Part shown: piece by piece, positions 1 through 64,000 of the stretch
How the letters are laid out: each line of letters starts with the position of its first letter
How positions within the stretch are numbered: position 1 is the stretch's first letter
From: a virus
Virus record (IMG/VR): IMGVR_UViG_3300026097_000013
Location: 1-64,000 of that record
DNA: 64,000 nt
Direction: 5' to 3' (one strand)
Position numbers and translations under genes: made by a program
Notes under the pieces: model-generated
What the model saw: the letters and a program-made list of their open reading frames with translations, nothing else
Told to the model about the DNA's origin: nothing
The model's database searches: none

Positions 1-205
1 AAATCAAGCTAGTATATACATCAGAGCCACGCACACAAATACTCAAAGAGTCAATCACATATTGTGTTACAATAGATCTATTTGTACATCACGGTATAGA
101 TTGTTTTCAAACTAGTGCAACACGCATAGCATTTGAGTCGGACCGTGATCGAGTGTTGGGCATACTCTATTTAAGTGCGAGTTCTAGTTTTGAGGTTGTG
201 TGCGT

Positions 206-279
206 GTAAACGCTAGTATTAAAAAAGCGTTTACCGCTTCGCGGCTGTTGGCTCTTGCGCGACCGCAGGCGCTTCGCGC
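206..279. other. Cluster of tandem inverted repeats in non-coding DNA, including two GC-GAA-GC mini-hairpins (minus strand)
   Basis: GTAAACGCT/AGCGTTTAC stem (206-234); CCGC-GAA-GCGG (244-234) and GCGC-GAA-GCGC (279-269) on the minus strand. Confidence 0.55.
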
Positions 280-876
280 TTATTCGGAATCTCGAGCTGT
301 GTAATTCACATTGATTATGAATCTTCTAGCTGCATTCGTCGGTGAGTTTGAGCTGTGGTATGTTAGTCCATCGAACCATGCCATTTGATTTACTTGTGGA
401 CGAATAGTATAGTCTACCGTAGGTGTACCAATGTGTTGTTTGTAGTATTCTGTTTGGTCAAGTCCTTGGAGAGGATCATACTTTTCTTTGTATATAATTG
501 TATCGCCGTCGCAATTGTTGAGATAAAACAATGCAGTACGATGTGGAAAGTCTGTGTCCACATGTGGATCTGCTATATGATTTTCAGGAGTAATGCCTGT
601 TACACTACAGCGTATTCTAATAATATCAATATCAGTTTGTCCTGATCTACTCAACGCATCTCCTACTGCCATCTCTAAATAAGGAGCAAGATAAGTTTCA
701 CTGAGGTCTTTGTGATAGGCAATGTGCTGCCATTTGTGATTGCCCGGATGAATTGTTTCTCCGTCGCCGTAGTAGTCTGTTATGCACACAAACCAAGGCA
801 TGTCTCCGCCCATTAATAGCTGTTGTATTCTCTGTAGTTGCCAGGGACTCCATATGTCTTGAAATATATTATTCAT
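280..876 (-). CDS. 2OG-Fe(II) oxygenase superfamily protein
   Basis: H-x-D (PHVD), TALFYLN, distal His and Arg (TYHSS...RRFIIN). Confidence 0.8.
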   Translation of the reverse strand: MNNIFQDIWSPWQLQRIQQLLMGGDMPWFVCITDYYGDGETIHPGNHKWQHIAYHKDLSETYLAPYLEMAVGDALSRSGQTDIDIIRIRCSVTGITPENHIADPHVDTDFPHRTALFYLNNCDGDTIIYKEKYDPLQGLDQTEYYKQHIGTPTVDYTIRPQVNQMAWFDGLTYHSSNSPTNAARRFIINVNYTARDSE

Positions 877-1167
877 TTAAATCTCTTTTTGTTGTTATAA
901 GTTTACGGATCAACTAGTATGTTTGTCATTGTTAATCCTCTGTATAAATTTATTTATGGTTAACATTATGCGCTTATCGAATTCTTGGCAAAATTAGTGA
1001 TATTGCGGATCGACGCTTGACGATCTCTAGTTTAAACATCATCTTTTCGTTAATCGTTGTTTAAGGGGTGTTGCAGTGCGTTGCTTTCGTTCGTAAAGCT
1101 AGGTTAGTTCAAAACGTTTTTTATATATGCGTATAGTATCGTTGTACTGATCGTTATAAATAATTGC

Positions 1168-1746
1168 ATGAGGGTACCTTTTTTTATCATTGTTTGTGCA
1201 GCACTGAGCGGGTGTAACATGAGTATCACAGATGCGTTTCGCGGCAATGGACTGGCAGCACCGCCTGACACACTTACTATAGCAGAGCAGTATGTGGGCA
1301 TGAACGAACATGAGAACCGTGTGACACTTCGAGAGTTTCTTGGAATAGATCCTGTTAGAGTAGAATGGTGTGCTGCGTTTGTTAATTCAGTGCTGGAAGA
1401 AACTGAAGTTGAGTCAACTCGCAGTCTAATGGCACGTTCCTATCTAGATTGGGGAGTAAGCACTGATGAACCTTCGCCTGGAGACATCATGGTGTTTTCA
1501 AGAGGAAACCAAGGCTGGCAAGGACATGTGGGATTCTATGTTGCTACGGTAGGATATAAAAACAACAAGTATTGGGTAGTGCTAGGAGGCAATCAAGACA
1601 ACTCAGTTAGCTATAGACTATACAAAGAAAATCATTGGAGACATCTAGACACTAGGACACTGCCCGATAGCGAAAAGCAAAAGGCACTGGTAGAACGCCG
1701 CTGGTTGTTTGGCGGCATTCCTCTAGATATAATAGAACAAGATTAA
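1168..1746 (+). CDS. NlpC/P60-like (TIGR02594-type) peptidoglycan amidase with predicted lipoprotein signal
   Basis: WCAAFVN (catalytic Cys), PGDIMVF, GHVGF (His), LGGNQ; N-terminal hydrophobic stretch ending in lipobox LSGC. Confidence 0.75.
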   Translation: MRVPFFIIVCAALSGCNMSITDAFRGNGLAAPPDTLTIAEQYVGMNEHENRVTLREFLGIDPVRVEWCAAFVNSVLEETEVESTRSLMARSYLDWGVSTDEPSPGDIMVFSRGNQGWQGHVGFYVATVGYKNNKYWVVLGGNQDNSVSYRLYKENHWRHLDTRTLPDSEKQKALVERRWLFGGIPLDIIEQD

Positions 1747-3179
1747 TCGCCTAGGTTGTTTAGGAAACTGCGCAGCTTGCTTGAATCTGTTTCTGCACGA
1801 ATCTTCTTGACAGGTGCTCCGTCTTCTGGATCATCATTTATGCTGTCTGCGGGTGTTGTAGTTCCCATACCACGTTTTAGATTGGCTACAATTGAACTTC
1901 CACTTGTGCTACCTGCACCTGCTGTGCTTTGTTCGTCGTCTTCACCGATGTCGTAGATGCGCAGTGTGTCTACGTCAAAGCCTAGATCAACCTTTTGTCC
2001 TACACCACTTGAACTACGTGTCTTCATCAACTGGATCTGATAGCGTCCACGCTCACGCATGGCTCTGCTGGTAAAGATACCAATCAAATTGTCTGCTGTG
2101 TTGATCTTTGAAATACCACCTGAGATATGCGAGTGATCAAATTCAATCTCTTCTACACTCGATCTGTTCAACTGCGATGCTGTTACAAAGATTGTGTTAA
2201 GTTCCATTGCTAAGTTGCGTAGCTCTTCCGATACATACTTGTCTTTGACAAACAAGTTCTCTGCTGAAATCTTTTGTCCGATTGGATGCATCAAATCTAG
2301 ATAGTCAATTAACAGCACATCTACTTTCTTGCCTGTCTTGATTTCATACTCTTTTAAGTATGCTCTAACATCGTTTGCGTTCTTGCCTGTGGGCATGTAC
2401 TTGACTTGAAATGCGCCCGACTTCTTACCAATCATCTTGACTTTTAGTTCGACATCTTCGATACTCTTAAAGATATCACGACTTGGAATCTCTGTAGTCA
2501 TAGCATCTACACGCATACTTACTAGTGCTTCTGACAGCTCGAATGTCAAGTACATCACGTTGAGTCCAGCCAGTGCCCAGTTCACACCCATGTTCGCCAT
2601 AAACAAACTCTTACCCGAACCCGAACCGCCTGCAAAGATATTCAGTTCGCCTCGGTTGAATCCGCCAAACAATTTCTTGTCTAGTGCGGGCCAGCCTGTG
2701 CTTACTTGTCCGTTCTTGTCTTTGATGCTTTCGAGTCTGCCTCTAGGGTCAGCAAAGTAGTCTGTGCCTAGATCTTTTTGTAAGCCAATCTGCACAGCCT
2801 GCTTGACTAGATCTTCACACGCACCGTACTCGCCAGACTCTAGTAGGTCTGCACTTTTAAGAATAGCTGCTTCCAGTGCTTTGTGTTTAGAGAACGTTTC
2901 AAAGTCCTGCAACAACCAGTCATAATGATTCTCTGCTAGCTGCCCAGGATCTTTAAGATCAGTTTGTGTAGCAGCGTTCACCATATCAAATGTAGGCAGT
3001 GCATTATGCTCTTCTACATATTGTTTGATAAACTTAGCGGGTTCTACCAAACGCCTATCAAATGTATTAGGATCAAACACACCCTGACAGCGTACAAAGC
3101 TCTCAGCGTCTGTCATAAACATCTCTAGATATACTTTTTGTATATCATACCCATAGTCTGTGTTTTGTCTTGTGCTCAT
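1743..3179 (-). CDS. dnaB: Replicative DnaB-like helicase (T4 gp41-like)
   Basis: Walker A GGSGSGKS, Walker B LLIDYLD, TASQLNR, upstream primase. Confidence 0.93.
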   Translation of the reverse strand: MSTRQNTDYGYDIQKVYLEMFMTDAESFVRCQGVFDPNTFDRRLVEPAKFIKQYVEEHNALPTFDMVNAATQTDLKDPGQLAENHYDWLLQDFETFSKHKALEAAILKSADLLESGEYGACEDLVKQAVQIGLQKDLGTDYFADPRGRLESIKDKNGQVSTGWPALDKKLFGGFNRGELNIFAGGSGSGKSLFMANMGVNWALAGLNVMYLTFELSEALVSMRVDAMTTEIPSRDIFKSIEDVELKVKMIGKKSGAFQVKYMPTGKNANDVRAYLKEYEIKTGKKVDVLLIDYLDLMHPIGQKISAENLFVKDKYVSEELRNLAMELNTIFVTASQLNRSSVEEIEFDHSHISGGISKINTADNLIGIFTSRAMRERGRYQIQLMKTRSSSGVGQKVDLGFDVDTLRIYDIGEDDEQSTAGAGSTSGSSIVANLKRGMGTTTPADSINDDPEDGAPVKKIRAETDSSKLRSFLNNLGD

Positions 3180-3214
3180 GTGTTGATTATACTACCTATG
3201 CCATTTGTTGTCAA
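3180..3214 (-). promoter_or_regulatory. Sigma70-type promoter, leaderless geometry (helicase)
   Basis: TTGACA-17 bp-TATAAT-6 nt-ATG. Confidence 0.85.
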
Positions 3215-4157
3215 TTGATATTCGTTGTTGAGTTTTAGCAAGAACTGCACCTACGCAGCTTCCAGGGTCACCTGGGTTCTTGGGAATATGTACATCATGC
3301 CACATAACCCTAATTAAATCCACAGCTTGCCGGTTCATTGCGCCGCCGCCTGCTAGTGCCACATACTTAGACTCGGTAAGAGCATACGCACATCTAGACA
3401 AGTTTAGCAAGCAGTATTCAAATACTTTTTGTGTAGCTGCTGCAATGTCATACATGTCTTGTTCAGTAGTAAGCTCAGGTCGCCACCAACTGCATCCCCT
3501 GTGCAGATTTTCTCGCATTGAAATCTTAGGGTTGAAACCCATACCTTCTGTGCTAACTAATTCTTCGAGTATGGGCATGAAGAATCTATGGGCATCACCC
3601 TTGGCGCCCCATTGGGCTACTAGGTATTCGTCACGCTGTGCTACTAGCCCTATACGCTGTGTCATAGCACTATAAAAAAGTCCTAGGCTATGCGGATACC
3701 CTTGGCTATGTACCTTCTTGAGTTTGCCGTTCTTACCGTGCCATATGGTTAGGGTTTCGAACTCTCCTATGCTGTCTAGGCATATCACAGCACAATCATC
3801 ATGGGGCTGTGTGTAGTATGCGTAGGCTGCATGGCTAAGATGATGCTGGGTATAACGAATAGGAAGATCGCACAAGTGATGTTGCTCGAGATATTTGCGA
3901 ATATTATTTTCTTTGCCCAACCAGCCTTGTCCTGCCCAAAACTGCCTCAGTGTTTTAAGCACGGGTCGTTCATACCATACAATTTCTTGAGGATACCCGT
4001 GGCTGTTAATAGCGTGTTGTATCATCTCTTCGTTAGGGTGCGGGTCGTTAGGTATGCCGCTAAAGTCTTTAGCTAGTGCTGCCCATAACAACTCGTTGTC
4101 GTTGAATACTGCAATACTTGCGTCGTGGCTATTGCCTACCATTCCCCATGTTATCAT
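3192..4157 (-). CDS. Carbamoyltransferase N-terminal (Kae1-like) domain only
   Basis: SHDASIAV, HHLSHAA, LDSIGE, SLGLFYS, GDPGSCVGA; lacks the C-terminal GPRALG/NTSFN domain. Confidence 0.8.
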   Translation of the reverse strand: MITWGMVGNSHDASIAVFNDNELLWAALAKDFSGIPNDPHPNEEMIQHAINSHGYPQEIVWYERPVLKTLRQFWAGQGWLGKENNIRKYLEQHHLCDLPIRYTQHHLSHAAYAYYTQPHDDCAVICLDSIGEFETLTIWHGKNGKLKKVHSQGYPHSLGLFYSAMTQRIGLVAQRDEYLVAQWGAKGDAHRFFMPILEELVSTEGMGFNPKISMRENLHRGCSWWRPELTTEQDMYDIAAATQKVFEYCLLNLSRCAYALTESKYVALAGGGAMNRQAVDLIRVMWHDVHIPKNPGDPGSCVGAVLAKTQQRISIDNKWHR

Positions 4158-4174
4158 ATTATATTCTTCTTAAT

Positions 4175-4699
4175 TTAAAATTGTTTATAAACTTCTATAT
4201 TAGTGTTAAACCCTATAATAGTTTTTCGAGCTCCGGTGTTGGGTCTTGATCCATGTGCTAAAAATGAAGGAAACGTAATTATGTCGCCTTCATTAACATC
4301 AACTTTGTATTCAGTGCCCATGTAAGAAAAACTAGTCTTAGGAGAATCGTCGCCTAACTCGATATACATAACATTTGAATATATACTGCTTTCATGTACA
4401 TGCCATAAATGAAAATCTCCTGCTTCGTATTGCTGATGCCACACTGTAGATGTAGTAACGCTTCGTAGCTGTAACTTTTCTTTTAATATTTCATTATGCC
4501 TGTTAATCTCTGGAAAAACAATATTCAAATATGGCCTATGTTCATCAGGGTTAATATGCCAATCTGTATTAGAAAGTCGTTGTCCCGGACCGTCAATGCT
4601 GTATCGAGTCATTGAACTAATAGCAGAAAGTGTACTATTTTTAACAACTTCAAAGTTTGGTATTTTTGTAATATGCACAAGGCTTTCTATATTAATCAT
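4175..4699 (-). CDS. Putative 2OG-Fe(II) oxygenase (H-x-H type)
   Basis: QQYEAGDFHLWHVH, EGDIITFPSFLAHGS, RKTIIGFN. Confidence 0.75.
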   Translation of the reverse strand: MINIESLVHITKIPNFEVVKNSTLSAISSMTRYSIDGPGQRLSNTDWHINPDEHRPYLNIVFPEINRHNEILKEKLQLRSVTTSTVWHQQYEAGDFHLWHVHESSIYSNVMYIELGDDSPKTSFSYMGTEYKVDVNEGDIITFPSFLAHGSRPNTGARKTIIGFNTNIEVYKQF

Positions 4700-4709
4700 A
4701 TTTTCACTT

Positions 4710-4871
4710 TCATTTGTAAATAAACGGGTCTTTTTTGCGTAGCTCTTTAAGCTTCTTTCTAAAACGTAGTTCTTCAGTAATGCGTGTATATGGCCAAATA
4801 ATAATTCTCCATACTACCATGACTGCAAATACTATTGCTAACCAAATTTTATTTAAAATGTTTAAAACCAT
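4710..4871 (-). CDS. Small membrane-anchored protein (53 aa, below ORF-track cutoff)
   Basis: MVLNILNKIWLAIVFAVMVVWRIIIWPYTRITEELRFRKKLKELRKKDPFIYK; ATG overlaps the primase 3' end; fills the gap between genes. Confidence 0.65.
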   Translation of the reverse strand: MVLNILNKIWLAIVFAVMVVWRIIIWPYTRITEELRFRKKLKELRKKDPFIYK

Positions 4872-5857
4872 TTTTTCATCCTCAGTTTAATTTTAAGTGA
4901 CGAGCTTTCTGCTGCACTAGCTATGCTATACAATGTATATAATCTACCGTACTTAGCAACTGCATCACCAATGTCGTTGATGTCTGAATCCCAGTTGGGC
5001 ATACTGACTTGCCAGCCTAGATCCATTGCTTGTTCTACTAATTTTTTACCTGCACTATCTCTGTCAGGAACAACGATAATATCTTTGTTAAGTCTATTTA
5101 ACAGCATTGCTTGTTGTTCGCCTACTTCGGATCCTAATAGTGCGCAGCCTTCTACATGTATAGCGTCCAATGGACCTTCGCATACTATACAAAATGCTTT
5201 TTGCCAACGCTGCTCATCAAGCCCATATACGTATCCAGGTTGACTTTCTGTAAGATATTTTGCTTTTGTTTCAGACTTAACCGTACGAGCAGTCCAACCT
5301 ACAATGCGTTCTTCATAATAGAAAGGAATAATAAATCTATCTCGATACCCTAATTTTGTAGTCCAATAGTAGTTTGTATCATCTAAATTAAGATCACGAG
5401 ATGCCATGTACTGGACTACTTCGATAAAATTATTAAAGCCTAGGTTGTGTTCATTATAATCTGGAATATCTTGTATCCGTACTGCATCTTCAGGCAACTG
5501 CACTGTTGAAAACTCTGGTATTTCGACCAAGTGTTCTTTAGCTTCGATACCTTCATTCATTCTAAGAATATCTAGTGCTAGTTTGTTAATATTGTCATCC
5601 GGTACGTTGAGCCACTCTAACAACTTGCGAAGTTTAAATGTCATGTGTCTTCCAGGTTGCCATCCTGTTTTAAATCCGCAGTTAAAGCAATGAAAACTTA
5701 CAACATCACCTTCTTGTATTAAGCCGCCGCGTTGCTTAGTATCTCGTGTTTCGTTATTGTGTACGCAACAGGGAGCATCAAAGCTAGTCCATCCACTAGG
5801 AGTAGTTTTTCGCTTTGCTGGCAAGTGTGCTGCGATTGTGTCAGATACGATGCTCAT
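4862..5857 (-). CDS. dnaG: DNA primase (zinc-binding + TOPRIM)
   Basis: CC..H and CFNC zinc ligands, CEGPLDA, PDRD, DINDIGDA. Confidence 0.9.
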   Translation of the reverse strand: MSIVSDTIAAHLPAKRKTTPSGWTSFDAPCCVHNNETRDTKQRGGLIQEGDVVSFHCFNCGFKTGWQPGRHMTFKLRKLLEWLNVPDDNINKLALDILRMNEGIEAKEHLVEIPEFSTVQLPEDAVRIQDIPDYNEHNLGFNNFIEVVQYMASRDLNLDDTNYYWTTKLGYRDRFIIPFYYEERIVGWTARTVKSETKAKYLTESQPGYVYGLDEQRWQKAFCIVCEGPLDAIHVEGCALLGSEVGEQQAMLLNRLNKDIIVVPDRDSAGKKLVEQAMDLGWQVSMPNWDSDINDIGDAVAKYGRLYTLYSIASAAESSSLKIKLRMKKWF

Positions 5858-5892
5858 AACATTATAATAGCACCGTGGAGAAGTTTTGTCAA
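5858..5892 (-). promoter_or_regulatory. Sigma70-type promoter, leaderless geometry (primase)
   Basis: TTGACA-17 bp-TATTAT-6 nt-ATG. Confidence 0.8.
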
Positions 5893-6678
5893 TCAGTTTC
5901 TGATTAAAATCTTTTCAATTGTGTCTGCTGGATTTGTGTCTGTAACAAATCTTAAATAACTAAACACACCATTAAAGTTTACAGGAGTTGGAGTTACTTC
6001 AGATCCGTCAAGCGTTAGCGTAGCTACATCAGCCCATTGTGTGGTGTCTGTAATTTGGTTATCAAGAGTAGCCTGTACCACTACATCACCGCTGTATGAC
6101 GCTGTATACACTGCTGCGGTGTGTAGAGCTTCGTTACCATTAATAGCAGGTTGTGCGTCAATTGTTTCTGAAACCCACTCGTCTTTATCTACCTGTGTTT
6201 GTGTAAACTGAGTAACTTCATAAGTAGCCAATGGTCCTGGCATAGTTCTAGCATTAACATAGATAGTTGCATCGTTGTCGAAGTTTGAATGACTATATGT
6301 TAATAGTTTTTGATTTTCTGAATCTACTAAGTAAACATTATAATTTAAGTATTGTTGTTTAAGATTGAGTAAATCATTTTCTGTAATAGTTACACTAAAC
6401 AATCCTCGAACACCAGTAGATCCGTCGTCTTGAATAACACCTTGTCGTTCAATAACAAGTGATTTGTTTTCGTTAAATGCAACAAACATTGGAGTATAAC
6501 CTGTAGTATCGATTGGCCTTTGATCAGCATTCATTAATCTAAATTGAATGACATTATCAATGCCTTTGTAAACTTGTAGTTGTCTGCTGTACACTGGTCT
6601 ATACTCCGTAATAAAACCTGCCATATCTGCGACTAGGTTGACTCTGTTATTGACTAAATATCTAGGTAATAATTGCAT
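5893..6678 (-). CDS. Hypothetical beta-rich protein, probably virion-associated
   Basis: 261-aa ORF with a late-type TAAATA 4 nt before the ATG; beta-strand-rich sequence. Confidence 0.6.
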   Translation of the reverse strand: MQLLPRYLVNNRVNLVADMAGFITEYRPVYSRQLQVYKGIDNVIQFRLMNADQRPIDTTGYTPMFVAFNENKSLVIERQGVIQDDGSTGVRGLFSVTITENDLLNLKQQYLNYNVYLVDSENQKLLTYSHSNFDNDATIYVNARTMPGPLATYEVTQFTQTQVDKDEWVSETIDAQPAINGNEALHTAAVYTASYSGDVVVQATLDNQITDTTQWADVATLTLDGSEVTPTPVNFNGVFSYLRFVTDTNPADTIEKILIRN

Positions 6679-6704
6679 ATAGTATTTATTTTAAAAAAGA
6701 CAGA

Positions 6705-7076
6705 ATGTTAACAAAAGATATTGAAGAAAAATTTCCATTCCTTAGCGTAGTTACGTATGGTGGCAACGAGTATATCGGCATCGTTATTAATCAAGATAAT
6801 GTCGTAACTAGTATGTATGTGTATACTGATATAAGAGAAATAGATGCACAACGTCGATTTTTAGAATTAGGTGAAGTATGGTGGTGGGAATCAAATAGAA
6901 TGATTCCTATTAATATTTTTCTTAAGGACGAAATGAACGAGTTCAAACCGTGCATAGTAACTATGAATACAAAAGATGTTAGAGTTACAATTGGGCCTTG
7001 TGTAAATTTAAATAATTTATCAGTAAAAAGAATAAAACGTAAAAGTGTACAGCTAGTTCGTAGACCTAAGAACTAA
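6705..7076 (+). CDS. Hypothetical protein
   Basis: 123-aa ORF filling the gap, opposite strand to its neighbours; WWWESNRMIPINIF motif. Confidence 0.65.
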   Translation: MLTKDIEEKFPFLSVVTYGGNEYIGIVINQDNVVTSMYVYTDIREIDAQRRFLELGEVWWWESNRMIPINIFLKDEMNEFKPCIVTMNTKDVRVTIGPCVNLNNLSVKRIKRKSVQLVRRPKN

Positions 7077-7626
7077 TTTGTTCACATAGTAAATTCATGT
7101 GTACTACACACGCCATAGCATAAGAAATGGCATGTGCTTTCTTAAAATAGTATGCACCGTCTTCAGGCTTCTTCCATATTTCTTCGTTTATCGTTTGCCA
7201 AGTTTCGTTGACAAGATGGCGTTTCGCAGGCCGTATCATCGCTAGTACTGCTGCTAACTGCTCCACTGATTGTGGCTTTAATTGTTTTAACAAATCGCTG
7301 TGCCCGTTTAAGTGGAATACCTGATCTGAAAATTCTTTGTGCTCCAAAAGTTGCCATAGTGGTTCTGTATCCATTAATCTATTTAAATGTTCTTCATTTT
7401 CGACATCATTGTATATACTAACATTCAAAAAGTCAAGTTTAAAATAGCCTCGGTCTTCTGCTGTCTTGTAGTCAATAGTAGCAATTTCATTAAAAGGATT
7501 GTGAGGGATCTCAGTCACATAAACACCAGTGTTGTGTTTTTTACCTGTATCAAGTTTTGCCACGCGATGCTGTATTTTGTTTAAGATAATATCTCTGTTT
7601 GAAAAATCTATATCGATATCAGGCAT
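7066..7626 (-). CDS. dnaE: Minimal DNA polymerase III alpha (C-family) catalytic-core fragment
   Basis: Collinear DnaE motifs PDIDIDF, KHNTGVY, GYFKLDFLN, QVFHL, LAAVLAMIRP, YYFKKAHAISYA in only 186 aa; SD GGAGG. Confidence 0.85.
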   Translation of the reverse strand: MPDIDIDFSNRDIILNKIQHRVAKLDTGKKHNTGVYVTEIPHNPFNEIATIDYKTAEDRGYFKLDFLNVSIYNDVENEEHLNRLMDTEPLWQLLEHKEFSDQVFHLNGHSDLLKQLKPQSVEQLAAVLAMIRPAKRHLVNETWQTINEEIWKKPEDGAYYFKKAHAISYAMACVVHMNLLCEQISS

Positions 7627-7798
7627 TTTTTATTTTCCTCCAAAAGAATCCCTTGCGTGAAAGAGGACGCTGTCCTATATACTCTTCGCCTGTTTCCAAG
7701 TCAACTAACTTATATTTACTAGGACACTTAGTACGAACTTCCATAGTAATAGGAAATTCGTATTCAGGTGCTTTTGTTCCGTCGATCAGTTTACGCAA
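7619..7798 (-). CDS. Small hypothetical protein (59 aa, TTG start)
   Basis: (M)RKLIDGTKAPEYEFPITMEVRTKCPSKYKLVDLETGEEYIG...; GGAG SD; overlaps the def stop and the dnaE start. Confidence 0.65.
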   Translation of the reverse strand: MRKLIDGTKAPEYEFPITMEVRTKCPSKYKLVDLETGEEYIGQRPLSRKGFFWRKIKNA

Positions 7799-8288
7799 AT
7801 GCTTTCTCCAGCTTACGTGCTTTCTTTTGTGCCATGTCCCATTTAAGTTTACTTACACGATCTTTGATGGTAATACCTAGTAGATGATCAAGCTCATGTA
7901 AAAATACTTTAGCACTATAGCCTTCGATCTTTACTACACACTCTTTTAAATTTTCGTCGTACCATTGTGCAAGTATTTCTTTAGGACGTTTTACTTTTAC
8001 AAATGTATTAGGAAAACTTAAACATCCTTCTACGTCATATTGTGTGTCTTTGGTATATTGTAAAATTGTTGGATTAATACAAATAGTAGAGTTTTCTTTT
8101 GAATCTCCAAATACAAATACCTTAGCGTCTAGTCCAATTTGATTAGCTGCTAGACCAATTCCGCCGTGTTGTAGCATTAGATCTACCATTTGCTCTTTTA
8201 GTTCTAGAGGGTCGAAACCAGGATCTTCTAGATTAACATCTTTGACTTCGCGCTCTAAAATTTCATCGGGGTAGTATACTAATTTCAT
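7791..8288 (-). CDS. def: Peptide deformylase
   Basis: All three motifs: GIGLAANQIG, EGCLS, HELDH. Confidence 0.95.
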   Translation of the reverse strand: MKLVYYPDEILEREVKDVNLEDPGFDPLELKEQMVDLMLQHGGIGLAANQIGLDAKVFVFGDSKENSTICINPTILQYTKDTQYDVEGCLSFPNTFVKVKRPKEILAQWYDENLKECVVKIEGYSAKVFLHELDHLLGITIKDRVSKLKWDMAQKKARKLEKAFA

Positions 8289-9037
8289 AAGTTTGATTCC
8301 TTTGCTACATCTTTAACTAATTGAACGTCAGTAGGCAATCGTTTAAATCGCATGGCCCAGTGCTCTGGACTGATAACATGATACACTAAGCCTAGCTGCT
8401 CGTCATTAAATTTACTTAGCATGTCCTTGCCGCTTTTACAATTAAGTATGAGCCACGGAGATACTTTACCATCTTTGATATCCCATACTGCTCTGTTTGT
8501 GCTTACATAATAAAAGTAATGATTCCACGGAGCACTTTTGTCTTCGCTCCATTCTACCATATTTTTAATACTACGTTCTAGTGCAGTATGCACATCTTCT
8601 TTTAATATAACTTCAAGTGCATACTTTTCATACATTTCTTCTCGACACCAGTGATCAAGTTTAACTCCACTGGTTACAACATAGTCAATATATTTCTCAG
8701 GGTATAATGGCTTTACATTACTAATAAAGCTACCAAACTTGACAAAAGCATTGTAGTATGGAGAGTTACAAAACTCTTGGTATGTTTTTTCTTTTTTATT
8801 TCCTGCACTTAATTTGTAAAATCTTTGAAATGCATAAAAACCATGACGTACACGCTTTTCATCTTTTTGCAATGCTCTGCGTTTCTTCTCACACATATGC
8901 GCTGCAAGAGTCTTTTCTCTTACATAGCCGCTGCCGCAGTATTCACATACATATGGTTTAGAGTTTGACTTCAATGCCGTGTTCTTCTGCAAGTTGTTTG
9001 AGTTCTTTTTTTGTAGATATTCTAGCAAGTAGCTCAA
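8285..9037 (-). CDS. C2H2-type zinc-finger hypothetical protein (true start probably TTG at 8974)
   Basis: YVCEYCGSGYVREKTLAAHMC; the upstream part of the ORF overlaps the previous gene. Confidence 0.65.
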   Translation of the reverse strand: MSYLLEYLQKKNSNNLQKNTALKSNSKPYVCEYCGSGYVREKTLAAHMCEKKRRALQKDEKRVRHGFYAFQRFYKLSAGNKKEKTYQEFCNSPYYNAFVKFGSFISNVKPLYPEKYIDYVVTSGVKLDHWCREEMYEKYALEVILKEDVHTALERSIKNMVEWSEDKSAPWNHYFYYVSTNRAVWDIKDGKVSPWLILNCKSGKDMLSKFNDEQLGLVYHVISPEHWAMRFKRLPTDVQLVKDVAKESNL

Positions 9038-9437
9038 CCTCGTCTTCTTTCATATTAGGATATAATTGTTCTAAGAATTTAATAGCTTTATTATTGTCGC
9101 TGGTTTTCTTTTTAAAACCAATCCAAGGATGAAATTCTTTTTTACCTGTGTCACCACATTGACATAATATAAGCCATTGTAGTTTTGCTTCTTTGTTACC
9201 AAGTACAGCCCAATTCTTATTATAATACTCGTTAGTTTTAAACACAGCAAGTTCTTGTTTTTCTCTACTGCCTTTAACGCTACTCATATACCTATTGAGA
9301 TTCCACAGGTCGCCTTTGATTTCTTTTTGGCCTTCTTCTCCGGCAACATCCCATAACTCTCGCATGCCTCCGTCTAGAGCAGGAATCATTTCTTTGAATA
9401 AATCAATATGTTTGTTTGGCATTCCATGTCTCCACAT
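8958..9437 (-). CDS. Putative clamp-loader small subunit (T4 gp62-like); likely start 9422
   Basis: LWNLNRYMS...KLQWLIL...KKEFHPWI..KK...KFLEQLYP resembles the gp62 pattern; replication context. Confidence 0.45.
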   Translation of the reverse strand: MWRHGMPNKHIDLFKEMIPALDGGMRELWDVAGEEGQKEIKGDLWNLNRYMSSVKGSREKQELAVFKTNEYYNKNWAVLGNKEAKLQWLILCQCGDTGKKEFHPWIGFKKKTSDNNKAIKFLEQLYPNMKEDEVELLARISTKKELKQLAEEHGIEVKL

Positions 9438-10089
9438 CTTCTGGAGTATTAATCTCTACTCCATTAAAGTATACATTCTTACAGCCGATTTGCCAACCGT
9501 TTTTGAGCCAGCGCAGTTGTTCGAGCTTTTCAATGTTTTCTTCAGGATACTTTCTCAGATGCGGGTATGCCTTTATTGCTTCTTTAGTATAACCATATAC
9601 ACCTAAGTGCCATTCACCATATCCTGTAATTCCTCTGCCGAACCATAGAGCAGTATCTTTGCTGTCCTTGATCATCTTCACACTATTAGGATCGTCTTGC
9701 ATTTCCTTAGGCATGTCTGTGTAGACTGTGCTAACATCAAACGAGTTAAGCAACAGAACTGTATTCAGTAACATTTCAGTTGTAACATCAGGCATGTCTC
9801 CTTGTACATTTATGAATTGATCAAACTCTTCGAACTTGCGACTTAGTACAGCGCCTGCACATCTTGCAGTGCCATTTTCGTAATCAGTTTTGTCAACATA
9901 ACAATATTGTGCAGGAATCAAATCAGCAATACGTTTATCGTCAGTTAGCACAAACGTCTTGAAGCCTGCATTCCAGCAAGCATTGAACACACGTTGTATC
10001 ATTGTAGTGTCACCTAACTTGCACAAAGGCTTGCCAGGAAAGCGTGTGCTGCCGTATCTAGCGGGTATAAGAATAGCGGTGGATGTCAT
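9403..10089 (-). CDS. kdsB: 3-deoxy-manno-octulosonate cytidylyltransferase (CMP-Kdo synthetase)
   Basis: IPARYGSTRFPGKPL, NGTAR, INVQGD, HLGVYGY, LEQLRWL, INTPED. Confidence 0.92.
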   Translation of the reverse strand: MTSTAILIPARYGSTRFPGKPLCKLGDTTMIQRVFNACWNAGFKTFVLTDDKRIADLIPAQYCYVDKTDYENGTARCAGAVLSRKFEEFDQFINVQGDMPDVTTEMLLNTVLLLNSFDVSTVYTDMPKEMQDDPNSVKMIKDSKDTALWFGRGITGYGEWHLGVYGYTKEAIKAYPHLRKYPEENIEKLEQLRWLKNGWQIGCKNVYFNGVEINTPEDVETWNAKQTY

Positions 10090-10831
10090 CGACTACCTCC
10101 TCAAAATCTTCTAAGCACAGCATGTTAGGACCATCACTAGGTGCGTTGTCTGGATCGGCGTGTACTTCTAAGAAGAAATTAGTAACACCCAAAGCGGCGG
10201 CACTACGAGCCATGCCAGGAACGTAAGCGCGATTCCCGCCGCTACTACTTCCATTGCCGCCTGGCTTTTGTACGCTGTGGGTAGCATCAAACACCAGAGG
10301 ACAGTCAAAGTTATCAAGCATATACTGCATACCAGTATAGTCCACGACCAAAGTATTATAACCAAAGCTAGTTCCCCTTTCAGTGATCCAGACTTCTCGA
10401 GCGTCTGCACACTTACTTAGCACTCCTGTCATGTCCCACGGTGCAAGGAATTGGCCTTTTTTAATATTAACAATCTTGTCTGTAGCACATGCTGCTTGAA
10501 TTAGATCAGTTTGACGACAAAGGAATGCAGGTATTTGATACACATCTACTGCATCTCTAAACTCTCGCTCAATTCGATTAACTTGTACATAGTCATGCAC
10601 ATCTGTTAGTGTCTTTACACCTAGTGTAACTTTAAGTGCAAGAAAGTCTGTAAGCGTTGCGTCCATACCCATGCCACGTTTGCCAGTAGCACTTGTACGA
10701 TTTGCTTTGTCGTAACTTGCTTTAAAGTAATATTCAATACCATACTTGTCGCATACACGTTTGCACTCACGTGCAATCTCAGCACTCTGAGCTAGTGATT
10801 CATGCTGACAAGGTCCTGCTATAATTCTCAT
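10058..10831 (-). CDS. kdsA: Kdo-8-phosphate synthase
   Basis: AGPCQ, KASYDKANRTS, QIPAFLCRQTDL, KKGQF, ERG, DATHSVQ. Confidence 0.95.
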   Translation of the reverse strand: MRIIAGPCQHESLAQSAEIARECKRVCDKYGIEYYFKASYDKANRTSATGKRGMGMDATLTDFLALKVTLGVKTLTDVHDYVQVNRIEREFRDAVDVYQIPAFLCRQTDLIQAACATDKIVNIKKGQFLAPWDMTGVLSKCADAREVWITERGTSFGYNTLVVDYTGMQYMLDNFDCPLVFDATHSVQKPGGNGSSSGGNRAYVPGMARSAAALGVTNFFLEVHADPDNAPSDGPNMLCLEDFEEVVDDIHRYSYTR

Positions 10832-11085
10832 TTTTCGTCCTTTACTATGTAGTACATTGTTACTAATTGGTCTAACATTTTTTCTAGCGTAGGATGTTCT
10901 TTAGCCAGTCTGCATAAGTCTTGCCAGTCAGCGTAATGCAACATATCACCGTTTGCTTGTGCAACTGATGCTGGGTCTCCGCCTATGATCCAACGTTCAA
11001 TCTCAGGCTTATCACGATAGCGAGCGTATACAACACCGTTGCTACGCTCGTATATCAGTGGCTCATTTGGCTTTAGATTTCCCAA
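10828..11085 (-). CDS. Hypothetical protein
   Basis: 85-aa ORF, TTG start with GGA SD, overlaps both neighbours. Confidence 0.65.
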   Translation of the reverse strand: MGNLKPNEPLIYERSNGVVYARYRDKPEIERWIIGGDPASVAQANGDMLHYADWQDLCRLAKEHPTLEKMLDQLVTMYYIVKDEK

Positions 11086-11431
11086 CTTGTGTTCCGCTAG
11101 TACGTCTTACAATATCATCATGATTAAATTCTGCCCAATACAATTCAAAAGCAACTCCGTCTTCTAGTCCTTCAAACTGATGTATCTTACCCGGCTTGAC
11201 CTGTGTAAAGTCGCCTGCATTTAGGATAGTTTCATCAACTAAGCCTTGATCATCTTGCCATACACGTACAAGCATTTGTCCTGACTCTACATAGAAGCCA
11301 TTCCATTTAAACCGATGTTCGTGTTCACTACACTTGTATCCTTTGTTAAACTCAATACGATGAAACTCGAGTACACCGTTTGCGTGAATGAGCTCTGTGG
11401 CCCCCCATACCTTACCTGCTTTAATTCCCAT
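11063..11431 (-). CDS. Cupin-domain protein (sugar isomerase-like)
   Basis: KVWG, SEHEH...FYVESG, GKIHQF. Confidence 0.75.
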   Translation of the reverse strand: MGIKAGKVWGATELIHANGVLEFHRIEFNKGYKCSEHEHRFKWNGFYVESGQMLVRVWQDDQGLVDETILNAGDFTQVKPGKIHQFEGLEDGVAFELYWAEFNHDDIVRRTSGTQVGKSKAK

Positions 11432-11441
11432 TTGTTTTCCT

Positions 11442-11948
11442 TTATATTAAACTTGCATATTCTATTACTTCACTCTGTCGACTAATTTCTTTTACAAAAA
11501 ATGCACATAATGGCTTGTCGCCTTCTGTAATTGGAACACTTAGTAATTGTCCGTTCTTCATTTTAGGAAAGTACCATTTTACATCTGTATAGAAATTAAC
11601 AATATTAATATCGCCAAAGTCTGGTTTAAAACTAGTTAACGGATTAAATAAAAATGCTTCAAATCCCCTATCGTTTAAACTTGTTAATGGTAAAATTTCT
11701 AAATCATTACCGCTTTCTGAACACCCTACTGCTAAACTCCAATCAACAGGCATTGTAATTTCTTTGCCATTGATTTCTAAAACCATAGCAGGTGCGCTAA
11801 ATGATTCGAGAAATATTAGCGGCATAAAAAAGAAATCAGGATTTTTAGGGTCGCTGTTATCTAATACACTAAATCGTATATCGTCGTCTATTTGTTCTGG
11901 TAAGTTGTCTAGCTGAAAGCATTTATTTTCTAATGTTAATATTCTCAT
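11442..11948 (-). CDS. Hypothetical protein
   Basis: 168-aa ORF in the operon directly downstream of uvsW. Confidence 0.7.
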   Translation of the reverse strand: MRILTLENKCFQLDNLPEQIDDDIRFSVLDNSDPKNPDFFFMPLIFLESFSAPAMVLEINGKEITMPVDWSLAVGCSESGNDLEILPLTSLNDRGFEAFLFNPLTSFKPDFGDINIVNFYTDVKWYFPKMKNGQLLSVPITEGDKPLCAFFVKEISRQSEVIEYASLI

Positions 11949-11951
11949 GTA

Positions 11952-13415
11952 TTAATTCCAATCCACTTTTTCTATTGTAAATGGATACTGCGCCTCTTTG
12001 TAAAACTTTTTACGATGAGTAAGGTGCCGCTTCGCAAACTTACATGTCGATGTAAGGTCCCATATTTGAACGAAGTCTTTGTCTTTTGCCTTTCGAACGC
12101 CTCTACCAATTGACTGGATAACTCTTACAAAACTCTTACCAGGTTCAAGCAACACAAGATTAAAAATACGTGGAATGTTTAGTCCAACAGCCGCAACACC
12201 GTATGTAGCAATAATTACTTCATTAGTGCCTTCACGGATTGTGTCATACGTTTCTTTTCTGTCTTTGTTCTTTACAGCGCCGCTTACAAATGTGCTGCCT
12301 GGAATAAGTTCTGCTAGTGCTTCACCTGCACTAATTCTATCTACTAGTATAAGTGTGTTGCCTGATTCTTTTACTGTGTTTAATAATTTGCCTAAGTATT
12401 CTAATCTTGCCTGATTTGTAACAAGATATTTTAATTCTTCTTGATATCCTGAATGTGATACCGTGTCTATTAGCTGTACAATATTAACGTGACATTGTGC
12501 TAATACACCTTTGTCCTGTAGTTCCTTAGCACTAATCTGACCGATGACAGGACCTAAGCTAGCGTGAATACTTTCAAATTCAAACTTCTCTTTAGGCACT
12601 GTGCCAGTTAGACCCCATCGGATCGGAGCGTTACGTAGGTTGCGTGTGAGCAGGTTCTTTAGAACTTCTGCTTTAGCTTGGTGTACTTCGTCGACAATAA
12701 TAGTGCTTACACCTTCTAAGAACTCTGCGAGACTTAGTACTGCACTGCCGTCTTTGAACTTCTTGTCTAGAATGTTCAAACTCTGCCATGTACAGATAGT
12801 ATGAGTCTTACCTAGTTGCTTTCTATCGCCGAAGTACACCCCTACGTCGAGACCGCAGTTAATATAGTCCTCTTCTGTTTGTTCTACTAAGCTCTTGTTA
12901 GGAACAATTACAAGACTTCTACCATACGGCTCACTTATGTGTGACAGCGTTGCTGTGGTAATAGTTTTACCTGCGCCAGTAGCAATCTGTTGCAAGCTCT
13001 GTGGATTCTTAATAAAGTTGTTGATTGCTTCTACTTGATAGTCACGCAGAATGATATCTTCGCCTTCTGCTGGATGTCCTGCCGGCCACACAACACCTTG
13101 ATCCTTCCAGTAATTCTCTGTTACTTCTGGAAAGTTGAATTGTACCGGATGACGTCTGTCATCAATGTCGACTATCTGTACCTTGTTTTTAGTGAGTACT
13201 TCTACAATAGTATCAAGGTGATTGACGTAGCCAGTGCCACCGATGCCAAAGAATGCAACCTTGCCGTCCCAACGTCCTAGTTTATACTGAGGCATATATT
13301 TTGCATAAGGCACTTCAAATTTAAGAGCATTTGCCAGTTTGCGGCGTACATCTACATCAAGACCTTCGATCTTAATGTTAACTTCGTCTTCGATAATTAG
13401 TTTACAACTAGCCAT
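11952..13415 (-). CDS. uvsW: SF2 DNA helicase, UvsW-like
   Basis: LRDYQ, ATGAGKT, VDEVH, GLTGT, QSIGRGVR. Confidence 0.9.
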   Translation of the reverse strand: MASCKLIIEDEVNIKIEGLDVDVRRKLANALKFEVPYAKYMPQYKLGRWDGKVAFFGIGGTGYVNHLDTIVEVLTKNKVQIVDIDDRRHPVQFNFPEVTENYWKDQGVVWPAGHPAEGEDIILRDYQVEAINNFIKNPQSLQQIATGAGKTITTATLSHISEPYGRSLVIVPNKSLVEQTEEDYINCGLDVGVYFGDRKQLGKTHTICTWQSLNILDKKFKDGSAVLSLAEFLEGVSTIIVDEVHQAKAEVLKNLLTRNLRNAPIRWGLTGTVPKEKFEFESIHASLGPVIGQISAKELQDKGVLAQCHVNIVQLIDTVSHSGYQEELKYLVTNQARLEYLGKLLNTVKESGNTLILVDRISAGEALAELIPGSTFVSGAVKNKDRKETYDTIREGTNEVIIATYGVAAVGLNIPRIFNLVLLEPGKSFVRVIQSIGRGVRKAKDKDFVQIWDLTSTCKFAKRHLTHRKKFYKEAQYPFTIEKVDWN

Positions 13416-14619
13416 AGTATTGTGAATATCTCCGCATTGGGCTTAACTCTTCTTCTCTATAAACGACTAAATCACATCTTGTACCAATATATGAATTAAG
13501 ACTTCTATCAATTCTGCTGTTAAAAGAAAACGCAGTAATAGGAGACCAGTCAGTTTTTAATAAAACTTTTGGAAGCTTATTTTTACTAGTATATACTATC
13601 TTTGTATATTTGTCAACCCAGTTATTAAGTTTTCGATCCTTAATTAGTTGATTAAACCCTGACATTGAATTTTCTGTTCTAAACAAGACACTTTGACATT
13701 CGGACGGCATTATGTCTCTATAGTATGTTACAAACTTGTGTAGTTGTTCTTCGCAGTTGTGTTCGTCAAGTATAACTATCATTGGAAATCTATCAAGATT
13801 CCAAAGACTATTCAGTGTATCGTCTAACGAATATCTACTCGGCTTAGCTAGAAAATCGATATTAGTTCTATATGCAATTTTCTCTGTTAAATTGTTAGGT
13901 TCTCTAGTATCAAATACGTTAAATCCGTATCGATGCTTTCTGTCGATAAATTTTATAAGATTATCTTGATCAACTTCCCCTAGCTCACTTTTAATTACTT
14001 CACTGAGACTAGTGTTAATATTAATAAGTTTGTTATCTTTTATTCCGCTAAGATAATCATATCTGTTTTCTTGAATAGACTTTGCCTTAGAATATACTTC
14101 TTTAATTTCTTCATCAATAATAAATTCTTTATTTACAAATCTATCAAGCAACTTTACAATATTAGATTCAGTAAATGAAAAATAATGACTATGAGATCCT
14201 TTTTTATGAAAATAGTTTTCAGAAGATGCAATTTCGTTTATAAGCACAATGTCTGATTTCTTAAAAGGAAACCTAATCTTAATAAATTTTCCTTTGTCAT
14301 TTGATTCATAAACTATATCATTTGGGTAATCTACTATCTTAATATACTTACTACGATCAATATGACGCAGGGGCTGACGTAGAGTATCGACTGCTCTGTC
14401 AAAGTCGTAATCTAATGCTGTAAACTGATTACGATATGTTTGCAACTTTTCTTTCATAAGTGCGTACTGTCTATCAGTTAGTGCAGTACCCTTAAACACT
14501 TGTCTAGCAATACTATGCATAATGTTTGCATCGCTAGAGTTAATCTGCATTTTAGATTGTCCTTGCAGTCCTGCAAGAATTTCAAGAAGATCTTCAACGG
14601 TATTAGCTACATTTTTCAT
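13408..14619 (-). CDS. Hypothetical protein
   Basis: 403-aa ORF with its own sigma70 promoter; overlaps the uvsW start. Confidence 0.75.
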   Translation of the reverse strand: MKNVANTVEDLLEILAGLQGQSKMQINSSDANIMHSIARQVFKGTALTDRQYALMKEKLQTYRNQFTALDYDFDRAVDTLRQPLRHIDRSKYIKIVDYPNDIVYESNDKGKFIKIRFPFKKSDIVLINEIASSENYFHKKGSHSHYFSFTESNIVKLLDRFVNKEFIIDEEIKEVYSKAKSIQENRYDYLSGIKDNKLININTSLSEVIKSELGEVDQDNLIKFIDRKHRYGFNVFDTREPNNLTEKIAYRTNIDFLAKPSRYSLDDTLNSLWNLDRFPMIVILDEHNCEEQLHKFVTYYRDIMPSECQSVLFRTENSMSGFNQLIKDRKLNNWVDKYTKIVYTSKNKLPKVLLKTDWSPITAFSFNSRIDRSLNSYIGTRCDLVVYREEELSPMRRYSQYYG

Positions 14620-14654
14620 ACACTTAGTATAGCTTAGATAAGCTTAGATGTCAA
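14620..14654 (-). promoter_or_regulatory. Sigma70-type promoter, leaderless geometry
   Basis: TTGACA-17 bp-TATACT-6 nt-ATG. Confidence 0.82.
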
Positions 14655-15506
14655 TCGTTTTAGTGGAATGCCTTGTGCTATTTCGTCTAGGGTATATTCA
14701 GTGTATGCGTAGTTGTTGAGCCATTCTGTTCTGTCTGGCATTAGAGGATTTTCTATCTGAGATAAGTCTGTATTAGCTACAGGATAAGCAAGACTGCTAG
14801 GACCAACAAAAGAGGGAACACCGTCAATAATACTATGTATCCCAGGATTGCTGCTCCAGCTAATAGTAGCATGTATATCATTAAAGCCCATATCAAAATC
14901 ATCATAACTGCTATCTATCTTTACTGGTTCATGTCTGTATACGTATTTAAGACCGCGCTCTATGTGAGGAAGTCTACATCGTGGATGCGGACGGAATATG
15001 ATAGGACGGTCTGTGTGCTTGCGTAGTTCGTCGTATGTATTCAAAAACCAGTTGCTCATTCGTGGCATATTCTGCCATTGTAGACTTTTATCATGCTGTC
15101 CGCATATTAGAATATACTCGCCTTTTGTACGCCACGGCTTTACTTTAAGTTTAAGTAAATCACTACGGCTGTTATCGTGCCCCATATTAGGACCAAAGTA
15201 AGCATCTCTATTAATGCCATTTACGCCCACCTTCCAAGTTGTTCCTCTTTTGATTCCGCCAACTTCGAGTACAATAACTGGTTTTCCTCGAACACGGCAA
15301 TTATCCCACACACTACGATTGTTAGCCATTCTACCGTGAAATAAAACACTCCAAATAACATGAACATCGGCATCATCAATACTATCACTATCGATAATAC
15401 TACCGCCATTGTTAGTAATACTATTGCCAAAGGCGTCAAAAACAGGATTCGAATTAAGCGCACCGTATTCTCTCCATAACTTAAATCGTTTGCCAGTAAG
15501 GTTCAT
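14634..15506 (-). CDS. Putative GT-B glycosyltransferase (capsule-synthesis-like), paralog 1
   Basis: ICGQ...RPIIFRPHP...WSSNPGIHSIIDGVPSF. Confidence 0.6.
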   Translation of the reverse strand: MNLTGKRFKLWREYGALNSNPVFDAFGNSITNNGGSIIDSDSIDDADVHVIWSVLFHGRMANNRSVWDNCRVRGKPVIVLEVGGIKRGTTWKVGVNGINRDAYFGPNMGHDNSRSDLLKLKVKPWRTKGEYILICGQHDKSLQWQNMPRMSNWFLNTYDELRKHTDRPIIFRPHPRCRLPHIERGLKYVYRHEPVKIDSSYDDFDMGFNDIHATISWSSNPGIHSIIDGVPSFVGPSSLAYPVANTDLSQIENPLMPDRTEWLNNYAYTEYTLDEIAQGIPLKRLTSKLI

Positions 15507-16332
15507 TTCTATGTCCCATTAGGTCTTTTCGTTTACTACTACCATCAAACTTGCGGCCACCTTTCATGTGATCCATCCAACGGCCTAATTTTGAATTAAT
15601 TAGTGGGTGGCCGCCGCCGCCTGTTTTAGCAGTTTTAAGATAAATCTCAGCACTATAATCTAATACATTAGGATGTCGAAACTTTAAATCATTTAATATT
15701 TTACCAAATACAAACGAGTCATGCCATTCTTCTAGTGTAAAGATTCCGTTGTCAGCATCTTCATACATACGTTCAAATTCTTTAAGAAAGTCTTGACATA
15801 CTCCGTCTTTTAGATTCATACCATAGAATCCGCACTCTGGCCATGTTTGTGATCCTTTGCCACGTCCGACATATGTAACCCAACTAGTGTCTGGAAGTAA
15901 CTCAGCAAAGTCTTCATATGTCCAATCGCTATGAATAAAGCTGTCGGCATCCATCCATACACACCAGTCTTTTGATCTTTCTACAGCATCAAATACAGCA
16001 TAGACTTTGTTAGCAAATCTCACTGCGTCCCATTTAAATTCTTTGTGCCAGTCTCGTGGTCTACGTGCTTTAATATCATCAGGCGGAATACCATTTGCTT
16101 TTGGATCATCTTTCCAGCGTTGCTTAAATGCTACAAGTTTAGGTAATGTTTTTACAGCATCTAAAACTTCAATGCGACTAGGATCTGGATTTTCTGGTTT
16201 ACATTCTTCCGCATATACTATCAATTTGATACGTTTGTCAACATGTTTAGCAAAGCTATCTAAAAAATTCTTTCCGTAAACATTGTAATGTTTGTTATGA
16301 AAGGTTGTTACTACCGTTATATGTTTATTCAT
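15481..16332 (-). CDS. Putative GT-A glycosyltransferase
   Basis: VVTTF, DAVRFANKVYA, WMDADS, WHDSFVF, HMKG; start moved to MNKH. Confidence 0.65.
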   Translation of the reverse strand: MNKHITVVTTFHNKHYNVYGKNFLDSFAKHVDKRIKLIVYAEECKPENPDPSRIEVLDAVKTLPKLVAFKQRWKDDPKANGIPPDDIKARRPRDWHKEFKWDAVRFANKVYAVFDAVERSKDWCVWMDADSFIHSDWTYEDFAELLPDTSWVTYVGRGKGSQTWPECGFYGMNLKDGVCQDFLKEFERMYEDADNGIFTLEEWHDSFVFGKILNDLKFRHPNVLDYSAEIYLKTAKTGGGGHPLINSKLGRWMDHMKGGRKFDGSSKRKDLMGHRNEPYWQTI

Positions 16333-17261
16333 TTGTAAGCCCATTTCCTTAAATGCTTCCAAGCAGATCCGTCTTTGAGTTCATCTAAACTCCAATGCAT
16401 CTGTGCCATTTTGTGTATCCAACTTTCTCTGTCAAATTGCTGAGGATTTTCTAAATTTTTAAGATCAGTATTTGCTACATCTTTAGCTTGACTCCTATCA
16501 GCATCGAGAACAAAGATAGGTATGCCTTCTATAGCTGCAACAACTGCTGGACTGCTATTATAATTAACTACAGCATGTGCTGATTTTAAATCTCTAAATA
16601 GTGTGTCTGAATTACTAATTACAACGCCTTTTAATCTATACCTAGCAAGTGCTCTTTTGTGCATTAACTGATTTTTATCGCCTGGATGAAATCTTACTAA
16701 TATAGGTTTATCAGTATGTTTTTTTATCTGCTGTATAGTTTTTATAAGCCACGGTAGCAACGGCTGTCCATCCATGCTCCAGCCGCCGTCTCTCTGGCAA
16801 CATACTAAAATATGTTTTCCTTGTTTTCTATCAGACTTTAGTTCTATGCCAATTCGTTTACTAATTAATTCCCAACGTGCAGGATCAGCATATTGATTAC
16901 AATATTCTCCAGTTGTTGGAAATATACCATCATAACTATATCTCAAAAACTTTTGCGAGTTGCCGTGATCGTAAGATAAAAACAGATTACTATCTACAAT
17001 AATACTACGCTTACCTGTATTTTGTTGATGCTCAAAAACTTGTCTACGTAAGTTTAAATGAGGTGAATTTTTACTTCCAGGATGTACGTACCCTTGTACA
17101 ACTGCAACGTCTGCGTCAACTGGAGTATAGTCTGTTACAATAGTACCTTCGTCGCCAGCACGCCATACTCCTTCGATAAAGTTAGTAATAATTGCAGGCT
17201 TTTCGGGATTAGTATTACCAGGTGGTATTCCCATAAGATATGATGCTACTTTTATTGTCAT
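16329..17261 (-). CDS. Putative GT-B glycosyltransferase, paralog 2
   Basis: VCCQ...KPILVRFHP...YNSSPAVVAAIEGIPIF; start at MTIK with AGGA SD. Confidence 0.6.
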   Translation of the reverse strand: MTIKVASYLMGIPPGNTNPEKPAIITNFIEGVWRAGDEGTIVTDYTPVDADVAVVQGYVHPGSKNSPHLNLRRQVFEHQQNTGKRSIIVDSNLFLSYDHGNSQKFLRYSYDGIFPTTGEYCNQYADPARWELISKRIGIELKSDRKQGKHILVCCQRDGGWSMDGQPLLPWLIKTIQQIKKHTDKPILVRFHPGDKNQLMHKRALARYRLKGVVISNSDTLFRDLKSAHAVVNYNSSPAVVAAIEGIPIFVLDADRSQAKDVANTDLKNLENPQQFDRESWIHKMAQMHWSLDELKDGSAWKHLRKWAYK

Positions 17262-18088
17262 ACTTGTGTTTCCTGCAATATACGCCAAGCAGTGCCGTCT
17301 TCCATCTCTGCTTGTGTAAATTGCGAATACGATAAGTGTGTTAGAAATGCATACATCTCATCTTCTGTGGGTATTCTAGGAGTTTCTAGATTTGCTAGAT
17401 CGGTTTCGCAGATTAATTGTGCGGCGTTTGGTCCTAGTGTAATAGCAGGCTTGCCTTCCATTAGTGCTTCCGTTGCTGCAATACTATTATATGTGATCAA
17501 ACAATGAACATCGTCTTGCAGAGCGTCTTGTATTGTTTTAGTACTAATACGCTCGCTGCGAATAGGCTTCATTCTAATTTCGATAGGGCGATCAGTAAGC
17601 GTCTTTAGTTGTGCTACTAGCTTATCAGTCCATTCTTGTGCAGTACCTTGATTAAACATATTCATTACTTTGTCGCTTGGGGGGCACACCATAATCTTAC
17701 TACCAGGTGTAAACGGTTTATAAATTTCTTTCCATGAGTCGGCTTTTAATTGTAATAGCAGTCTGTTGTCATCTTGTTTAATCATTTCGTTCATATTTTG
17801 CAATGCATTATATGTTATACGATGCCAAGTTTTATGTTTAGAGTTACCAAAATATCCTGTGTCTACAGCATAAAAAGATCTACCAGTTTTCCAACACTGC
17901 TTGATTGCTTTTTGACTGCCGCCGCCGAGGCCTCTAATTACAAGAATACTATCTGTATTTTCTTCATCGGCCCACGTTGACGTTGTACCATTAACTCCTT
18001 CGATAAAACTTTTTAAGTAAGGATCATAGTCGTGGCCTTTTCTTGCATAGTTTGTTCCGCTAGTATCTATAGCTGCTACTTTACCCAT
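17258..18088 (-). CDS. Putative GT-B glycosyltransferase, paralog 3
   Basis: VDTGYF, VCPP...RPIEIRMKP...YNSIAATEALMEGKP. Confidence 0.6.
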   Translation of the reverse strand: MGKVAAIDTSGTNYARKGHDYDPYLKSFIEGVNGTTSTWADEENTDSILVIRGLGGGSQKAIKQCWKTGRSFYAVDTGYFGNSKHKTWHRITYNALQNMNEMIKQDDNRLLLQLKADSWKEIYKPFTPGSKIMVCPPSDKVMNMFNQGTAQEWTDKLVAQLKTLTDRPIEIRMKPIRSERISTKTIQDALQDDVHCLITYNSIAATEALMEGKPAITLGPNAAQLICETDLANLETPRIPTEDEMYAFLTHLSYSQFTQAEMEDGTAWRILQETQV

Positions 18089-18755
18089 TCATCATTTCCT
18101 GTAGTTCGTCTTTCCATAGTTGATGGAATTCGCAGTCCCTGTAGTTTTCAAACCACGGGCCGCCTTCTGTATAGTGTATTAGATTAGGTTTTTCTAGATC
18201 TTCGTACACGCCTACTAAGTAGTTCCATGTATGATCTAACTCACCAATCTCTTCGTCTTTAAGCCAACTGAAACGATGCAAGTATGCTCCGGTAATTTCT
18301 GGGTCATTTACTAATTCTTTTGTAACTGCTCGATTACTAGGATGTGCGCAGTTAATTAACATAACACTACTCCAGTTTTTTCTCGGATATACGGTTTGTT
18401 GCTGTCCATCCATTTTAACTCCTTCTCTCGGAGTATAATCATGTTGCACACACATTACTGCATATTTGTCATCTGCCTGATCAAATAGTTCCTTAATATC
18501 AGTTGTAAGGATCATATCGCAATCCATGAACAAAGCCCAGCCTTTGTAATTTGTTAATTCAGGAATAAGAAAACGTGTAAACGTAAACTCTGTACTTGCA
18601 AGTTTATCTATATCTCTCCAATACAGATTAGATACTCTTAAATCATTTTGTTTTAAAGGCATAACTTCTGCGTCCGGCTGTTTACTTACAATACTATGTT
18701 TGCACACTTGATATGCAATATCTTCTCTACTATCCCATCCTACGAATACTTTCAT
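18081..18755 (-). CDS. GT8-like glycosyltransferase
   Basis: VFVGWDSRE, STEFTFTRFL, FMDCDM, YPRKNWSS, HYTEGGPW; TAATG coupling gives start 18755. Confidence 0.75.
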   Translation of the reverse strand: MKVFVGWDSREDIAYQVCKHSIVSKQPDAEVMPLKQNDLRVSNLYWRDIDKLASTEFTFTRFLIPELTNYKGWALFMDCDMILTTDIKELFDQADDKYAVMCVQHDYTPREGVKMDGQQQTVYPRKNWSSVMLINCAHPSNRAVTKELVNDPEITGAYLHRFSWLKDEEIGELDHTWNYLVGVYEDLEKPNLIHYTEGGPWFENYRDCEFHQLWKDELQEMMNG

Positions 18756-19525
18756 TAGTCTCTTCTTTCTATATCTTCTTCTATACACTCACTGCCCCAT
18801 TGTACCTCGAGGATGTGTGCATTTTCTTTTCCCGGATTACTAGGCTTGTGCCAGACTTGTGTGCCGATTTTATATGTAACAGACTCGGGCGTTAGTGTTA
18901 CCGAATGTTTATTTGAATTCCATTCTGTCGTGATATCTACTACACCTTCGAGTATGGTCCAATCTTCCGAACGTTTGAAGTGTCGCTGATCGCTTAGACT
19001 CTTGCCGGGGTAGATTACAAGTTCTTTTACTTTGTAACCTTTCTCGGGCTTATGATCTAATACACGCCAATAACCCCAATCACGTTCTGTCTTTTGTGTC
19101 TTCCACTCGTCAAGTATCCAACTACTCGAATTGGCTTTGTTTGCGCCGCCTACTCCAAACACAAACTCTACACTGGGATAATTGCCATAAGTTTCATATT
19201 CAGGTGTAGTTGTATTGGTTCTGTCGCCGCCATTGGCAAATACTACATTATCTATTGTAGTTGCTAGTATGTGTCCGATTGCATTGCGAGCTGTGTCGTC
19301 TTCGTCATTAAATCCGATAACATCGTCAACACATGCTAGTTCTTTAATAATAGCAGCCCGTTCTTCAAATGGCATGAACGGGCGGCCCTTTTTGCGTGTA
19401 AGCCATGCATCAGAATTAACACCGACTACTAATTTGTCGCCTAATTCTCGTGCTGCTTTGAAATAGGCAATGTGTCCTGAATGCAGAGGATCAAAGCCAC
19501 CTGTAACTAATACTACCTTGCTCAT
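18755..19525 (-). CDS. Cytidylyltransferase-like (HIGH) domain fused to a mannose-6-P-isomerase-type cupin
   Basis: TGGFDPLHSGH, ANGGDR, SSSWIL; C-terminal RDWG..KELVIYPGKSLSDQRH..RSE. Confidence 0.8.
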   Translation of the reverse strand: MSKVVLVTGGFDPLHSGHIAYFKAARELGDKLVVGVNSDAWLTRKKGRPFMPFEERAAIIKELACVDDVIGFNDEDDTARNAIGHILATTIDNVVFANGGDRTNTTTPEYETYGNYPSVEFVFGVGGANKANSSSWILDEWKTQKTERDWGYWRVLDHKPEKGYKVKELVIYPGKSLSDQRHFKRSEDWTILEGVVDITTEWNSNKHSVTLTPESVTYKIGTQVWHKPSNPGKENAHILEVQWGSECIEEDIERRD

Positions 19526-19546
19526 GTAGATATTTATATATGCTAT

Positions 19547-20260
19547 TCAGTATGAATTAAATTTATGGTAGCTTAAGATTGTTGTTACAGGATTATCAAT
19601 TTTATATTTTCTTGATTTAAATTCTTTTCTCATTTGAGATTTTACATCTTTTCTATAAGGAGACCCGTCACCAGTTAATTGTGTCTTGGTTAGCGATCCT
19701 CTAACTCTTCTATAAAGATATATTGGCAAATCTGTTTCTATTTTTTTTGTTAAATTTAATTTTGTTGCACGGCGTGTAAAAAAGCCATCACATGCTACCC
19801 TGTAGTGACTATACCCTCCTAGCAAATTTAAGGCATGTAAAGTAAAAAATATAGAGCCGTCGGCAATTTTTGGACTAGATTTTTGAGTTAAATTTTCGTC
19901 GCATTCGATTTGATAAGGTTGTACAACCTCAGAGTTTTCTAAATGTTTAATGCCATTCGCTAAAAAATTTTCACAGGGCACATCGTCAGAATCAAATCGT
20001 AAAAACGCATCTACATTATGACTTGCTGCTTCTTTTATAAGAGAGTTTGTAAGAATATATGTCCCTACATTTTCTGAAGCAGAATAATATGAAATATTTT
20101 TCTCTTTTAATAAATTTGCAGTATCAACACAAGCATCGACACCAATAAAGTATTTTATATTCCAGTCAGTTGGAATTTGTTGTTCCTTAAAGGAATTTAA
20201 TGTTTCTAATATATATTGTTCAGCCTTATAAGCTGTAATCATTACTGCAAGTGTTTTCAT
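19547..20260 (-). CDS. GT2-like glycosyltransferase
   Basis: MITAYKAEQYI, GVDAC, RFDSDD, ACDGFF; AT-rich. Confidence 0.7.
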   Translation of the reverse strand: MKTLAVMITAYKAEQYILETLNSFKEQQIPTDWNIKYFIGVDACVDTANLLKEKNISYYSASENVGTYILTNSLIKEAASHNVDAFLRFDSDDVPCENFLANGIKHLENSEVVQPYQIECDENLTQKSSPKIADGSIFFTLHALNLLGGYSHYRVACDGFFTRRATKLNLTKKIETDLPIYLYRRVRGSLTKTQLTGDGSPYRKDVKSQMRKEFKSRKYKIDNPVTTILSYHKFNSY

Positions 20261-20940
20261 TTTACTTCCGAAAAAAATCTGTAAACATCTCTAGCTATAT
20301 CAGTGCGTGAGCCTTTCTTGTTTACATTTCTGTGTAATTGTACTTTGTGTGTTGGCAATTCTGTAAATTCATCTGAAACAAATTTAAATTCATCTTGATT
20401 GGTTATTTTTGATATAGCTCTTGACATAAAAATATCTTCACCATTAAACACTTGTTGATAGTCTTTCCAATAAATTTTAGCATACTTTATTACGTCTGGA
20501 AGCAGCCAGCTATCGACTAGTGTTCCGCCTGTTAAAATTAGTGGCGCAGTTTGTTGTCCTTCGATTGGAGGACGATCTCGGTATTTGTTATTATGAAACC
20601 ATCTAGGCCAACATCCAGTAATTGGCTGTTTCATATCTAACATTTTTTTCATAGTGCTTTCTTTGTACACAAAATCGTCGTCTTGCATAAAAACATATCT
20701 GTTTTTACAATTCAATGCCCACGTATATCTTGCAAGTAATCCAAAGCTTGGCCAAGCACCGTATGTATACGGTCCAGGCATATGCACAAACTTAAATTTA
20801 GATGTAGGCTTGGCTAACGCAACTTCAGTTCCTGTTATTACCAATACTTCGTCTACAATATCATAATGCTCATATGCCTCGTATATTGCATCTAGATTAG
20901 CAGCTCTGTCGGGGTGTAGTGTAAAGCTAACTGAGATCAT
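20257..20940 (-). CDS. GT-A glycosyltransferase (GT64/EXTL-like)
   Basis: VFMQDDD, LTGG, GEDIFMS. Confidence 0.6.
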   Translation of the reverse strand: MISVSFTLHPDRAANLDAIYEAYEHYDIVDEVLVITGTEVALAKPTSKFKFVHMPGPYTYGAWPSFGLLARYTWALNCKNRYVFMQDDDFVYKESTMKKMLDMKQPITGCWPRWFHNNKYRDRPPIEGQQTAPLILTGGTLVDSWLLPDVIKYAKIYWKDYQQVFNGEDIFMSRAISKITNQDEFKFVSDEFTELPTHKVQLHRNVNKKGSRTDIARDVYRFFSEVK

Positions 20941-20942
20941 TT

Positions 20943-21536
20943 TTATGTTTTCCTAAATATATAAAAATCACTAAAGGATGTGGTCTTTTCGTAATCGCTG
21001 TTGTATGGATATAAATTTTTTATAATTTTTATACATTCAAAATTTGAAGGAATGTCGTTGACAAACTTTCTGTGTCTTACATGTGAAGATTTTGATGTTA
21101 TAGTTTCATCATTAGACGAATATATAATTACAAATTTTTTTGACGATGTAAATAAATTTTGTATATAATTATTATAAGTATCATCTTCAATTAAATGATA
21201 TAATACATCTAATGACAAGCTTAACTCATACATTTGATTGTTATATTCGTCAATATGATAAAAGTTTTTAGTTCTATCGTCTTTGAAAATTTCTTTGCAT
21301 ATGGATATAGATTTAGTAGAAATGTCATACCCAACATAGCTAGGATAATTTGCCAATGATAACTGATTTCCATCACCGCAACCAAATTCTATAACTGATT
21401 CAATATTATTTTCTATTACAAAATTATTTAATATCTCTGATTTAAATTTAGCAAGATTTCCGTAAGAACCTGCTCCAGAATTTCCGTTAGAATTATATCT
21501 ATCGTTCCAATATTGTTTAGAATTTTTAAATTTCAT
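20943..21536 (-). CDS. Class I SAM-dependent methyltransferase
   Basis: YWNDRY..GNSGAGSYG, IEFGCGDG, YVGYDIS, LSLDVLYHL. Confidence 0.85.
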   Translation of the reverse strand: MKFKNSKQYWNDRYNSNGNSGAGSYGNLAKFKSEILNNFVIENNIESVIEFGCGDGNQLSLANYPSYVGYDISTKSISICKEIFKDDRTKNFYHIDEYNNQMYELSLSLDVLYHLIEDDTYNNYIQNLFTSSKKFVIIYSSNDETITSKSSHVRHRKFVNDIPSNFECIKIIKNLYPYNSDYEKTTSFSDFYIFRKT

Positions 21537-21541
21537 ACAAC

Positions 21542-21570
21542 TATTTATATACGTACTTTACAGCTAAATA
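21542..21570. promoter_or_regulatory. Back-to-back late promoters (TAAATA on both strands), both leaderless
   Basis: Minus TAAATA 21547-21542, 5 nt before ATG 21536; plus TAAATA 21565-21570, 5 nt before ATG 21576. Confidence 0.7.
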
Positions 21571-21575
21571 TTTTT

Positions 21576-22190
21576 ATGTTTATTTCTCACAAATACAAAT
21601 TTATTTTTATAAAAACAAGAAAAACAGCCGGATCAAGTATTGAAAAATTCTTTTTAGATTTACATAAAACATCAGATGATTTTGTATTCGGGGGCATGCC
21701 TCCAGAAAATTTAAAGCCAATAAATATAAAATCAAAAAAAGATTGTGAACATATTAGTTGGAAGTGGATTAACAAAAATTACTCTAAAGAATGGAAAGAG
21801 TATTACAAGTTTACTATCGAAAGAAATTCTTGGGATAAAGTCATTAGTACATATTATTGGCAGTTAAAAAACGGACCATGGAAAATTAAATCATTTGACG
21901 AATATATAAAGACTCAAGGAAAATTATTTAACAGAGGGTGTTGGAATTTGTATACTGCTCAAAATAGATTGTTAGTAGACAATGTTATGCAGTATCATAC
22001 ACTGAGCAAAGACTTTTACAAAATCACAACCAAATTAAATATTCCATATAATAACGAAATTGAAAATATACGTTTTAAATCTAGTGTGAGACCCGATATT
22101 AATTATAAAAATATGTATGACGATCAAACAAAAGAAATTGTTAAAAATTCGTTTATTCAGCCTATAAATTGTTTTGATTATACATTTTAA
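21576..22190 (+). CDS. Sulfotransferase family protein
   Basis: FIFIKTRKTAGSSI (5'-PSB loop) and RNSWDKVISTY (3'-PB motif); start moved to MFISH. Confidence 0.78.
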   Translation: MFISHKYKFIFIKTRKTAGSSIEKFFLDLHKTSDDFVFGGMPPENLKPINIKSKKDCEHISWKWINKNYSKEWKEYYKFTIERNSWDKVISTYYWQLKNGPWKIKSFDEYIKTQGKLFNRGCWNLYTAQNRLLVDNVMQYHTLSKDFYKITTKLNIPYNNEIENIRFKSSVRPDINYKNMYDDQTKEIVKNSFIQPINCFDYTF

Positions 22191-22642
22191 AGTGTTGCGT
22201 CTTCCATGCCTGCTACTCTGAGCTTAACAACGTTTGTGATCTGCCATTGCTTTTGATCAAGTGCTTTGAGTACACCTAACCATTTGTTGCGCATAAGAGC
22301 AAACTCATTAATAATCTTTTCATAGTCAACAACGTCTGCTTCACCGTCAACGTATTTTTCAACATCACGGCTAGATAGCGCACGTTGATAGTTTTCGAGA
22401 TATTTCTTAAAGTACGAGCTGCGCAACCTACGCAGCTCGATGTTTAAGTAGTTTAGAATTGCTTCAATTTCTTGCAGCTGGTTAAAACGATATTCAACAA
22501 TGCCTGGCATTTCTGCTGCGGCACGTTCAACATTGCCATGTAACTTGCACTCTTGCCGAGCTTTCAATAACTCGTCCTCATAGTGTGCTACAGCATCAGG
22601 AATCTTACTAATATCTCGAGATACTGTACTATACCATCCCAT
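22187..22642 (-). CDS. uvsY: Recombination mediator, UvsY-like
   Basis: YFKKYLE..RALSSRDVEKYVDGE...ALDQK..ITNVVKLRVAG; adjacent to uvsX. Confidence 0.7.
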   Translation of the reverse strand: MGWYSTVSRDISKIPDAVAHYEDELLKARQECKLHGNVERAAAEMPGIVEYRFNQLQEIEAILNYLNIELRRLRSSYFKKYLENYQRALSSRDVEKYVDGEADVVDYEKIINEFALMRNKWLGVLKALDQKQWQITNVVKLRVAGMEDATL

Positions 22643-22875
22643 TATTCATCCCATTCGTCATCGTCGTCTACAAATGCATCAGCATCAATTTCTAGATAGT
22701 ACCCTATAGCATTATCTAAGTCAGAGTCAGTTCCTAAAATTTCTTTAAACGACTCGTCACTAACACCGTAATCAGCAAGCATGTCTACATATTTTTCTGC
22801 AACAACATCTATTTGTTTTTTGTCGCAATAACCTTTAAATAATGCCCAAATATCAGCAATTTGTTCTTCATTCAT
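22642..22875 (-). CDS. Small acidic hypothetical protein
   Basis: 77-aa ORF coupled between uvsX and uvsY. Confidence 0.7.
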   Translation of the reverse strand: MNEEQIADIWALFKGYCDKKQIDVVAEKYVDMLADYGVSDESFKEILGTDSDLDNAIGYYLEIDADAFVDDDDEWDE

Positions 22876-24007
22876 TTTCGGTAGTTTCCTCGATTAAGTT
22901 ATCCTCGGTATTTACCAATTCGGCATCAAGTTCAGCTAATTCTGCTTCTCTTTCTAAACGTGCAGCTTCCGCTTCTTGTTCAGCAATTTGTGCTTCTTTA
23001 GCTGGCAAGTCTGCCATAACTTTATCGAGTAGATCACCAGTCCAACGCTTGCGGAACTCGAGGATCTCTTCACCGTCACTCATAATGTACTTGTAGCGAT
23101 TACCTTGCTTTTCCAGCAAGCCTTTTGCATCCATTAGATCAAACATGCCTGAATAAGGATCCATGCCTGTTTCATATGGAATCTCAACTTGTACACTTTC
23201 AAACGGTTTAGCATAACGTGTTTTCATAACTTTACATGCTGCACGAATACCATGTACTTGTGATGTTTTGTTGCCGTCTGCGTCTACTTTTAGTTTAAGT
23301 TTCTTCATAGCAACAACCATTGAACTTGCATACACAAAGCCCGAACCGCCTGAGATCTTGTCATCTGGATCAAACATATCTTGCGATGCATACGTGTGGT
23401 TAGTAACGCACATGCCTACGTTGTAACTACCAAACATGTTAACACAATTGGTTACAAGTGCTTTCAGTGCTTTGGCCTTACGACCCATGTCACCTTTCAT
23501 GTCACCTGCTTCGAACTGCTTTAGTTCTGTAGGCGACATAAGCATACCTAATGAGTCAACTACAAACAATACTTTTGGACGCTCTTCTTCGTTCATGCTT
23601 TTATAGTCGTCCATAAACGTACTAACCGTTTTAGCAACGTCATCAATCATTGCCATATTGAGTTTAAGTAGTTTACTTTCATCTGTATCTACATTAAGTG
23701 CTTGTAGCCATGTTTCATCAAGTGCGTTCTCTGAGTCAATAAGCACAACAAAGATACCTTGCTCTTGTGCATAACGTACAATGTTACCTGATACAATATA
23801 TGATTTGCCTGCGCCTGATTCGCCTGCAAACACTGACACTTTGCCTAATGGAATACCTTTGTTAAAATCGCCACTTAGCAAATAGTTAAGTGCAAAGTTA
23901 CCTGTGCTAATCCAGTCAGTTGGATCATGGAAACCTGCACTCATACCCGTAATAGATTTTGTTAACGAATTACGGAACTTCGTTGGATCGAATGTTTTAC
24001 TAGCCAT
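22868..24007 (-). CDS. uvsX: RecA/UvsX recombinase
   Basis: AGESGAGKS, FVVDSLG, SGGSG, KTRYAKPF; AGGAG SD. Confidence 0.93.
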   Translation of the reverse strand: MASKTFDPTKFRNSLTKSITGMSAGFHDPTDWISTGNFALNYLLSGDFNKGIPLGKVSVFAGESGAGKSYIVSGNIVRYAQEQGIFVVLIDSENALDETWLQALNVDTDESKLLKLNMAMIDDVAKTVSTFMDDYKSMNEEERPKVLFVVDSLGMLMSPTELKQFEAGDMKGDMGRKAKALKALVTNCVNMFGSYNVGMCVTNHTYASQDMFDPDDKISGGSGFVYASSMVVAMKKLKLKVDADGNKTSQVHGIRAACKVMKTRYAKPFESVQVEIPYETGMDPYSGMFDLMDAKGLLEKQGNRYKYIMSDGEEILEFRKRWTGDLLDKVMADLPAKEAQIAEQEAEAARLEREAELAELDAELVNTEDNLIEETTENE

Positions 24008-24039
24008 TAAATTCTCCTAAAAAAGCTGGGCAAGTATAT

Positions 24040-24066
24040 AGGGTTGCTCTTGTAAAAAGCAACCCT
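24040..24066 (-). terminator. Hairpin downstream of the ssDNA-binding gene (terminator or attenuator)
   Basis: AGGGTTGCT/AGCAACCCT 9-bp stem, 9-nt loop; weak U-tract on the minus strand. Confidence 0.5.
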
Positions 24067-24081
24067 TTTAGCTTGCTTTTA

Positions 24082-25089
24082 TTATCCTTGACGAGCGCGG
24101 ATCATTGCAAGAATGTCCTGTGCGCCACCGCCTGCTGGTGCTTCTTCAGCTGCCGGAGTTGCAGTTTCTGTTGCTGCTTCCTCTGTGCTCTTAAAAGGAA
24201 CATCATCTGCAGGTGCTGCTGGTGTAGATGCAGGTGCGCTTTGACTGACAGCAGTTGCTTGTGGGCTTGCTGCTACTTGCGGATCACCTGTACGTGCAGC
24301 CATACCTGCTGGACGGAAGTATTGGCTCCAGCGATCTGCATCATACGGTTCACCGTCTACTGAAGCTTCAAACATTTCCTGCATAACTTTTACAGCAGTT
24401 TCGTCTGGCTTTTTAGGAAGGAAGTCTGATAAATTAAACAATCCATGTTCGTTTACTGCTGCCATTTCTGCATCAGTTAGTGGACGTTCACGACGTGCCC
24501 AATTACTAGTACCATAGTCAGCATAGCCACCTTTTGAACCTTTGTTAAGACGGAAGTCTACGCCTGCTGTGTAATCTGTTGGCATTTCTTCCATGTCTGG
24601 ATCCATAAGACTTGCTTTAATAATTTGGAAGATTTGAGGACCAATAATAAAACGACGAATCGGATTATCTGGAACTTGATCATCAGTTAAAGGATTGTCA
24701 GTTACAAAGCCTTGGAAGATATAACTACGTTTTTTCCAGTACTTACGACCCATATCTTCAAGACTTGGGTCTTTAAACCAACCACGTACTTCATTTAGAA
24801 TGTTACATGACTCGCCATACATTTCCATACATGGAACTTGTACCTGTACTGGACGTGAGCCAGTCTCGCCTTTAACTCCACTAAACGGAAGTTTGATCAT
24901 CAAACGTTCTGCCCAGAAGTATGTGTTATCTGGATTACCATCAGGGAGGAAACGAAAGGTTGCTGTTGAACCTTCTGCAATATTCCAAAATGGGTAAATT
25001 GGGTTTGGACCACTTGGTCCGCTTGATGCACCTGATGAACGTGCTTCTTGTTCTTTGAGCTTTGCTCGGATTTCTGCTAATGATGCCAT
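24082..25089 (-). CDS. 32: Single-stranded DNA-binding protein (T4 gp32-like)
   Basis: Basic N-arm MASLAEIRAKLK, FRFLPD, C-x8-C zinc region, YWKKRSY, acidic C-tail. Confidence 0.85.
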   Translation of the reverse strand: MASLAEIRAKLKEQEARSSGASSGPSGPNPIYPFWNIAEGSTATFRFLPDGNPDNTYFWAERLMIKLPFSGVKGETGSRPVQVQVPCMEMYGESCNILNEVRGWFKDPSLEDMGRKYWKKRSYIFQGFVTDNPLTDDQVPDNPIRRFIIGPQIFQIIKASLMDPDMEEMPTDYTAGVDFRLNKGSKGGYADYGTSNWARRERPLTDAEMAAVNEHGLFNLSDFLPKKPDETAVKVMQEMFEASVDGEPYDADRWSQYFRPAGMAARTGDPQVAASPQATAVSQSAPASTPAAPADDVPFKSTEEAATETATPAAEEAPAGGGAQDILAMIRARQG

Positions 25090-25197
25090 AGTTATGCCTC
25101 CTAATTTTATGCCTATGTGCCTTTGATAGCGTTTTGCTATCTGTGCCTAATTATGTAGCACACTTATAATACTACACGAAGTTATTTATCTTGTCAA
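25090..25197 (-). promoter_or_regulatory. gp32 promoter and 5' UTR with four AGGCAYA repeats and a hairpin
   Basis: TTGACA-17-TAGTAT with an embedded TAAATA; AGGCACA x2 and AGGCATA x2; GATAGC/GCTATC hairpin; AGGAGG SD. Confidence 0.75.
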
Positions 25198-25206
25198 CTA
25201 ATTTTT

Positions 25207-25284
25207 TTAAGTTTTTTGGTATTGAAAGTTTGCATAATGTTCATTCGAGCTATAGCTGTCTCCGAAGATCCAAACTTTTTGCAT
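25207..25284 (-). pseudogene. 25-aa remnant of an SGNH/GDSL hydrolase-like gene
   Basis: MQKVWIFGDSYSSNEHYANFQYQKT*, TAATG-coupled to the previous stop; FGDSY is the SGNH block I pattern. Confidence 0.5.
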
Positions 25285-27077
25285 TATCTCAAGCCAGCCA
25301 GTTCTCTCATACGATCGTGTTCAGCAGGATCAGACATTATTGGCTGCGATTGCTGATATGCTTCAAATGTCTGATTAACTGATTCGATAAATGCCTTAGC
25401 AGGTTCTATGAACTGCTCGCCGTAATCTTTCTCTACCATGGTAAGTACAGCAGTTTCGCCTTTTGGAAACTCGCCTGTTTCTCTGTCGTAGTATGAAAGT
25501 ATAAACTCGCCTAGTGGTGTCTTAGCTTCTTTTTCTAGTGTGATTTCGTCACCGTCTGGACCTTTGACTTTGTCGCCTTTTTTCTTACCATCCATTTTGG
25601 CTTTGCGTACAGCATGTGCAAATGCATTGCCTTCGTCTGCATCTTGCTCATCTTCAAAGGAAATGCCTTCAACTTTTTTACAGCTACCTTTTTCGCCTGC
25701 TTTTTTTCCTGGTACTTTACGATAGCCTTTCCAACACTTGTCATATATCTTGCTGTTTCCGTGACGTTCGCCTTCTTCTACATCAGACTCATTTTTCTTT
25801 TTCTTTCTCATCGAAGAACATGCTTCTTCAATTTCTTCTTCAGTCATGCCTAGTGTAGTCCAGCTTTGATTGCCGCACTCTTCACATACGTCTTCTGAGA
25901 ACTGACCCATCGATGCTTCGAATGCTGCTTCTAGTTCAATTTCTTCTTTTGTTTTCTTTTCAGCCTTGCTGTACTTGTCTTTTAGTCTGCCTAGTTCTTC
26001 TTGACTAGCGCCGTCACGTCCTGCTTGTGCTGCCTTTTTCATATATTCTTTACCGTGCTTCTTAACACCTGTGTAATATTGTAAGCCTGATTCGTCTACT
26101 AAGTCGTCTGGACCTAGTTCTTTAGCCTTCGTGCCTTCTTTTACTAGGTTGTAAATGTACGGAAATACATCTGCTAGTTCTTCGTTAAATTGTTTGATAG
26201 TTAATTCGTCAATCCAATTTTCAGCAACATCACTAGGAACATCTTCTAGAACTGGGGTTTCAAATGCTTCAAATGTCTCTTTGTAGAATGCTGGTTTTTG
26301 TAGTGACTCGATTGTTTTCTTTACTGTGGAAATACGCTCCTTAACAATGTCCATATAACCACTTAGACTTTCTGCCATTACAGCACTACGGCCCATGTAG
26401 TTCTTAAACTTGCGTAGCTTACCCATTTCTTCCGATAGGCCTACAATATGTTTACCGAAGTCATCGTATGCTGTACCACCTTCTGCTACGTGACGAGCCA
26501 TTGCTCTTGCGCCACTTAGGTGTTTGTAAGGATAACGGAATCTTTCGCCTTCAGGTGATTCGATATAAATCTTACCGATTTTTTGTGTGCGTCCTGTAGC
26601 AGTTTCTTGATTAATACTTTCTGTATGCTTAATCATTATACGTGCTTCGCCTACATTTTGGTAGCTAATACGGCTTGTTCCATATAACTTTGATTCGTTC
26701 ATTGTTTCATCCCCAGTACGAGTTGCTAAAAATTTGTAATCTCTTTTGTTTAAATTTGACTTGTTTACGTCTCTTACACTAAATTCTAACATACGTTTTT
26801 TACTAAAAATACGTAGTTCTTTTAAGAAGTTGTACCATTCATCTTGTGTCATTTCGTCTTGACCTTCAATAAAGTCTTTTGAATATATCACTGTTAGACC
26901 ATCATCTTCAGAAATACTTACACTTACTTTACCTAAGCCATTATAATCAAAATCAAAGAAGCGAGCATCTAGTGGCTCATTAGTAACTGTGCCACTATCG
27001 TCACCTATAGTAACTTCAGAAAATCTGCCTCTAATCTTATTAAAGAGATCTTCGCCTATCTTGTCAAAATCTATCAT
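25284..27077 (-). CDS. Probable head or internal protein with inserted basic peptide modules
   Basis: Late leaderless promoter; Glu-rich linkers flanking Lys-rich modules; C-terminal RMRELAGL. Confidence 0.6.
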   Translation of the reverse strand: MIDFDKIGEDLFNKIRGRFSEVTIGDDSGTVTNEPLDARFFDFDYNGLGKVSVSISEDDGLTVIYSKDFIEGQDEMTQDEWYNFLKELRIFSKKRMLEFSVRDVNKSNLNKRDYKFLATRTGDETMNESKLYGTSRISYQNVGEARIMIKHTESINQETATGRTQKIGKIYIESPEGERFRYPYKHLSGARAMARHVAEGGTAYDDFGKHIVGLSEEMGKLRKFKNYMGRSAVMAESLSGYMDIVKERISTVKKTIESLQKPAFYKETFEAFETPVLEDVPSDVAENWIDELTIKQFNEELADVFPYIYNLVKEGTKAKELGPDDLVDESGLQYYTGVKKHGKEYMKKAAQAGRDGASQEELGRLKDKYSKAEKKTKEEIELEAAFEASMGQFSEDVCEECGNQSWTTLGMTEEEIEEACSSMRKKKKNESDVEEGERHGNSKIYDKCWKGYRKVPGKKAGEKGSCKKVEGISFEDEQDADEGNAFAHAVRKAKMDGKKKGDKVKGPDGDEITLEKEAKTPLGEFILSYYDRETGEFPKGETAVLTMVEKDYGEQFIEPAKAFIESVNQTFEAYQQSQPIMSDPAEHDRMRELAGLR

Positions 27078-27087
27078 ATTGTATTTA

Positions 27088-28668
27088 TCAATAGTTCGTG
27101 CTTATAAAGATAGGCATTGGTGCTTCGTAATCTTCAAAATCTTCTGTTTGATTAAAAGTATTATACACTCTTGGATCCCAATCTTTAAGAACGTCCATCA
27201 TCCTTATTGCTAATAGTGTTGCGCTAACCAAATCATCTGACATTCCTGATTTTGCCTGATAGCTTGTATTAGTTGCTACAAAACCCTTTAGTTCTGATAC
27301 TAAAGGTTTTGATCGAATCATCATTTTATTATTTTCGATCATAGTTTTTAATCTACTACAGGCTGTAATCTTAGTACCATGAGTAGTGTTAAATCCTTTG
27401 CGGAATTTGCGTACATGTCCTTTGCGCATAGGTTCACTCACAAACAAGCCCGGTATGTTTTCTTCCCCAAAATCGTTTATAACAATTAGTGCTGCTTCTC
27501 CAATGCCATTGTTTTCTACACTCCAATAAACGCCGTTTGGATTCTTAATTTCTTGTGCTATATAATTGCAAATATCAGCAAGCACACGAACCTGTCCCGG
27601 TATAGCAGTTTGATTGTGTTGCCATTCTGCTACTTGTTCATAGCTAGGAAGTTCAAACACTTGTATAGCAGCATTGTCTCCACCTGTGCCCATACTAGGA
27701 TCTAGTGCTACACAATAAGTGTATTGACTAGTTGGCTTTTTATACCAGCGTGTTTGACCCATGTTAAGTATAGGCGTTTCTCCGTCCATAGTCGATAGTT
27801 TTAAACTATTAATTAGTGTTTCGTCAAAAACTAGGAATTCACAACCGTATTCACGACGGAATTTTTCTTCGCCGATACGTCCAATTTCTTCCTCTTTCCA
27901 TTTTTCGTCACGATCTGGATGTTCGTCCCATTGTGCAACAAAACTATGGAAACCGTTTGAACCTAGTTCTTGTTCGTTGCCATGTGCATCAAACTTTTCT
28001 TCTGCTTGTTTCCAAATAGTCGCAAATGTATCTTCGTCTGAGTTAGGTGTTGATGTAATAATAGCACGACCACCTGTTGCTAGAGTAGGTGATATCGAAG
28101 TCCAAAATTCTTCAGCAATGTTAGGTTGCACAAATGCAAATTCGTCACAATATAGTAGCGAAATCGACATACCACGTCCTGTGTTGCCTGTTGTTGTTTG
28201 TGCTACAATGCGTGATCCGTTTTCAAATTCAATCGATTGTTTGTTGTAACTGGTAACACCTGCTCTAATATGATCTGGACATGTTTCATACACAAAACGT
28301 ATACGTGACATAATCTCTTGCGCACCTGTGTATTTGTGTGCTGCTACAAGAATAGTTTGATCTGGATTAAACATCGCATACCATGCTAGGTAGATACTTG
28401 CACATGTAGTTTTACCTGTTTGTCTAGGCATCATGTTAATATTAAAGCGATAGTTATGATAACTATGCATTAATCGTAGCTGATACTCATAAGGATCAAA
28501 TAACAATTTACCTTTTACAGGGTGTTGGATAAAAGCAAACTTACGAGCAAAGTACAAGTACCCTTCGTCAGGATCCATGCATTGCATAAGGTCGTTAATT
28601 TGCTCTTCTGTATATGTTTCTTGTTTATTCGCCTTTTTAATTAAGACGCCGTCTAATGATGCTGCCAT
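27088..28668 (-). CDS. terL: Terminase large subunit (T4 gp17-like)
   Basis: PRQTGKTT, LLYCDEFAF, ITSTPNS, ALDPSMG, DDLVSA; start moved to MAASL. Confidence 0.95.
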   Translation of the reverse strand: MAASLDGVLIKKANKQETYTEEQINDLMQCMDPDEGYLYFARKFAFIQHPVKGKLLFDPYEYQLRLMHSYHNYRFNINMMPRQTGKTTCASIYLAWYAMFNPDQTILVAAHKYTGAQEIMSRIRFVYETCPDHIRAGVTSYNKQSIEFENGSRIVAQTTTGNTGRGMSISLLYCDEFAFVQPNIAEEFWTSISPTLATGGRAIITSTPNSDEDTFATIWKQAEEKFDAHGNEQELGSNGFHSFVAQWDEHPDRDEKWKEEEIGRIGEEKFRREYGCEFLVFDETLINSLKLSTMDGETPILNMGQTRWYKKPTSQYTYCVALDPSMGTGGDNAAIQVFELPSYEQVAEWQHNQTAIPGQVRVLADICNYIAQEIKNPNGVYWSVENNGIGEAALIVINDFGEENIPGLFVSEPMRKGHVRKFRKGFNTTHGTKITACSRLKTMIENNKMMIRSKPLVSELKGFVATNTSYQAKSGMSDDLVSATLLAIRMMDVLKDWDPRVYNTFNQTEDFEDYEAPMPIFISTNY

Positions 28669-28682
28669 ATCAATATTTACCC

Positions 28683-28710
28683 AAAAAAATAGCACCCGAA
28701 GGTGCTATTT
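28683..28710 (-). terminator. Rho-independent terminator with UUCG tetraloop
   Basis: AAATAGCACC-TTCG-GGTGCTATTT followed by TTTT. Confidence 0.88.
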
Positions 28711-28729
28711 GATATAATTTCACTGTAGA

Positions 28730-29551
28730 TTATTGCATACGTTTCTTGGCTCTATTCATGCCTTTAGTTCTTTTAGCATTTCTTTTCTGCAACTCTTGGT
28801 TTGCTTTCCAGTCGTTAGTTGAACCGTCTCTTTTGAGAATATCATCAGTGTTGTCACGGTCAACTTTTGCATTTTTAGTATAACGCTTTGCCATGTCGCT
28901 CGAGATTTCGTCAAGCGCTGATTCGTTTTTCTTTTTAAACTGCGCAGGCACTTCACCTTTTTTAGGTTTACTACCTTTGTCTTTAAGTGCCTTCTTCATT
29001 GGCTCTTTTTTATCGCCGTCTTTGTCAACATCTAAAAAGTCTGGCTTAGATTTCTTTTCGCTTAGTGCTGCCATTAGCTGTGCTTTAATAGCTTCTACAG
29101 CCATTGCATTGTCGCCATCTTGTGCAGCAGCATATGCTTTCTTCTCACGGTTAAGACCACCGCTTAGATCTTTGGTCATGTACTTGTGATCTTGATACTC
29201 TGCATCTGGCTCATTATCGTAACCTTCATCAGTGTCAATTTCGTCTTCTACAGGCTCCATTTCTTCGTTTGGATCTTCCATGCCTGGTTCGTCCATAATA
29301 CCTGACAAGCGTTCCATGTCCATGCGTGGCGAAAGTGTTTTAGCACTTACAGGTTCTGCTGCGCCCATGCCTGCGTTTTTCATCATGTTGATAAGATCGT
29401 CAACGTGTTCTTTGCCGCTAGCATTTAAATTAACACTCATTGTCACTGGATTGCCTTTGTCCATTTCCGGTGCTGGCATTGCAGCAGGCATCTCTGTCAT
29501 ACCACATTCTTCAATGTGATCCATTGATTCGATTAATTTCTTCATATTCAT
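28730..29551 (-). CDS. Probable internal head or scaffold-type protein
   Basis: Acidic/basic low-complexity modules, KPDFLDVDKDGDKKEPMKKA, MERLSGI; in the head cluster. Confidence 0.55.
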   Translation of the reverse strand: MNMKKLIESMDHIEECGMTEMPAAMPAPEMDKGNPVTMSVNLNASGKEHVDDLINMMKNAGMGAAEPVSAKTLSPRMDMERLSGIMDEPGMEDPNEEMEPVEDEIDTDEGYDNEPDAEYQDHKYMTKDLSGGLNREKKAYAAAQDGDNAMAVEAIKAQLMAALSEKKSKPDFLDVDKDGDKKEPMKKALKDKGSKPKKGEVPAQFKKKNESALDEISSDMAKRYTKNAKVDRDNTDDILKRDGSTNDWKANQELQKRNAKRTKGMNRAKKRMQ

Positions 29552-29555
29552 AATT

Positions 29556-30113
29556 TCAGCCTCCTACAACTGCTTTAGTATTTTCTGCATCACCAATATC
29601 AGATGATTCTCCAACTGGAGCACCTTCTGCACCGCTGTGTTTGTTTTCCTTGCGAGCAGTTTCTAATTCTTTTAATAAATCCATAACACGATTACCGCCA
29701 ACTGATTCTTGAGCACTTTCGCCGCCCATATCTTCAGTAGTTAACATTGCTTCATAAGGTGCATCGTCTTTGGTTTCTTGATATTCTTCTCTTGGATCAT
29801 TTGCATTACGCACAATAATGTGTGCTTGATCAATGCCACAGCATTTACCCAAATACTCTTGTAATACTTGCGGAGTAGTAGGATATTCAACAACAGCTTC
29901 AAAATATGTAACTTCCATATTTTGTAATTGTGGAAAGTCTAGCGGGCGTTCTTGAATTGGAGTTTTCTTACCTGATGACATATTAGAAACATTAAACTTT
30001 TTAAGCGATGTTTCCATTGAGTCTTCAAAGCCTTCTGGTAAAGGCCCGGCGACTCCAATTTTAAATTCATAAGTCTTTTTAGACTCTGTTAGTATATCTT
30101 TAAATGATCTCAT
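29556..30113 (-). CDS. Hypothetical head-cluster protein
   Basis: 185-aa ORF; N-terminal SFKDILTES; late promoter with AGGA SD. Confidence 0.7.
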   Translation of the reverse strand: MRSFKDILTESKKTYEFKIGVAGPLPEGFEDSMETSLKKFNVSNMSSGKKTPIQERPLDFPQLQNMEVTYFEAVVEYPTTPQVLQEYLGKCCGIDQAHIIVRNANDPREEYQETKDDAPYEAMLTTEDMGGESAQESVGGNRVMDLLKELETARKENKHSGAEGAPVGESSDIGDAENTKAVVGG

Positions 30114-30139
30114 TGCGCATTGATCCTGTTCTATATATA

Positions 30140-30643
30140 TTATTTATCTTTATCTAGCCCTTTTAAGCGCTCTAATAGACTATTACGATCTGTAATGATA
30201 GCACCTTCGCCGTTGACTATATTTCCATCGCCGGTGCCTGCATTATCTTTATCCATCTTTTCTTTTTTAAGTTGTAATTCAACCATTTTTAATTTTTTAT
30301 CTAGTTTAGCAACTTTAGCATCTAAACTTGTTTTTAACATGCCGCCTGCTACTTCCATAATTCTTCCGGCATATCGACTTTCAACATTCATACCTAAATC
30401 CATTAGATCATCGTATGCTGTCATTGCTTTATCAGCAACTTCGTTAAGTTCTTTGTCGGCCATTTCTCCCAAGCCTTTAACGGCAGGAAGTGCAGAACTT
30501 ATTTTATCAAATTCTGCAATATCGCGAAATGTCTGATCGCGTTCGATTTCATGTTTGTTTTGTTCAACTTCTTGCGCTTCAGCTTCTTCAACAATTTCTT
30601 TTGAATCCGGAAGATTAAGAAGGTCTTCTAATTTTTTTGTCAT
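30140..30643 (-). CDS. Putative terminase small subunit (gp16-like)
   Basis: RIMEVAGGMLK resembles gp16 RAYEVAGQLIK; coiled coil; C-terminal DRNSLL; near terL. Confidence 0.5.
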   Translation of the reverse strand: MTKKLEDLLNLPDSKEIVEEAEAQEVEQNKHEIERDQTFRDIAEFDKISSALPAVKGLGEMADKELNEVADKAMTAYDDLMDLGMNVESRYAGRIMEVAGGMLKTSLDAKVAKLDKKLKMVELQLKKEKMDKDNAGTGDGNIVNGEGAIITDRNSLLERLKGLDKDK

Positions 30644-30672
30644 GGGTCCAATCCATTATATGCTACTATTAT

Positions 30673-31110
30673 TTATCTTCTTCTTCCAGTATGGAAAATG
30701 TCTTCTTCAGTAACAATTCTAAAATAGATCTTTTTTTGTTTGCACCATGCTCTAGCTGCTTCCCATTTGGCTTGATTAACGACATAATGTGCTTGGTTAT
30801 GTTTACTACGTCCAAGTCTTTCTTTTCGTGCTTGATTACTAGGCTTAACTTCAATAAGCTCTACTCGTTGCTTTCCGCCTTTGTCTGCGTAAACAATGAA
30901 AAAGTCAGGCACATAGATAGTTTGTTTTCCTGTAAGAGGATTACGATAGGGTATACGTATTGCTTCACTTGCCCATTGGCTAACACTAGGATGCTCATCA
31001 CAGAACTTCATAAAAGTAAATTCCCAACCACTGCGATATGTAGGAGTTTTTGTACCTACATATTTTTCAGGATGTTTGAGATTAAATTTACCCTGTGCAA
31101 ATCGTCCCAT
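30673..31110 (-). CDS. Head completion nuclease (T4 gp4-like, TnsA-type PD-(D/E)xK)
   Basis: PEKYVG..YRSGWE..FCD..WASE..YVPDF..IEVKP..NQAKWEAA. Confidence 0.85.
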   Translation of the reverse strand: MGRFAQGKFNLKHPEKYVGTKTPTYRSGWEFTFMKFCDEHPSVSQWASEAIRIPYRNPLTGKQTIYVPDFFIVYADKGGKQRVELIEVKPSNQARKERLGRSKHNQAHYVVNQAKWEAARAWCKQKKIYFRIVTEEDIFHTGRRR

Positions 31111-31481
31111 TATACAATAATATTTCTCTGTTCTACTAGAAGTGTTTGTGTAGCAGTTCTGTATCCAATTTTGCTACTTTTACCTCTATTATAGTTAAGT
31201 ATCTGCGCAACAATATTACTAAGTTGAACGTCATTGACGCCTTTTAGTGTATCGATTAATTGAAATACGGTAATTTGATCTACTTCTGCTTGTTGTAGTA
31301 GTACACTTGCAGTATTAATAGCTGCAATTCTATCAAAGCCACGTTTTAAAAAATAACCTATTACTGCATCAACTTCACTGGCATTGTAACTGATTTCTCT
31401 ATTATAGAAATTATCAAAAAATCTTGCAGTAAGTTCTTTAGTGGTTAAATTTGATAGATCTGATGTTGTTGTTTCTGACAT
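31110..31481 (-). CDS. Hypothetical protein
   Basis: 123-aa ORF coupled to the gp4-like gene. Confidence 0.7.
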   Translation of the reverse strand: MSETTTSDLSNLTTKELTARFFDNFYNREISYNASEVDAVIGYFLKRGFDRIAAINTASVLLQQAEVDQITVFQLIDTLKGVNDVQLSNIVAQILNYNRGKSSKIGYRTATQTLLVEQRNIIV

Positions 31482-31493
31482 ATTATTTTTCCA

Positions 31494-32675
31494 TTATTTG
31501 TTTGCAGCAATAGCATTACTAGCAAACTGAGCTAGTTTTTGATTTCCAGAGGTTGCTTGATTTATAGCATCATCCATTATAGCCCTGCGCTGAAAGGCAT
31601 CAAGTTGTCTATAATCTAAATAGCTGTTGACGCCGTCTTCGTCAACAACAATAGTTCCACTGTTAATCGCTTGTGCAATAAATGCTGTTCTTGCTGCTTG
31701 ATTATCACTTAGTCCACTGGCAATAGCTGCACTTGATAATAGCGGAGCATCTGCGCCACTTGGAGGAACAACCGAACTACTACTGGATGTTGAAGGTATT
31801 TCTGTTCCTGGTAAAGCAGGATTTGGTGAAGGCTGTTGCGGCGAAAAAATACCAGCTGTGCCTGGTGTATTAAAATTTTGATTTGTGTTATTTTCTGTAG
31901 TTGTTACACTTGGAGATGCTGTTTTTAATGACGGCGCGGATGCTCCGCCTGCACTACTAACTATATCATGTGTAGTTGTATCATAACCAGTTACAGGATC
32001 TGTAAAGTTTGTAGGTTCGCTGTTTGCTCCTACATCGCCGTTGCCATAAAACACCGCTTCATATGCAAATGTTATTGTATGTTCTACCATGCCTGCGCCT
32101 TCGGCATATGCTACATCGCCGTGATTCCATTGTGACAACATTGGATTGACTAGAGTATATCTATTCCATTTGTTTTTGCCCATTTGGTATATGTGAATAT
32201 ACTTAAAGAAGCCTTTATTTTCTCTATGAGATTTTGTGTTTAATCCGTAGTTAGAAGGAGCACCAGAATGATATTTATCACGTTGTTCGTAACTGCCGTC
32301 TGAATCAGTATGTCTGCCGTCTTCTATATAATATTGATAATATTCTGTAAGCATACTTCTTACACTGCCTACATTATCGTCCCATAGACGCATTTGCACA
32401 TCTTGATAATCGATTCTAGTCTGCATATTCTTTTTACGATTATATTGTTGTTTGTTTTCTAAATTAACTCTAAATGCAGGCAAATCTGTACTATTAACTA
32501 GCATTGCTATTTCTTTAGAAAATGCATCTGTATTTGGTTTTGACGGATCAGGAACATCTTGATGCGGGACAAATACTACATGATAAAGGTATTTGACTTT
32601 TGGACTAAATGCATGTCCAAAGTTGCTATAAAATTGGTTGGCGTGGCGCCAGTCTCTAAGATGTAGTATACTCAT
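31494..32675 (-). CDS. Tail-tube-fold baseplate/tube initiator protein (gp19/gp48/gp54-like)
   Basis: STDLPAF...QYNRK...IDYQDVQMRLWDD...ITFAYE; follows the tube gene. Confidence 0.65.
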   Translation of the reverse strand: MSILHLRDWRHANQFYSNFGHAFSPKVKYLYHVVFVPHQDVPDPSKPNTDAFSKEIAMLVNSTDLPAFRVNLENKQQYNRKKNMQTRIDYQDVQMRLWDDNVGSVRSMLTEYYQYYIEDGRHTDSDGSYEQRDKYHSGAPSNYGLNTKSHRENKGFFKYIHIYQMGKNKWNRYTLVNPMLSQWNHGDVAYAEGAGMVEHTITFAYEAVFYGNGDVGANSEPTNFTDPVTGYDTTTHDIVSSAGGASAPSLKTASPSVTTTENNTNQNFNTPGTAGIFSPQQPSPNPALPGTEIPSTSSSSSVVPPSGADAPLLSSAAIASGLSDNQAARTAFIAQAINSGTIVVDEDGVNSYLDYRQLDAFQRRAIMDDAINQATSGNQKLAQFASNAIAANK

Positions 32676-32710
32676 AGTAATATTTATCTTTATATATTAT
32701 GTGTATATAT

Positions 32711-32747
32711 AAAGAAAAGCAAGAGCCGAGACTCTTGCTTTCTTTTT
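32711..32747. terminator. Bidirectional rho-independent terminator after the tail tube gene
   Basis: AAAGCAAGAG/CTCTTGCTTT stem, 6-nt loop, A-rich and T-rich flanks. Confidence 0.82.
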
Positions 32748-32775
32748 GAAATAGACTACCAATCTAACTAAAATA

Positions 32776-33423
32776 TTAGTCTGTTGATAGTGTTCCGCCG
32801 ACGTCACCTGCTGTGAATCTTGTTTCTTCAGATCCAACGCCTGTGCGTGTGTCACCGTTCTCACCAAACTGAATTGCGTTATCATAACGAATAGATAGTG
32901 TAGTAGTAACAGCATCACTTGTTGCGTATGCTAATGTGTTGTAGTTTGCACTTTCAAGATAGCATCCAACTAGCGTGTAGTTGTCAACAACATTTGCGCC
33001 GTTTGCGCCGTTGCCGCCGTCTAGTATTTCGATGATTGTTTTAAACTTATAAGAACCACCTGATACAGCACTTGACTGCTCGAAGAAATCAAACTGCTTC
33101 TGTAGCTGTTTACCAACCATCTTCTGTACGTTATTATTTGCATCTTCACGTAGAGTAAGAGTAATTGGTTCCCATGTGTGCTTACCAGCTAGGTAAGTTC
33201 TTGAGTTATATGCGTCTAATGTCATTTGTTCAAATGAAACATTTGGACGAGTTACGTCAACAACTTGACGTGTTAGTTCTTTTAGGCCATCGCCTGTATC
33301 CGGTCCGCCGAAGCCTTCAAATAGCACTCTAAAGCGATATTGTAGCTTTGGCATTAGAAGGTTAGCATTGCTGTTTGCGCCTTCGTTAGGTACCGAAATA
33401 TTCTGTAGTGTTGTGATTGGCAT
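32776..33423 (-). CDS. Tail tube protein (gp19-like)
   Basis: PKLQYRFRV, RPNVSF, GKHTWEPITLTLRED, LVGC, IRYDNA; downstream of the sheath gene. Confidence 0.88.
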   Translation of the reverse strand: MPITTLQNISVPNEGANSNANLLMPKLQYRFRVLFEGFGGPDTGDGLKELTRQVVDVTRPNVSFEQMTLDAYNSRTYLAGKHTWEPITLTLREDANNNVQKMVGKQLQKQFDFFEQSSAVSGGSYKFKTIIEILDGGNGANGANVVDNYTLVGCYLESANYNTLAYATSDAVTTTLSIRYDNAIQFGENGDTRTGVGSEETRFTAGDVGGTLSTD

Positions 33424-33457
33424 TCTAATCTCCTGTTACATTAATATTTATGCCACT

Positions 33458-33483
33458 ATAGGCTGGGTGTTATCCCAGCCTAT
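33458..33483. other. Perfect 10-bp hairpin between sheath and tube genes (no U-tract)
   Basis: ATAGGCTGGG-TGTTAT-CCCAGCCTAT. Confidence 0.6.
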
Positions 33484-33498
33484 TATGTGCGCATATTA

Positions 33499-36400
33499 TT
33501 AGCCAAGTGCTGCAATTTCGCCTGTGTTCTTAATTCTCAATGGAATGTAAATAAACTCGATTGCTTTAACTGGTTCGATAGCAATATCTAACCAAAGCTC
33601 ATTACGATCAATTCTTGCCGGTGTGTTGTTAGTTTCGTCACACACAACTAGGAAGTCATAAAGTGCTCTTAGCGTTACTAGTTCAAGTAGCAATGCATCT
33701 GCTGCTGCCTTGACTTGATCACGTGTGATCTTGTCGTTTGGCTCAAACAAATATGGTCTTGCTAGCTGCTCTAGTTGTACACGTAAGTAAACAACCAAAC
33801 GTGCTACATTTACTCTGTCTAGAGCACTTGCATTTCTTGCACGAGTTTTTTGTCCAAATACAACTAGTCCTGATCCGTTTAAGAACGTAATCGGGTTAAT
33901 ACTATTGCTGTATAATGTATCACGCTGTCCTGTGTTTAGAGCAACACTTTGGAATTCGCCTTCTGAAGTTACATAACCACTTGCTGTAGCATTAGTTACG
34001 CCGCCGCGTCTTGTACCTGCTGGTGCAAACCATGGATAAGCAACTTGGTCATTTAGAATGATTGTTCTAAGTGCCATGTGGCTCGGTGGTACAACAACAT
34101 TGTTACCTGCGTTATCGCTTGAGAATCCCCAACCCCAGTACATTGCTAGATATTCATCAAAGCTTACTGCACCGTCATCGTTGTCTTCAACTGCTAGTCT
34201 AACATTATTTGCCCATTCGTTAAGTGAAGTTGCATCTGGTGTTAGTCTTGCTGGAACATCTGCTACAACAAATGCTGTTAAACGTCTGTCATAGTTAAAT
34301 GATACCATTTCGCCAATTAGCTCAGGATAACCTGGGCATGCGATCAAGTTAAAGATACGTGATTCTTCGTCACGGATTTCTTGGTTGCTGTTGACTTCAG
34401 CTTGTAGAGCTGTAATAACAGTCTTACGCTGAGCTTTACGTCCAAATGTACCTGAACCGTCTTCTTCGTTTGGAGAAGCAGTAATCCAGCGGTGTGGGTA
34501 GTAATCTGCCATTGGTTCGTCTTCTAGTGAACCGCTGTTGCCGATTGCTTGGAAACGTCCGTTGTCGCCGTCTACATCAATGTAGTTACGAACAAACTTC
34601 TTAACGTTAAATCCGCTTCTGCGTGTGTTCCATAGCAACATACCTTTTGGATATAGTGCAGGATCTGGTGCATCTGGATCTAAGTAATCGCTTACTAATA
34701 GATCTGCAATTGGTGCTTCTACTGAATTTTCACCTGCATCACTCCAACGTGCATCTGCAAATAAGATACCGTTTTCTGTGGTTTGATCAGTTTTATCTAG
34801 TAGTACCCAGCTTTCTAGTAAGCCGTTATAACGATAAACATTACCATACTCTTCAACATCTGATGTATCAATCCAAAGATCGCCGTCAACTAATGGACTA
34901 TCGTCTGTTTGTGCAGTTGGTTCTGTAGCACTTACGATCGGACCTTCTGGGTTTGTATCTTGATACGCTGCACTAAAGTTTTGGTATCCTACCCAGTTAG
35001 AACCATCATGTATTAGCATGTCAACTTCGTCAACAATTGAGTTGTACCATAGTTCGCCGTCTGCTGTTAAGCTTAGTGGCTCATCGTCTGATGCTGTATA
35101 CGTTAGTGGTTTCCAGTTTGATGCAACAAAATCATGTGTTGCGTCACCTGTTGGTGCTGCATATAAGTTTGGAGTACCTGCGCCTGTAGTTTCGTTGAAC
35201 GCTGCAAATCCAAGTAAGTTTAGGGCGCCGTCGATGTCGTTGATACGGAAGTCGCCGCCTGTTTTATGCTGGATGATAAGTTTGTTTGCTGCATCAGTTA
35301 ATGCTACAACATTAGTAAATCCTGCTGCGTTAATTGCGCCTGCAATAGTTTTTGCATCTGAACTTGCTGCTGCTGCTGTAAATGATACAGTTTTAGGTTG
35401 TGCAAGTTCAGCTTCGCCTACTTTAGTTTCTCTAATATCAAATGTGTATGTAACACCATTTGTAAGTTGTGTTGAAACTTTGTCACTAGTAACACTTGTT
35501 GCTCCAGTTACAACTCTTCTATAAATTTTAAAGTTAGCAATTGGATACTCTTCTTCTTCAGCGTTTACTTTTACATAAACATCACCTGCTACTAAGTTGG
35601 CGCCGCCGCCTGAACGATCTAAGTCAAAGATAGCTGCTTCATTAGTAGTATGAAGTGGAGCACTTACACTATTCCATAGCTGTGTGTCGCTATTATATTG
35701 CTTAACACTAAATTCAGCACCACCGTTTGGAGTAGTTGTTTTAATCCAAATTGAACCTGTTGGTGCAGGATTAGTATCTGTGTCTTTAAATGCTGGAACT
35801 TGTGTGTGAGGTGCAATAGCTAGCCTTGGTGGACTATATGTCCCGTTAAGGATACCAGTACCGCCGTTGTCCGAACCTGCTAGTCCAGTTAACGATCCTG
35901 CTCCGCCGTCAATTTCAATATCAAACTCATTTGAGTAAATTTCAATAATTCCGTCTACAACTGCTGCTGCAACACCTGATACACTACCGTTGATTCCGTT
36001 GGCTAAATCTGTTACCGTTGTACCAGCAAGAACAATAGTTGCTGTTTCTTCTAGTACACCGCCATTGTAAGTAGTAATAACCATTTCGTCGCCATTGTTT
36101 AGCGTAGGATTAACAACCGTGCCGCGTACTGCTGGCCAGCTTGCTTTCCACTCAGGTGATCCAACTTCAACCCAACTTCCGGCATCGCCTGCTAGTGTGT
36201 TTGTGCCTGCTGTTTTGTACCATAAACGGTTCATTGTAGTTGTTGCGTCTACAGCATAATCGCCAATTTGACCAATTGATGTTACTGGTGCATCTGTAAC
36301 ATCGTCAATGTCTGAAGCTTCAGTAATTGCATAACGGAATTGAGTTGTAAAACTTTGTCCGCCGCGTGTAGTAATTGGTGCAGCATTCCACTCAAGAACA

Positions 36401-36834
36401 CCAAAGTTTGTTGTTTGTGTGTCTAGCCACCATGCACCGTCTGCTGGCTCGCCGCCTGGTGCTGTTGCACTTGCTGTTAGTTTTCCTAAGTCTAGATCAG
36501 CACGTACAATGTACGCTCTGTTACTTACACCTAGTACTGAATATGCTGTTTGTAGTCCATATTCGTTAAGCTCTCCTGCGTGTATCATATTTCCGTTTGC
36601 ATCGGAATAGAAAGTAGGATCGCCGAATAAGTCACCAAGCTCTCTTTGGCTGGTGATTAAATAAGGTCGACCAGCGTTTGCTTTTAGTGTACCTTGTGCA
36701 ACTCCGCTACCACTTGCTGATGTTTTATTTTCAGCCGTAGCAACAAAGATCATCGGTACAGTACCAGCTGCCGCCGGCGTGTAGAAAGATTCGTCAATTA
36801 CGTTTACTTCTACGCCTGGTGATACTAATGCCAT
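33499..36834 (-). CDS. Contractile tail sheath protein (gp18-like) with large insertions
   Basis: MALVSPGVEV, NEYGL, PWFAPAG.RRG, GQKT, DRVNVARL, FEPND, PVKAIEFIY. Confidence 0.93.
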   Translation of the reverse strand: MALVSPGVEVNVIDESFYTPAAAGTVPMIFVATAENKTSASGSGVAQGTLKANAGRPYLITSQRELGDLFGDPTFYSDANGNMIHAGELNEYGLQTAYSVLGVSNRAYIVRADLDLGKLTASATAPGGEPADGAWWLDTQTTNFGVLEWNAAPITTRGGQSFTTQFRYAITEASDIDDVTDAPVTSIGQIGDYAVDATTTMNRLWYKTAGTNTLAGDAGSWVEVGSPEWKASWPAVRGTVVNPTLNNGDEMVITTYNGGVLEETATIVLAGTTVTDLANGINGSVSGVAAAVVDGIIEIYSNEFDIEIDGGAGSLTGLAGSDNGGTGILNGTYSPPRLAIAPHTQVPAFKDTDTNPAPTGSIWIKTTTPNGGAEFSVKQYNSDTQLWNSVSAPLHTTNEAAIFDLDRSGGGANLVAGDVYVKVNAEEEEYPIANFKIYRRVVTGATSVTSDKVSTQLTNGVTYTFDIRETKVGEAELAQPKTVSFTAAAASSDAKTIAGAINAAGFTNVVALTDAANKLIIQHKTGGDFRINDIDGALNLLGFAAFNETTGAGTPNLYAAPTGDATHDFVASNWKPLTYTASDDEPLSLTADGELWYNSIVDEVDMLIHDGSNWVGYQNFSAAYQDTNPEGPIVSATEPTAQTDDSPLVDGDLWIDTSDVEEYGNVYRYNGLLESWVLLDKTDQTTENGILFADARWSDAGENSVEAPIADLLVSDYLDPDAPDPALYPKGMLLWNTRRSGFNVKKFVRNYIDVDGDNGRFQAIGNSGSLEDEPMADYYPHRWITASPNEEDGSGTFGRKAQRKTVITALQAEVNSNQEIRDEESRIFNLIACPGYPELIGEMVSFNYDRRLTAFVVADVPARLTPDATSLNEWANNVRLAVEDNDDGAVSFDEYLAMYWGWGFSSDNAGNNVVVPPSHMALRTIILNDQVAYPWFAPAGTRRGGVTNATASGYVTSEGEFQSVALNTGQRDTLYSNSINPITFLNGSGLVVFGQKTRARNASALDRVNVARLVVYLRVQLEQLARPYLFEPNDKITRDQVKAAADALLLELVTLRALYDFLVVCDETNNTPARIDRNELWLDIAIEPVKAIEFIYIPLRIKNTGEIAALG

Positions 36835-36943
36835 GTCATTTCTCCTGTTGGGTTATACATTCTAATTGTATTTATTATATCTAGCATAAAAAGAGGCTGA
36901 TAACACCACAAAAAAGGTACCGAAAAGGTGAGCTAAATACAAT

Positions 36944-37279
36944 ATGAGACCGTTATGCCAGTGCGGACAACGTCCAGCAGCAATAAACTACAAAAAAGGT
37001 AATAAAACTTATTATCGTAAGCTATGTGAAAGATGCTTGCGAAACGGAGAAGGACATGGCATACCTCTGTGGAAACAGGCAGGTTACGAAAAGAAAAACT
37101 ATTGCGAAAAGTGCAATTTTAAATCACCACATCCGGAACAATTTAATGTATTCCATATTGACGGAGATTTAAAGAATTGTCGTCCAACAAATCTAAAAAC
37201 TATTTGTGCTAATTGTCAAAGGATTATACAAAAAGAAGGAGTGCGTTGGAGACAAGGAGATCTTACTCCTGATTTTTAG
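36944..37279 (+). CDS. Zinc-binding HNH-family endonuclease-like protein
   Basis: CxC, CxxC, CxxC, HIDGDLKN...NLKTICANC. Confidence 0.75.
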   Translation: MRPLCQCGQRPAAINYKKGNKTYYRKLCERCLRNGEGHGIPLWKQAGYEKKNYCEKCNFKSPHPEQFNVFHIDGDLKNCRPTNLKTICANCQRIIQKEGVRWRQGDLTPDF

Positions 37280-37788
37280 TAGGTGCTGTAAGGGTCGATA
37301 TAATTAATAAGCTGTCCTACATTAAACTCTAAGTCCTCTAAAGAACCATTATTATCAATAGTATAATCTGCCATCCATTGCTCGAGACTCATTGAGTTTT
37401 TACTTTCAGGAGGAAGATGATCTAATCTATCAACCCAAATAGCTTTGTCAAATACACCTGTATTTTTCATAGCAAAGAATTCACGTTTGTTACGCAAGCC
37501 GCAGTATATATCGTGTGCTTGAAATATTTCTCTACCTAGCGTAGCAGCATCGGGTACGTTATAGTCACAAATAGCTTCATACCATTCCTGCCTGTGATTA
37601 TGCCTGTCAGCATAGCACTCTTCTTCACTAGTGTAGCCGTACTTGTCTTTTAGATCATTATAGATAAACAACTTGCTACAGAACTTGCTGCTGCTTTCAA
37701 AACTATATCCGTACTTGTCTCGAAGAATTTCGCATACCGTATCTTTGCCGTGGCGGCCGTGACCTATGACTAACAATTTTAATTTCAT
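37276..37788 (-). CDS. Deoxynucleoside monophosphate kinase-like P-loop protein
   Basis: GHGRHGKDT P-loop, GLRN..E, IDNNGSLEDL. Confidence 0.7.
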   Translation of the reverse strand: MKLKLLVIGHGRHGKDTVCEILRDKYGYSFESSSKFCSKLFIYNDLKDKYGYTSEEECYADRHNHRQEWYEAICDYNVPDAATLGREIFQAHDIYCGLRNKREFFAMKNTGVFDKAIWVDRLDHLPPESKNSMSLEQWMADYTIDNNGSLEDLEFNVGQLINYIDPYSTY

Positions 37789-37823
37789 AGTCGCAGTGTA
37801 ACAGATTTAAATTACTTTGTCAA
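37789..37823 (-). promoter_or_regulatory. Sigma70-type promoter, leaderless geometry (kinase)
   Basis: TTGACA-17 bp-TACACT-6 nt-ATG. Confidence 0.82.
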
Positions 37824-38578
37824 CCAATTAAAAAGCCATAGCCTGTTCCGCCTGGTACAGCCATTGCTACTTCATTTTCTAGTTTTTCCATTTCAGCTTG
37901 TGCTTCAGCTTTTAGAGTGTCGCCGTTAAGAGTTGATCCACCTTGTGGACCTGCAATAGTAGCAAACTTTGAACGTGCTTCGCCTAACATATATTTACAT
38001 GCTGCTAGTGTGTAGTCTTTGATCCATTGTTTTGCTAGATAGTCTTCCATTAGTTGGCTGTCTGGACGAAAGTTATAACACATTAACAATAGTTCTTCTT
38101 CTGCTCTAGGACGCTGTAATAGATTAAGTCTTTTAGTACTGCTGTTCCAGGTAAACTCAATAAAGCTACCGAACATTCTACCTACTAATTCTTGATGTTG
38201 TGCAAACAAATCATATGTTGCTAGTCCGCCCATTTTTGAACTAGATAGCAAATAAGTATTTGTATATGCTAAGTTAAATGGTTCAAACAAACTGCCGCCA
38301 TCGCCACCGCCGGTTCTTGAACCAATTGATCTACGAAATATCTTACGTACTTCCATTACTTCATTTGGCAATGTATATCCGTTTTGATCAATAACCGTTG
38401 GCATAAACACATAACTTTCTTCAACTGAGTTATCTGAACGTTGTCTAAAACGTGTTAGTGCCTTTGTAAGAGCAGTTTCGTAATGTACAGGGTCAAGTTC
38501 AACGTCAACCATGCCTCCACCTAAAAATGCATTTACATAGTCAAATATTTCTTGTTTCTGTGTTGCTAAATCTGCCAT
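37820..38578 (-). CDS. Neck protein (gp13-like)
   Basis: LGGGMVDVEL, YTLAACKYMLGEARSKF, LNGDTLKAEA. Confidence 0.8.
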   Translation of the reverse strand: MADLATQKQEIFDYVNAFLGGGMVDVELDPVHYETALTKALTRFRQRSDNSVEESYVFMPTVIDQNGYTLPNEVMEVRKIFRRSIGSRTGGGDGGSLFEPFNLAYTNTYLLSSSKMGGLATYDLFAQHQELVGRMFGSFIEFTWNSSTKRLNLLQRPRAEEELLLMCYNFRPDSQLMEDYLAKQWIKDYTLAACKYMLGEARSKFATIAGPQGGSTLNGDTLKAEAQAEMEKLENEVAMAVPGGTGYGFLIG

Positions 38579-38594
38579 ATTGGTTCTCCAATAG

Positions 38595-38633
38595 TATTTA
38601 TCGTTACGCTAAATATGTATATCGAATAGGAGA
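38595..38633. promoter_or_regulatory. Divergent late promoters for the neck genes plus AGGAG SD
   Basis: Minus TAAATA 38600-38595; plus TAAATA 38610-38615; AGGAG 38628-38632. Confidence 0.7.
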
Positions 38634-38639
38634 ACAGCT

Positions 38640-39800
38640 ATCCCTCGTCTTAGCTTATATAAACCAGAGCGCGGTAACGATTATCATTTTTTAGATCGAC
38701 AGATCCAAGAAATGTTTATTGTCGGCGGAACTGATATTAACATACACAAGTATCTAGGAACAGAAGCGCCCGGCGACGATGATCGAAGTGCTACACAACC
38801 TGAATACGATGCTGTAGCAGAAACAAATATTCAAGATTTATTATTCTTAGAAAACAGAGATCGCAAGTACGACCCTGACGTTTACAATACTAGAGCAATT
38901 TACAATGTACAAGACATAGACTTTGACCTAAGTCAGTTTGGTTTATTTCTAAGTAATGATACGTTATTTCTTACCGTACATATAAACAGCATTGTAAAAA
39001 CTATTGGTAGAAAACCTATCTCAGGCGATGTAATTGAATTGCCGCATTTAAAAGACGAATATGCTCTTAATGATCTTAGCATAGCACTAAAGAGGTTTTA
39101 TGTTATTGAAGATGTTAATCGTGCAGCAGAAGGCTTTTCGCAGACTTGGTATCCGCACTTATACAGACTTAAACTAAAGCAAATATACGATGGTCAAGAG
39201 TATGCAGAAATACTAGACTTGCCTGCAGAAGAGGGCAGTGATAATACGTTACGTGATCTACTATCAACTTACGAAAAAGAAATGCAGATTTCGGATGCAG
39301 TAGTTGCACAAGCAGAAGCCGATGCGCCTGAATCAGGATTTAATACTAGCCATTTCTATACCGTAAATACTAGAGACGATGGAAGTGTAGAACTTGCTAC
39401 GGTAGACGACGAAAATTTAGATGCAAGCGGTCTAAATACTGCTGATCAAACATACGGAAAACCCGACAGAGAAGGCTATACAGGCTATCTTGTAAATTAC
39501 GGAGATGCAACTACGCCAAACGGACATCCATTTGGGTTTGGTATACAATTTCCTAGAGATAATCAAAAGGGAGACTACTTTTTGCGCACAGACTTTTTAC
39601 CAAATAGAATGTTTCAGTATGACGGAACTAGATGGGTAAAAGTAGAAGATGATCTACGCATGTCACTAAGTAACACTCTAGAAAGACGAACATACAAAAC
39701 TACATTTATTAATAATACAAATACCAACGAAATCAATGGAGAAGTAGTTGAAGAAAGACAAAGTCTATCTAAAGCACTAAGACCTAAGGCAGATAATTAA
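38640..39800 (+). CDS. Neck protein (gp14-like); inferred ATC start at 38640 (ORF track starts at 38712)
   Basis: In-frame IPRLSLYKPERGNDYHFLD upstream of the first ATG with an SD 7 nt before ATC; DLSQFGLFL, GDVIELPHL, HLYRLK. Confidence 0.72.
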   Translation: MPRLSLYKPERGNDYHFLDRQIQEMFIVGGTDINIHKYLGTEAPGDDDRSATQPEYDAVAETNIQDLLFLENRDRKYDPDVYNTRAIYNVQDIDFDLSQFGLFLSNDTLFLTVHINSIVKTIGRKPISGDVIELPHLKDEYALNDLSIALKRFYVIEDVNRAAEGFSQTWYPHLYRLKLKQIYDGQEYAEILDLPAEEGSDNTLRDLLSTYEKEMQISDAVVAQAEADAPESGFNTSHFYTVNTRDDGSVELATVDDENLDASGLNTADQTYGKPDREGYTGYLVNYGDATTPNGHPFGFGIQFPRDNQKGDYFLRTDFLPNRMFQYDGTRWVKVEDDLRMSLSNTLERRTYKTTFINNTNTNEINGEVVEERQSLSKALRPKADN

Positions 39801-41212
39801 TGTTACATTTTTACGACGGACAAATAAGACGTTATACAACACAAATAATGCGCATACTATCTAACTTTCCTGTCAAAGACGGTAAGGGAAATACTAAAGA
39901 TGTGCCTGTATTATATGGCGATCTAACACGTCAAGTTGCTAATATTATTAGAGAAAATAGTGAAAACAAACTACCTAGTGCTCCTAGAATAAGTGTTTAT
40001 ATTACAGCACTTGAACTAGATAAAGACAGATTAACAGATGCTACATTTGTAGATAAAGTTAATATTAGAGAACGCGAATACGATGCTGAAGATCTTAAGT
40101 ACCTTAATACTCAAGGTAAGAATTATACGGTTGAACGTCTTATTCCAACACCGTATATTATGCGTGTTAATGCAGATATATGGGCAAGTAACACAGATCA
40201 AAAACTTCAATTGCTAGAGCAAATATTAGTATTATTCAACCCTAGTTTAGAAATGCAAACTACAGACAACTACATCGATTGGACTAGTGTTACTACTGTA
40301 AACTTAGAAAATGTACAATGGTCAAATAGAAGTATTCCTGTTGGAGTAGATACCGAAATTGATATTGCGACCCTTACGTTTAGTGTGCCTATATATATTT
40401 CGCCTCCGACTAAAGTTAAAAAGATGGGCGTTATTACAAATGTTATTACCAGTATGTTTGACGAAACTAGAGGAACAATCGAAAGTGGTGTTAGTAACCC
40501 TCAAGTTAATCAATGGGACGATTACCCCGAAACTGGTTCTGAAACAAATGAATTTGGTAAAAAGCCAAACACCGTACTTGGGCCTGAAATGGCAAATGTA
40601 AACTACAAAACATACGGAGTATATGTAGAAAGTAATACAGCACGTATTATTTCAAATGGCACCATTGGTGCTAAAAACTGGAGAGAAGTGTTCGAAGCTT
40701 TACCTGGAACATATAGAGCCGATTTGTCAAGAATTTATTTTAATAATTTAGATAACGATTCTGTAACCACTGGTACAATTACACTTAATCCGTTTGATGA
40801 AGGAATAATTAATATCAATTGGGACGAAGATAGTTTCCCACAAGATAGTATTGTTGCAGGACGCACAAGTATAGATTACATAATTGATCCTACTCGTTGG
40901 AACCCACTACAATACCTAACGCAAGGACTTCGTCTATTAATACTGGAAGATCTCGGCAATTCTGATGCAACTGAATATCCATATGCTTGGACAAATGCAG
41001 ACAATAGTCAGTTTGTTGCAAGTGCAAACGATATTATCGAATGGGATGGTGCTAAATGGAATATTGTATTTGATGCTAGTGAAACTACAGAAATTACTTA
41101 TACAACTAACTTAAACACAGGCATACAATATCGTTATAAAAACGGAGAATGGCTGTTAAGTGTAGAAGGCGATTACCCAATAGGTTCATGGAGAATCGAC
41201 CTCTACGGCTAA
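39800..41212 (+). CDS. Tail terminator / sheath stabiliser (gp15-like) with C-terminal extension
   Basis: FYDGQIRRY, VPVLYG, PRISV, LLEQILVLFNP. Confidence 0.7.
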   Translation: MLHFYDGQIRRYTTQIMRILSNFPVKDGKGNTKDVPVLYGDLTRQVANIIRENSENKLPSAPRISVYITALELDKDRLTDATFVDKVNIREREYDAEDLKYLNTQGKNYTVERLIPTPYIMRVNADIWASNTDQKLQLLEQILVLFNPSLEMQTTDNYIDWTSVTTVNLENVQWSNRSIPVGVDTEIDIATLTFSVPIYISPPTKVKKMGVITNVITSMFDETRGTIESGVSNPQVNQWDDYPETGSETNEFGKKPNTVLGPEMANVNYKTYGVYVESNTARIISNGTIGAKNWREVFEALPGTYRADLSRIYFNNLDNDSVTTGTITLNPFDEGIININWDEDSFPQDSIVAGRTSIDYIIDPTRWNPLQYLTQGLRLLILEDLGNSDATEYPYAWTNADNSQFVASANDIIEWDGAKWNIVFDASETTEITYTTNLNTGIQYRYKNGEWLLSVEGDYPIGSWRIDLYG

Positions 41213-41220
41213 TTATTTGT

Positions 41221-41661
41221 ATGACTCAGATAATTTGCAGTGGTGCATTATTCTATACCCTTAATACAAATAGATTTTTATTCCTACATAGAGCTCAAGG
41301 AAAACGAGCAAATATGTGGGGATTAGTTGGCGGTACAAACGAAGGTGCTGAAACTCCATTTGAAGGACTTACTAGAGAAATTTCCGAAGAAATAGGATTT
41401 GTTCCTGAAATCAAAAAGACTCTTCCCTTAGAAAGTTTTATATCTCCAGATGATAGATTTCACTTTCATACATACCTGTGTATAGTTGAAGAAGAATTTA
41501 TTCCCACTTTAAATAACGAACACGACGGTTATGCATGGTGTAGTTTTACTAAATGGCCAAAGCCGTTGCATCACGGATTACGTAATACTCTTCAAAGTAA
41601 AATTAATATTAAAAAACTAGAAACCGTTTTTAAAACTATTAATTTACTTGACTCGAATTAA
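41221..41661 (+). CDS. NUDIX hydrolase
   Basis: Nudix box G-TNEGA-E-TPFEGLT-REISEEIG; start moved to MTQII. Confidence 0.88.
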   Translation: MTQIICSGALFYTLNTNRFLFLHRAQGKRANMWGLVGGTNEGAETPFEGLTREISEEIGFVPEIKKTLPLESFISPDDRFHFHTYLCIVEEEFIPTLNNEHDGYAWCSFTKWPKPLHHGLRNTLQSKINIKKLETVFKTINLLDSN

Positions 41662-41682
41662 TAAAGGTATTATAATAGTACT
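41648..41682 (+). promoter_or_regulatory. Sigma70-type promoter, leaderless geometry (hldE operon)
   Basis: TTGACT-17 bp-TATAAT-6 nt-ATG. Confidence 0.85.
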
Positions 41683-42945
41683 ATGATTAAAGTCTACGGA
41701 GACATAATGTTAGATCGTTGGATACAAGGATCTATTCAAAGGATTAGCCCCGAAGCACCAGTTCCTGTATTGCACGAAGAAGAAGTAGGGCATAACGCAG
41801 GCGGTGCAGCTAATCTTGCACTTAACATTAAAAATTTAGGCAGCAGTGTAGAATTATATGGTGCTTGTTCAGATGACCAAGAAGGTAAAACACTTGTAAG
41901 TTTGCTAGACGTTGATAAAGTACATCTAGACATGAGCCATTCTGTTACAACTACTAAGACTAGACTAGTAGATAATAGCGGACAACACGTATGTCGCTGG
42001 GATCGAGAAGCATATTACGACAAAACTGATTTGTTAGAGCAGTGTGCAGACGATTTACAAAAAGATGATATACTTTGCATAAGTGATTACGCAAAGGGCG
42101 TTGTGCGCAGTTCTACAGTTGCAAGATTAAGAAAATATTGCGATACTATTCTAGTTGATCCAAAACAGGAACCTAACTTTTACAAAGGGGCATTTGTATT
42201 CAAACCTAATATAAAATATTGGGCTGACTATTTTGGCAAATTAAACCTAGAAGATATTTCTAGAATAATGAAAGAATATAAATGGGAATGGGTTGTATTA
42301 ACATGTGGCGCTGCTGGCATGTATGTAGTTAACAAAGACGGTAAGTATCGTCATTATCAGGAACCAGTAAGAGAAGTTGCAGATGTAACTGGAGCAGGAG
42401 ATACCGTTCTAGCAGTTATTGCACATTGCTTGTTCCAAGGTATGGATGTATATCGAGCATCAGAGTTTGCATGTTATGCAGGTGCTAGAATGGTTGAACG
42501 CAGAGGCGTTGGTTTAGTAAGCGTAGACGATCTAGTTAAAGGTGTTGTATTTACAAACGGCGTGTTTGATATATTACATACAGGTCATTTTAAACTACTA
42601 CAAGCAGCACGAGCTAAGGGATCTAAATTAGTAGTAGGAATTAACACTGATGCTAGTGTTAAACGTCTAAAGGGCGATGAAAGACCTATTAACACTCTAA
42701 AAAAACGCATTAGTCAACTTGAAATATTACCTTGGGTAGATGAAGTTATTCCGTTCGAAGAAGATACTCCGTTAGAACTTATCAAAGGCATTAGTCCAGA
42801 CTTAATTGTCAAAGGCGGCGATTATAATGTCGAAGAAGTTGTAGGACACGATTATGCCCCAGTATATATCGTTCCCACTGAAGAAGGCTATTCAACGTCA
42901 GAAATTATAGAGAAAACAAATGAAAATACTAGTAACAGGACATAA
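41683..42945 (+). CDS. hldE: Bifunctional heptose-7-P kinase / heptose-1-P adenylyltransferase
   Basis: GDIMLD..RISPEAPVPV..GGAAN, DVTGAGDT; C-domain FTNGVFDILHTGH, KRLKGDERP. Confidence 0.93.
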   Translation: MIKVYGDIMLDRWIQGSIQRISPEAPVPVLHEEEVGHNAGGAANLALNIKNLGSSVELYGACSDDQEGKTLVSLLDVDKVHLDMSHSVTTTKTRLVDNSGQHVCRWDREAYYDKTDLLEQCADDLQKDDILCISDYAKGVVRSSTVARLRKYCDTILVDPKQEPNFYKGAFVFKPNIKYWADYFGKLNLEDISRIMKEYKWEWVVLTCGAAGMYVVNKDGKYRHYQEPVREVADVTGAGDTVLAVIAHCLFQGMDVYRASEFACYAGARMVERRGVGLVSVDDLVKGVVFTNGVFDILHTGHFKLLQAARAKGSKLVVGINTDASVKRLKGDERPINTLKKRISQLEILPWVDEVIPFEEDTPLELIKGISPDLIVKGGDYNVEEVVGHDYAPVYIVPTEEGYSTSEIIEKTNENTSNRT

Positions 42946-43744
42946 AGGATTTATAGGTTCAAATATTGCATTATATTTGCAATCACAAGGACATGAAGTA
43001 GAAGGTTGGGAATGGGCACCAGGCATTATTCCTAGTACAGAAGACTACGACTGGTGCATACACACTGGTGCAATTAGCTCAACTACATATACAGATGTAA
43101 ATCAAATACTAGAACAAAACTTTGAGTTTACCGTGAGGTTAGCACAAGTTTGCGAAAACTTTGGCACTAATCTGCAATATGCATCTAGTGCAAGTGTATA
43201 CGGTCCTACTGAACATTTTACAGAAGATAAAGATTTATTACCGCAATCACCTTATGCATGGTCAAAGTATCTGTTTGATAGGTTTATAAATCAGTTTCAA
43301 GACGAATTTGAAATTATTATTCAAGGATTTAGATATTTTAATGTATACGGTCCGGGCGAAGAACACAAAGGCGATCAAGCATCACCGTATACTAAGTTTA
43401 CACGCCAAGCACTAGATAATGGCGTTGTAAAACTATTCGAAAATTCAGACCAATACAAGCGAGACTTTGTCTGTGTAGAAGATTTGTGTCGTCTTCACGA
43501 AAAAATGTTTGATGTTAACACTAGTGGTATTTTTAATGCTGGCACAGGCACTGCTACTAGTTTTGATACCGTAGGGCGTGCAATTGCTAAGAAATACAAT
43601 GCAGACATAGAATACATTCCTATGCCAGATACACTAAAAGGTCAGTATCAAGAATACACTTGTGCTAATTTAGACAAACTAAATTCAGTAGTAGATATGT
43701 CGTGGACATCAATAGAGGATTATATAAATGCAAGAACTAACTAG
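42920..43744 (+). CDS. hldD: ADP-L-glycero-D-manno-heptose 6-epimerase
   Basis: TGHKGFIGS, ASSASVYG, YAWSK, RYFNVYG..HKGDQAS, YQEYTCA. Confidence 0.9.
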   Translation: MKILVTGHKGFIGSNIALYLQSQGHEVEGWEWAPGIIPSTEDYDWCIHTGAISSTTYTDVNQILEQNFEFTVRLAQVCENFGTNLQYASSASVYGPTEHFTEDKDLLPQSPYAWSKYLFDRFINQFQDEFEIIIQGFRYFNVYGPGEEHKGDQASPYTKFTRQALDNGVVKLFENSDQYKRDFVCVEDLCRLHEKMFDVNTSGIFNAGTGTATSFDTVGRAIAKKYNADIEYIPMPDTLKGQYQEYTCANLDKLNSVVDMSWTSIEDYINARTN

Positions 43745-44123
43745 GCTAGAAGGTGTTGTTCCAAAAGGATGGGGATACGAATTAATTTGGGCAACTAATG
43801 ACAAATACTGCGGTAAAATTATGTTTTTCGAAAAGGAAGGTGCAATGTTTTCAATGCATTTCCACAAAGAAAAGGACGAAACTTGGTTTGTAAATACCGG
43901 TAAATTTAAAGTTCAGTGGATTGATACAAGTACTGCTGCACTTTATGAAAAAGAACTTAAAGAAGGCGATGTTTGGCACAATCCGCCATTGCAGCCGCAT
44001 CGATTAATTTGTTTACAAGCTGAATCAAGTATTACTGAAGTAAGTACTGCTGATAGTGTCGAAGACAATTACAGAGTTGCTCCAGGAGATAGTCAAAGAC
44101 AAGATGTAAACAAAAATGTCTAG
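43728..44123 (+). CDS. Cupin (sugar isomerase-like)
   Basis: PKGWGYE, SMHFH..KDETW, PHRL, EVST. Confidence 0.78.
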   Translation: MQELTRLEGVVPKGWGYELIWATNDKYCGKIMFFEKEGAMFSMHFHKEKDETWFVNTGKFKVQWIDTSTAALYEKELKEGDVWHNPPLQPHRLICLQAESSITEVSTADSVEDNYRVAPGDSQRQDVNKNV

Positions 44124-44775
44124 TGTTTATCAATGGGGAGATCCTGTAAATATTCAAAGTACCCATTATGAGCCTCAACAAGATCATATGCAAGATCCAG
44201 AGTATATTGCTCCTAAATGTGTAATTGGCCTAGATAGAGACGGAGTTATAAATGTTGATCGCGGACAATATACTTACTCTATAAATGATTTTATTCCTAT
44301 TGTAAATAGCTTAGAAGCTATTGCTAAATTGCGCAGGCTTGGACATAAAATAGCCATTATAACTAATCAAGGCGGTATTGAAAAAGGATTATTCACAGAA
44401 CAAGATGTTGAAATTTTACATCAGCATATGCTCGATCTTCTAGGCAATGCAGGTTGTCCTAGTATTGATGCAATCTATTACAGCGCCAGTAGCAGAAAAA
44501 ATGACGAATGGGCAAAGCCAAATGTCGGAATGTTTAAACGCTGTGAAAAAGAATTTCCTCATATAAAATTTTCAAAAGGATTTTATGTAGGTGATAAAAT
44601 AACCGATCTTAAAGCAGCACACAAGATAGGTGCAAAGCCTGTTCTTGTACGTACGGGTTACGGTGTCGAAACTGAAAAAGAATTAAAAAAGTTTACCTAC
44701 CGTGACATAAGAAAAAAGACCATTATATTCAATGATCTTAATTCTTTTGCAGAGTATATCGAAGCGCAAAGTTAA
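44116..44775 (+). CDS. gmhB: D,D-heptose 1,7-bisphosphate phosphatase
   Basis: LDRDGVIN, ITNQGG, KPNVGM, VGDKITD. Confidence 0.9.
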   Translation: MSSVYQWGDPVNIQSTHYEPQQDHMQDPEYIAPKCVIGLDRDGVINVDRGQYTYSINDFIPIVNSLEAIAKLRRLGHKIAIITNQGGIEKGLFTEQDVEILHQHMLDLLGNAGCPSIDAIYYSASSRKNDEWAKPNVGMFKRCEKEFPHIKFSKGFYVGDKITDLKAAHKIGAKPVLVRTGYGVETEKELKKFTYRDIRKKTIIFNDLNSFAEYIEAQS

Positions 44776-47700
44776 GCCTGCGCTTCGCCCCAATTTAGAA
44801 TAATATTTGAAGTTGCTGTTGCACCACTAACCTTATACACGTTAATTGCTAGTACGTCAGGGCCATTTGGATATGTCCCTCGGCCACCTAGTGGCGTATT
44901 TGTAAGTTCTTTAAGTTCACTAAAGTCAACTGTTGCACGTTCACCTGGAACAGCAATAAACGAGAAAATAGTTTCACCTGGTTGAGCAAAAGGTGGTTGA
45001 CTAAATGTTACTTCGACTGTACCCGAACTAGCTACTAGTGTTCCGCTATAAGAGTTATTAAACTGTATCTCGTAATATTCTGTTGTTCCAAGACTATCTA
45101 ATGTAATGTTGTTAACTTGTGTGTTAGCTGGAAATGTAACTGCTGATCCGCCAGTTACGCTTGTTCCCACAGTAACTCCTGCAGAGTCTACACTAGTTTT
45201 AGTAAAGAAACCATAGTTTCTGTTTGTTAAGTTTCCATGTCTACTAAAAGTTAACGTGTCGTTGTCGTTGACTCTATTTCCTAGACTACCGTCTAATCTT
45301 ACGAAAACTTCTTGGAATCCGCCGAAAAAGGACGGCGAGCTTATAAATGTAATTCTTCTTGTATTGCCACCCGGAATAGTTACACTGTCCCCTACTTTAA
45401 TATTTTTGCCATCGAAACCTGCGGCTGTATTCCATCTCATATACAAATAATTGTTGTTAGAGTTTGTGCCATCGTTGACCACCGCAGTTGTAGTCAACAC
45501 AGCTTGAGATGTGATGTTAGCTGTAGTTGCAGCTTCGCCTGTACTCCATACAACCGAGCCGCCGGAAGCAATCTGTGCAAAACTAGGCTGTCCACCTTGT
45601 GCAACACCTGCTAGACCTGACCAGCCAACATCTGCCGGATTAAGTGGATAATTTTGAGGATTAAGAACACCTTCAACAACAATGCCGCCTATAATATCGT
45701 TAGTTCCGTCAGTTCCGTCTGATGTAATTTCTAGACTTTGTAGTAACAATTGAGCTCGGTTTAGCAGTTCTCTTTCTCCTAAATCGCCAATAATAGCATT
45801 TGATACACTTGGTGCTAATCGAATTAAGAAAGCTGTTTGTTTTGTAGTACTAACCTCAATACCAGTTTCAGCATATGAGAAAATATAACCACGATCTTCA
45901 TCAAAGCCACCGTCTGTGATAAACGCCGAACCCCAGTGGCTAATAAGTGGTGTAATGGATTGTGATATTAATACTACACCAGTTCTAGCCGAATGTGCTG
46001 CTGCTGCTCCAGCTGTATAACTACGAGTTGCTCCTGCTTGAAAATTATTAAAAGTTGCACTTCTTGTTAATCCAGTTAAGTGATTTGAAGAACGCCCTGT
46101 GAATGTTATAATTTCATTGTCAATGTATATTGTTCCAGATTGTGGGAAAAAGCTACCATCTTCTAATTCTAATGTAGTCTGAGAGTCATCCATTGCAGCA
46201 GCAAGTTTACCTGACGGGCCTTCGTTTGAAACTTCGTAACGTACAGGCAAGTTACCCGAACGCATAAATGCTTCTGTGTTTACATTTGAGTTACGCATTC
46301 TGTGTGCAAATATAAAGTTACCGTCTGCACCACGTAGCATAAAGTCAATAAAGCCAGCACCATACCAGCTGTACTGAATACCGATCATTTGCATTTTAGC
46401 AATATCAATATCATAGCCACTGGGTCCTGTGCCGTCTAATTTGTCTAAGTTAAAGTCTTGTTGTTTAGTTTTCTTATCTACAATTAAATTAGCCTTGGCG
46501 CCATTAATGCTAACAACGCCTCGCCAATCTGGTGTTACAGTTATCTCTGTTTGACTGTTAACATGACTTACAACATGTGTCATTCCTTTGATAACAATTC
46601 TATCTCCAGCTTTTAACTGATCTTCAAATCTAGTGTTTATTCCTGTTACTAGGTTATCATCTACTTCTAGCGAAATAGTTCCTGCAAGTTGTCTAGTACC
46701 AGTACGTTGTACTGCACTTATTTGTGTGCCGTCAAATTCCCAAAAAATACCATTTTGATCATCAAAGATACCCGAACGCACTGTTGCTCCGTGCCAGCTA
46801 ACAACACTCATTTGCGAGCCGAAACCTAATACAGCATCAGTTGCTCCTAATCTGCGCTGTGCTCGAACCGTAAATCTACGTTCGTCTAGTACACTTTCTA
46901 CAGTATAATCAAATGCCGGAGGTACTGCCGTTGCAGGTCCACTATTATATCCAGGTGTCTCAACTCCTAATATTCTAATAGTTCCACCAACTTGTACACC
47001 GTGATCGTTGTCATCTGTTTCTATAGTAATTAAATCGCCAACTTCTGTTCCAGATGCTGTTAAACTACGTAAGTCGTAACTCGGTGCAAACAGCGCACCG
47101 GTTGTATACATAATGCCTTTACCTGACTGATAACGAATGTATTTCTTACTTTGACGTATTGCTTGAGCACCGTGCTGCGGACCACCTGTGCCTAATTGTA
47201 CGCCGCCATCAAATGGTCTGTGAATAAAGAAGCTATCTGGTCTTGGATAAACCGTTGCTTGTATAGATTGTGTTGATGTATCAATATTTCCAGGAGATCT
47301 TGCTAGATATCTAAGTTTGTTTACGGCTGTAATTTCAGTAGCAAGAAACGAGCCTGCTGCTAGTTTATGATTATTAGTTCCATCATCAGAATTTATTGTT
47401 GTAATAAAGGTGCTGCCAGGAACTAGTCCGTGAGCATTCGGAAATGTAACTTCTAGCGTAGGCAATGCTTCATAAGTAATCTGTTCATCTTTAGCAATTG
47501 TTGCTGTAGTAGCCTCTGTCATTAATATAGTTGATATTAAATCAAAATTACTTCCATATTCTGCTTCTGTATAATCATAAGTTAATCCAGTTATATCTCC
47601 ACTAGCTCCTGCTGTACTAACAGTTAACACAATATCGTTAGTTGGTGATACACCATCAAATAGCGTTCCAGGTAAAATAACACGATCACCAGTTTTATAT

Positions 47701-50700
47701 CCGGTTCCTCCTGTTGATACACTAACGGAGTCATATGCTGCAAAGTTTTTAGCAACATCAAATGTTGCCGATGTTCCTAAAGGTTGTTCACTAGTGCCCT
47801 CTACACTTGTATATGTTCCGCCAGGAGTAGCAACGGTACCTGCACTACTAATTGTAGATATTACACCAGATTCAAGGGCATCAACAGTGTCGATTGTAAT
47901 AGTTAAATCATTTGTAGGAGATTCACCTGAAAGTAATAATCCCGACACGTTAAGTTCTTGTCCGGCTCCGTACTCGGTGCCAGGTGTATTAATAACTACA
48001 CTATAGAGGCCGCCACTAATAGATACATCAAACGTTGCACCTGATCCAATAACATTCGAACCGGACGATATTGCATTTTGCGAACTAGAAGTAGATGCTG
48101 TACCTGAGATAGTAAAATCTGTAATCTCACCGCTTCCTCCAACATTATCAATAGTAATAGTTAAATCATTAGCAGGTGATGTGCCGCCTAATTGCGTTCC
48201 TATTACAGTAATTGTTTCTGTTGGTAGATAATTAGTACCTGCTACATCAATAGTTACACCATATATTCCAGCAGCTTGATCTATTGTAAATACTACTCCT
48301 GTTCCAGAAGTACTAGTAGTAGTAAATCCTGTTTGGCTACTTAAATACGTATTAATAACTGGCGGCGGCGTTCCTGAATAACTTAAACTAGTTATTGCTC
48401 CGGCGCCATCTATACCGTCAACTGTTATATATAAATCGTGAACACCGTCGGCGCCGCCGATGTCGCTACCTAATATTAAGATTATGTCATTTACTATATA
48501 GCCTGATGAATTATCAGAGGTATCATTAGCAGTTCCTGTTATACTTGCTGTTAACACCTCGCCGCTTGCACCAATTGTATCAATAGTTATAGTAGCATCA
48601 TTAGCAGGTGATTCGCCGCCTAACTCTGTTCCGAGAATTGTAAAAGTTTCTGTTGCGAGATAATCTTGTCCAGCTGTATCTATAGCAATGCTATATACAT
48701 CTAAAGTTTTAGTTATTTCAAATGTTGCGCCGAAACCTGATGCACCGTTATATGACAAAGTTGGATTATTATATACTACAGTTCCAGTTGACATAATAAC
48801 ACTAGTATATGCTCCTTGATCATACTCTAAGTCAAATGCCGCGCCTGTTCCAACTCCTCCACTATATGTTGCACTAACAGTAGTTGAAAGTGTTCCGTCC
48901 CAGTGTGCTCCGCTAAATGTTATAGTAGTAATAGCACCTAAACCGTCAACACCTGTAACACTTATAGTAAGATCGTTAATTGAAGTTTGTCCACCTAAGT
49001 CCAAACCATCTATAATAATTCTGTCGCCTACTTTATAATCACTACCAGCAGAATTAATGACAACTGCATAATCTCTCGATACGTTTTGAGTTTGTGTAAC
49101 ATCAAATGTTGCGCCAGTTCCTATTACACTATCATTTTGGCCAGAAACTGATGTATATGTTTTTACGTTAGGTATTAATTCAGAAGTAAAACTATCATTA
49201 AAATCAATAAACGAAGTATCTACATTATTAACATAAATTGCTGTGCCGTCGCCGCGATCTACTGCTAGGTTGTTAACAATTCCGGCAGTCGAGTCGAGAA
49301 ATACTCTGTTTTCACCAATTGTAACATTATCAGATATAGCTGGCGAAATATATGTACCGCCGCCTGCACTTGTATCATTAATGCCTGTTACTTGAGAGCC
49401 TGTTGGTATATTAGCATTAACTAAAGGAGCACCAACACCCGGAGATGGACCATCAAACGGAATAATAGTACTACCAGTTAAAACATCTAATTCTGAAGTT
49501 ATTGTACCGTTAAATCCATTAGAAATTACATCTACTTGTGGACTTGTACTTATAGATGCTCCTGTATAAAATGCTGCTTCTCTTAATTGTGTATAAGTTG
49601 TAGAAAGTGTAGTTGGGTTAACTGTACCAACTTTAGATTTTGCATAATAATTAAACGTATTATTAGTAGGAACATCATTAATAACAAATGATCCTTCAGC
49701 TCTTGCTGCTCCAGGTACTCCGTCTTCAAGTGCTTTAAGAGTTATAGGAGTTCCGGCTTCAAATCCATGTGCAGCTACAGTAGTAACCGTAATTAAAGAC
49801 TGACCTATACCTTCTGTACCTGCTGATGCATCTGTTTCAACTCTAAGTACTGGAGTATCTGTTCCTGGAACTTCGTAAATTGAAGGGTAGCCTCTCATAG
49901 TCGAAATAGCAGCCCATTTAGTAGGCTGTAGACCATATTCAAAGTCAGCATCAAGCATTGATACTGGCATAGCAGCTCTCGGGCGTTCAATAGCATCTGT
50001 ACCAAAGTCATAAGGTCTAGTAGTTACTATACTTTTTCCGTTTTCAATTTTTTCTATAAAAATTTGTAATTCGTCTGTTGGATTATGTCCGCTTGTGTTA
50101 TAATTGAGTGTGATTGTAGTAATAGCATCAGTTGTTTCTAGATATTTAACAAAGTCTGTGTCTGTTGCTATACTATCAACTTTAAGACTAATTAGTCCAC
50201 CTGTAGCAGGAGCACTAAAATTGTATATAATATCATTAGATGTTACATTGGTGATAAGTATTATTTGATCTAAATCGTATCTACCTTGAATTTTAATTGT
50301 TCCTACACCTGTTGGTACAACTGTAGGAAACGCAGATATTCCAGTTGTAATAACATCAATAGTAGTTTGAACAAGGTCGCCGACAATTGTTGATGTTCCT
50401 GATTCAGAAGTTTTAGTAACGTCAATAGTTTGAGATACTTCGTTATTGCTAGCAGAGTATGCAACATTTGCTAAAATATTTGTTTGTATAAGTGTTTTAA
50501 TAAATTCGTATGTTTGTATTTCAGGCTGACGGTCGCCGTCAATTTGTGCTACATCTTGATCCCAATAATATTTTACAACATTATATGTATTTTCGTTGCC
50601 GCCGTATCTTAAATCTTTTAAGTACGCATCAATATTGTATCCAATGTCTCTTTCGCATTTTTCTGCATTATACGTATAGCCTATAAACCCTGCTGCATCT

Positions 50701-50849
50701 GCTGCTACTTGATCTGCAATCCAAGCAGTTGCTTCTTTTTGTATGAAAGTTTTGTTTGCATTTAATAAGCTATAAGCATCAGGGTACAGATTATCAGCTG
50801 CGCCTAATCCTGGTTTAAATACGTAATTTTTTATTTGTGTCTTTGCCAT
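44772..50849 (-). CDS. Very large virion fibre or baseplate-associated protein (2025 aa) with internal repeats
   Basis: Thr/Gly/Ser-rich beta sequence, six ~85-aa repeats, lectin-like C-terminal region; within the fibre cluster. Confidence 0.75.
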   Translation of the reverse strand: MAKTQIKNYVFKPGLGAADNLYPDAYSLLNANKTFIQKEATAWIADQVAADAAGFIGYTYNAEKCERDIGYNIDAYLKDLRYGGNENTYNVVKYYWDQDVAQIDGDRQPEIQTYEFIKTLIQTNILANVAYSASNNEVSQTIDVTKTSESGTSTIVGDLVQTTIDVITTGISAFPTVVPTGVGTIKIQGRYDLDQIILITNVTSNDIIYNFSAPATGGLISLKVDSIATDTDFVKYLETTDAITTITLNYNTSGHNPTDELQIFIEKIENGKSIVTTRPYDFGTDAIERPRAAMPVSMLDADFEYGLQPTKWAAISTMRGYPSIYEVPGTDTPVLRVETDASAGTEGIGQSLITVTTVAAHGFEAGTPITLKALEDGVPGAARAEGSFVINDVPTNNTFNYYAKSKVGTVNPTTLSTTYTQLREAAFYTGASISTSPQVDVISNGFNGTITSELDVLTGSTIIPFDGPSPGVGAPLVNANIPTGSQVTGINDTSAGGGTYISPAISDNVTIGENRVFLDSTAGIVNNLAVDRGDGTAIYVNNVDTSFIDFNDSFTSELIPNVKTYTSVSGQNDSVIGTGATFDVTQTQNVSRDYAVVINSAGSDYKVGDRIIIDGLDLGGQTSINDLTISVTGVDGLGAITTITFSGAHWDGTLSTTVSATYSGGVGTGAAFDLEYDQGAYTSVIMSTGTVVYNNPTLSYNGASGFGATFEITKTLDVYSIAIDTAGQDYLATETFTILGTELGGESPANDATITIDTIGASGEVLTASITGTANDTSDNSSGYIVNDIILILGSDIGGADGVHDLYITVDGIDGAGAITSLSYSGTPPPVINTYLSSQTGFTTTSTSGTGVVFTIDQAAGIYGVTIDVAGTNYLPTETITVIGTQLGGTSPANDLTITIDNVGGSGEITDFTISGTASTSSSQNAISSGSNVIGSGATFDVSISGGLYSVVINTPGTEYGAGQELNVSGLLLSGESPTNDLTITIDTVDALESGVISTISSAGTVATPGGTYTSVEGTSEQPLGTSATFDVAKNFAAYDSVSVSTGGTGYKTGDRVILPGTLFDGVSPTNDIVLTVSTAGASGDITGLTYDYTEAEYGSNFDLISTILMTEATTATIAKDEQITYEALPTLEVTFPNAHGLVPGSTFITTINSDDGTNNHKLAAGSFLATEITAVNKLRYLARSPGNIDTSTQSIQATVYPRPDSFFIHRPFDGGVQLGTGGPQHGAQAIRQSKKYIRYQSGKGIMYTTGALFAPSYDLRSLTASGTEVGDLITIETDDNDHGVQVGGTIRILGVETPGYNSGPATAVPPAFDYTVESVLDERRFTVRAQRRLGATDAVLGFGSQMSVVSWHGATVRSGIFDDQNGIFWEFDGTQISAVQRTGTRQLAGTISLEVDDNLVTGINTRFEDQLKAGDRIVIKGMTHVVSHVNSQTEITVTPDWRGVVSINGAKANLIVDKKTKQQDFNLDKLDGTGPSGYDIDIAKMQMIGIQYSWYGAGFIDFMLRGADGNFIFAHRMRNSNVNTEAFMRSGNLPVRYEVSNEGPSGKLAAAMDDSQTTLELEDGSFFPQSGTIYIDNEIITFTGRSSNHLTGLTRSATFNNFQAGATRSYTAGAAAAHSARTGVVLISQSITPLISHWGSAFITDGGFDEDRGYIFSYAETGIEVSTTKQTAFLIRLAPSVSNAIIGDLGERELLNRAQLLLQSLEITSDGTDGTNDIIGGIVVEGVLNPQNYPLNPADVGWSGLAGVAQGGQPSFAQIASGGSVVWSTGEAATTANITSQAVLTTTAVVNDGTNSNNNYLYMRWNTAAGFDGKNIKVGDSVTIPGGNTRRITFISSPSFFGGFQEVFVRLDGSLGNRVNDNDTLTFSRHGNLTNRNYGFFTKTSVDSAGVTVGTSVTGGSAVTFPANTQVNNITLDSLGTTEYYEIQFNNSYSGTLVASSGTVEVTFSQPPFAQPGETIFSFIAVPGERATVDFSELKELTNTPLGGRGTYPNGPDVLAINVYKVSGATATSNIILNWGEAQA
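47590..49130 (-). repeat. Six ~85-aa protein repeats (GATFDV...G.DY..GD.I.I.G..LGG.SP.NDLTITV)
   Basis: Visible in the translation; one copy is nested inside another. Confidence 0.75.
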
Positions 50850-50852
50850 GTT

Positions 50853-51743
50853 TTATAATCCAAATGCTACTGCTAATGCAACCGCGGTACGATCTACATA
50901 TTGTTTATTTGCTACACTACTATTTATAGTAGGGTCATTACTAACTGTTGCAGAAGTAAATGCTGCTGTTGTAGGTGTAACGGCGCCTATCGTAGTGTTA
51001 TTTATAGTTGTATTTTCTATTGGAAGATCAGATCCTGTAGAACTTATAGTACCTAATTTATTTCCATCTATTTTTAGTACAATTTGATTAGTAGCTTCTA
51101 ATTCTAAATTTGTAGGTGAACTAATATTAGTTATGCCAATACCGTCGATATTAAGAGATCCTGCAACATATAAATCACCTTCAATTCCTACACCGCCTGC
51201 TACTGTAAGAGCACCGGAAGTAGAGCTTGTTGATGCAGTTGTTGAGTTGATATCAAGAGTACTAAACACTCCTACAGGATCAACTACATTTATAATGCCA
51301 TATATCGTTCCAGTATCATTACCATAATATAAAATATCAGGAGCAGATATTGGAGTTGAAAAATATAATCTTCCGCTATTTTTTCCTTGGGCATCTACTC
51401 CTGTTGTTGCGTCAGAATGTCTTAGCCCAACATTGTATAAGGTTAACGTATCGCCGACACTACTAAAAATACTAAATGTAAAATTAGTAAGATCTAAGTC
51501 AATTGTAGTTGAAGAATTTCTAGTAAATGTAATACTAGGATTGTTAGTTGCATTATTAATTAATCTAAAATTATTATCAACTTCTTCAAAGCTAAAATCA
51601 GCAGCAACGTCAACGTCTTCAACAACGTCTTGTACTTCAAGTGTAATCGATCTAGCTGTAATATTTCCTACAGAATCTACAGTAAAACTAGGACTTTCAA
51701 ATCCATATTTTGATCTTAAAGGTGCGTTTACAATCGTTGACAT
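50853..51743 (-). CDS. Short tail-fibre-like connector protein
   Basis: GALTVAGGVGIEGDLYVAG fibre repeat, VANKQYVD, C-terminal ALAVAFG. Confidence 0.7.
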   Translation of the reverse strand: MSTIVNAPLRSKYGFESPSFTVDSVGNITARSITLEVQDVVEDVDVAADFSFEEVDNNFRLINNATNNPSITFTRNSSTTIDLDLTNFTFSIFSSVGDTLTLYNVGLRHSDATTGVDAQGKNSGRLYFSTPISAPDILYYGNDTGTIYGIINVVDPVGVFSTLDINSTTASTSSTSGALTVAGGVGIEGDLYVAGSLNIDGIGITNISSPTNLELEATNQIVLKIDGNKLGTISSTGSDLPIENTTINNTTIGAVTPTTAAFTSATVSNDPTINSSVANKQYVDRTAVALAVAFGL

Positions 51744-51781
51744 ATCTCACTCCGTTCAATTATATTTATCAATTAAGATAG

Positions 51782-52198
51782 TTATCGAGAAAGTGGAGTC
51801 AATGTATGAAAGTATTGAGCAGTAAAGATAACCTTAGTTCCATTATTTTGTCCTGCAGGTGATGATATTGCCGGATTTAGTATGACATCAACATAACTAT
51901 TGTTAACTACAGGCTCAATAGTAATTAATTCACGTAGTGTATGATTTCTAGCATACACTACAACACTTGCTCGATCGTCAGTTGCTGTTATTAATGCTTT
52001 AATTATTTCTTTATTATTAGCATCAAGATCTGCAGATATAGTATATTCTACTGACGAAAATTCTCCCACGTGCCATCGATCAAGTGTTGTGTTTTCATAT
52101 ACTTGCTTCCAGGGACCTTTATGACTAGTCCCTGAATTATTTTTAAAAAGTAATGTATTCTTTAATCCGTCTGTTAAATATTTTTGTAAGTTTTGCAT
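51782..52198 (-). CDS. Hypothetical virion protein
   Basis: 138-aa ORF with a late promoter and SD. Confidence 0.65.
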   Translation of the reverse strand: MQNLQKYLTDGLKNTLLFKNNSGTSHKGPWKQVYENTTLDRWHVGEFSSVEYTISADLDANNKEIIKALITATDDRASVVVYARNHTLRELITIEPVVNNSYVDVILNPAISSPAGQNNGTKVIFTAQYFHTLTPLSR

Positions 52199-52223
52199 TA
52201 CGTGCCCCTATATGTAATATTTA

Positions 52224-54065
52224 TCAGTTCTTTACCGTAATTAGCTTTCCGTATTCAGGAAGATACAAATACTCGATTTTACTATGCGTTAATGTACGCA
52301 ATGCATCGTCAAGTGTTTCTACAAGAGGTTCACCGCCTAAGTTAAAGCTTGTGTTAAAGATAATTGGAACTCCGGTGCGCTCTTTAAATTCTTTAATAAT
52401 TCTGTAATATAGAGGATTGTCCTTTTCGTTTACTGTTTGAATTCTGCATGTACCGTCAACATGTATAATACTAGGAATTTTTTCAGCAATGCCTGGTTGA
52501 CAGTTTACAGCATACATCATGTGCGGACTATCTTCCATGCCACGCAAGTCGAACCATTCGTGTGCATCCTCAGCAAGTATTGATCCAGCAAACGGTCGGA
52601 AGTATTCACGACGTTTAATTTCGTTTACAAAGTCCTTGCCATCTTCGAATGTCGGATCAAACATTAAGCTACGATTACCTAATGCACGTGGTCCTGCTTC
52701 CGAGCGTCCTTGAAAACATGCTACAATATTTTTACTTGTCATTAGGTCAACAACATCTTTGTCTGTAGCATTTCTGATTTCTGCATTATAGTTTTCAACA
52801 ATTGAATTAATTTCATCGGATGTATATGTGTATTCAAATCCTAAATAAATTTCTCTCCCGTTTAGTTTATCAGGTATTTCAGTTATGGAATGAAATCCAA
52901 AAAGTGCTACACCAATAGCTGTGCCGCCATCGTTTGATATAGGTTCGACATAAAAATCAATTCCTTCTTCGTTTAAGCGATTTAAGAAATAATAATTAGC
53001 AACGCAGTTAAGTGCATACCCTCCGGATAATACTACTTTTTTCTTTCCAGACATTTCTACAGCTTTAAGTATAAGATTTAGAACTTGCTCTTGTGTTTCA
53101 GTTTGAACTGCGTATGCAAGATCTCTACGATTTTGTTCTAGTGTGACATCATCAAAGTTGTTTAGTTCGGTATTCAATTCGTCAAATAACTGCGTATTTA
53201 CAAAGGCTCCTCGAGGATAATAAGGAACAATAACATTTGGATCAGATAATTCATAGTCTCCAACTTTTTTAAATAGTGAAGGAATTTTATCGTTAGGCTT
53301 GCCGTATGGGAATAGTCCCATAGTTTTTCCTGCTTCAATTTCTTGAAATCCGCAATACTTTGTAACTGCTTCGTATGTTTTGGTAATACCTGCATTTCTA
53401 GATAATATAGCATGGAATGTATTATCTATTTCACCATACAAAAATTCAGCTTCTTTTTCTTTATCGATAATTGTTAATGTAGTATCTTTTGTTGCAGAAT
53501 GTTTGTATAAATGATTAAATGTTGCAGGGTAATTACAATCTAAAATTGATTCAATTTCCCATGTTGATACTACATCAGTATCATTTGGATTAAATTTTGG
53601 ATCTATACAAATCTCTAAAGGTATTTCAGAACCACAACCGTCTACTACTAGTGCTACAGCTTCGTCAAACCCAGATCGATAAAAGGCACAGGCTGCATGT
53701 ATCTTGTGGTGCTGATGACTAAGATCATACACCTGAGGATGATTATGAGGATCTGCATGTTGGTCAATTAATCCTAATTTTCGAGCTAACCCAATATACA
53801 TATTATCGCCACTAAAATCAATAGTGCCAGATGTATGCATTCCTTGAGTATGAACAATAAACATATAATCAACTTTATCTGTATACTCTTTTACTTTTAC
53901 CATTGCAGCAAATGGACTGCCGTCGTATTTTTTTCTGCTAAGGCGCTCTTCTTCAATTGCAAATACAATTTTACCATTTTTTAATAAACATACACCTGAA
54001 TTGTGTCCTCGAGAGATGCCTAATACCCAAAGATCTTTTTTTATTTCATTCATATTATAGTCCAC
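52224..54065 (-). CDS. O-carbamoyltransferase (NodU/CmcH/TobZ family), full length
   Basis: GHNSGVC, EEERLSRKK, HHKIHAA, AGKTMGL, DGGTAIG, GPRALGNRS, HVDGTCRIQTV, NTSFN. Confidence 0.92.
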   Translation of the reverse strand: MDYNMNEIKKDLWVLGISRGHNSGVCLLKNGKIVFAIEEERLSRKKYDGSPFAAMVKVKEYTDKVDYMFIVHTQGMHTSGTIDFSGDNMYIGLARKLGLIDQHADPHNHPQVYDLSHQHHKIHAACAFYRSGFDEAVALVVDGCGSEIPLEICIDPKFNPNDTDVVSTWEIESILDCNYPATFNHLYKHSATKDTTLTIIDKEKEAEFLYGEIDNTFHAILSRNAGITKTYEAVTKYCGFQEIEAGKTMGLFPYGKPNDKIPSLFKKVGDYELSDPNVIVPYYPRGAFVNTQLFDELNTELNNFDDVTLEQNRRDLAYAVQTETQEQVLNLILKAVEMSGKKKVVLSGGYALNCVANYYFLNRLNEEGIDFYVEPISNDGGTAIGVALFGFHSITEIPDKLNGREIYLGFEYTYTSDEINSIVENYNAEIRNATDKDVVDLMTSKNIVACFQGRSEAGPRALGNRSLMFDPTFEDGKDFVNEIKRREYFRPFAGSILAEDAHEWFDLRGMEDSPHMMYAVNCQPGIAEKIPSIIHVDGTCRIQTVNEKDNPLYYRIIKEFKERTGVPIIFNTSFNLGGEPLVETLDDALRTLTHSKIEYLYLPEYGKLITVKN

Positions 54066-55011
54066 TTAAAATTTTACCTGCTATTTGTTTAATTTGATCG
54101 TCAGTTAAATTCATTGCTGACTCATTTTTTCTATCTGCACACTCGTCTAAAGTGATACGTATAGGGCTGTACTCTTTATTATTTTTATTAAAATCAAAAA
54201 TATTAAAATATTTATTGTTAGGATAAGATACATTTTCAGCAAATGTTGACCCTAGCACCACATAAGATTTTTTATTAAACGAATGTGCGATATGCTGTCC
54301 TATCGAATCACATCCTATAAATGCATCTGCGGCATTTATCATTCCAAACCATTTCCTCAAATTTACGTTTTCAATAAAAAATGTTTCTTGTTTACATCCG
54401 TATGCGCTAAAATCTACATTAAATTCATTCATTAATAATATAGAACATCTGTGTTCAATCTTTTTTATTAAATTTGCAGCTGATGCAATAGTAAAAGACC
54501 TACCAGTCGAATCAATCGGCCCTGCTGATGTTTCTACATTATTTAATGTTATACCTTTGCCAAACGGTTGAAAAATCATCAGAGGCTTGTTATGTTTATT
54601 CCTCATATCGTTGGCCATATTTAATGCTGTATGCTTTTCTTCGTTATTTAAATATATAGACGGCGCTGACAGATTATCATCTAAAGTTCCATTAATTTCG
54701 ATATCAAATGCTTGTGCAATACTGCATTTTTGATTATAGTATTCCCATACATAATAAGGCTCCGGCGCTACTATGTTTCTATCTTTTAGTTTATCTTTAA
54801 ATAAATGAGGTAAGTTTGACGGATATGATCTAGCATGCAATGACGGATGTCCTGAAAATGCTTCATATGCAAATTCTGAAAATATTACAAAATCATCGTC
54901 TGGATTATTTTCTAGATATTTTTCTAATGCCGGAATGGCGCACACAACTCTTCCAATGCCGCCATTAATATAGAATGCAGTATTACGTTCTTTGTTGTTT
55001 ATTTTTTTCAT
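54055..55011 (-). CDS. GT9-like (heptosyltransferase-type) glycosyltransferase
   Basis: GGIGRVVCAIPAL; AADAFIGCDSIGQHIAHSFNKKSYVVLGST matches the GT9 pattern IGxDSGxxHxAxA..P.v.lfG.T. Confidence 0.6.
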   Translation of the reverse strand: MKKINNKERNTAFYINGGIGRVVCAIPALEKYLENNPDDDFVIFSEFAYEAFSGHPSLHARSYPSNLPHLFKDKLKDRNIVAPEPYYVWEYYNQKCSIAQAFDIEINGTLDDNLSAPSIYLNNEEKHTALNMANDMRNKHNKPLMIFQPFGKGITLNNVETSAGPIDSTGRSFTIASAANLIKKIEHRCSILLMNEFNVDFSAYGCKQETFFIENVNLRKWFGMINAADAFIGCDSIGQHIAHSFNKKSYVVLGSTFAENVSYPNNKYFNIFDFNKNNKEYSPIRITLDECADRKNESAMNLTDDQIKQIAGKILSGL

Positions 55012-55646
55012 AAGTTTAACTCATTTAATGTTATTGTTGTTCCGAGGGTTCCTTTTACAAAAACATTAAAAGATAAACTTATTCTGTTTTTGTTTGAATT
55101 ATTAGGACTTACTTCGTGAAACAACGTTGAAGGAAAGAAAATAATATCATTATTTTTTACAGGAACAGTCCATATATTTGAATTAGTTACATTATATGTA
55201 GAAACATCGATTTGTAGTGTGGGATTATTTGTAATAGTATCATTGTTATTAGAAATAAATGTTATACTATCTTCGGGTGTTGTATCTATATAATAAACTC
55301 CACTTATTAAAGAATTACTATGATTGTGTCTATGATGACTAGAACCAGGCGGATTAAAATTTAACCAAGATTGTGTAAGATAAAATTCATGTTTAGGATC
55401 TATAAATAATACGTTGTTAATATATTCATTAAGACCAGACATAATTCTATCACGTATTAAACTGTAAGAATCTAAATTCAACACATTAGTATTAGTTGAT
55501 GAAAGGTTTCCTCCAACATTTTCACGAGTTTTTAATTGTTCGGTTGTTGTGTCATGTACTTCGGTTATATCTGAATATTTGTTATATATAAAAACCGGAG
55601 TACTAAAAAGTAATAATGTATTATCTAAAGATTGATTTTGATTCAT
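55008..55646 (-). CDS. 2OG-Fe(II) oxygenase (TIGR02466-like)
   Basis: HHRHNHSNSLISGVYY, FFPSTLFHEV, RISLSFN. Confidence 0.82.
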   Translation of the reverse strand: MNQNQSLDNTLLLFSTPVFIYNKYSDITEVHDTTTEQLKTRENVGGNLSSTNTNVLNLDSYSLIRDRIMSGLNEYINNVLFIDPKHEFYLTQSWLNFNPPGSSHHRHNHSNSLISGVYYIDTTPEDSITFISNNNDTITNNPTLQIDVSTYNVTNSNIWTVPVKNNDIIFFPSTLFHEVSPNNSNKNRISLSFNVFVKGTLGTTITLNELNL

Positions 55647-55656
55647 TTTTTATCCT

Positions 55657-56325
55657 TTAGTTGCAATCTAGAGATATTCTAATATTTCCAGAAACGCTTA
55701 TTCTGTAATCATCCGAAGTATAAAATGGATATACACAATGATTCAACGTAGCAGGAAACATTAAAATAGTTCCTTCCCATGTCTTATCAACCGGAACCGG
55801 TGTAGTTTGTATTCTGCCTAGTATATCATTGTAAATAAAAGTAAATTTTGAAGTATAAGCGCCCGATGTGTCTGTATTATCTGATTCGTGCAAGATATCA
55901 GAGTTAAGAGGAAAATAAGTTTCTTCATCTTTTAATTCATAAGGTATTTTAATCCAAATAACAAAGCTTAATACACCCGAATGATGATGTATAGGGTTAA
56001 ATTCATATTTTTTTTGTTTATTGACCCACATAGAATCAACAATTAAATTATATTTTTTAGATTTTGAAACTTCTTCAAATGTATCAAGAAATCCTGGATT
56101 ATTAATCTGCCAAGTATCTGCCATTGCTAATAGAAATTCAGACATATTTTCCTTAATATGATTTAAAGAATATTCTTCTTGCATATGTCCCAAAAGCTTA
56201 TGATTATATTTCTCTCCTGTGTCACCCATAGTATCTATAACAGATTTTAAATTTTTAAAAATATCAAACGGAAGTTTAGACTCTAATACACCGAGATTAT
56301 TAAGTGCTTTTAATGATAATGTCAT
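55657..56325 (-). CDS. 2OG-Fe(II) oxygenase (H-x-H type)
   Basis: EFNPIHHHSGVLSFVIW, MFPATLNHCVYP, RISVSGN. Confidence 0.8.
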   Translation of the reverse strand: MTLSLKALNNLGVLESKLPFDIFKNLKSVIDTMGDTGEKYNHKLLGHMQEEYSLNHIKENMSEFLLAMADTWQINNPGFLDTFEEVSKSKKYNLIVDSMWVNKQKKYEFNPIHHHSGVLSFVIWIKIPYELKDEETYFPLNSDILHESDNTDTSGAYTSKFTFIYNDILGRIQTTPVPVDKTWEGTILMFPATLNHCVYPFYTSDDYRISVSGNIRISLDCN

Positions 56326-56330
56326 GTTTT

Positions 56331-57908
56331 CTATGTATCCTTATCATTGTATATATACCGAGATAACCAATCACAAGCACTAAGCTGAGTGCTTGCAGCA
56401 TTTTTCCATTGATTTACTTTGTTATATCTATCGTATAAAAAATTTTCACAAAGATCGCGCATACTTGTCTGCATACCCAATTCTTGCTTTACAATGTCAA
56501 TTTCATTGTATACATTATAATTCATACCGTTAGCTATACATACAATACCTGCACGTCCAGTATGACTAAGTGTAAGTGTTTTCTTTACATATAGATCATT
56601 AAATCCGCTAGTACTAGTGCGTAAATTTGAATCGTAAACTCTTTCTCTATTTTTATTCCAGTAATCTGAATCACTTCTTATAGACAAAGCGTAATGCAAT
56701 GCAACAAATTCTGCAAAATTCTGATAAAAATTTCTTATGTGTGCGTTATACACATCTCGATCAAATTGATTAACTACTGGTCGATCTACATGACGACAAA
56801 ATTCTAACAAAAATTCATGAACACTTAATAATCCATTACTTTCTAGTGGCTCAATGAATGCAGCAGCCAACCCAATGCCTAATACATTTTTAACCCATAT
56901 ACGTTCATAAATACCTGTTTTAAAATTAATGTGCTTAAAATTAAGATCATCTGTAACTCTATTAGGATTGTGCAATGTCATTTTATCCGAATTAAGATGA
57001 TTTTTAAATTCTTGCAGAGCATCTTCGTCTGATATAAATTCATCTGAATATACGTATCCTGTACCTATTCTAGACCAAAGCGGAATATTCCAAACCCACC
57101 CGTTACTTAGTGCAGTACAATTTGTATATACTTCTAGTTCTTTTTCTTTATCAGTATACGGTATTTGTACAGCCCATGCCTTGTTATTTGGTAAAATATC
57201 TCTATAAGATACAAATGGCTCTTCTAGTGCTTTACCTAAAAGTAAACTTTCAAATCCAGTGCAATCTACATAAAGATCTGCTGTTAATTTTGTTCCGTCT
57301 TCTAAAATAATTTTAGATATACCGTTATCGTCTGTAGGAGCGTCAACAACTGTTCCTACTACATGTTTAACTCCACGAGGTATACAATAGCGATCTTTAA
57401 GATATTTTCCGAATAATAACGAGTCAAAATGAAAAGCTGTATGATAATCAAATCTAAAATCATCAAAACTACCGTCTTCATTAGTTGATATTTTATTTTC
57501 GTTTACTAATGCCATTACAGGCCAAAAGTTTTCTGCAAAGTCGCTAGAATGAGTTTCAGGATAGTAAGCTTTTTTTAATTGCCAATGATTATAATTAATA
57601 TCTTCAGTTTCTATAGGATCACCAAACGGATAATGGAATCCTCCGTAGTCTTTATCATAAAAGTCAGTAAATTTGATACTAAACTTATAACTACCATTTG
57701 TATGTTTTAGAAAATCTTTGTCATCTATTCCGAGGTACGCTGTCCAGTCACGAATAAATCCTAAGGTACTTTCACCCACACCAATTTTTGGTATATCATC
57801 ACTTTCAACTAATGTAATAGATTTATCGGGAAATTTTCTAATCAGTGTTGCAGCAGCCATCCATCCAGCTGAGCCGCCGCCTACTATTAATATACTATTA
57901 AATGCCAT
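56331..57908 (-). CDS. Flavin-dependent halogenase (tryptophan halogenase family)
   Basis: GGGSAGW, GVGEST, Lys in SYKFSI, WVWNIP, FIEPLESNG. Confidence 0.88.
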   Translation of the reverse strand: MAFNSILIVGGGSAGWMAAATLIRKFPDKSITLVESDDIPKIGVGESTLGFIRDWTAYLGIDDKDFLKHTNGSYKFSIKFTDFYDKDYGGFHYPFGDPIETEDINYNHWQLKKAYYPETHSSDFAENFWPVMALVNENKISTNEDGSFDDFRFDYHTAFHFDSLLFGKYLKDRYCIPRGVKHVVGTVVDAPTDDNGISKIILEDGTKLTADLYVDCTGFESLLLGKALEEPFVSYRDILPNNKAWAVQIPYTDKEKELEVYTNCTALSNGWVWNIPLWSRIGTGYVYSDEFISDEDALQEFKNHLNSDKMTLHNPNRVTDDLNFKHINFKTGIYERIWVKNVLGIGLAAAFIEPLESNGLLSVHEFLLEFCRHVDRPVVNQFDRDVYNAHIRNFYQNFAEFVALHYALSIRSDSDYWNKNRERVYDSNLRTSTSGFNDLYVKKTLTLSHTGRAGIVCIANGMNYNVYNEIDIVKQELGMQTSMRDLCENFLYDRYNKVNQWKNAASTQLSACDWLSRYIYNDKDT

Positions 57909-57915
57909 AAAAAAA

Positions 57916-57964
57916 ATACCTCCTATAATGTATTTAATTATAACATCATAGGAAGCATTGTCAA
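57916..57964 (-). promoter_or_regulatory. Overlapping sigma70 (extended -10) and late promoters with strong SD
   Basis: TTGACA-16-TATAAT preceded by TG-n, immediately followed by TAAATA, then AGGAGG. Confidence 0.72.
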
Positions 57965-57977
57965 TGTGATTTATATA

Positions 57978-58502
57978 TTACTCTTCAGGATCTGGATCTG
58001 GGCCTGGATCTGGAATCACAACTCCGGGAATTAACGGCCATTCAATCTCAGATTCATGTGATATTGTATCCCAATCAATTGTGTCGGGCAAGTCTCTTAG
58101 TTGCTGTCTATACGTTGCCCATTCTGCTTTTTCTGCATCACTAAGTGGTGCATCCGGCAATTGTGTCCAATCCGAAGCTGGTAATAAATTTAGACGGGTA
58201 CGTTCCATAAATCTAAATCGCTTTTCCAGTATATCAATTGATTTTTCAATCCACTCTTGAGTAAAAGTTCCGTCTTCATTTTTTATAATATCGCCTGGCG
58301 CTATGTCTACATCAGTATCGCCGTTGACATAGTCTCTAATTGAATCATATACCGGAGCATAACCTTTAGCACGTACTTCTTCTTCAGTAAAGTCCCATGT
58401 TTCTTTCATTATATAATGTATATTTTCGTTAGAAATATATGTAGAGTCAACCATATCTCCATTTTCATCTATTCTTATATAGTTTACATTTTGTAAATTC
58501 AT
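57978..58502 (-). CDS. Tail fibre assembly chaperone-like protein
   Basis: R..LL..SDWTQLPDAPL....W..YRQQLRDLP. Confidence 0.8.
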   Translation of the reverse strand: MNLQNVNYIRIDENGDMVDSTYISNENIHYIMKETWDFTEEEVRAKGYAPVYDSIRDYVNGDTDVDIAPGDIIKNEDGTFTQEWIEKSIDILEKRFRFMERTRLNLLPASDWTQLPDAPLSDAEKAEWATYRQQLRDLPDTIDWDTISHESEIEWPLIPGVVIPDPGPDPDPEE

Positions 58503-58522
58503 TGTGCAGTTCCTTAATCTTA

Positions 58523-60046
58523 TTATAAGTTATGTGTGTTACAGCAAGGCCACGCTCTATTTGCGCCCCAAACAATTCTAACAACACCCGGCCCGCCCCA
58601 GCCGCCGCCGTGTGACGTGCCGCCGCCTCCGGCGCCGCCGCCGAACTTTCCGCCGCAATTATAACCGTTTCCTCGTCCATTCGAATACGGCTCACCTGGA
58701 TTACCACAGCAACCGCCTGATCCGCCTTGGCCTGCTCCGCCGCTTGTGCCGTGACCTGTTCGTCCATGGCCGCATCTGCCTTCACTGCTGCTACTACCAT
58801 AACAGCACATGCCACATGCGCCAGTGCCGCCACCGCCGCCAGTACCGTAAGTTGAACTGTGATAAGAAGTTGCGCTGCCCCCTCCGCCACCGCAACCACG
58901 ATATCCCGGAGTATTAGAGTTAGCAGGTGATCGGCCACAATAGCCAGCTCCGCCGCCGCCTCCGCCAGCAGTACCCGGATAAGCAACCATTCCGTAACTA
59001 CCGCAGCATGTTCCGCTGCCGCCATTTACATCACTGAAGCTGTAACATCCGCCGTAACATCCACAACATCCGCCGCAGGCTATCATACCCGGCCAGCATG
59101 AATATCCACCAAGGTTTTGGCTGTTAGACCAGCATGCTCCACGTCCGACGCGGATACAATAAGATTGACCTGGTGTAACTGGAATATTATTAGCCCATAC
59201 AGAGCCACCGCCGTGCCCGCCGCAGCCTGCCCAGTCGTAACGGCCGCTGCCGCCAGCGCCGATTGCTAGTACATTAACACTTGTAACTCCATCTGGGGCT
59301 ACCCATGTATAATTACATGTGCCGCCAGCTTGGCCATATACACCTTCATATTGTGCTTGTCCTTTAACGGCTTCAAAATAGAATTGTTTGCTAAATGCTG
59401 TAGTTCTATACGAACCTTCAGGCATTGATGTATTACGTACACCTAGTGTAAAGTTATAATTATTAGTTGTTTCGTCACTAGATTTTCCTGGAAAAGTCAT
59501 TAGTCCGTTGTTATCAATAGTTACATTAGACGGTAAGTTGCCTCTGTTAGTAATTGCCCATTCTGTAGCTGTACCGCTATTACTGAATTGAAAAGTTTCC
59601 GCAGCAGTAAGTGTTACATTATTGTTATTAGTAGTAATACTAGGATAATCGTTTGTTGTGCTAACAAATATAGTTATATCAGCTTCGTATACAACATCAT
59701 ATTTTGAATCAGTAATATTTATCGTTAATACTGACAATGGATCCATGCTAGCAGCCGATCCTGATAGTGTTCCACTAGATGATAGAGTTAGTCCGTATTG
59801 TGCGCCATCTCGCCACGCAAAGGTATATTCTGAATCACCAAAAGCACCTGTTACGCTAAGTGTAACATTTAAACTTTCGTTTGCATTTATATAATCTGGA
59901 AGAGGATCTCTATCAAGAGATGCGCCGCCAGCTAAAACAAATCCTGTTCCGTTACTTGTTAAAATTAGTCCAGTATTTTCAAAGTCTGCATCCTCGATTG
60001 CTAGACCACTACCTCTGTTTTTTGTTAATCCTATAAATCTTCCCAT
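58523..60046 (-). CDS. Fibre-like virion protein with Ig-like repeats and a Gly/Cys-rich C-terminal domain
   Basis: LTLSSSGTLSG and VTIDNNG (putative Ig); WVAPDGVTSVNVLAIGAGG...GVVRIVWG glycine-rich domain with 23 Cys. Confidence 0.75.
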   Translation of the reverse strand: MGRFIGLTKNRGSGLAIEDADFENTGLILTSNGTGFVLAGGASLDRDPLPDYINANESLNVTLSVTGAFGDSEYTFAWRDGAQYGLTLSSSGTLSGSAASMDPLSVLTINITDSKYDVVYEADITIFVSTTNDYPSITTNNNNVTLTAAETFQFSNSGTATEWAITNRGNLPSNVTIDNNGLMTFPGKSSDETTNNYNFTLGVRNTSMPEGSYRTTAFSKQFYFEAVKGQAQYEGVYGQAGGTCNYTWVAPDGVTSVNVLAIGAGGSGRYDWAGCGGHGGGSVWANNIPVTPGQSYCIRVGRGACWSNSQNLGGYSCWPGMIACGGCCGCYGGCYSFSDVNGGSGTCCGSYGMVAYPGTAGGGGGGAGYCGRSPANSNTPGYRGCGGGGGSATSYHSSTYGTGGGGGTGACGMCCYGSSSSEGRCGHGRTGHGTSGGAGQGGSGGCCGNPGEPYSNGRGNGYNCGGKFGGGAGGGGTSHGGGWGGPGVVRIVWGANRAWPCCNTHNL

Positions 60047-60070
60047 TATAATTTCCTTTTATACATGTAT

Positions 60071-60388
60071 TTATGCTGATGTTTCGATACCAAAAACTAC
60101 AGCACTAATACTTGCTTCTGATGATAATGCAACTATTTTTTGACCTGCTGCTAACACTAGACCTGTACGTTCTAGTACGTTTTTAGCAAGTAACCCTGTT
60201 TCAAATTCTATGTATTCTCCGTTAGTAGGAGTATCTGCATCTGCAATTGCTAAACTAATATTAGAAGCATCAGCACCTCTATTACATATCGATATTGTTG
60301 CAACGGCATAAGTGTCTGCTGGACATTCGTATACTGTTGTAAGTGTTGCTGCGCTTAAATCGCTTGCTGCTAATCTTCCTGTAGCCAT
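60071..60388 (-). CDS. Small fibre-associated virion protein
   Basis: TTVYECP...ICNRG...YIEFET...LERTGLVL...VFGIE; GGAG SD. Confidence 0.65.
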   Translation of the reverse strand: MATGRLAASDLSAATLTTVYECPADTYAVATISICNRGADASNISLAIADADTPTNGEYIEFETGLLAKNVLERTGLVLAAGQKIVALSSEASISAVVFGIETSA

Positions 60389-60403
60389 TTTATATATTCT
60401 CCG

Positions 60404-63400
60404 TTATGATGATAAAAAGTAATTCAATGCAACTGGTGCACCTTTGATTCCGCCAGTAAAATTAACTTTCTGTGTTATATTTATCTGTGCATTAGTTGTA
60501 GTTGTAATTTCCTGTCCAGAAACTTTAATTACGCCTGCTGTTAAACTATTAACATTTAGTTCGCCTTGGCCTCCGCCAATTTGGCTAGCAATATAAGTTT
60601 TAATTGCCTTTTGTGTTGGAACAATATTATCACTATTAGCAGTAAACGTACCGTCTACACTAAATTCAGTAATAACAGCACCTGTGCCGCCTAGTGCAAC
60701 TGCACCAAGTTGTAGCTCATTCAATCCAGTAATGTTAAACGCATCAGCATTAAGTGTTGCTACACCAGTTGATTGTTCAACGTTGAACAACCCACCAACT
60801 CTAAAGTTACCGTCTTGGTCAGTAGTGGTGTAGAACACTCTACCGCCGCCGCCAGTAAATGTTTCTTTTGTTGGATCGATTGGATTAACTGGAGTGTTAG
60901 GGTAGTTAGTATCTTCAAAATTTCCAGTACCGATATCCAAGAAGTCGTGTCCTGTTAGACGAACTTGTGAATATCTAATTCTAAATTCAATAGGATCGTC
61001 GTGATCTGGTGCATGAGTTATAGTTATTTCTGGACTTACTTGTAATTGTGCAGTATAAGGACCAGTTCCTTCAACATTTCTAACATTTACAAGTTTATAG
61101 TAATCTCCAGGAATTCCTTGGAATGTTAGGTTGGAGCCAGCTTGTGGTATTTCTGTTAATCCACTTACATTAATAAGCGTACCGGGCTGATATCTATCAG
61201 CATATCCGTCACCAACAACGTCAGCTGCTGCTGTTGCCATTCCACTACCACGATTTGTCCATGTAGGCTGTGTTAATACACCGTCGCCGATTCTAACTTC
61301 ATGCGGTGCTTCTACTGTATTATTTGGATCAGTAATAGTCATTGTAGGAGCACTTGTGTATCCTTGTCCAGGATTCCATATACGAATTTCAGTAATCTTA
61401 CCGTCTTCGACTCTTGCGCGAGCTGCTGTAGTATCAGCATATAATCCGCTAGCAGGTGCAGTAAACGATAATCTAGGTTCAATCGAATATGATGTTGTTT
61501 CGTTTAGCGTAGTCTCAATAGCAACACCAGTTACATGATCCCAGCCTGCTGTATCATCACTCATTTTCTTAATAGTAGCAAGCTTTGTACCGCTATTGTA
61601 AGTATCAATATATCCGTATTGACCTGCGCCTACTCCGGATGTAATATATATTGCCATGCCTACATATGCTGCATCAAGTCTAGTATCGGTGTTTGATAAA
61701 GTTATTTGTGTAGCATTACCCGATTGTGCTACATTTTCACTAGTTATATAATCAAGGCCGCCAAAGTTTTCAGCTGGATCTAATAATCTAACTTCAAATA
61801 CGCCGCCATTAACTGTTTGCACTTCATCAATGAGAGCGCCGAAGCCTTCGCCTGATGGTGTAATAGTAGTGGCACCAGCTGTGTAATTTACTCCTGCATT
61901 TCCGTATTCAAGTGTAAGAATATTATTTCCGTCGGTCATAACATTTGTAACAAACGCTTCAAGTGCGTTGTTATTAACGTTACCAGTGATCGGAGTTTCA
62001 GTAATATCAACACCTTCAGCAACTGTACCAAATGCGCCGTATGATGAGTTACCGTTTGTAGCGCGAATCTTACCACCGTTCTCTGCCAAGTAACCGATGT
62101 GTCCATAGTATGAGAACACAGATACAAGTTCTGTTCTGCCTAGGTTAGTACACCATACGCCAATACCATCACTGATAATCTGTGTAAAGTCGTTAGCAAC
62201 AATTGAGTCGTTACCGCCATCATGTAGATCGCCGTCAATCTTACAACCGACACAACCTGTACCAAATGTAGTTACGTTTTGTACGTACGGTGATTTGTTA
62301 ATAATCCATGCGTCGAGGTGTTCTGGTCCCCAACCTGGATCAAGACTTACAAATGCACCTGCTGTTGGACGTTTTGTGCCGTAAACATTTGCAGTAGTTA
62401 GTGACCCAGATAGATCTGCTACAGTACAATTGCGCAAACCTGTTCCGTTACGCATATAAAACATATCTTCTGTTGTACTTCCGCCGACAGCATTTACATA
62501 ATAACGTGCATATAATAATGACTTATAGTTTCCTGTATAAATTAAATCATGCTTAATAGCGTCAATATATCTGTGGATATCTCTTTCGCACTTTGCAACA
62601 TCATATTCATAAGAAGGATATGTATCTGCAATATACGCTGTAACTTCTGCTACTAAGAATGCTCTGTTTGCTTCAAGTGTTTCAACAGCATATGTATAGT
62701 CAGTAGTAGTATTTGGAGTATTTGATCCTGCGCTTACAGGTACAGTCGAATCGCCAGTTGCACCGTTAACACCGTAGTCAATATAATCATAAATTTGTTG
62801 CCATAGACCGGCAGCATCAACACCTGCGCTCGCGCTGCCTGCTGGTGACGTTGTTACTGGATCTAATGAATTTCCTGTAGTCTTTGTAACTACACCGTGT
62901 GTAATAACGTTATTTGTAATTGCTTGTAGTCTACTAATCGCATCAAGAGTGTAAGGTGTATCACTACTATCAACTAGTACACCAGCAGGTGTAATGCGTG
63001 TTGATCGTAATTCGTCGCCGATAACTGCTGTGTTTTCAGGAACAACAATCGGCAGTACTTCTGAAAATTGTCCAGTTTTAACAAATATACTATTTTGAGG
63101 TTTACGTTCAGCTGGAACTTCTGTAGTATTACCAGCAGTAATTGCATCAGTAACAATATTAACTAGTGTTTCTGCAGTCGCTTGTGCATCAGCTTCTTCT
63201 ACAAAGTCAGTATTAATATATTGGTTTAATGAGCCTCTAACTGTTGCAGGAGCAAGGTTTGATAAAATTGCATCTGTTAATGTTTTAATATAATTTAGTC
63301 CTGCTGCTGTTTCTGTTTGATTGCCTGCTGTATATGTATCTCCAGCACTATTAAAGTATGTCAATGATTGTACTCTAGAACGTGCATTGCCGCCGTGTGA

Positions 63401-64000
63401 CAAGTCCCATATAATTGCATCAACAACAGCACCTGCATCTTCTCTAAATGCTGCTTTATCGTATACTCCTACAAGTGCAGGGTATGTTGCATCAATATAT
63501 TCAACAACTTCATCTTGAATAAAGCTTCTGTTTCTCTCTAAAAGATGTTTAGCATTATAACGTATTGCACCTGCTTGAATTTGTTCTGTTGCATAACGAA
63601 TAGTTTTCCAAGGTCGATCTAGTGTAACACCATACAACGGTGCTGGCTCATCAACGCCAGAAATGCTTTCGACATAAAATACATTATTAATACGACCAAG
63701 ATATGCCCACTCTGGAGCATCACCGCTATTATTAACTCTTAATGCTTGTCCTGGCGTGCCTATTGGCAATCTTGTTGCGCCTGCGCCGCCGTAGTAGACA
63801 ATGTCGCCCGAAGTAGTTAAGTTACCAGATTCTGCGCCCGCAACTAATAAATTCCAATTAGTGCCAGTAACATCTTGATCTGGTCTGTTCTGTTCTATAA
63901 CTTCATCTGATGTATGTGCTAATACACAAATATATGAGTTTACACCATGTTGTATACTATCTCCTGCATCATAAAATGTTGCATCAGTCCATGTTCCCTT
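60404..64000 (-). CDS. Large tail fibre/spike protein, 5'-truncated by the window end
   Basis: Frame stays open to base 64000 (KGTWTDATFYDAGD..SYICVLAHTS, CBM5/12-like); beta-helix-like segment SPYVQNVTTFG...ANDFTQII...ELVSVFSYY. Confidence 0.8.
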   Translation of the reverse strand, partial: KGTWTDATFYDAGDSIQHGVNSYICVLAHTSDEVIEQNRPDQDVTGTNWNLLVAGAESGNLTTSGDIVYYGGAGATRLPIGTPGQALRVNNSGDAPEWAYLGRINNVFYVESISGVDEPAPLYGVTLDRPWKTIRYATEQIQAGAIRYNAKHLLERNRSFIQDEVVEYIDATYPALVGVYDKAAFREDAGAVVDAIIWDLSHGGNARSRVQSLTYFNSAGDTYTAGNQTETAAGLNYIKTLTDAILSNLAPATVRGSLNQYINTDFVEEADAQATAETLVNIVTDAITAGNTTEVPAERKPQNSIFVKTGQFSEVLPIVVPENTAVIGDELRSTRITPAGVLVDSSDTPYTLDAISRLQAITNNVITHGVVTKTTGNSLDPVTTSPAGSASAGVDAAGLWQQIYDYIDYGVNGATGDSTVPVSAGSNTPNTTTDYTYAVETLEANRAFLVAEVTAYIADTYPSYEYDVAKCERDIHRYIDAIKHDLIYTGNYKSLLYARYYVNAVGGSTTEDMFYMRNGTGLRNCTVADLSGSLTTANVYGTKRPTAGAFVSLDPGWGPEHLDAWIINKSPYVQNVTTFGTGCVGCKIDGDLHDGGNDSIVANDFTQIISDGIGVWCTNLGRTELVSVFSYYGHIGYLAENGGKIRATNGNSSYGAFGTVAEGVDITETPITGNVNNNALEAFVTNVMTDGNNILTLEYGNAGVNYTAGATTITPSGEGFGALIDEVQTVNGGVFEVRLLDPAENFGGLDYITSENVAQSGNATQITLSNTDTRLDAAYVGMAIYITSGVGAGQYGYIDTYNSGTKLATIKKMSDDTAGWDHVTGVAIETTLNETTSYSIEPRLSFTAPASGLYADTTAARARVEDGKITEIRIWNPGQGYTSAPTMTITDPNNTVEAPHEVRIGDGVLTQPTWTNRGSGMATAAADVVGDGYADRYQPGTLINVSGLTEIPQAGSNLTFQGIPGDYYKLVNVRNVEGTGPYTAQLQVSPEITITHAPDHDDPIEFRIRYSQVRLTGHDFLDIGTGNFEDTNYPNTPVNPIDPTKETFTGGGGRVFYTTTDQDGNFRVGGLFNVEQSTGVATLNADAFNITGLNELQLGAVALGGTGAVITEFSVDGTFTANSDNIVPTQKAIKTYIASQIGGGQGELNVNSLTAGVIKVSGQEITTTTNAQINITQKVNFTGGIKGAPVALNYFLSS

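Follow-up and report, generated by a model that had tools for sequence, protein, structure and literature searches.

A member of the split minimal DNA polymerase III alpha family in a genome fragment of an uncultured aquatic jumbo phage

Described split polymerases and the gene in the window

A minimal form of DNA polymerase III (Pol III) alpha has been described in group 2.2 jumbo phages, where it is split into two units, the N-terminal one binding NTP and the C-terminal one binding Mg2+ and the template (Iyer et al. 2021, PMC7824862, sections 3.4.1 and 3.5). In these phages, the split minimal Pol III alpha occurs alongside a family B polymerase (PolB) (PMC7824862, Viruses 13:63). Iyer et al. 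suggest that it cooperates with PolB on one strand or, alternatively, that it serves in repair (PMC7824862). Full-text literature searches retrieved no biochemical study of any family member, and a 2026 review of jumbo phages makes no mention of the split minimal Pol III alpha family. Some GenBank records label such genes "DNA polymerase" or "DnaE-like DNA polymerase III alpha."

The window analyzed here comprises the initial 64 kb of an IMG/VR record of 120,484 bp, the completeness of which is ~33% (CheckV). On the minus strand, at 7066 to 7626, it encodes a protein of 186 residues (N terminus, MPDIDIDF), referred to below as the C unit. The first-pass annotation, made from the sequence alone, had read this protein as one part of a split, miniaturized polymerase or nucleotidyltransferase. 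The idea of a split enzyme is not new, having been stated by Iyer et al. in 2021 (PMC7824862, section 3.4.1), and the gene in the window is a further member of the C-terminal family described computationally in 2021. Assignment to the split minimal Pol III alpha family as a whole is, in our judgment, very likely correct; we are only slightly less sure that the gene represents the C-terminal unit of the two-gene minimal Pol III alpha found in jumbo phages of group 2.2 (T4-like core).

The C unit resembles the group 2.2 C-terminal unit in its size, in its start at the DxD motif, in its content (one palm half and the template-binding fingers only), and in its encoding by a stand-alone gene. The genomic setting is also alike, namely a jumbo phage with a T4-like core whose relatives carry a distant N-terminal unit (N unit) and a family B polymerase. 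Nothing essential differs between the two; the window copy comes from an uncultured aquatic lineage.

Profile searches placed nearly the entire protein within one family. The C unit matched phrog_11778 ("DNA polymerase") with an E value of 1.9e-62, residues 3 to 184 aligning with positions 8 to 195 of the 197-position profile. Its only Pfam match was sub-threshold, to the fingers family PF17657 (E = 0.004), and its match to phrog_405, a full-length Pol III alpha family, was partial (profile positions 578 to 678). Among PDB sequences, four collinear pieces of the C unit matched M. tuberculosis DnaE1 (PDB entry 5lew), at 413 to 423, 567 to 664, and 774 to 788. Identity amounted to ~50% with the copies from PA5oct, Atu_ph07, and Phosso and to ~37% with Rak2-like copies. 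A megablast search with the 8 kb around the gene retrieved no near-identical isolate phage.

A Shine-Dalgarno-like GGAGG, read from the sequence, lies at 7637 to 7641 on the minus strand, 10 nt 5' of the ATG at 7626. An in-frame TAA stands two codons 5' of this ATG, and the open frame comprises 187 codons. Because of the GGAGG box and the upstream stop codon, we regard the start at DxD as genuine and not as the product of a mis-called or frameshifted longer gene. The earlier observation that the protein begins at DxD, without the GxGRGS segment, is thus borne out. A scan for promoters and terminators around the C unit gene gave no more than expected by chance.

Catalytic residues, fold, and missing domains

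For E. coli numbering, dnaE was read from MG1655, and the motifs were located there. On the DxD side, D3, D5, D7, H31, and G34 of the C unit are equivalent to D401, D403, D405, H511, and G514 of E. coli DnaE; in the remainder of the protein, K63, D65, R132-P133, K162, and H165 are equivalent to K553, D555, R639-P640, K758, and H760. By this motif mapping, the three catalytic Asp equivalents and the FxKxH motif are present in order, and the residue assignments of the first-pass annotation proved correct. Conservation was assessed in a family alignment of 73 full-length representatives with 31 to 56% identity to the C unit query. Five residues (D3, D5, K63, D65, and P133) are invariant in all members (73/73), and a further seven (D7, H31, G34, R132, K135, K162, and H165) are conserved in at least 90% of them.

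An AlphaFold2 (AF2) model of the C unit, calculated with the 73-member alignment, had a mean pLDDT of 97 and a pTM of 0.89. When this model was searched against the PDB with Foldseek, the best 16 matches were without exception C-family polymerases, two of them PolC-range entries and the others Pol III alpha/DnaE, with a best E value of 1.8e-4. The C-family structures compared were those of E. coli (2hnh), Taq (3e0d), M. tuberculosis DnaE1 (5lew), and Geobacillus PolC (3f2b). VIA-align placed 184 of the 186 residues on Taq Pol III alpha 461 to 838 (Z = 10.0; rmsd, 3.6), and the model also fits E. coli alpha 400 to 781 and PolC 971 to 1296. The next unrelated chain reached a Z of only 3.3. The likeness to cellular DnaE and PolC comprises palm and fingers, together with the catalytic triad and the K-x-D, RP, and F-x-K-x-H motifs (Z of 9.4 to 10 over 182 to 184 residues). 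The model thus shows the C unit folding as the second half of the Pol III alpha palm followed by a trimmed fingers domain.

What is missing is equally clear from the model, which covers E. coli 400 to 781 alone; the PHP, thumb, clamp-binding, HhH, OB, and tau-binding regions are absent, in agreement with the first reading of the sequence for PHP, HhH, clamp binding, and OB. From D7 to H31, the C unit has 24 residues, versus 106 in E. coli (D405 to H511). The E. coli thumb reportedly occupies 433 to 510 in the domain limits of Lamers et al. 2006. Judged by this spacing in the sequence, the thumb is essentially deleted. The initial estimate of ~25 residues each for thumb and fingers therefore held for the thumb but not for the fingers, of which ~115 residues are retained (roughly 70 to 186).

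Lacking PHP, thumb, clamp-binding, and OB regions, the C unit is outside cellular DnaE and PolC in an architectural sense. Unlike these enzymes, it also lacks the first half of the palm (encoded by the other gene), ~100 residues of fingers inserts, the distal fingers, the beta-binding motif, and the HhH and tau-binding regions, and it is 186 rather than 1160 aa long.

The N unit partner and natural N-C fusions

The first-pass annotation had predicted a split enzyme with a GxGRGS-bearing partner encoded elsewhere, and precisely such a partner, the N unit, was found in relatives. Whole-genome scans retrieved a separate N unit open reading frame (ORF) in each of Phosso, Paride, and PBECO4; these ORFs match PF07733 at positions ~16 to 97, and the C unit matches the same profile from position 98 onward. 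Each of five further isolate genomes with an N unit contains exactly one C unit (5/5), with E values of 1e-64 to 3e-71 against the family profile; these C units were missed in a first tblastn list and recovered by the profile. In total, one N unit and one C unit occur in all isolate genomes tested (8/8), as separate genes 4 to 224 kb apart. An N unit is also present in two of the five longest IMG/VR relative contigs searched (G002 and G003). The N units are 169 to 177 aa long in Paride, PBECO4, and Phosso and 185 aa long in G002 and G003.

All of these N units terminate in ...GVGRGSSVAS...(E/K)EFL[NKR] followed by the stop codon. This end maps to E. coli G361-S364 through F391-L392-N393, and the C unit begins at the equivalent of P400. 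With the N unit ending at 393 and the C unit starting at 400, only ~six linker residues have therefore been lost between the two.

On the G002 contig, the C unit is found at ~61 kb and the N unit 122 kb downstream of it, at 183.5 kb, with a PolB of 892 aa at 210.8 kb. The corresponding positions on G003 are 6.2 kb for the N unit and 36.5 kb for the PolB. In both of these IMG/VR relatives, the N unit and PolB are >120 kb from the C unit, and the PolB (~890 to 899 aa) lies 27 to 30 kb beyond the N unit. PolB is also encoded by Paride and PBECO4.

In the ~33%-complete 120-kb record itself, neither the N unit nor its conserved downstream neighbor was found by tblastn, HMM, and Pfam searches. A search of the whole record by tblastn and with an HMM built from five N units gave nothing below an E value of 0.2. 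The family B polymerase domains PF00136 and PF03104 also had no match in this ~33%-complete record. Among all ORFs of the record, two G.GRGS-like loops were noted and rejected as chance matches in unrelated proteins. The window and these IMG/VR relatives are collinear in gene order around the C unit. Because the left end of the contig is reached 7 kb downstream of the C unit, the absence of the partner is as expected of a fragment. The search of the full genome for a GxGRGS-bearing ORF and a PolB, put forward at first pass, was thus negative in the record and positive in the relatives. Pairing of the N and C units is demonstrated in relatives and is putative for the present phage.

A small, conserved protein of ~113 to 153 aa with an N-A-R/K-G-D...G-G motif is always encoded directly after the N unit, on the plus strand in the loci concerned (L089, 1759 to 2142; L088, 1762 to 2145; L005, 1761 to 2222; and L007, 1738 to 2079). 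In Yersinia, Erwinia, and Vibrio phages, the next gene after this small protein encodes GroES, which is followed in the Yersinia and Erwinia phages by a clamp-loader subunit (L102 to L104).

The two units also occur as a single polypeptide. An all-against-all search of the representatives identified P0085, a 375-aa protein of which residues 190 to 369 match the C unit and the first half is an N unit with GVGRGSS. Two further fused clusters from other assemblies (P0272 and P0273) are 376 aa long and share 78 to 81% identity. This natural N-C fusion lies at 1066 to 2193 on the plus strand of L092, and the linker measures ~10 residues. P0085 was folded on an alignment (A4) in which the N and C units were verified to lie on the correct halves. 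The preceding alignments, A2 and A3, in which N units had been placed on the C half, were dropped; in A4, two DnaE fragments served as bridges.

The AF2 model of P0085 (pLDDT, 85; pTM, 0.81) fits Pol III alpha at a Z of ~22. The next structural matches were CCA-adding enzyme, Cid1, poly(A) polymerase, and Pol beta, with Z values of 3.5 to 4.2. These Pol-beta-like matches cover residues ~102 to 278 and therefore span the N/C junction near 185; the nucleotidyltransferase fold would thus be built from both units, the C unit alone supplying half of an active site. The Pol-beta-like nucleotidyltransferase superfamily has a G[GS] loop and a metal site of three carboxylates on a single beta-sheet; here the carboxylates are supplied by the C unit, and the GS loop belongs to the partner, as seen in relatives.

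A quick maximum-likelihood tree groups the three fused forms in one clade (support, 100), which is nested within a larger supported clade (95) together with 11 split members that start at DxD. Because the fused forms are nested among split forms, the fusion looks secondary, provided that the root lies outside that clade. Residues 1 to 80 of the P0085 model, the N-terminal region of the N unit, are of low confidence (pLDDT, 49 to 77). Some structural alignments of P0085 reach the PHP region of Pol III alpha, with chain ranges starting from residues 12 to 19, and the modeled N-terminal region could possibly hold a vestigial PHP remnant. In one other apparent fusion, P0001 (335 aa), a C unit is connected with a fragment from the C terminus of a helicase. 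It was rejected as an assembly chimera because the join reads DVYKRQ, which we take to be the translation of the Nextera transposase-adapter sequence.

Gene neighborhood, proposed role, and rival explanations

The C unit gene belongs to a conserved block. Its first part consists of a helicase, phrog_11279, a 159-aa ORF, phrog_11058, a variable insert, and the C unit; it continues with a convergent phrog_11637 ORF, a virion-annotated protein, a primase, and DnaB. The block is kept in marine or aquatic relatives and as far away as the Pseudomonas phage Paride, of the PA5oct group, the Atu_ph07-like Sinorhizobium phage Phosso, and the Rak2-like Escherichia phage PBECO4. In the window, the DNA helicase at the upstream end of the block lies at 11952 to 13415 on the minus strand (phrog_16, E = 1.2e-76); it is 89 to 93% identical in close relatives and about 50% identical in Paride and PBECO4. 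The DNA primase gene is located at 4862 to 5857 (minus strand; phrog_47, E = 1.2e-36, plus Toprim_2) and the gene for the DnaB-like replicative helicase at 1743 to 3179 (minus strand; phrog_19, E = 1.2e-70), both assignments being backed by synteny.

The variable insert, between the phrog_11058 gene and the C unit (7619 to 8288, minus strand), encodes a peptide deformylase and a 59-aa ORF, with successive 8-nt overlaps. The stop of the 59-aa ORF (7619 to 7798, minus strand) and the start of the C unit share 8 nt (ATGCCTGA); the ORF has a weak match to the C-terminal part of phrog_4098 (559 positions; E = 2e-7). It is present in L062 and was not found in L034, L019, and L008; the peptide deformylase is present in L034 and L019 and not in L008 and L062. 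Elsewhere in the region, between primase and DnaB (3192 to 4699, minus strand), half of a Kae1/NodU-like carbamoyltransferase (phrog_1601) is encoded together with a 2OG-Fe(II) oxygenase (phrog_81), and these two may have a role in nucleic-acid modification. The carbamoyltransferase is likewise present in L034, L019, and L008. Just 5' of the primase gene, at 5864 to 5892 on the minus strand, is a near-consensus sigma-70-like promoter (TTGACA/17 nt/TATTAT, with TG).

The convergent neighbor of the C unit, a 123-aa ORF at 6705 to 7076 on the plus strand (phrog_11637, E = 3.4e-33), overlaps the 3' end of the C unit gene by 11 nt. It has the same place and orientation in L034, L062, L019, L008, Phosso, Paride, and PBECO4, adjoins the C unit in every lineage examined, and lies downstream of the fused gene as well (L092, 2185 to 2415). 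Searches of Pfam, PDB sequences, and the ESM Atlas with this ORF gave no match. We consider the phrog_11637 protein a candidate functional partner of the C unit.

In the mechanism we propose, the N and C units would assemble non-covalently into one Pol-beta-like active site, as suggested by the folded model of the natural fusion, which is from a distant clade. The GRGSS loop of the N unit would hold the triphosphate of the dNTP; D3, D5, and D65 of the C unit would hold two Mg2+ ions, and the C unit would also hold the template. In the trimmed fingers, R132, K135, K162, and H165 would contact the incoming nucleotide and the template. The pair would act as a DNA-templated DNA polymerase, which is expected to be distributive and non-proofreading because there is no thumb, PHP/proofreading domain, clamp-binding motif, or OB domain. 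With no thumb, binding of the primer-template may be poor, and templated synthesis is therefore not assured. We think that the N + C pair is likely to be an active DNA polymerase, and it is probably not the main replicase.

The role we prefer is short-patch synthesis at the fork, which could mean that primers made by primase are extended until PolB takes over or could mean gap filling. It is favored because the block that unites the gene with primase and DnaB helicase is fixed and because a T4-type PolB occurs in the phage group. Primer extension specifically is offered as a tentative suggestion. B. subtilis DnaE extends primers and hands off to PolC; it is full length and binds the clamp. The analogy consists in a C-family polymerase without proofreading of its own beside a main replicase, a DnaG-type primase, and a DnaB-type helicase; for the C unit, it is functional only and is drawn from the gene neighborhood. 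More speculative again, and rather unlikely in our view, is a version in which the N + C pair is the smallest known C-family polymerase (~370 aa) and extends primers before PolB, with phrog_11637 as a possible third subunit. The pair would then correspond, on the phage side, to B. subtilis DnaE or eukaryotic Pol alpha, and the phrog_11637 protein could replace the missing thumb or a processivity element.

Other explanations deserve consideration. The thumb, clamp-binding, PHP, and OB regions that a replicase needs are gone, a PolB is already present in the phage group, and the Pol-beta-like fold of the joined units includes many non-polymerase transferases; all of this would suit a non-replicative nucleotidyltransferase on a Pol III alpha scaffold, acting in untemplated addition, in the synthesis of a signaling or modified nucleotide, or in DNA modification. 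However, the Pol III alpha-specific fingers motifs IRP.K and FKK.H are nearly invariant, strong structural matches are all to C-family enzymes (with other nucleotidyltransferases at the low Z values given above for P0085), and the gene is placed between helicases and primase, so that we deem such a function improbable. A further rival is a structural mimic for which catalysis is irrelevant and which, acting alone and without the N unit, would dock on the replisome of host or phage, for instance to redirect partners of host Pol III; in its favor, the C unit adjoins primase and helicase and is small and stably folded by itself in the model. Invariant metal-binding aspartates and K-x-D are hard to explain without catalysis, and the one-to-one co-occurrence and fusion with the N unit argue against acting alone. 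Moreover, the DnaE regions that bind beta, tau, and epsilon, which are reportedly as laid out in the domain map of Lamers et al. 2006, are exactly those absent from the C unit. A mimic is thus highly unlikely.

Decay was raised by the first-pass annotation itself, to be recognized by relaxed selection or by a full-length dnaE in close relatives. A decaying, non-functional remnant of a once full-length phage dnaE would explain why ~190 of >1000 DnaE residues are covered and why no partner is on the contig. Nei-Gojobori dN/dS was calculated for 74 orthologues from IMG/VR loci, using pairs with dS of 0.05 to 1.5 (580 pairs). The median was 0.13 and the maximum 0.29, which indicates purifying selection; for the window C unit and its closest relative, L008 (88% identity), dN was 0.075 and dS 0.82. 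The catalytic triad is invariant, and the AF2 model of the C unit is compact and confident. At 50% identity, the C unit family forms 419 clusters (E ≤ 0.001), and, among the members listed, those of full length are ~180 to 220 aa long and start within ~15 residues of DxD. Finally, a PF07733 search of three isolate and five IMG/VR relative records retrieved no full-length dnaE, the matches consisting of N units and weak C unit matches only. Against these observations, decay is scarcely credible.

If the pair is active, it would define a minimal catalytic core, ~370 residues in size, for the bacterial replicase family and would be a natural polymerase active site assembled from two polypeptides. 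It would also bear on the origin of C-family polymerases and offer enzymologists a compact scaffold. Among giant phages of the environment, the family is very common, and the window copy is one more member, without a partner or a new architecture. The C unit was confirmed at >551 IMG/VR loci. For the N unit, 7,993 clusters at 90% identity were retrieved (E ≤ 0.001); among the best 120 of these 7,993 clusters, nearly all have PF07733, and many are named "DNA polymerase III alpha subunit" by JGI.

Follow-up and report, generated by a model that had tools for sequence, protein, structure and literature searches.

An uncultured ocean phage carries five enzyme genes adjoining the gene for a cysteine-rich tail-fibre tip, which raises the question of what these enzymes act upon. 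The locus lies within a 64,000-nt window (positions 1 to 64,000 of IMG/VR record IMGVR_UViG_3300026097_000013). Our preferred answer, held tentatively, is that the fibre tip is decorated with carbamoyl-heptose, with the protein FIB507 as candidate acceptor.

Organization of the locus

All seven open reading frames of the cassette, from FIB507 to the carbamoyltransferase, lie on the minus strand (Table 1) with gaps of -11 to 69 nt, and both flanks are fibre or virion proteins. Among related loci, g1582 is the conserved upstream flank in 71, and g105 is kept immediately ahead of a variable cartridge in 60. No stretch of the contig is richer in AT than the enzyme block: its GC content, 32.1% versus 37.2% for the contig, falls in the bottom 1.5% of the contig's 5.7-kb windows. 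An earlier sequence-only reading had described the co-orientation, tight packing, structural flanks and AT-richness, and each of these was borne out. Its gene identities were likewise recovered, by Pfam for the chaperone, halogenase, oxygenases and carbamoyltransferase and by fold and motif for the GT9-like protein; of its description of the locus, only the second of two late promoter boxes was lost.

Table 1. Coordinates of the fibre region and linked genes in the window
Feature	Position	Strand	Matches and remarks
g1582, large tail-fibre protein	60404..64000, continuing to contig 65152	-	phrog_9851 tail fiber protein, E 5e-92
g105, small fibre-associated protein	60071..60388	-	phrog_11338, phrog_693 tail fiber
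Late-type promoter motif CATAAATA	60068..60075	-	begins 29 nt before fibre start codon
FIB507 fibre-tip protein, 507 aa	58523..60046	-	phrog_4474
Tail-fibre assembly chaperone	57978..58502	-	PF16778, E 3.4e-15; phrog_4912, phrog_4697
Sigma70-type promoter, TTGACA-16 nt (TG)-TATAAT	57937..57964	-	12/12 match
Flavin-dependent halogenase (HAL), VirX1-like	56331..57908	-	PF04820, E 1e-102
OGa222, 2OG-Fe(II)-oxygenase-like	55657..56325	-	PF13759
OGb212, 2OG-Fe(II)-oxygenase-like	55008..55646	-	PF13759/TIGR02466
GT9-fold glycosyltransferase-like protein	54055..55011	-	phrog_8954
NodU/TobZ-type O-carbamoyltransferase	52224..54065	-	both Pfam halves
g138, conserved downstream neighbour	51782..52198	-	no family match (Pfam, PHROG)
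g296, conserved downstream neighbour	50853..51743	-	own late motif
g2025, giant virion/fibre protein	44772..50849	-	phrog_5838 virion structural protein, E 9e-247; phrog_4527 short tail fiber
NUDIX gene and ADP-heptose supply genes	41149..44775	+	Pfam matches
HldE-like kinase/adenylyltransferase	41683-42945	+	
HldD-like epimerase	42920-43744	+	
Cupin	43728-44123	+	
GmhB-like HAD phosphatase	44116-44775	+	

Promoter signals

The sequence-only reading placed late boxes at 60068-60073 and 57931-57936. The former is a real late-type box (CATAAATA), and within the cassette the fibre gene alone has one. The latter was rejected, being merely a TAAATA that touches the -10 hexamer of the sigma70 promoter. 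Late-type motifs also precede g138 (GATAAATA, 27 nt upstream of the gene) and g296 (likewise at 27 nt), and across loci NATAAATA was found upstream of g105 in 32/55, of g138 in 30/42 and of g296 in 21/26. The window shows no enrichment of exact TATAAATA, with 6 occurrences against 10 expected.

The enzyme block lacks a late motif, though every neighbouring structural gene has one. Its sigma70 site sits in the sole sizeable intergenic gap of the cassette (69 nt) and is the only 12/12 match within the 18 kb scanned; the same perfect site occurs in locus L003 upstream of HAL, and in L018 and L020 it precedes the GT9-like gene. With a sigma70 promoter and no late motif, the block therefore does not simply share the regulation of the fibre, which we count against fibre-tip tailoring. 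No terminator was found between the fibre gene and the block, so late read-through is also possible. Judged by these signals, the block resembles a unit of early type set among late fibre genes, its five genes predicted to be driven by sigma70 between genes served by late promoters.

The fibre tip

FIB507 combines a pair of Ig-like (He_PIG-type) domains with a Gly_rich_2 domain at the C terminus, and its last 270 aa contain 23 Cys and five CC pairs. In the AF2 model residues ~40-235 form confident beta domains that match Ig/cadherin folds. FIB507 homologues of 67-74% identity carry PF21722 (Gly_rich_2), and hhalign relates FIB507 to a family of stand-alone Gly/Cys proteins (prob 92%, E 7.5e-7). 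In many phages ordinary tips (PF21722 with Phage_tail_APC, PF16778) have the same layout: the C-terminal tip domain is Gly-rich, and a PF16778 chaperone comes next. However, Cys makes up 8.5% of the present tip and 8-11% of its closest relatives, whereas Gly_rich_2 relatives outside these phages have 0-1.5%, which we count in favour of fibre-tip tailoring. The enzyme cassette was absent beside ordinary Gly_rich_2 tips in both loci examined (L101, L102).

The glycosyltransferase-like protein, carbamoyltransferase and heptose genes

The GT9-like protein has no match in Pfam or NCBIfam. Its AlphaFold model (pLDDT 85) matches the GT9 structures 3tov, 1psw, 2gt1 and TibC 4rb4, and the LPS enzymes WaaC and WaaF are among the best Foldseek matches. 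The sugar-nucleotide motif (D-S/T-G..H..A / G-x-T) is kept and aligns with WaaC and WaaF (hhalign), but an invariant Arg21 replaces the Asp of their G-D motif, so that the chemistry may differ from heptosyl transfer, a point against fibre-tip tailoring as proposed. Fifty-nine positions are invariant among 20 aligned relatives (A1). Only two Cys (C24, C234) are conserved in the phage family, making a TibC-type iron-finger unlikely. A motif-based scan of GTDB, covering 185,579 species with a single genome apiece, found the family solely on phage contigs binned into MAGs, indicating a phage family and not a recent host LPS gene. In N4-like Vibrio phages a distant homologue also lies between tail-fibre genes, a point for fibre-tip tailoring.

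The carbamoyltransferase gene overlaps the GT9-like gene by 11 nt. Residues H119/H120/H123/D142 of its product are invariant across 64 relatives, and the nearest solved relatives are TobZ, NovN and GdmN. The genes at 41149..44775 are homologous to P-SSM2 genes 309-313. GmhA was not found on the contig, a 120-kb fragment, which we count against fibre-tip tailoring. Since the phage has ADP-heptose genes of its own, heptosylation followed by carbamoylation would be reasonable chemistry.

Recurrence across phages

A first set of 82 loci comprised 80 IMG/VR contigs, S-SSM7 and Sf-FS3. The GT9-like and carbamoyltransferase genes are both present in 81 of these, inside the fibre module, and the pair was found in hundreds of marine phages. 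Gene order is conserved, running g1582, g105, variable cartridge, GT9-like gene, carbamoyltransferase, g138, g296 and g2025. Every cartridge contains tip proteins that are Gly-rich and for the most part also Cys-rich, accompanied by PF16778 chaperones; 142 of the 158 Gly-rich ORFs have at least 8% Cys. Locus L097 retains the association without Cys-richness, contradicting the idea that the latter is required. The stretch lying between g105 and the GT9-like gene behaves as an exchangeable cartridge, as the sequence-only reading had proposed. The trio of GT9-like protein, carbamoyltransferase and Gly/Cys tip survives differing or inverted flanks in P-SSM2, S-SSM7, Sf-FS3 and L008-type loci. Two points count against fibre-tip tailoring: the conserved adjacency of pair and tips may be inherited synteny, and in Syn9 (gp41-55) enzyme sets adjoin fibre genes in a region resembling a general accessory-gene hot spot.

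Halogenase and oxygenases

The halogenase motifs are intact (GxGxxG, WxWxIP, the Lys of 'YK' and FIEPLES), and its best solved relative is VirX1 of cyanophage Syn10 (PDB 6qgm; E 8e-99 over 416 residues), with which it has the catalytic Lys, WxWxIP and FIEPLES in common. VirX1 has a large, open active site, was assayed on artificial substrates only and has no known natural substrate (PMC8407142). In Syn9, VirX1-type genes likewise come after Gly-rich proteins behind a fibre gene. Within the OGa222 gene, 40 nt match a P-SSM7 2OG gene at 97.5%; the nearest solved structures to OGb212 are the uncharacterised proteins 3bvc and 2rg4. Matches among the 82 loci number 13 for HAL, 11 for OGb212 and 8 for OGa222, so these genes are variable extras, near the FIB507 fibre type only, and in cyanophages they are found in other contexts. 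A single origin of the fibre and halogenase combination was not rejected (AU p 0.22), and the co-variation with this fibre type may reflect a single event, which likewise counts against fibre-tip tailoring.

Comparison with known systems

The 'LPS gene' cassettes of cyanomyoviruses (P-SSM2 PSSM2_304-313, S-SSM7 SSSM7_114-133 and Sf-FS3 97-112) have homologous GT9-like (38-42% identity) and carbamoyltransferase (44-58%) genes, with proteins rich in Gly (15-18%) and Cys (9-11%) adjacent, behind a tail-fibre gene. They also encode homologues of the heptose adenylyltransferase, kinase, cupin and epimerase, and S-SSM7 has a halogenase and 2OG oxygenases. In these three phages the ADP-heptose genes come immediately after the carbamoyltransferase, which we count for fibre-tip tailoring, and neck genes follow. 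In the window's phage, by contrast, which looks like a jumbo myovirus, they lie 7 kb off on the opposite strand, past g138, g296 and g2025, and a single 507-aa protein, Ig plus Gly_rich_2, forms the tip, where the cyanomyoviruses have two or three stand-alone paralogues of ~260-355 aa. Papers on the cyanomyovirus homologues regard them as LPS genes or as stuffer DNA instead of viewing them as fibre-tailoring genes (PMC1079782, PMC3037559), and the literature consulted labels such genes 'LPS genes' or auxiliary metabolic genes without assigned function. Nor are the gene classes of the cassette novel, prnA, carbamoyltransferase, 2OG oxygenases and 'LPS genes' having already been catalogued in cyanomyoviruses (PMC3037559, PMC1079782).

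In the Pseudomonas core, Hep-II is 7-O-carbamoylated, and WaaC/WaaF are accompanied by a putative carbamoyltransferase, WapO (PA5005) (PMC8005017). GT9 heptosyl transfer from ADP-heptose is followed there by 7-O-carbamoylation by an enzyme of the same cluster (PMC8005017), a sequence of steps resembling that proposed here. However, the acceptor in Pseudomonas is Kdo2-lipid A, the phage protein is too divergent for PF01075 and has Arg in place of the WaaC/WaaF Asp, and fibre genes surround those of the phage pair.

With regard to TibC/AAH, heptosyltransferases of bacterial autotransporters, the likeness is one of fold, TibC 4rb4 and 4rap being among the Foldseek matches (E about 3e-7), although TibC ranked below the LPS enzymes. 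The TibC/AAH gene adjoins that of the adhesin (TibA/AIDA-I) which its product heptosylates with ADP-heptose. By analogy, this protein heptosylation and the carbamoyl-heptose of Pseudomonas are precedents for the proposed chemistry.

Interpretation

A serious rival to fibre-tip decoration, though on balance rather unlikely, is remodelling of the host surface, in which the heptose pathway, GT9-like protein and carbamoyltransferase, together with the other enzymes, would alter an envelope glycan early in infection, blocking superinfection or keeping progeny from sticking to debris. Masked receptor and fibre would then co-evolve, which would place the genes beside receptor-binding genes. P-SSM2 homologues were published as 'LPS biosynthesis genes' altering the cell surface (PMC1079782; PMC3037559), the chemistry finds its nearest precedent in an LPS core pathway (PMC8005017), WaaC and WaaF are among the best fold matches, and the sigma70 promoter without late motifs fits an early, host-directed role. 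However, the GT9-like family was found on phage DNA only, never in a cellular LPS cluster, has 59 invariant positions among its aligned relatives and lacks the G-D Asp, and the pair is nested within the fibre module and not beside it, with Gly-rich tips always adjacent. We consider it improbable that the fibre region simply collected the enzymes at a recombination hot spot and that they act, with no functional tie to the fibre, on free metabolites such as a heptose-derived compound or an aromatic bearing halogen or hydroxyl groups. The AT-richness and separate promoter of the block, the patchiness and other cyanophage contexts of the halogenase and oxygenases, the possible single origin of their combination with the fibre, and the small-molecule substrates of solved relatives of the carbamoyltransferase and halogenase would agree with this. 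Yet the pair stays with Gly/Cys tips across 40-48%-identical relatives and inversions, and no scaffold-building genes (NRPS, PKS, precursor peptide) were found nearby.

RiPP pathways include peptide-acting flavin halogenases and S-glycosyltransferases, an analogy that is the sole point in favour of a RiPP system here. A strict RiPP system, in which leader-guided enzymes mature a ribosomal peptide, is highly improbable: no short precursor with leader and core was found, an RRE-type recognition domain, leader protease, cyclase and exporter are absent among the ORFs of 44-64 kb, and FIB507, as candidate substrate, is a structural protein of 507 aa that contains Ig-like domains. Of the earlier interpretation, what stands is the placement of the enzymes in the fibre module, joined by the conserved pair, the linked heptose genes and the exchangeable cartridge; the RiPP-like label and the late-box lead do not.

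Under fibre-tip decoration, we infer that ADP-heptose would be made by the phage's own HldE-like, epimerase, cupin and HAD phosphatase enzymes, transferred by the GT9-fold enzyme and then O-carbamoylated by the NodU/TobZ-type enzyme. The acceptor, the most conjectural part of this scheme, would be FIB507, a Gly_rich_2, Cys-rich receptor-binding tip whose folding would involve the Tfa-type chaperone. Accessory tailoring would fall to the VirX1-like halogenase and two PF13759 oxygenases, enzymes that come along with the cartridge of FIB507. The recurrence of the GT9-like and carbamoyltransferase pair suggests, short of proof, that the phage chemically modifies the fibres by which it recognises its host.

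Organization of the fibre module

Every gene from 44772 to 65152 (contig coordinates) lies on the minus strand, and spacing across the module ranges between -11 nt, where the GT9-like gene overlaps that of the carbamoyltransferase, and 69 nt. The enzyme block, halogenase through carbamoyltransferase, has a GC content of 32.1% against 37.2% for the contig, which places it among the lowest 1.5% of 5.7-kb windows. The packed, co-oriented cassette with an AT-rich enzyme block described in the sequence-only reading is thus present, and that description holds except with regard to the promoters.

Features of the fibre module and of the neighbouring tail and heptose genes
Feature	Position	Strand	Description
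g1582	up to 65152	-	Tail-fibre protein, phrog_9851; first in reading order
g105		-	Small fibre-associated protein; after g1582
FIB507	58523-60046	-	Fibre-tip protein, 507 aa
Chaperone	57978-58502	-	PF16778 tail-fibre chaperone, E 3.4e-15
Flavin-dependent halogenase	56331-57908	-	PF04820, E 1e-102
Two 2OG-Fe(II)-type proteins	55657-56325 and 55008-55646	-	PF13759, HMM matches
GT9-like protein	54055-55011	-	318 aa; without Pfam or NCBIfam match
NodU/TobZ-type carbamoyltransferase	52224-54065	-	Complete; PF02543 + PF16861
g138, g296, then g2025		-	Downstream of carbamoyltransferase; g2025 is a 2025-aa virion protein
NUDIX, then HldE-like, HldD-like epimerase, cupin, GmhB-like HAD phosphatase	41149-44775	+	Between gp15 and g2025
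Tail sheath	33499-36834	-	1111 aa

The AlphaFold2 (AF2) model of FIB507 contains two confident Ig-like domains (residues ~40-235) and a poorly modelled C-terminal Gly-rich domain with 23 Cys; modelling quality is low between residues 340 and 470, and the Foldseek matches are confined to the Ig-like part. FIB507 itself does not match PF21722 (Gly_rich_2) at E <= 0.01. Its homologues carry PF05345 and PF21722, the latter in those with 67-74% identity. Alignment of FIB507 with the stand-alone Gly/Cys family by hhalign gave a probability of 92%, over the first 69 columns only; the HMM of that family does not detect FIB507, and among cultured phages tblastn with FIB507 as query found no match. The chaperone gene follows directly after a gap of 20 nt and its PF16778 score is above the cut-off, confirming the proposed fibre chaperone beside a Gly/Cys-rich fibre.

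The GT9-like protein and the accompanying enzymes

The GT9-like protein is modelled by AF2 (pLDDT 85, pTM 0.84) with a GT-B fold of the WaaC/WaaF type. Top Foldseek matches of the model are 3tov, 1psw (WaaF), 2gt1 (WaaC) and 6dfe, with E values of 4e-10 to 1e-7, and TibC (4rb4) ranks lower. The protein has no Pfam or NCBIfam match at E <= 0.01, the GT9 family HMM included, and hhalign against WaaC and WaaF gave E values of 0.0045 and 0.0024, respectively, with probabilities of 8-12%. Its relatives (n=2,133) are mostly unnamed, with a few named heptosyltransferase or carrying a precomputed PF01075 match, and a search of the family profile against PDB sequences yielded nothing relevant. Within the family G233-C-D-S-x-G-Q-H240 and G254-S-T256 are invariant. 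By hhalign these segments align with their counterparts in WaaC and WaaF of E. coli, the C-terminal sugar-nucleotide motif D-(S/T)-G..H..A with G-x-(T/S) after it. When the N-terminal motifs are aligned by eye, WaaC reads ...SMGDVLHTLPAL, WaaF ...WVGDMM and the window protein ...GIGRVVCAIPAL. The Asp of the G-D motif, the proposed catalytic base of WaaC, is missing in the window protein, which has G-R instead, with Arg21 invariant in 20 relatives. The earlier label of a GT9-like transferase is therefore upheld by the fold and the donor-site motif, but not by the family HMM or the G-D Asp, and the protein is best described as GT9-like by predicted fold and donor site, with one catalytic hallmark missing. 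TibC/AAH enzymes have an iron-binding Cys cluster, form a dodecamer and use a protein Ser as acceptor; the only conserved Cys in the GT9-like family are C24 and C234.

The carbamoyltransferase consists of a Kae1-like N domain and a YrdC-like C domain (PF02543, E 7e-27; PF16861, E 6e-59). Residues H119, H120, H123 and D142 are among 158 positions invariant in 64 relatives, so that the HxxxH...D site is kept and the enzyme is, as had been proposed, a full O-carbamoyltransferase. Its PDB relatives are 7xb6, TobZ, NovN and GdmN, and the solved relatives all transfer carbamoyl to hydroxyls of sugars or polyketides. The flavin halogenase was likewise identified correctly: the GxGxxG motif (GGGSAG at residue 10), the WxWxIP motif (WVWNIP at residue 271) and FIEPLES are all kept, and K75 aligns with the catalytic Lys of the VirX1 'YK'. 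VirX1 of cyanophage Syn10 is its closest solved relative (E 8e-99), an enzyme with a large, open active site and no known natural substrate (PMC8407142). No HxD/E iron motif was found in the two PF13759/TIGR02466 oxygenase-like proteins (HMM E 3e-10 and 2e-22); they have a conserved H-x-H-S with a further, distal His, an arrangement also seen in 3bvc, an uncharacterised structure. A 40-nt segment of the first oxygenase gene (~55706-55745) matches, at 97.5% identity, a gene of the Prochlorococcus phage P-SSM7 for a 2OG-Fe(II) oxygenase; megablast of the region against cultured phages gave no other match.

Conservation of the module in related phages

A first set of homologous loci was assembled from 80 IMG/VR loci fetched by the GT9-like family together with S-SSM7 and Sf-FS3 (n=82), and the GT9-like and carbamoyltransferase genes occur together in 81 of them. 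Gene order is conserved as g1582, g105, an exchangeable cartridge, GT9-like, an optional ~300-aa gene, carbamoyltransferase, g138, g296 and g2025. The cartridge in most loci holds three ~245-aa paralogues with ~20% Gly and ~10% Cys (phrog_4205; weak PF21722), whereas in the window it holds FIB507, its chaperone, the halogenase and the oxygenases. The annotated locus L019 additionally carries two PF16778 chaperones and a CN-hydrolase of the nitrilase superfamily, which sits just ahead of the GT9-like gene (L019:9138-9959) and is missing from the window. Also missing from the window is the ~300-aa gene found between GT9-like and carbamoyltransferase in most relatives (L019:10938-11837), for which protein-atlas matches are uncharacterised viral clusters only. 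In L016, L017, L009 and L038, whose cartridges are related to that of the window, the GT9-like/carbamoyltransferase pair is surrounded by four or five paralogous halogenases and as many as four oxygenases. P-SSM2, S-SSM7 and Sf-FS3 carry a Gly/Cys tip, the GT9-like gene and the carbamoyltransferase gene as a trio, with heptose genes immediately after it.

In a genome scan the GT9-like family turned up on phage contigs alone, contigs that had been binned into metagenome-assembled genomes (MAGs); apart from a few short ones, they carry the same module. The MAG labels of loci L090-L098 (Chitinophagales, Methanobacteriota, Neomarinimicrobiota, Gammaproteobacteria and Flavobacterium) are likely to reflect mis-binning rather than host assignment. 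N4-like Vibrio phages have a distant homologue between tail-fibre genes; in the podovirus vB_VspP_SBP1 (L085, 7998-8732) this is a 244-aa protein encoded between a tail fibre and a 'tail family protein' with 4.4% Cys.

The FIB507 fibre or its chaperone is present in ten loci, and all ten also carry the halogenase (>= 50% identity) and at least one oxygenase; outside these, weaker halogenase matches were seen only in S-SSM7, L033 and L035. On the carbamoyltransferase tree the ten loci form three groups, with three changes needed on the free FastTree tree and four on the quick IQ-TREE tree. However, a single clade is not rejected by the AU test (p 0.22), and the co-variation of fibre type and halogenase may therefore be one event. 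Repeated independent co-variation of the two was not accepted.

Tip-domain Cys content is 8-11% in relatives at least 60% identical to FIB507, 5-7% in those 40-58% identical and 0-1.5% in ordinary Gly_rich_2 proteins. All Cys-rich (5-11%) Gly_rich_2 tips observed came from phages with the GT9-like gene, and where the carbamoyltransferase, oxygenases or halogenase occur without it (for example in S-TIM4, L100, Syn9 and Sf-CH11) the adjacent Gly-rich tips are Cys-poor. Cys-richness thus correlates with the GT9-like gene, though not absolutely, because locus L097 combines GT9-like and carbamoyltransferase genes with Cys-poor tips.

Promoters of the enzyme block

Late boxes had been proposed both before FIB507 (60068-60073) and before the enzyme block (57931-57936). 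The former is supported, as CATAAATA begins 29 nt ahead of the FIB507 start codon and GATAAATA is found 27 nt ahead of g138 and of g296. The latter is not: the late-type motif is absent before the enzyme block, and what the 69-nt gap ahead of the halogenase contains is TTGACA-16 nt (with TG)-TATAAT, the sole 12/12 sigma70 match in 18 kb. Another perfect site, TTGACA-17-TATAAT, lies at window position 3214 on the minus strand. The halogenase site recurs identically in other loci: it precedes the halogenase of L003, the closest relative, and the GT9-like gene of both L018 and L020. Across loci, NATAAATA lies upstream of g105 in 32/55, of g138 in 30/42 and of g296 in 21/26, compared with 1/78 for the carbamoyltransferase and 1/22 for the halogenase, while sigma70-like sites of at least 10/12 are concentrated ahead of enzyme genes. 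Because of these sites and the lack of a late motif, the enzyme block seems to be an early-type unit embedded in a run of late fibre genes. There is no convincing terminator between the FIB507 gene and the block, so late read-through into it is possible.

Heptose genes and the source phage

The four plus-strand genes that follow the NUDIX gene at 41149-44775, among them the HldE-like kinase/adenylyltransferase, are homologous to P-SSM2 genes 309-313, and the set is predicted to supply the phage with ADP-heptose. GmhA was not found on the 120-kb fragment (33% complete by CheckV). The tail sheath is nearest to those of the jumbo myoviruses CBB, Atu_ph07, GAP32 and Munch and not to cyanophage sheaths, and psbA is absent from the 33% complete contig; on these grounds the term cyanophage is not warranted for it. 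Judged from its genes, the source is probably a marine jumbo phage with many fibre genes.

Proposed chemistry and acceptor

The likeliest chemistry, by analogy, would be heptose transfer followed by O-carbamoylation of the heptose. The Pseudomonas inner core, where WaaC/WaaF and WapO act, offers a direct precedent for carbamoyl-heptose (PMC8005017), and an ADP-heptose donor would be in keeping with the HldE-, HldD- and GmhB-like genes of the window and with the heptose genes that adjoin the trio in P-SSM2 and S-SSM7. DNA modification was set aside, the genes lying inside a fibre module with no adjacent nucleotide-metabolism partner. The name 'RiPP-like' does not apply in its strict sense, as the ORFs between 44 and 64 kb yielded none of the hallmarks (a short leader-core precursor, an RRE domain or a leader protease) and the putative substrate, FIB507, is structural and 507 aa long.

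With respect to the acceptor, we tentatively favour the fibre tip, at somewhat less than even confidence, because nesting of the enzyme genes by Gly-rich tips persists through rearrangements and across phage groups, because the GT9-like family was confined to phage contigs in the genome scan, and because TibC/AAH provides a precedent. For the P-SSM2 genes the literature proposes a remodelling of the host envelope (PMC1079782, PMC3037559), which would suit the early-type promoter of the enzyme block; we rate this reading somewhat below the fibre tip. An accessory island unlinked to the fibre, or a small-molecule product, would suit the AT-richness and the patchy distribution of halogenase and oxygenases; we consider it improbable. 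Put forward as a long shot is a Cys-directed chemistry in which the GT9-like enzyme, with its invariant Arg at the position of the usual Asp base, would S-glycosylate, or the carbamoyltransferase S-carbamoylate, the tip Cys, with halogenase and oxygenases adding further marks. It draws mainly on the observation that every Cys-rich Gly_rich_2 tip seen accompanied the GT9-like gene, to which L097 is the counter-example. If it were true, phages would possess a swappable, chemically encoded receptor-binding surface.

The gene classes are already known, and the cassette has been catalogued in cyanomyoviruses without a function, whereas no description of the trio was found in the literature. Particular to the window are the Ig-plus-Gly_rich_2 fibre, the VirX1-like halogenase with two oxygenases and the clear sigma70 promoter, and the window probably places the module in a jumbo phage. 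Tip decoration is directly testable because the trio is present in cultured S-SSM7, P-SSM2, S-CAM1/3 and Sf-FS3. If the tip is decorated, marine phages would tune recognition or shield their adhesins by post-translational chemistry in addition to sequence change. The genes responsible would then rank with the commoner accessory genes of the ocean virome: the GT9-like protein has more than 2,100 relatives in the protein collection, and IMG/VR contains at least 580 loci. Genes that for 20 years have gone under the labels 'LPS genes' or auxiliary metabolic genes would thereby acquire a function, and a natural substrate would be indicated for VirX1-type viral halogenases.
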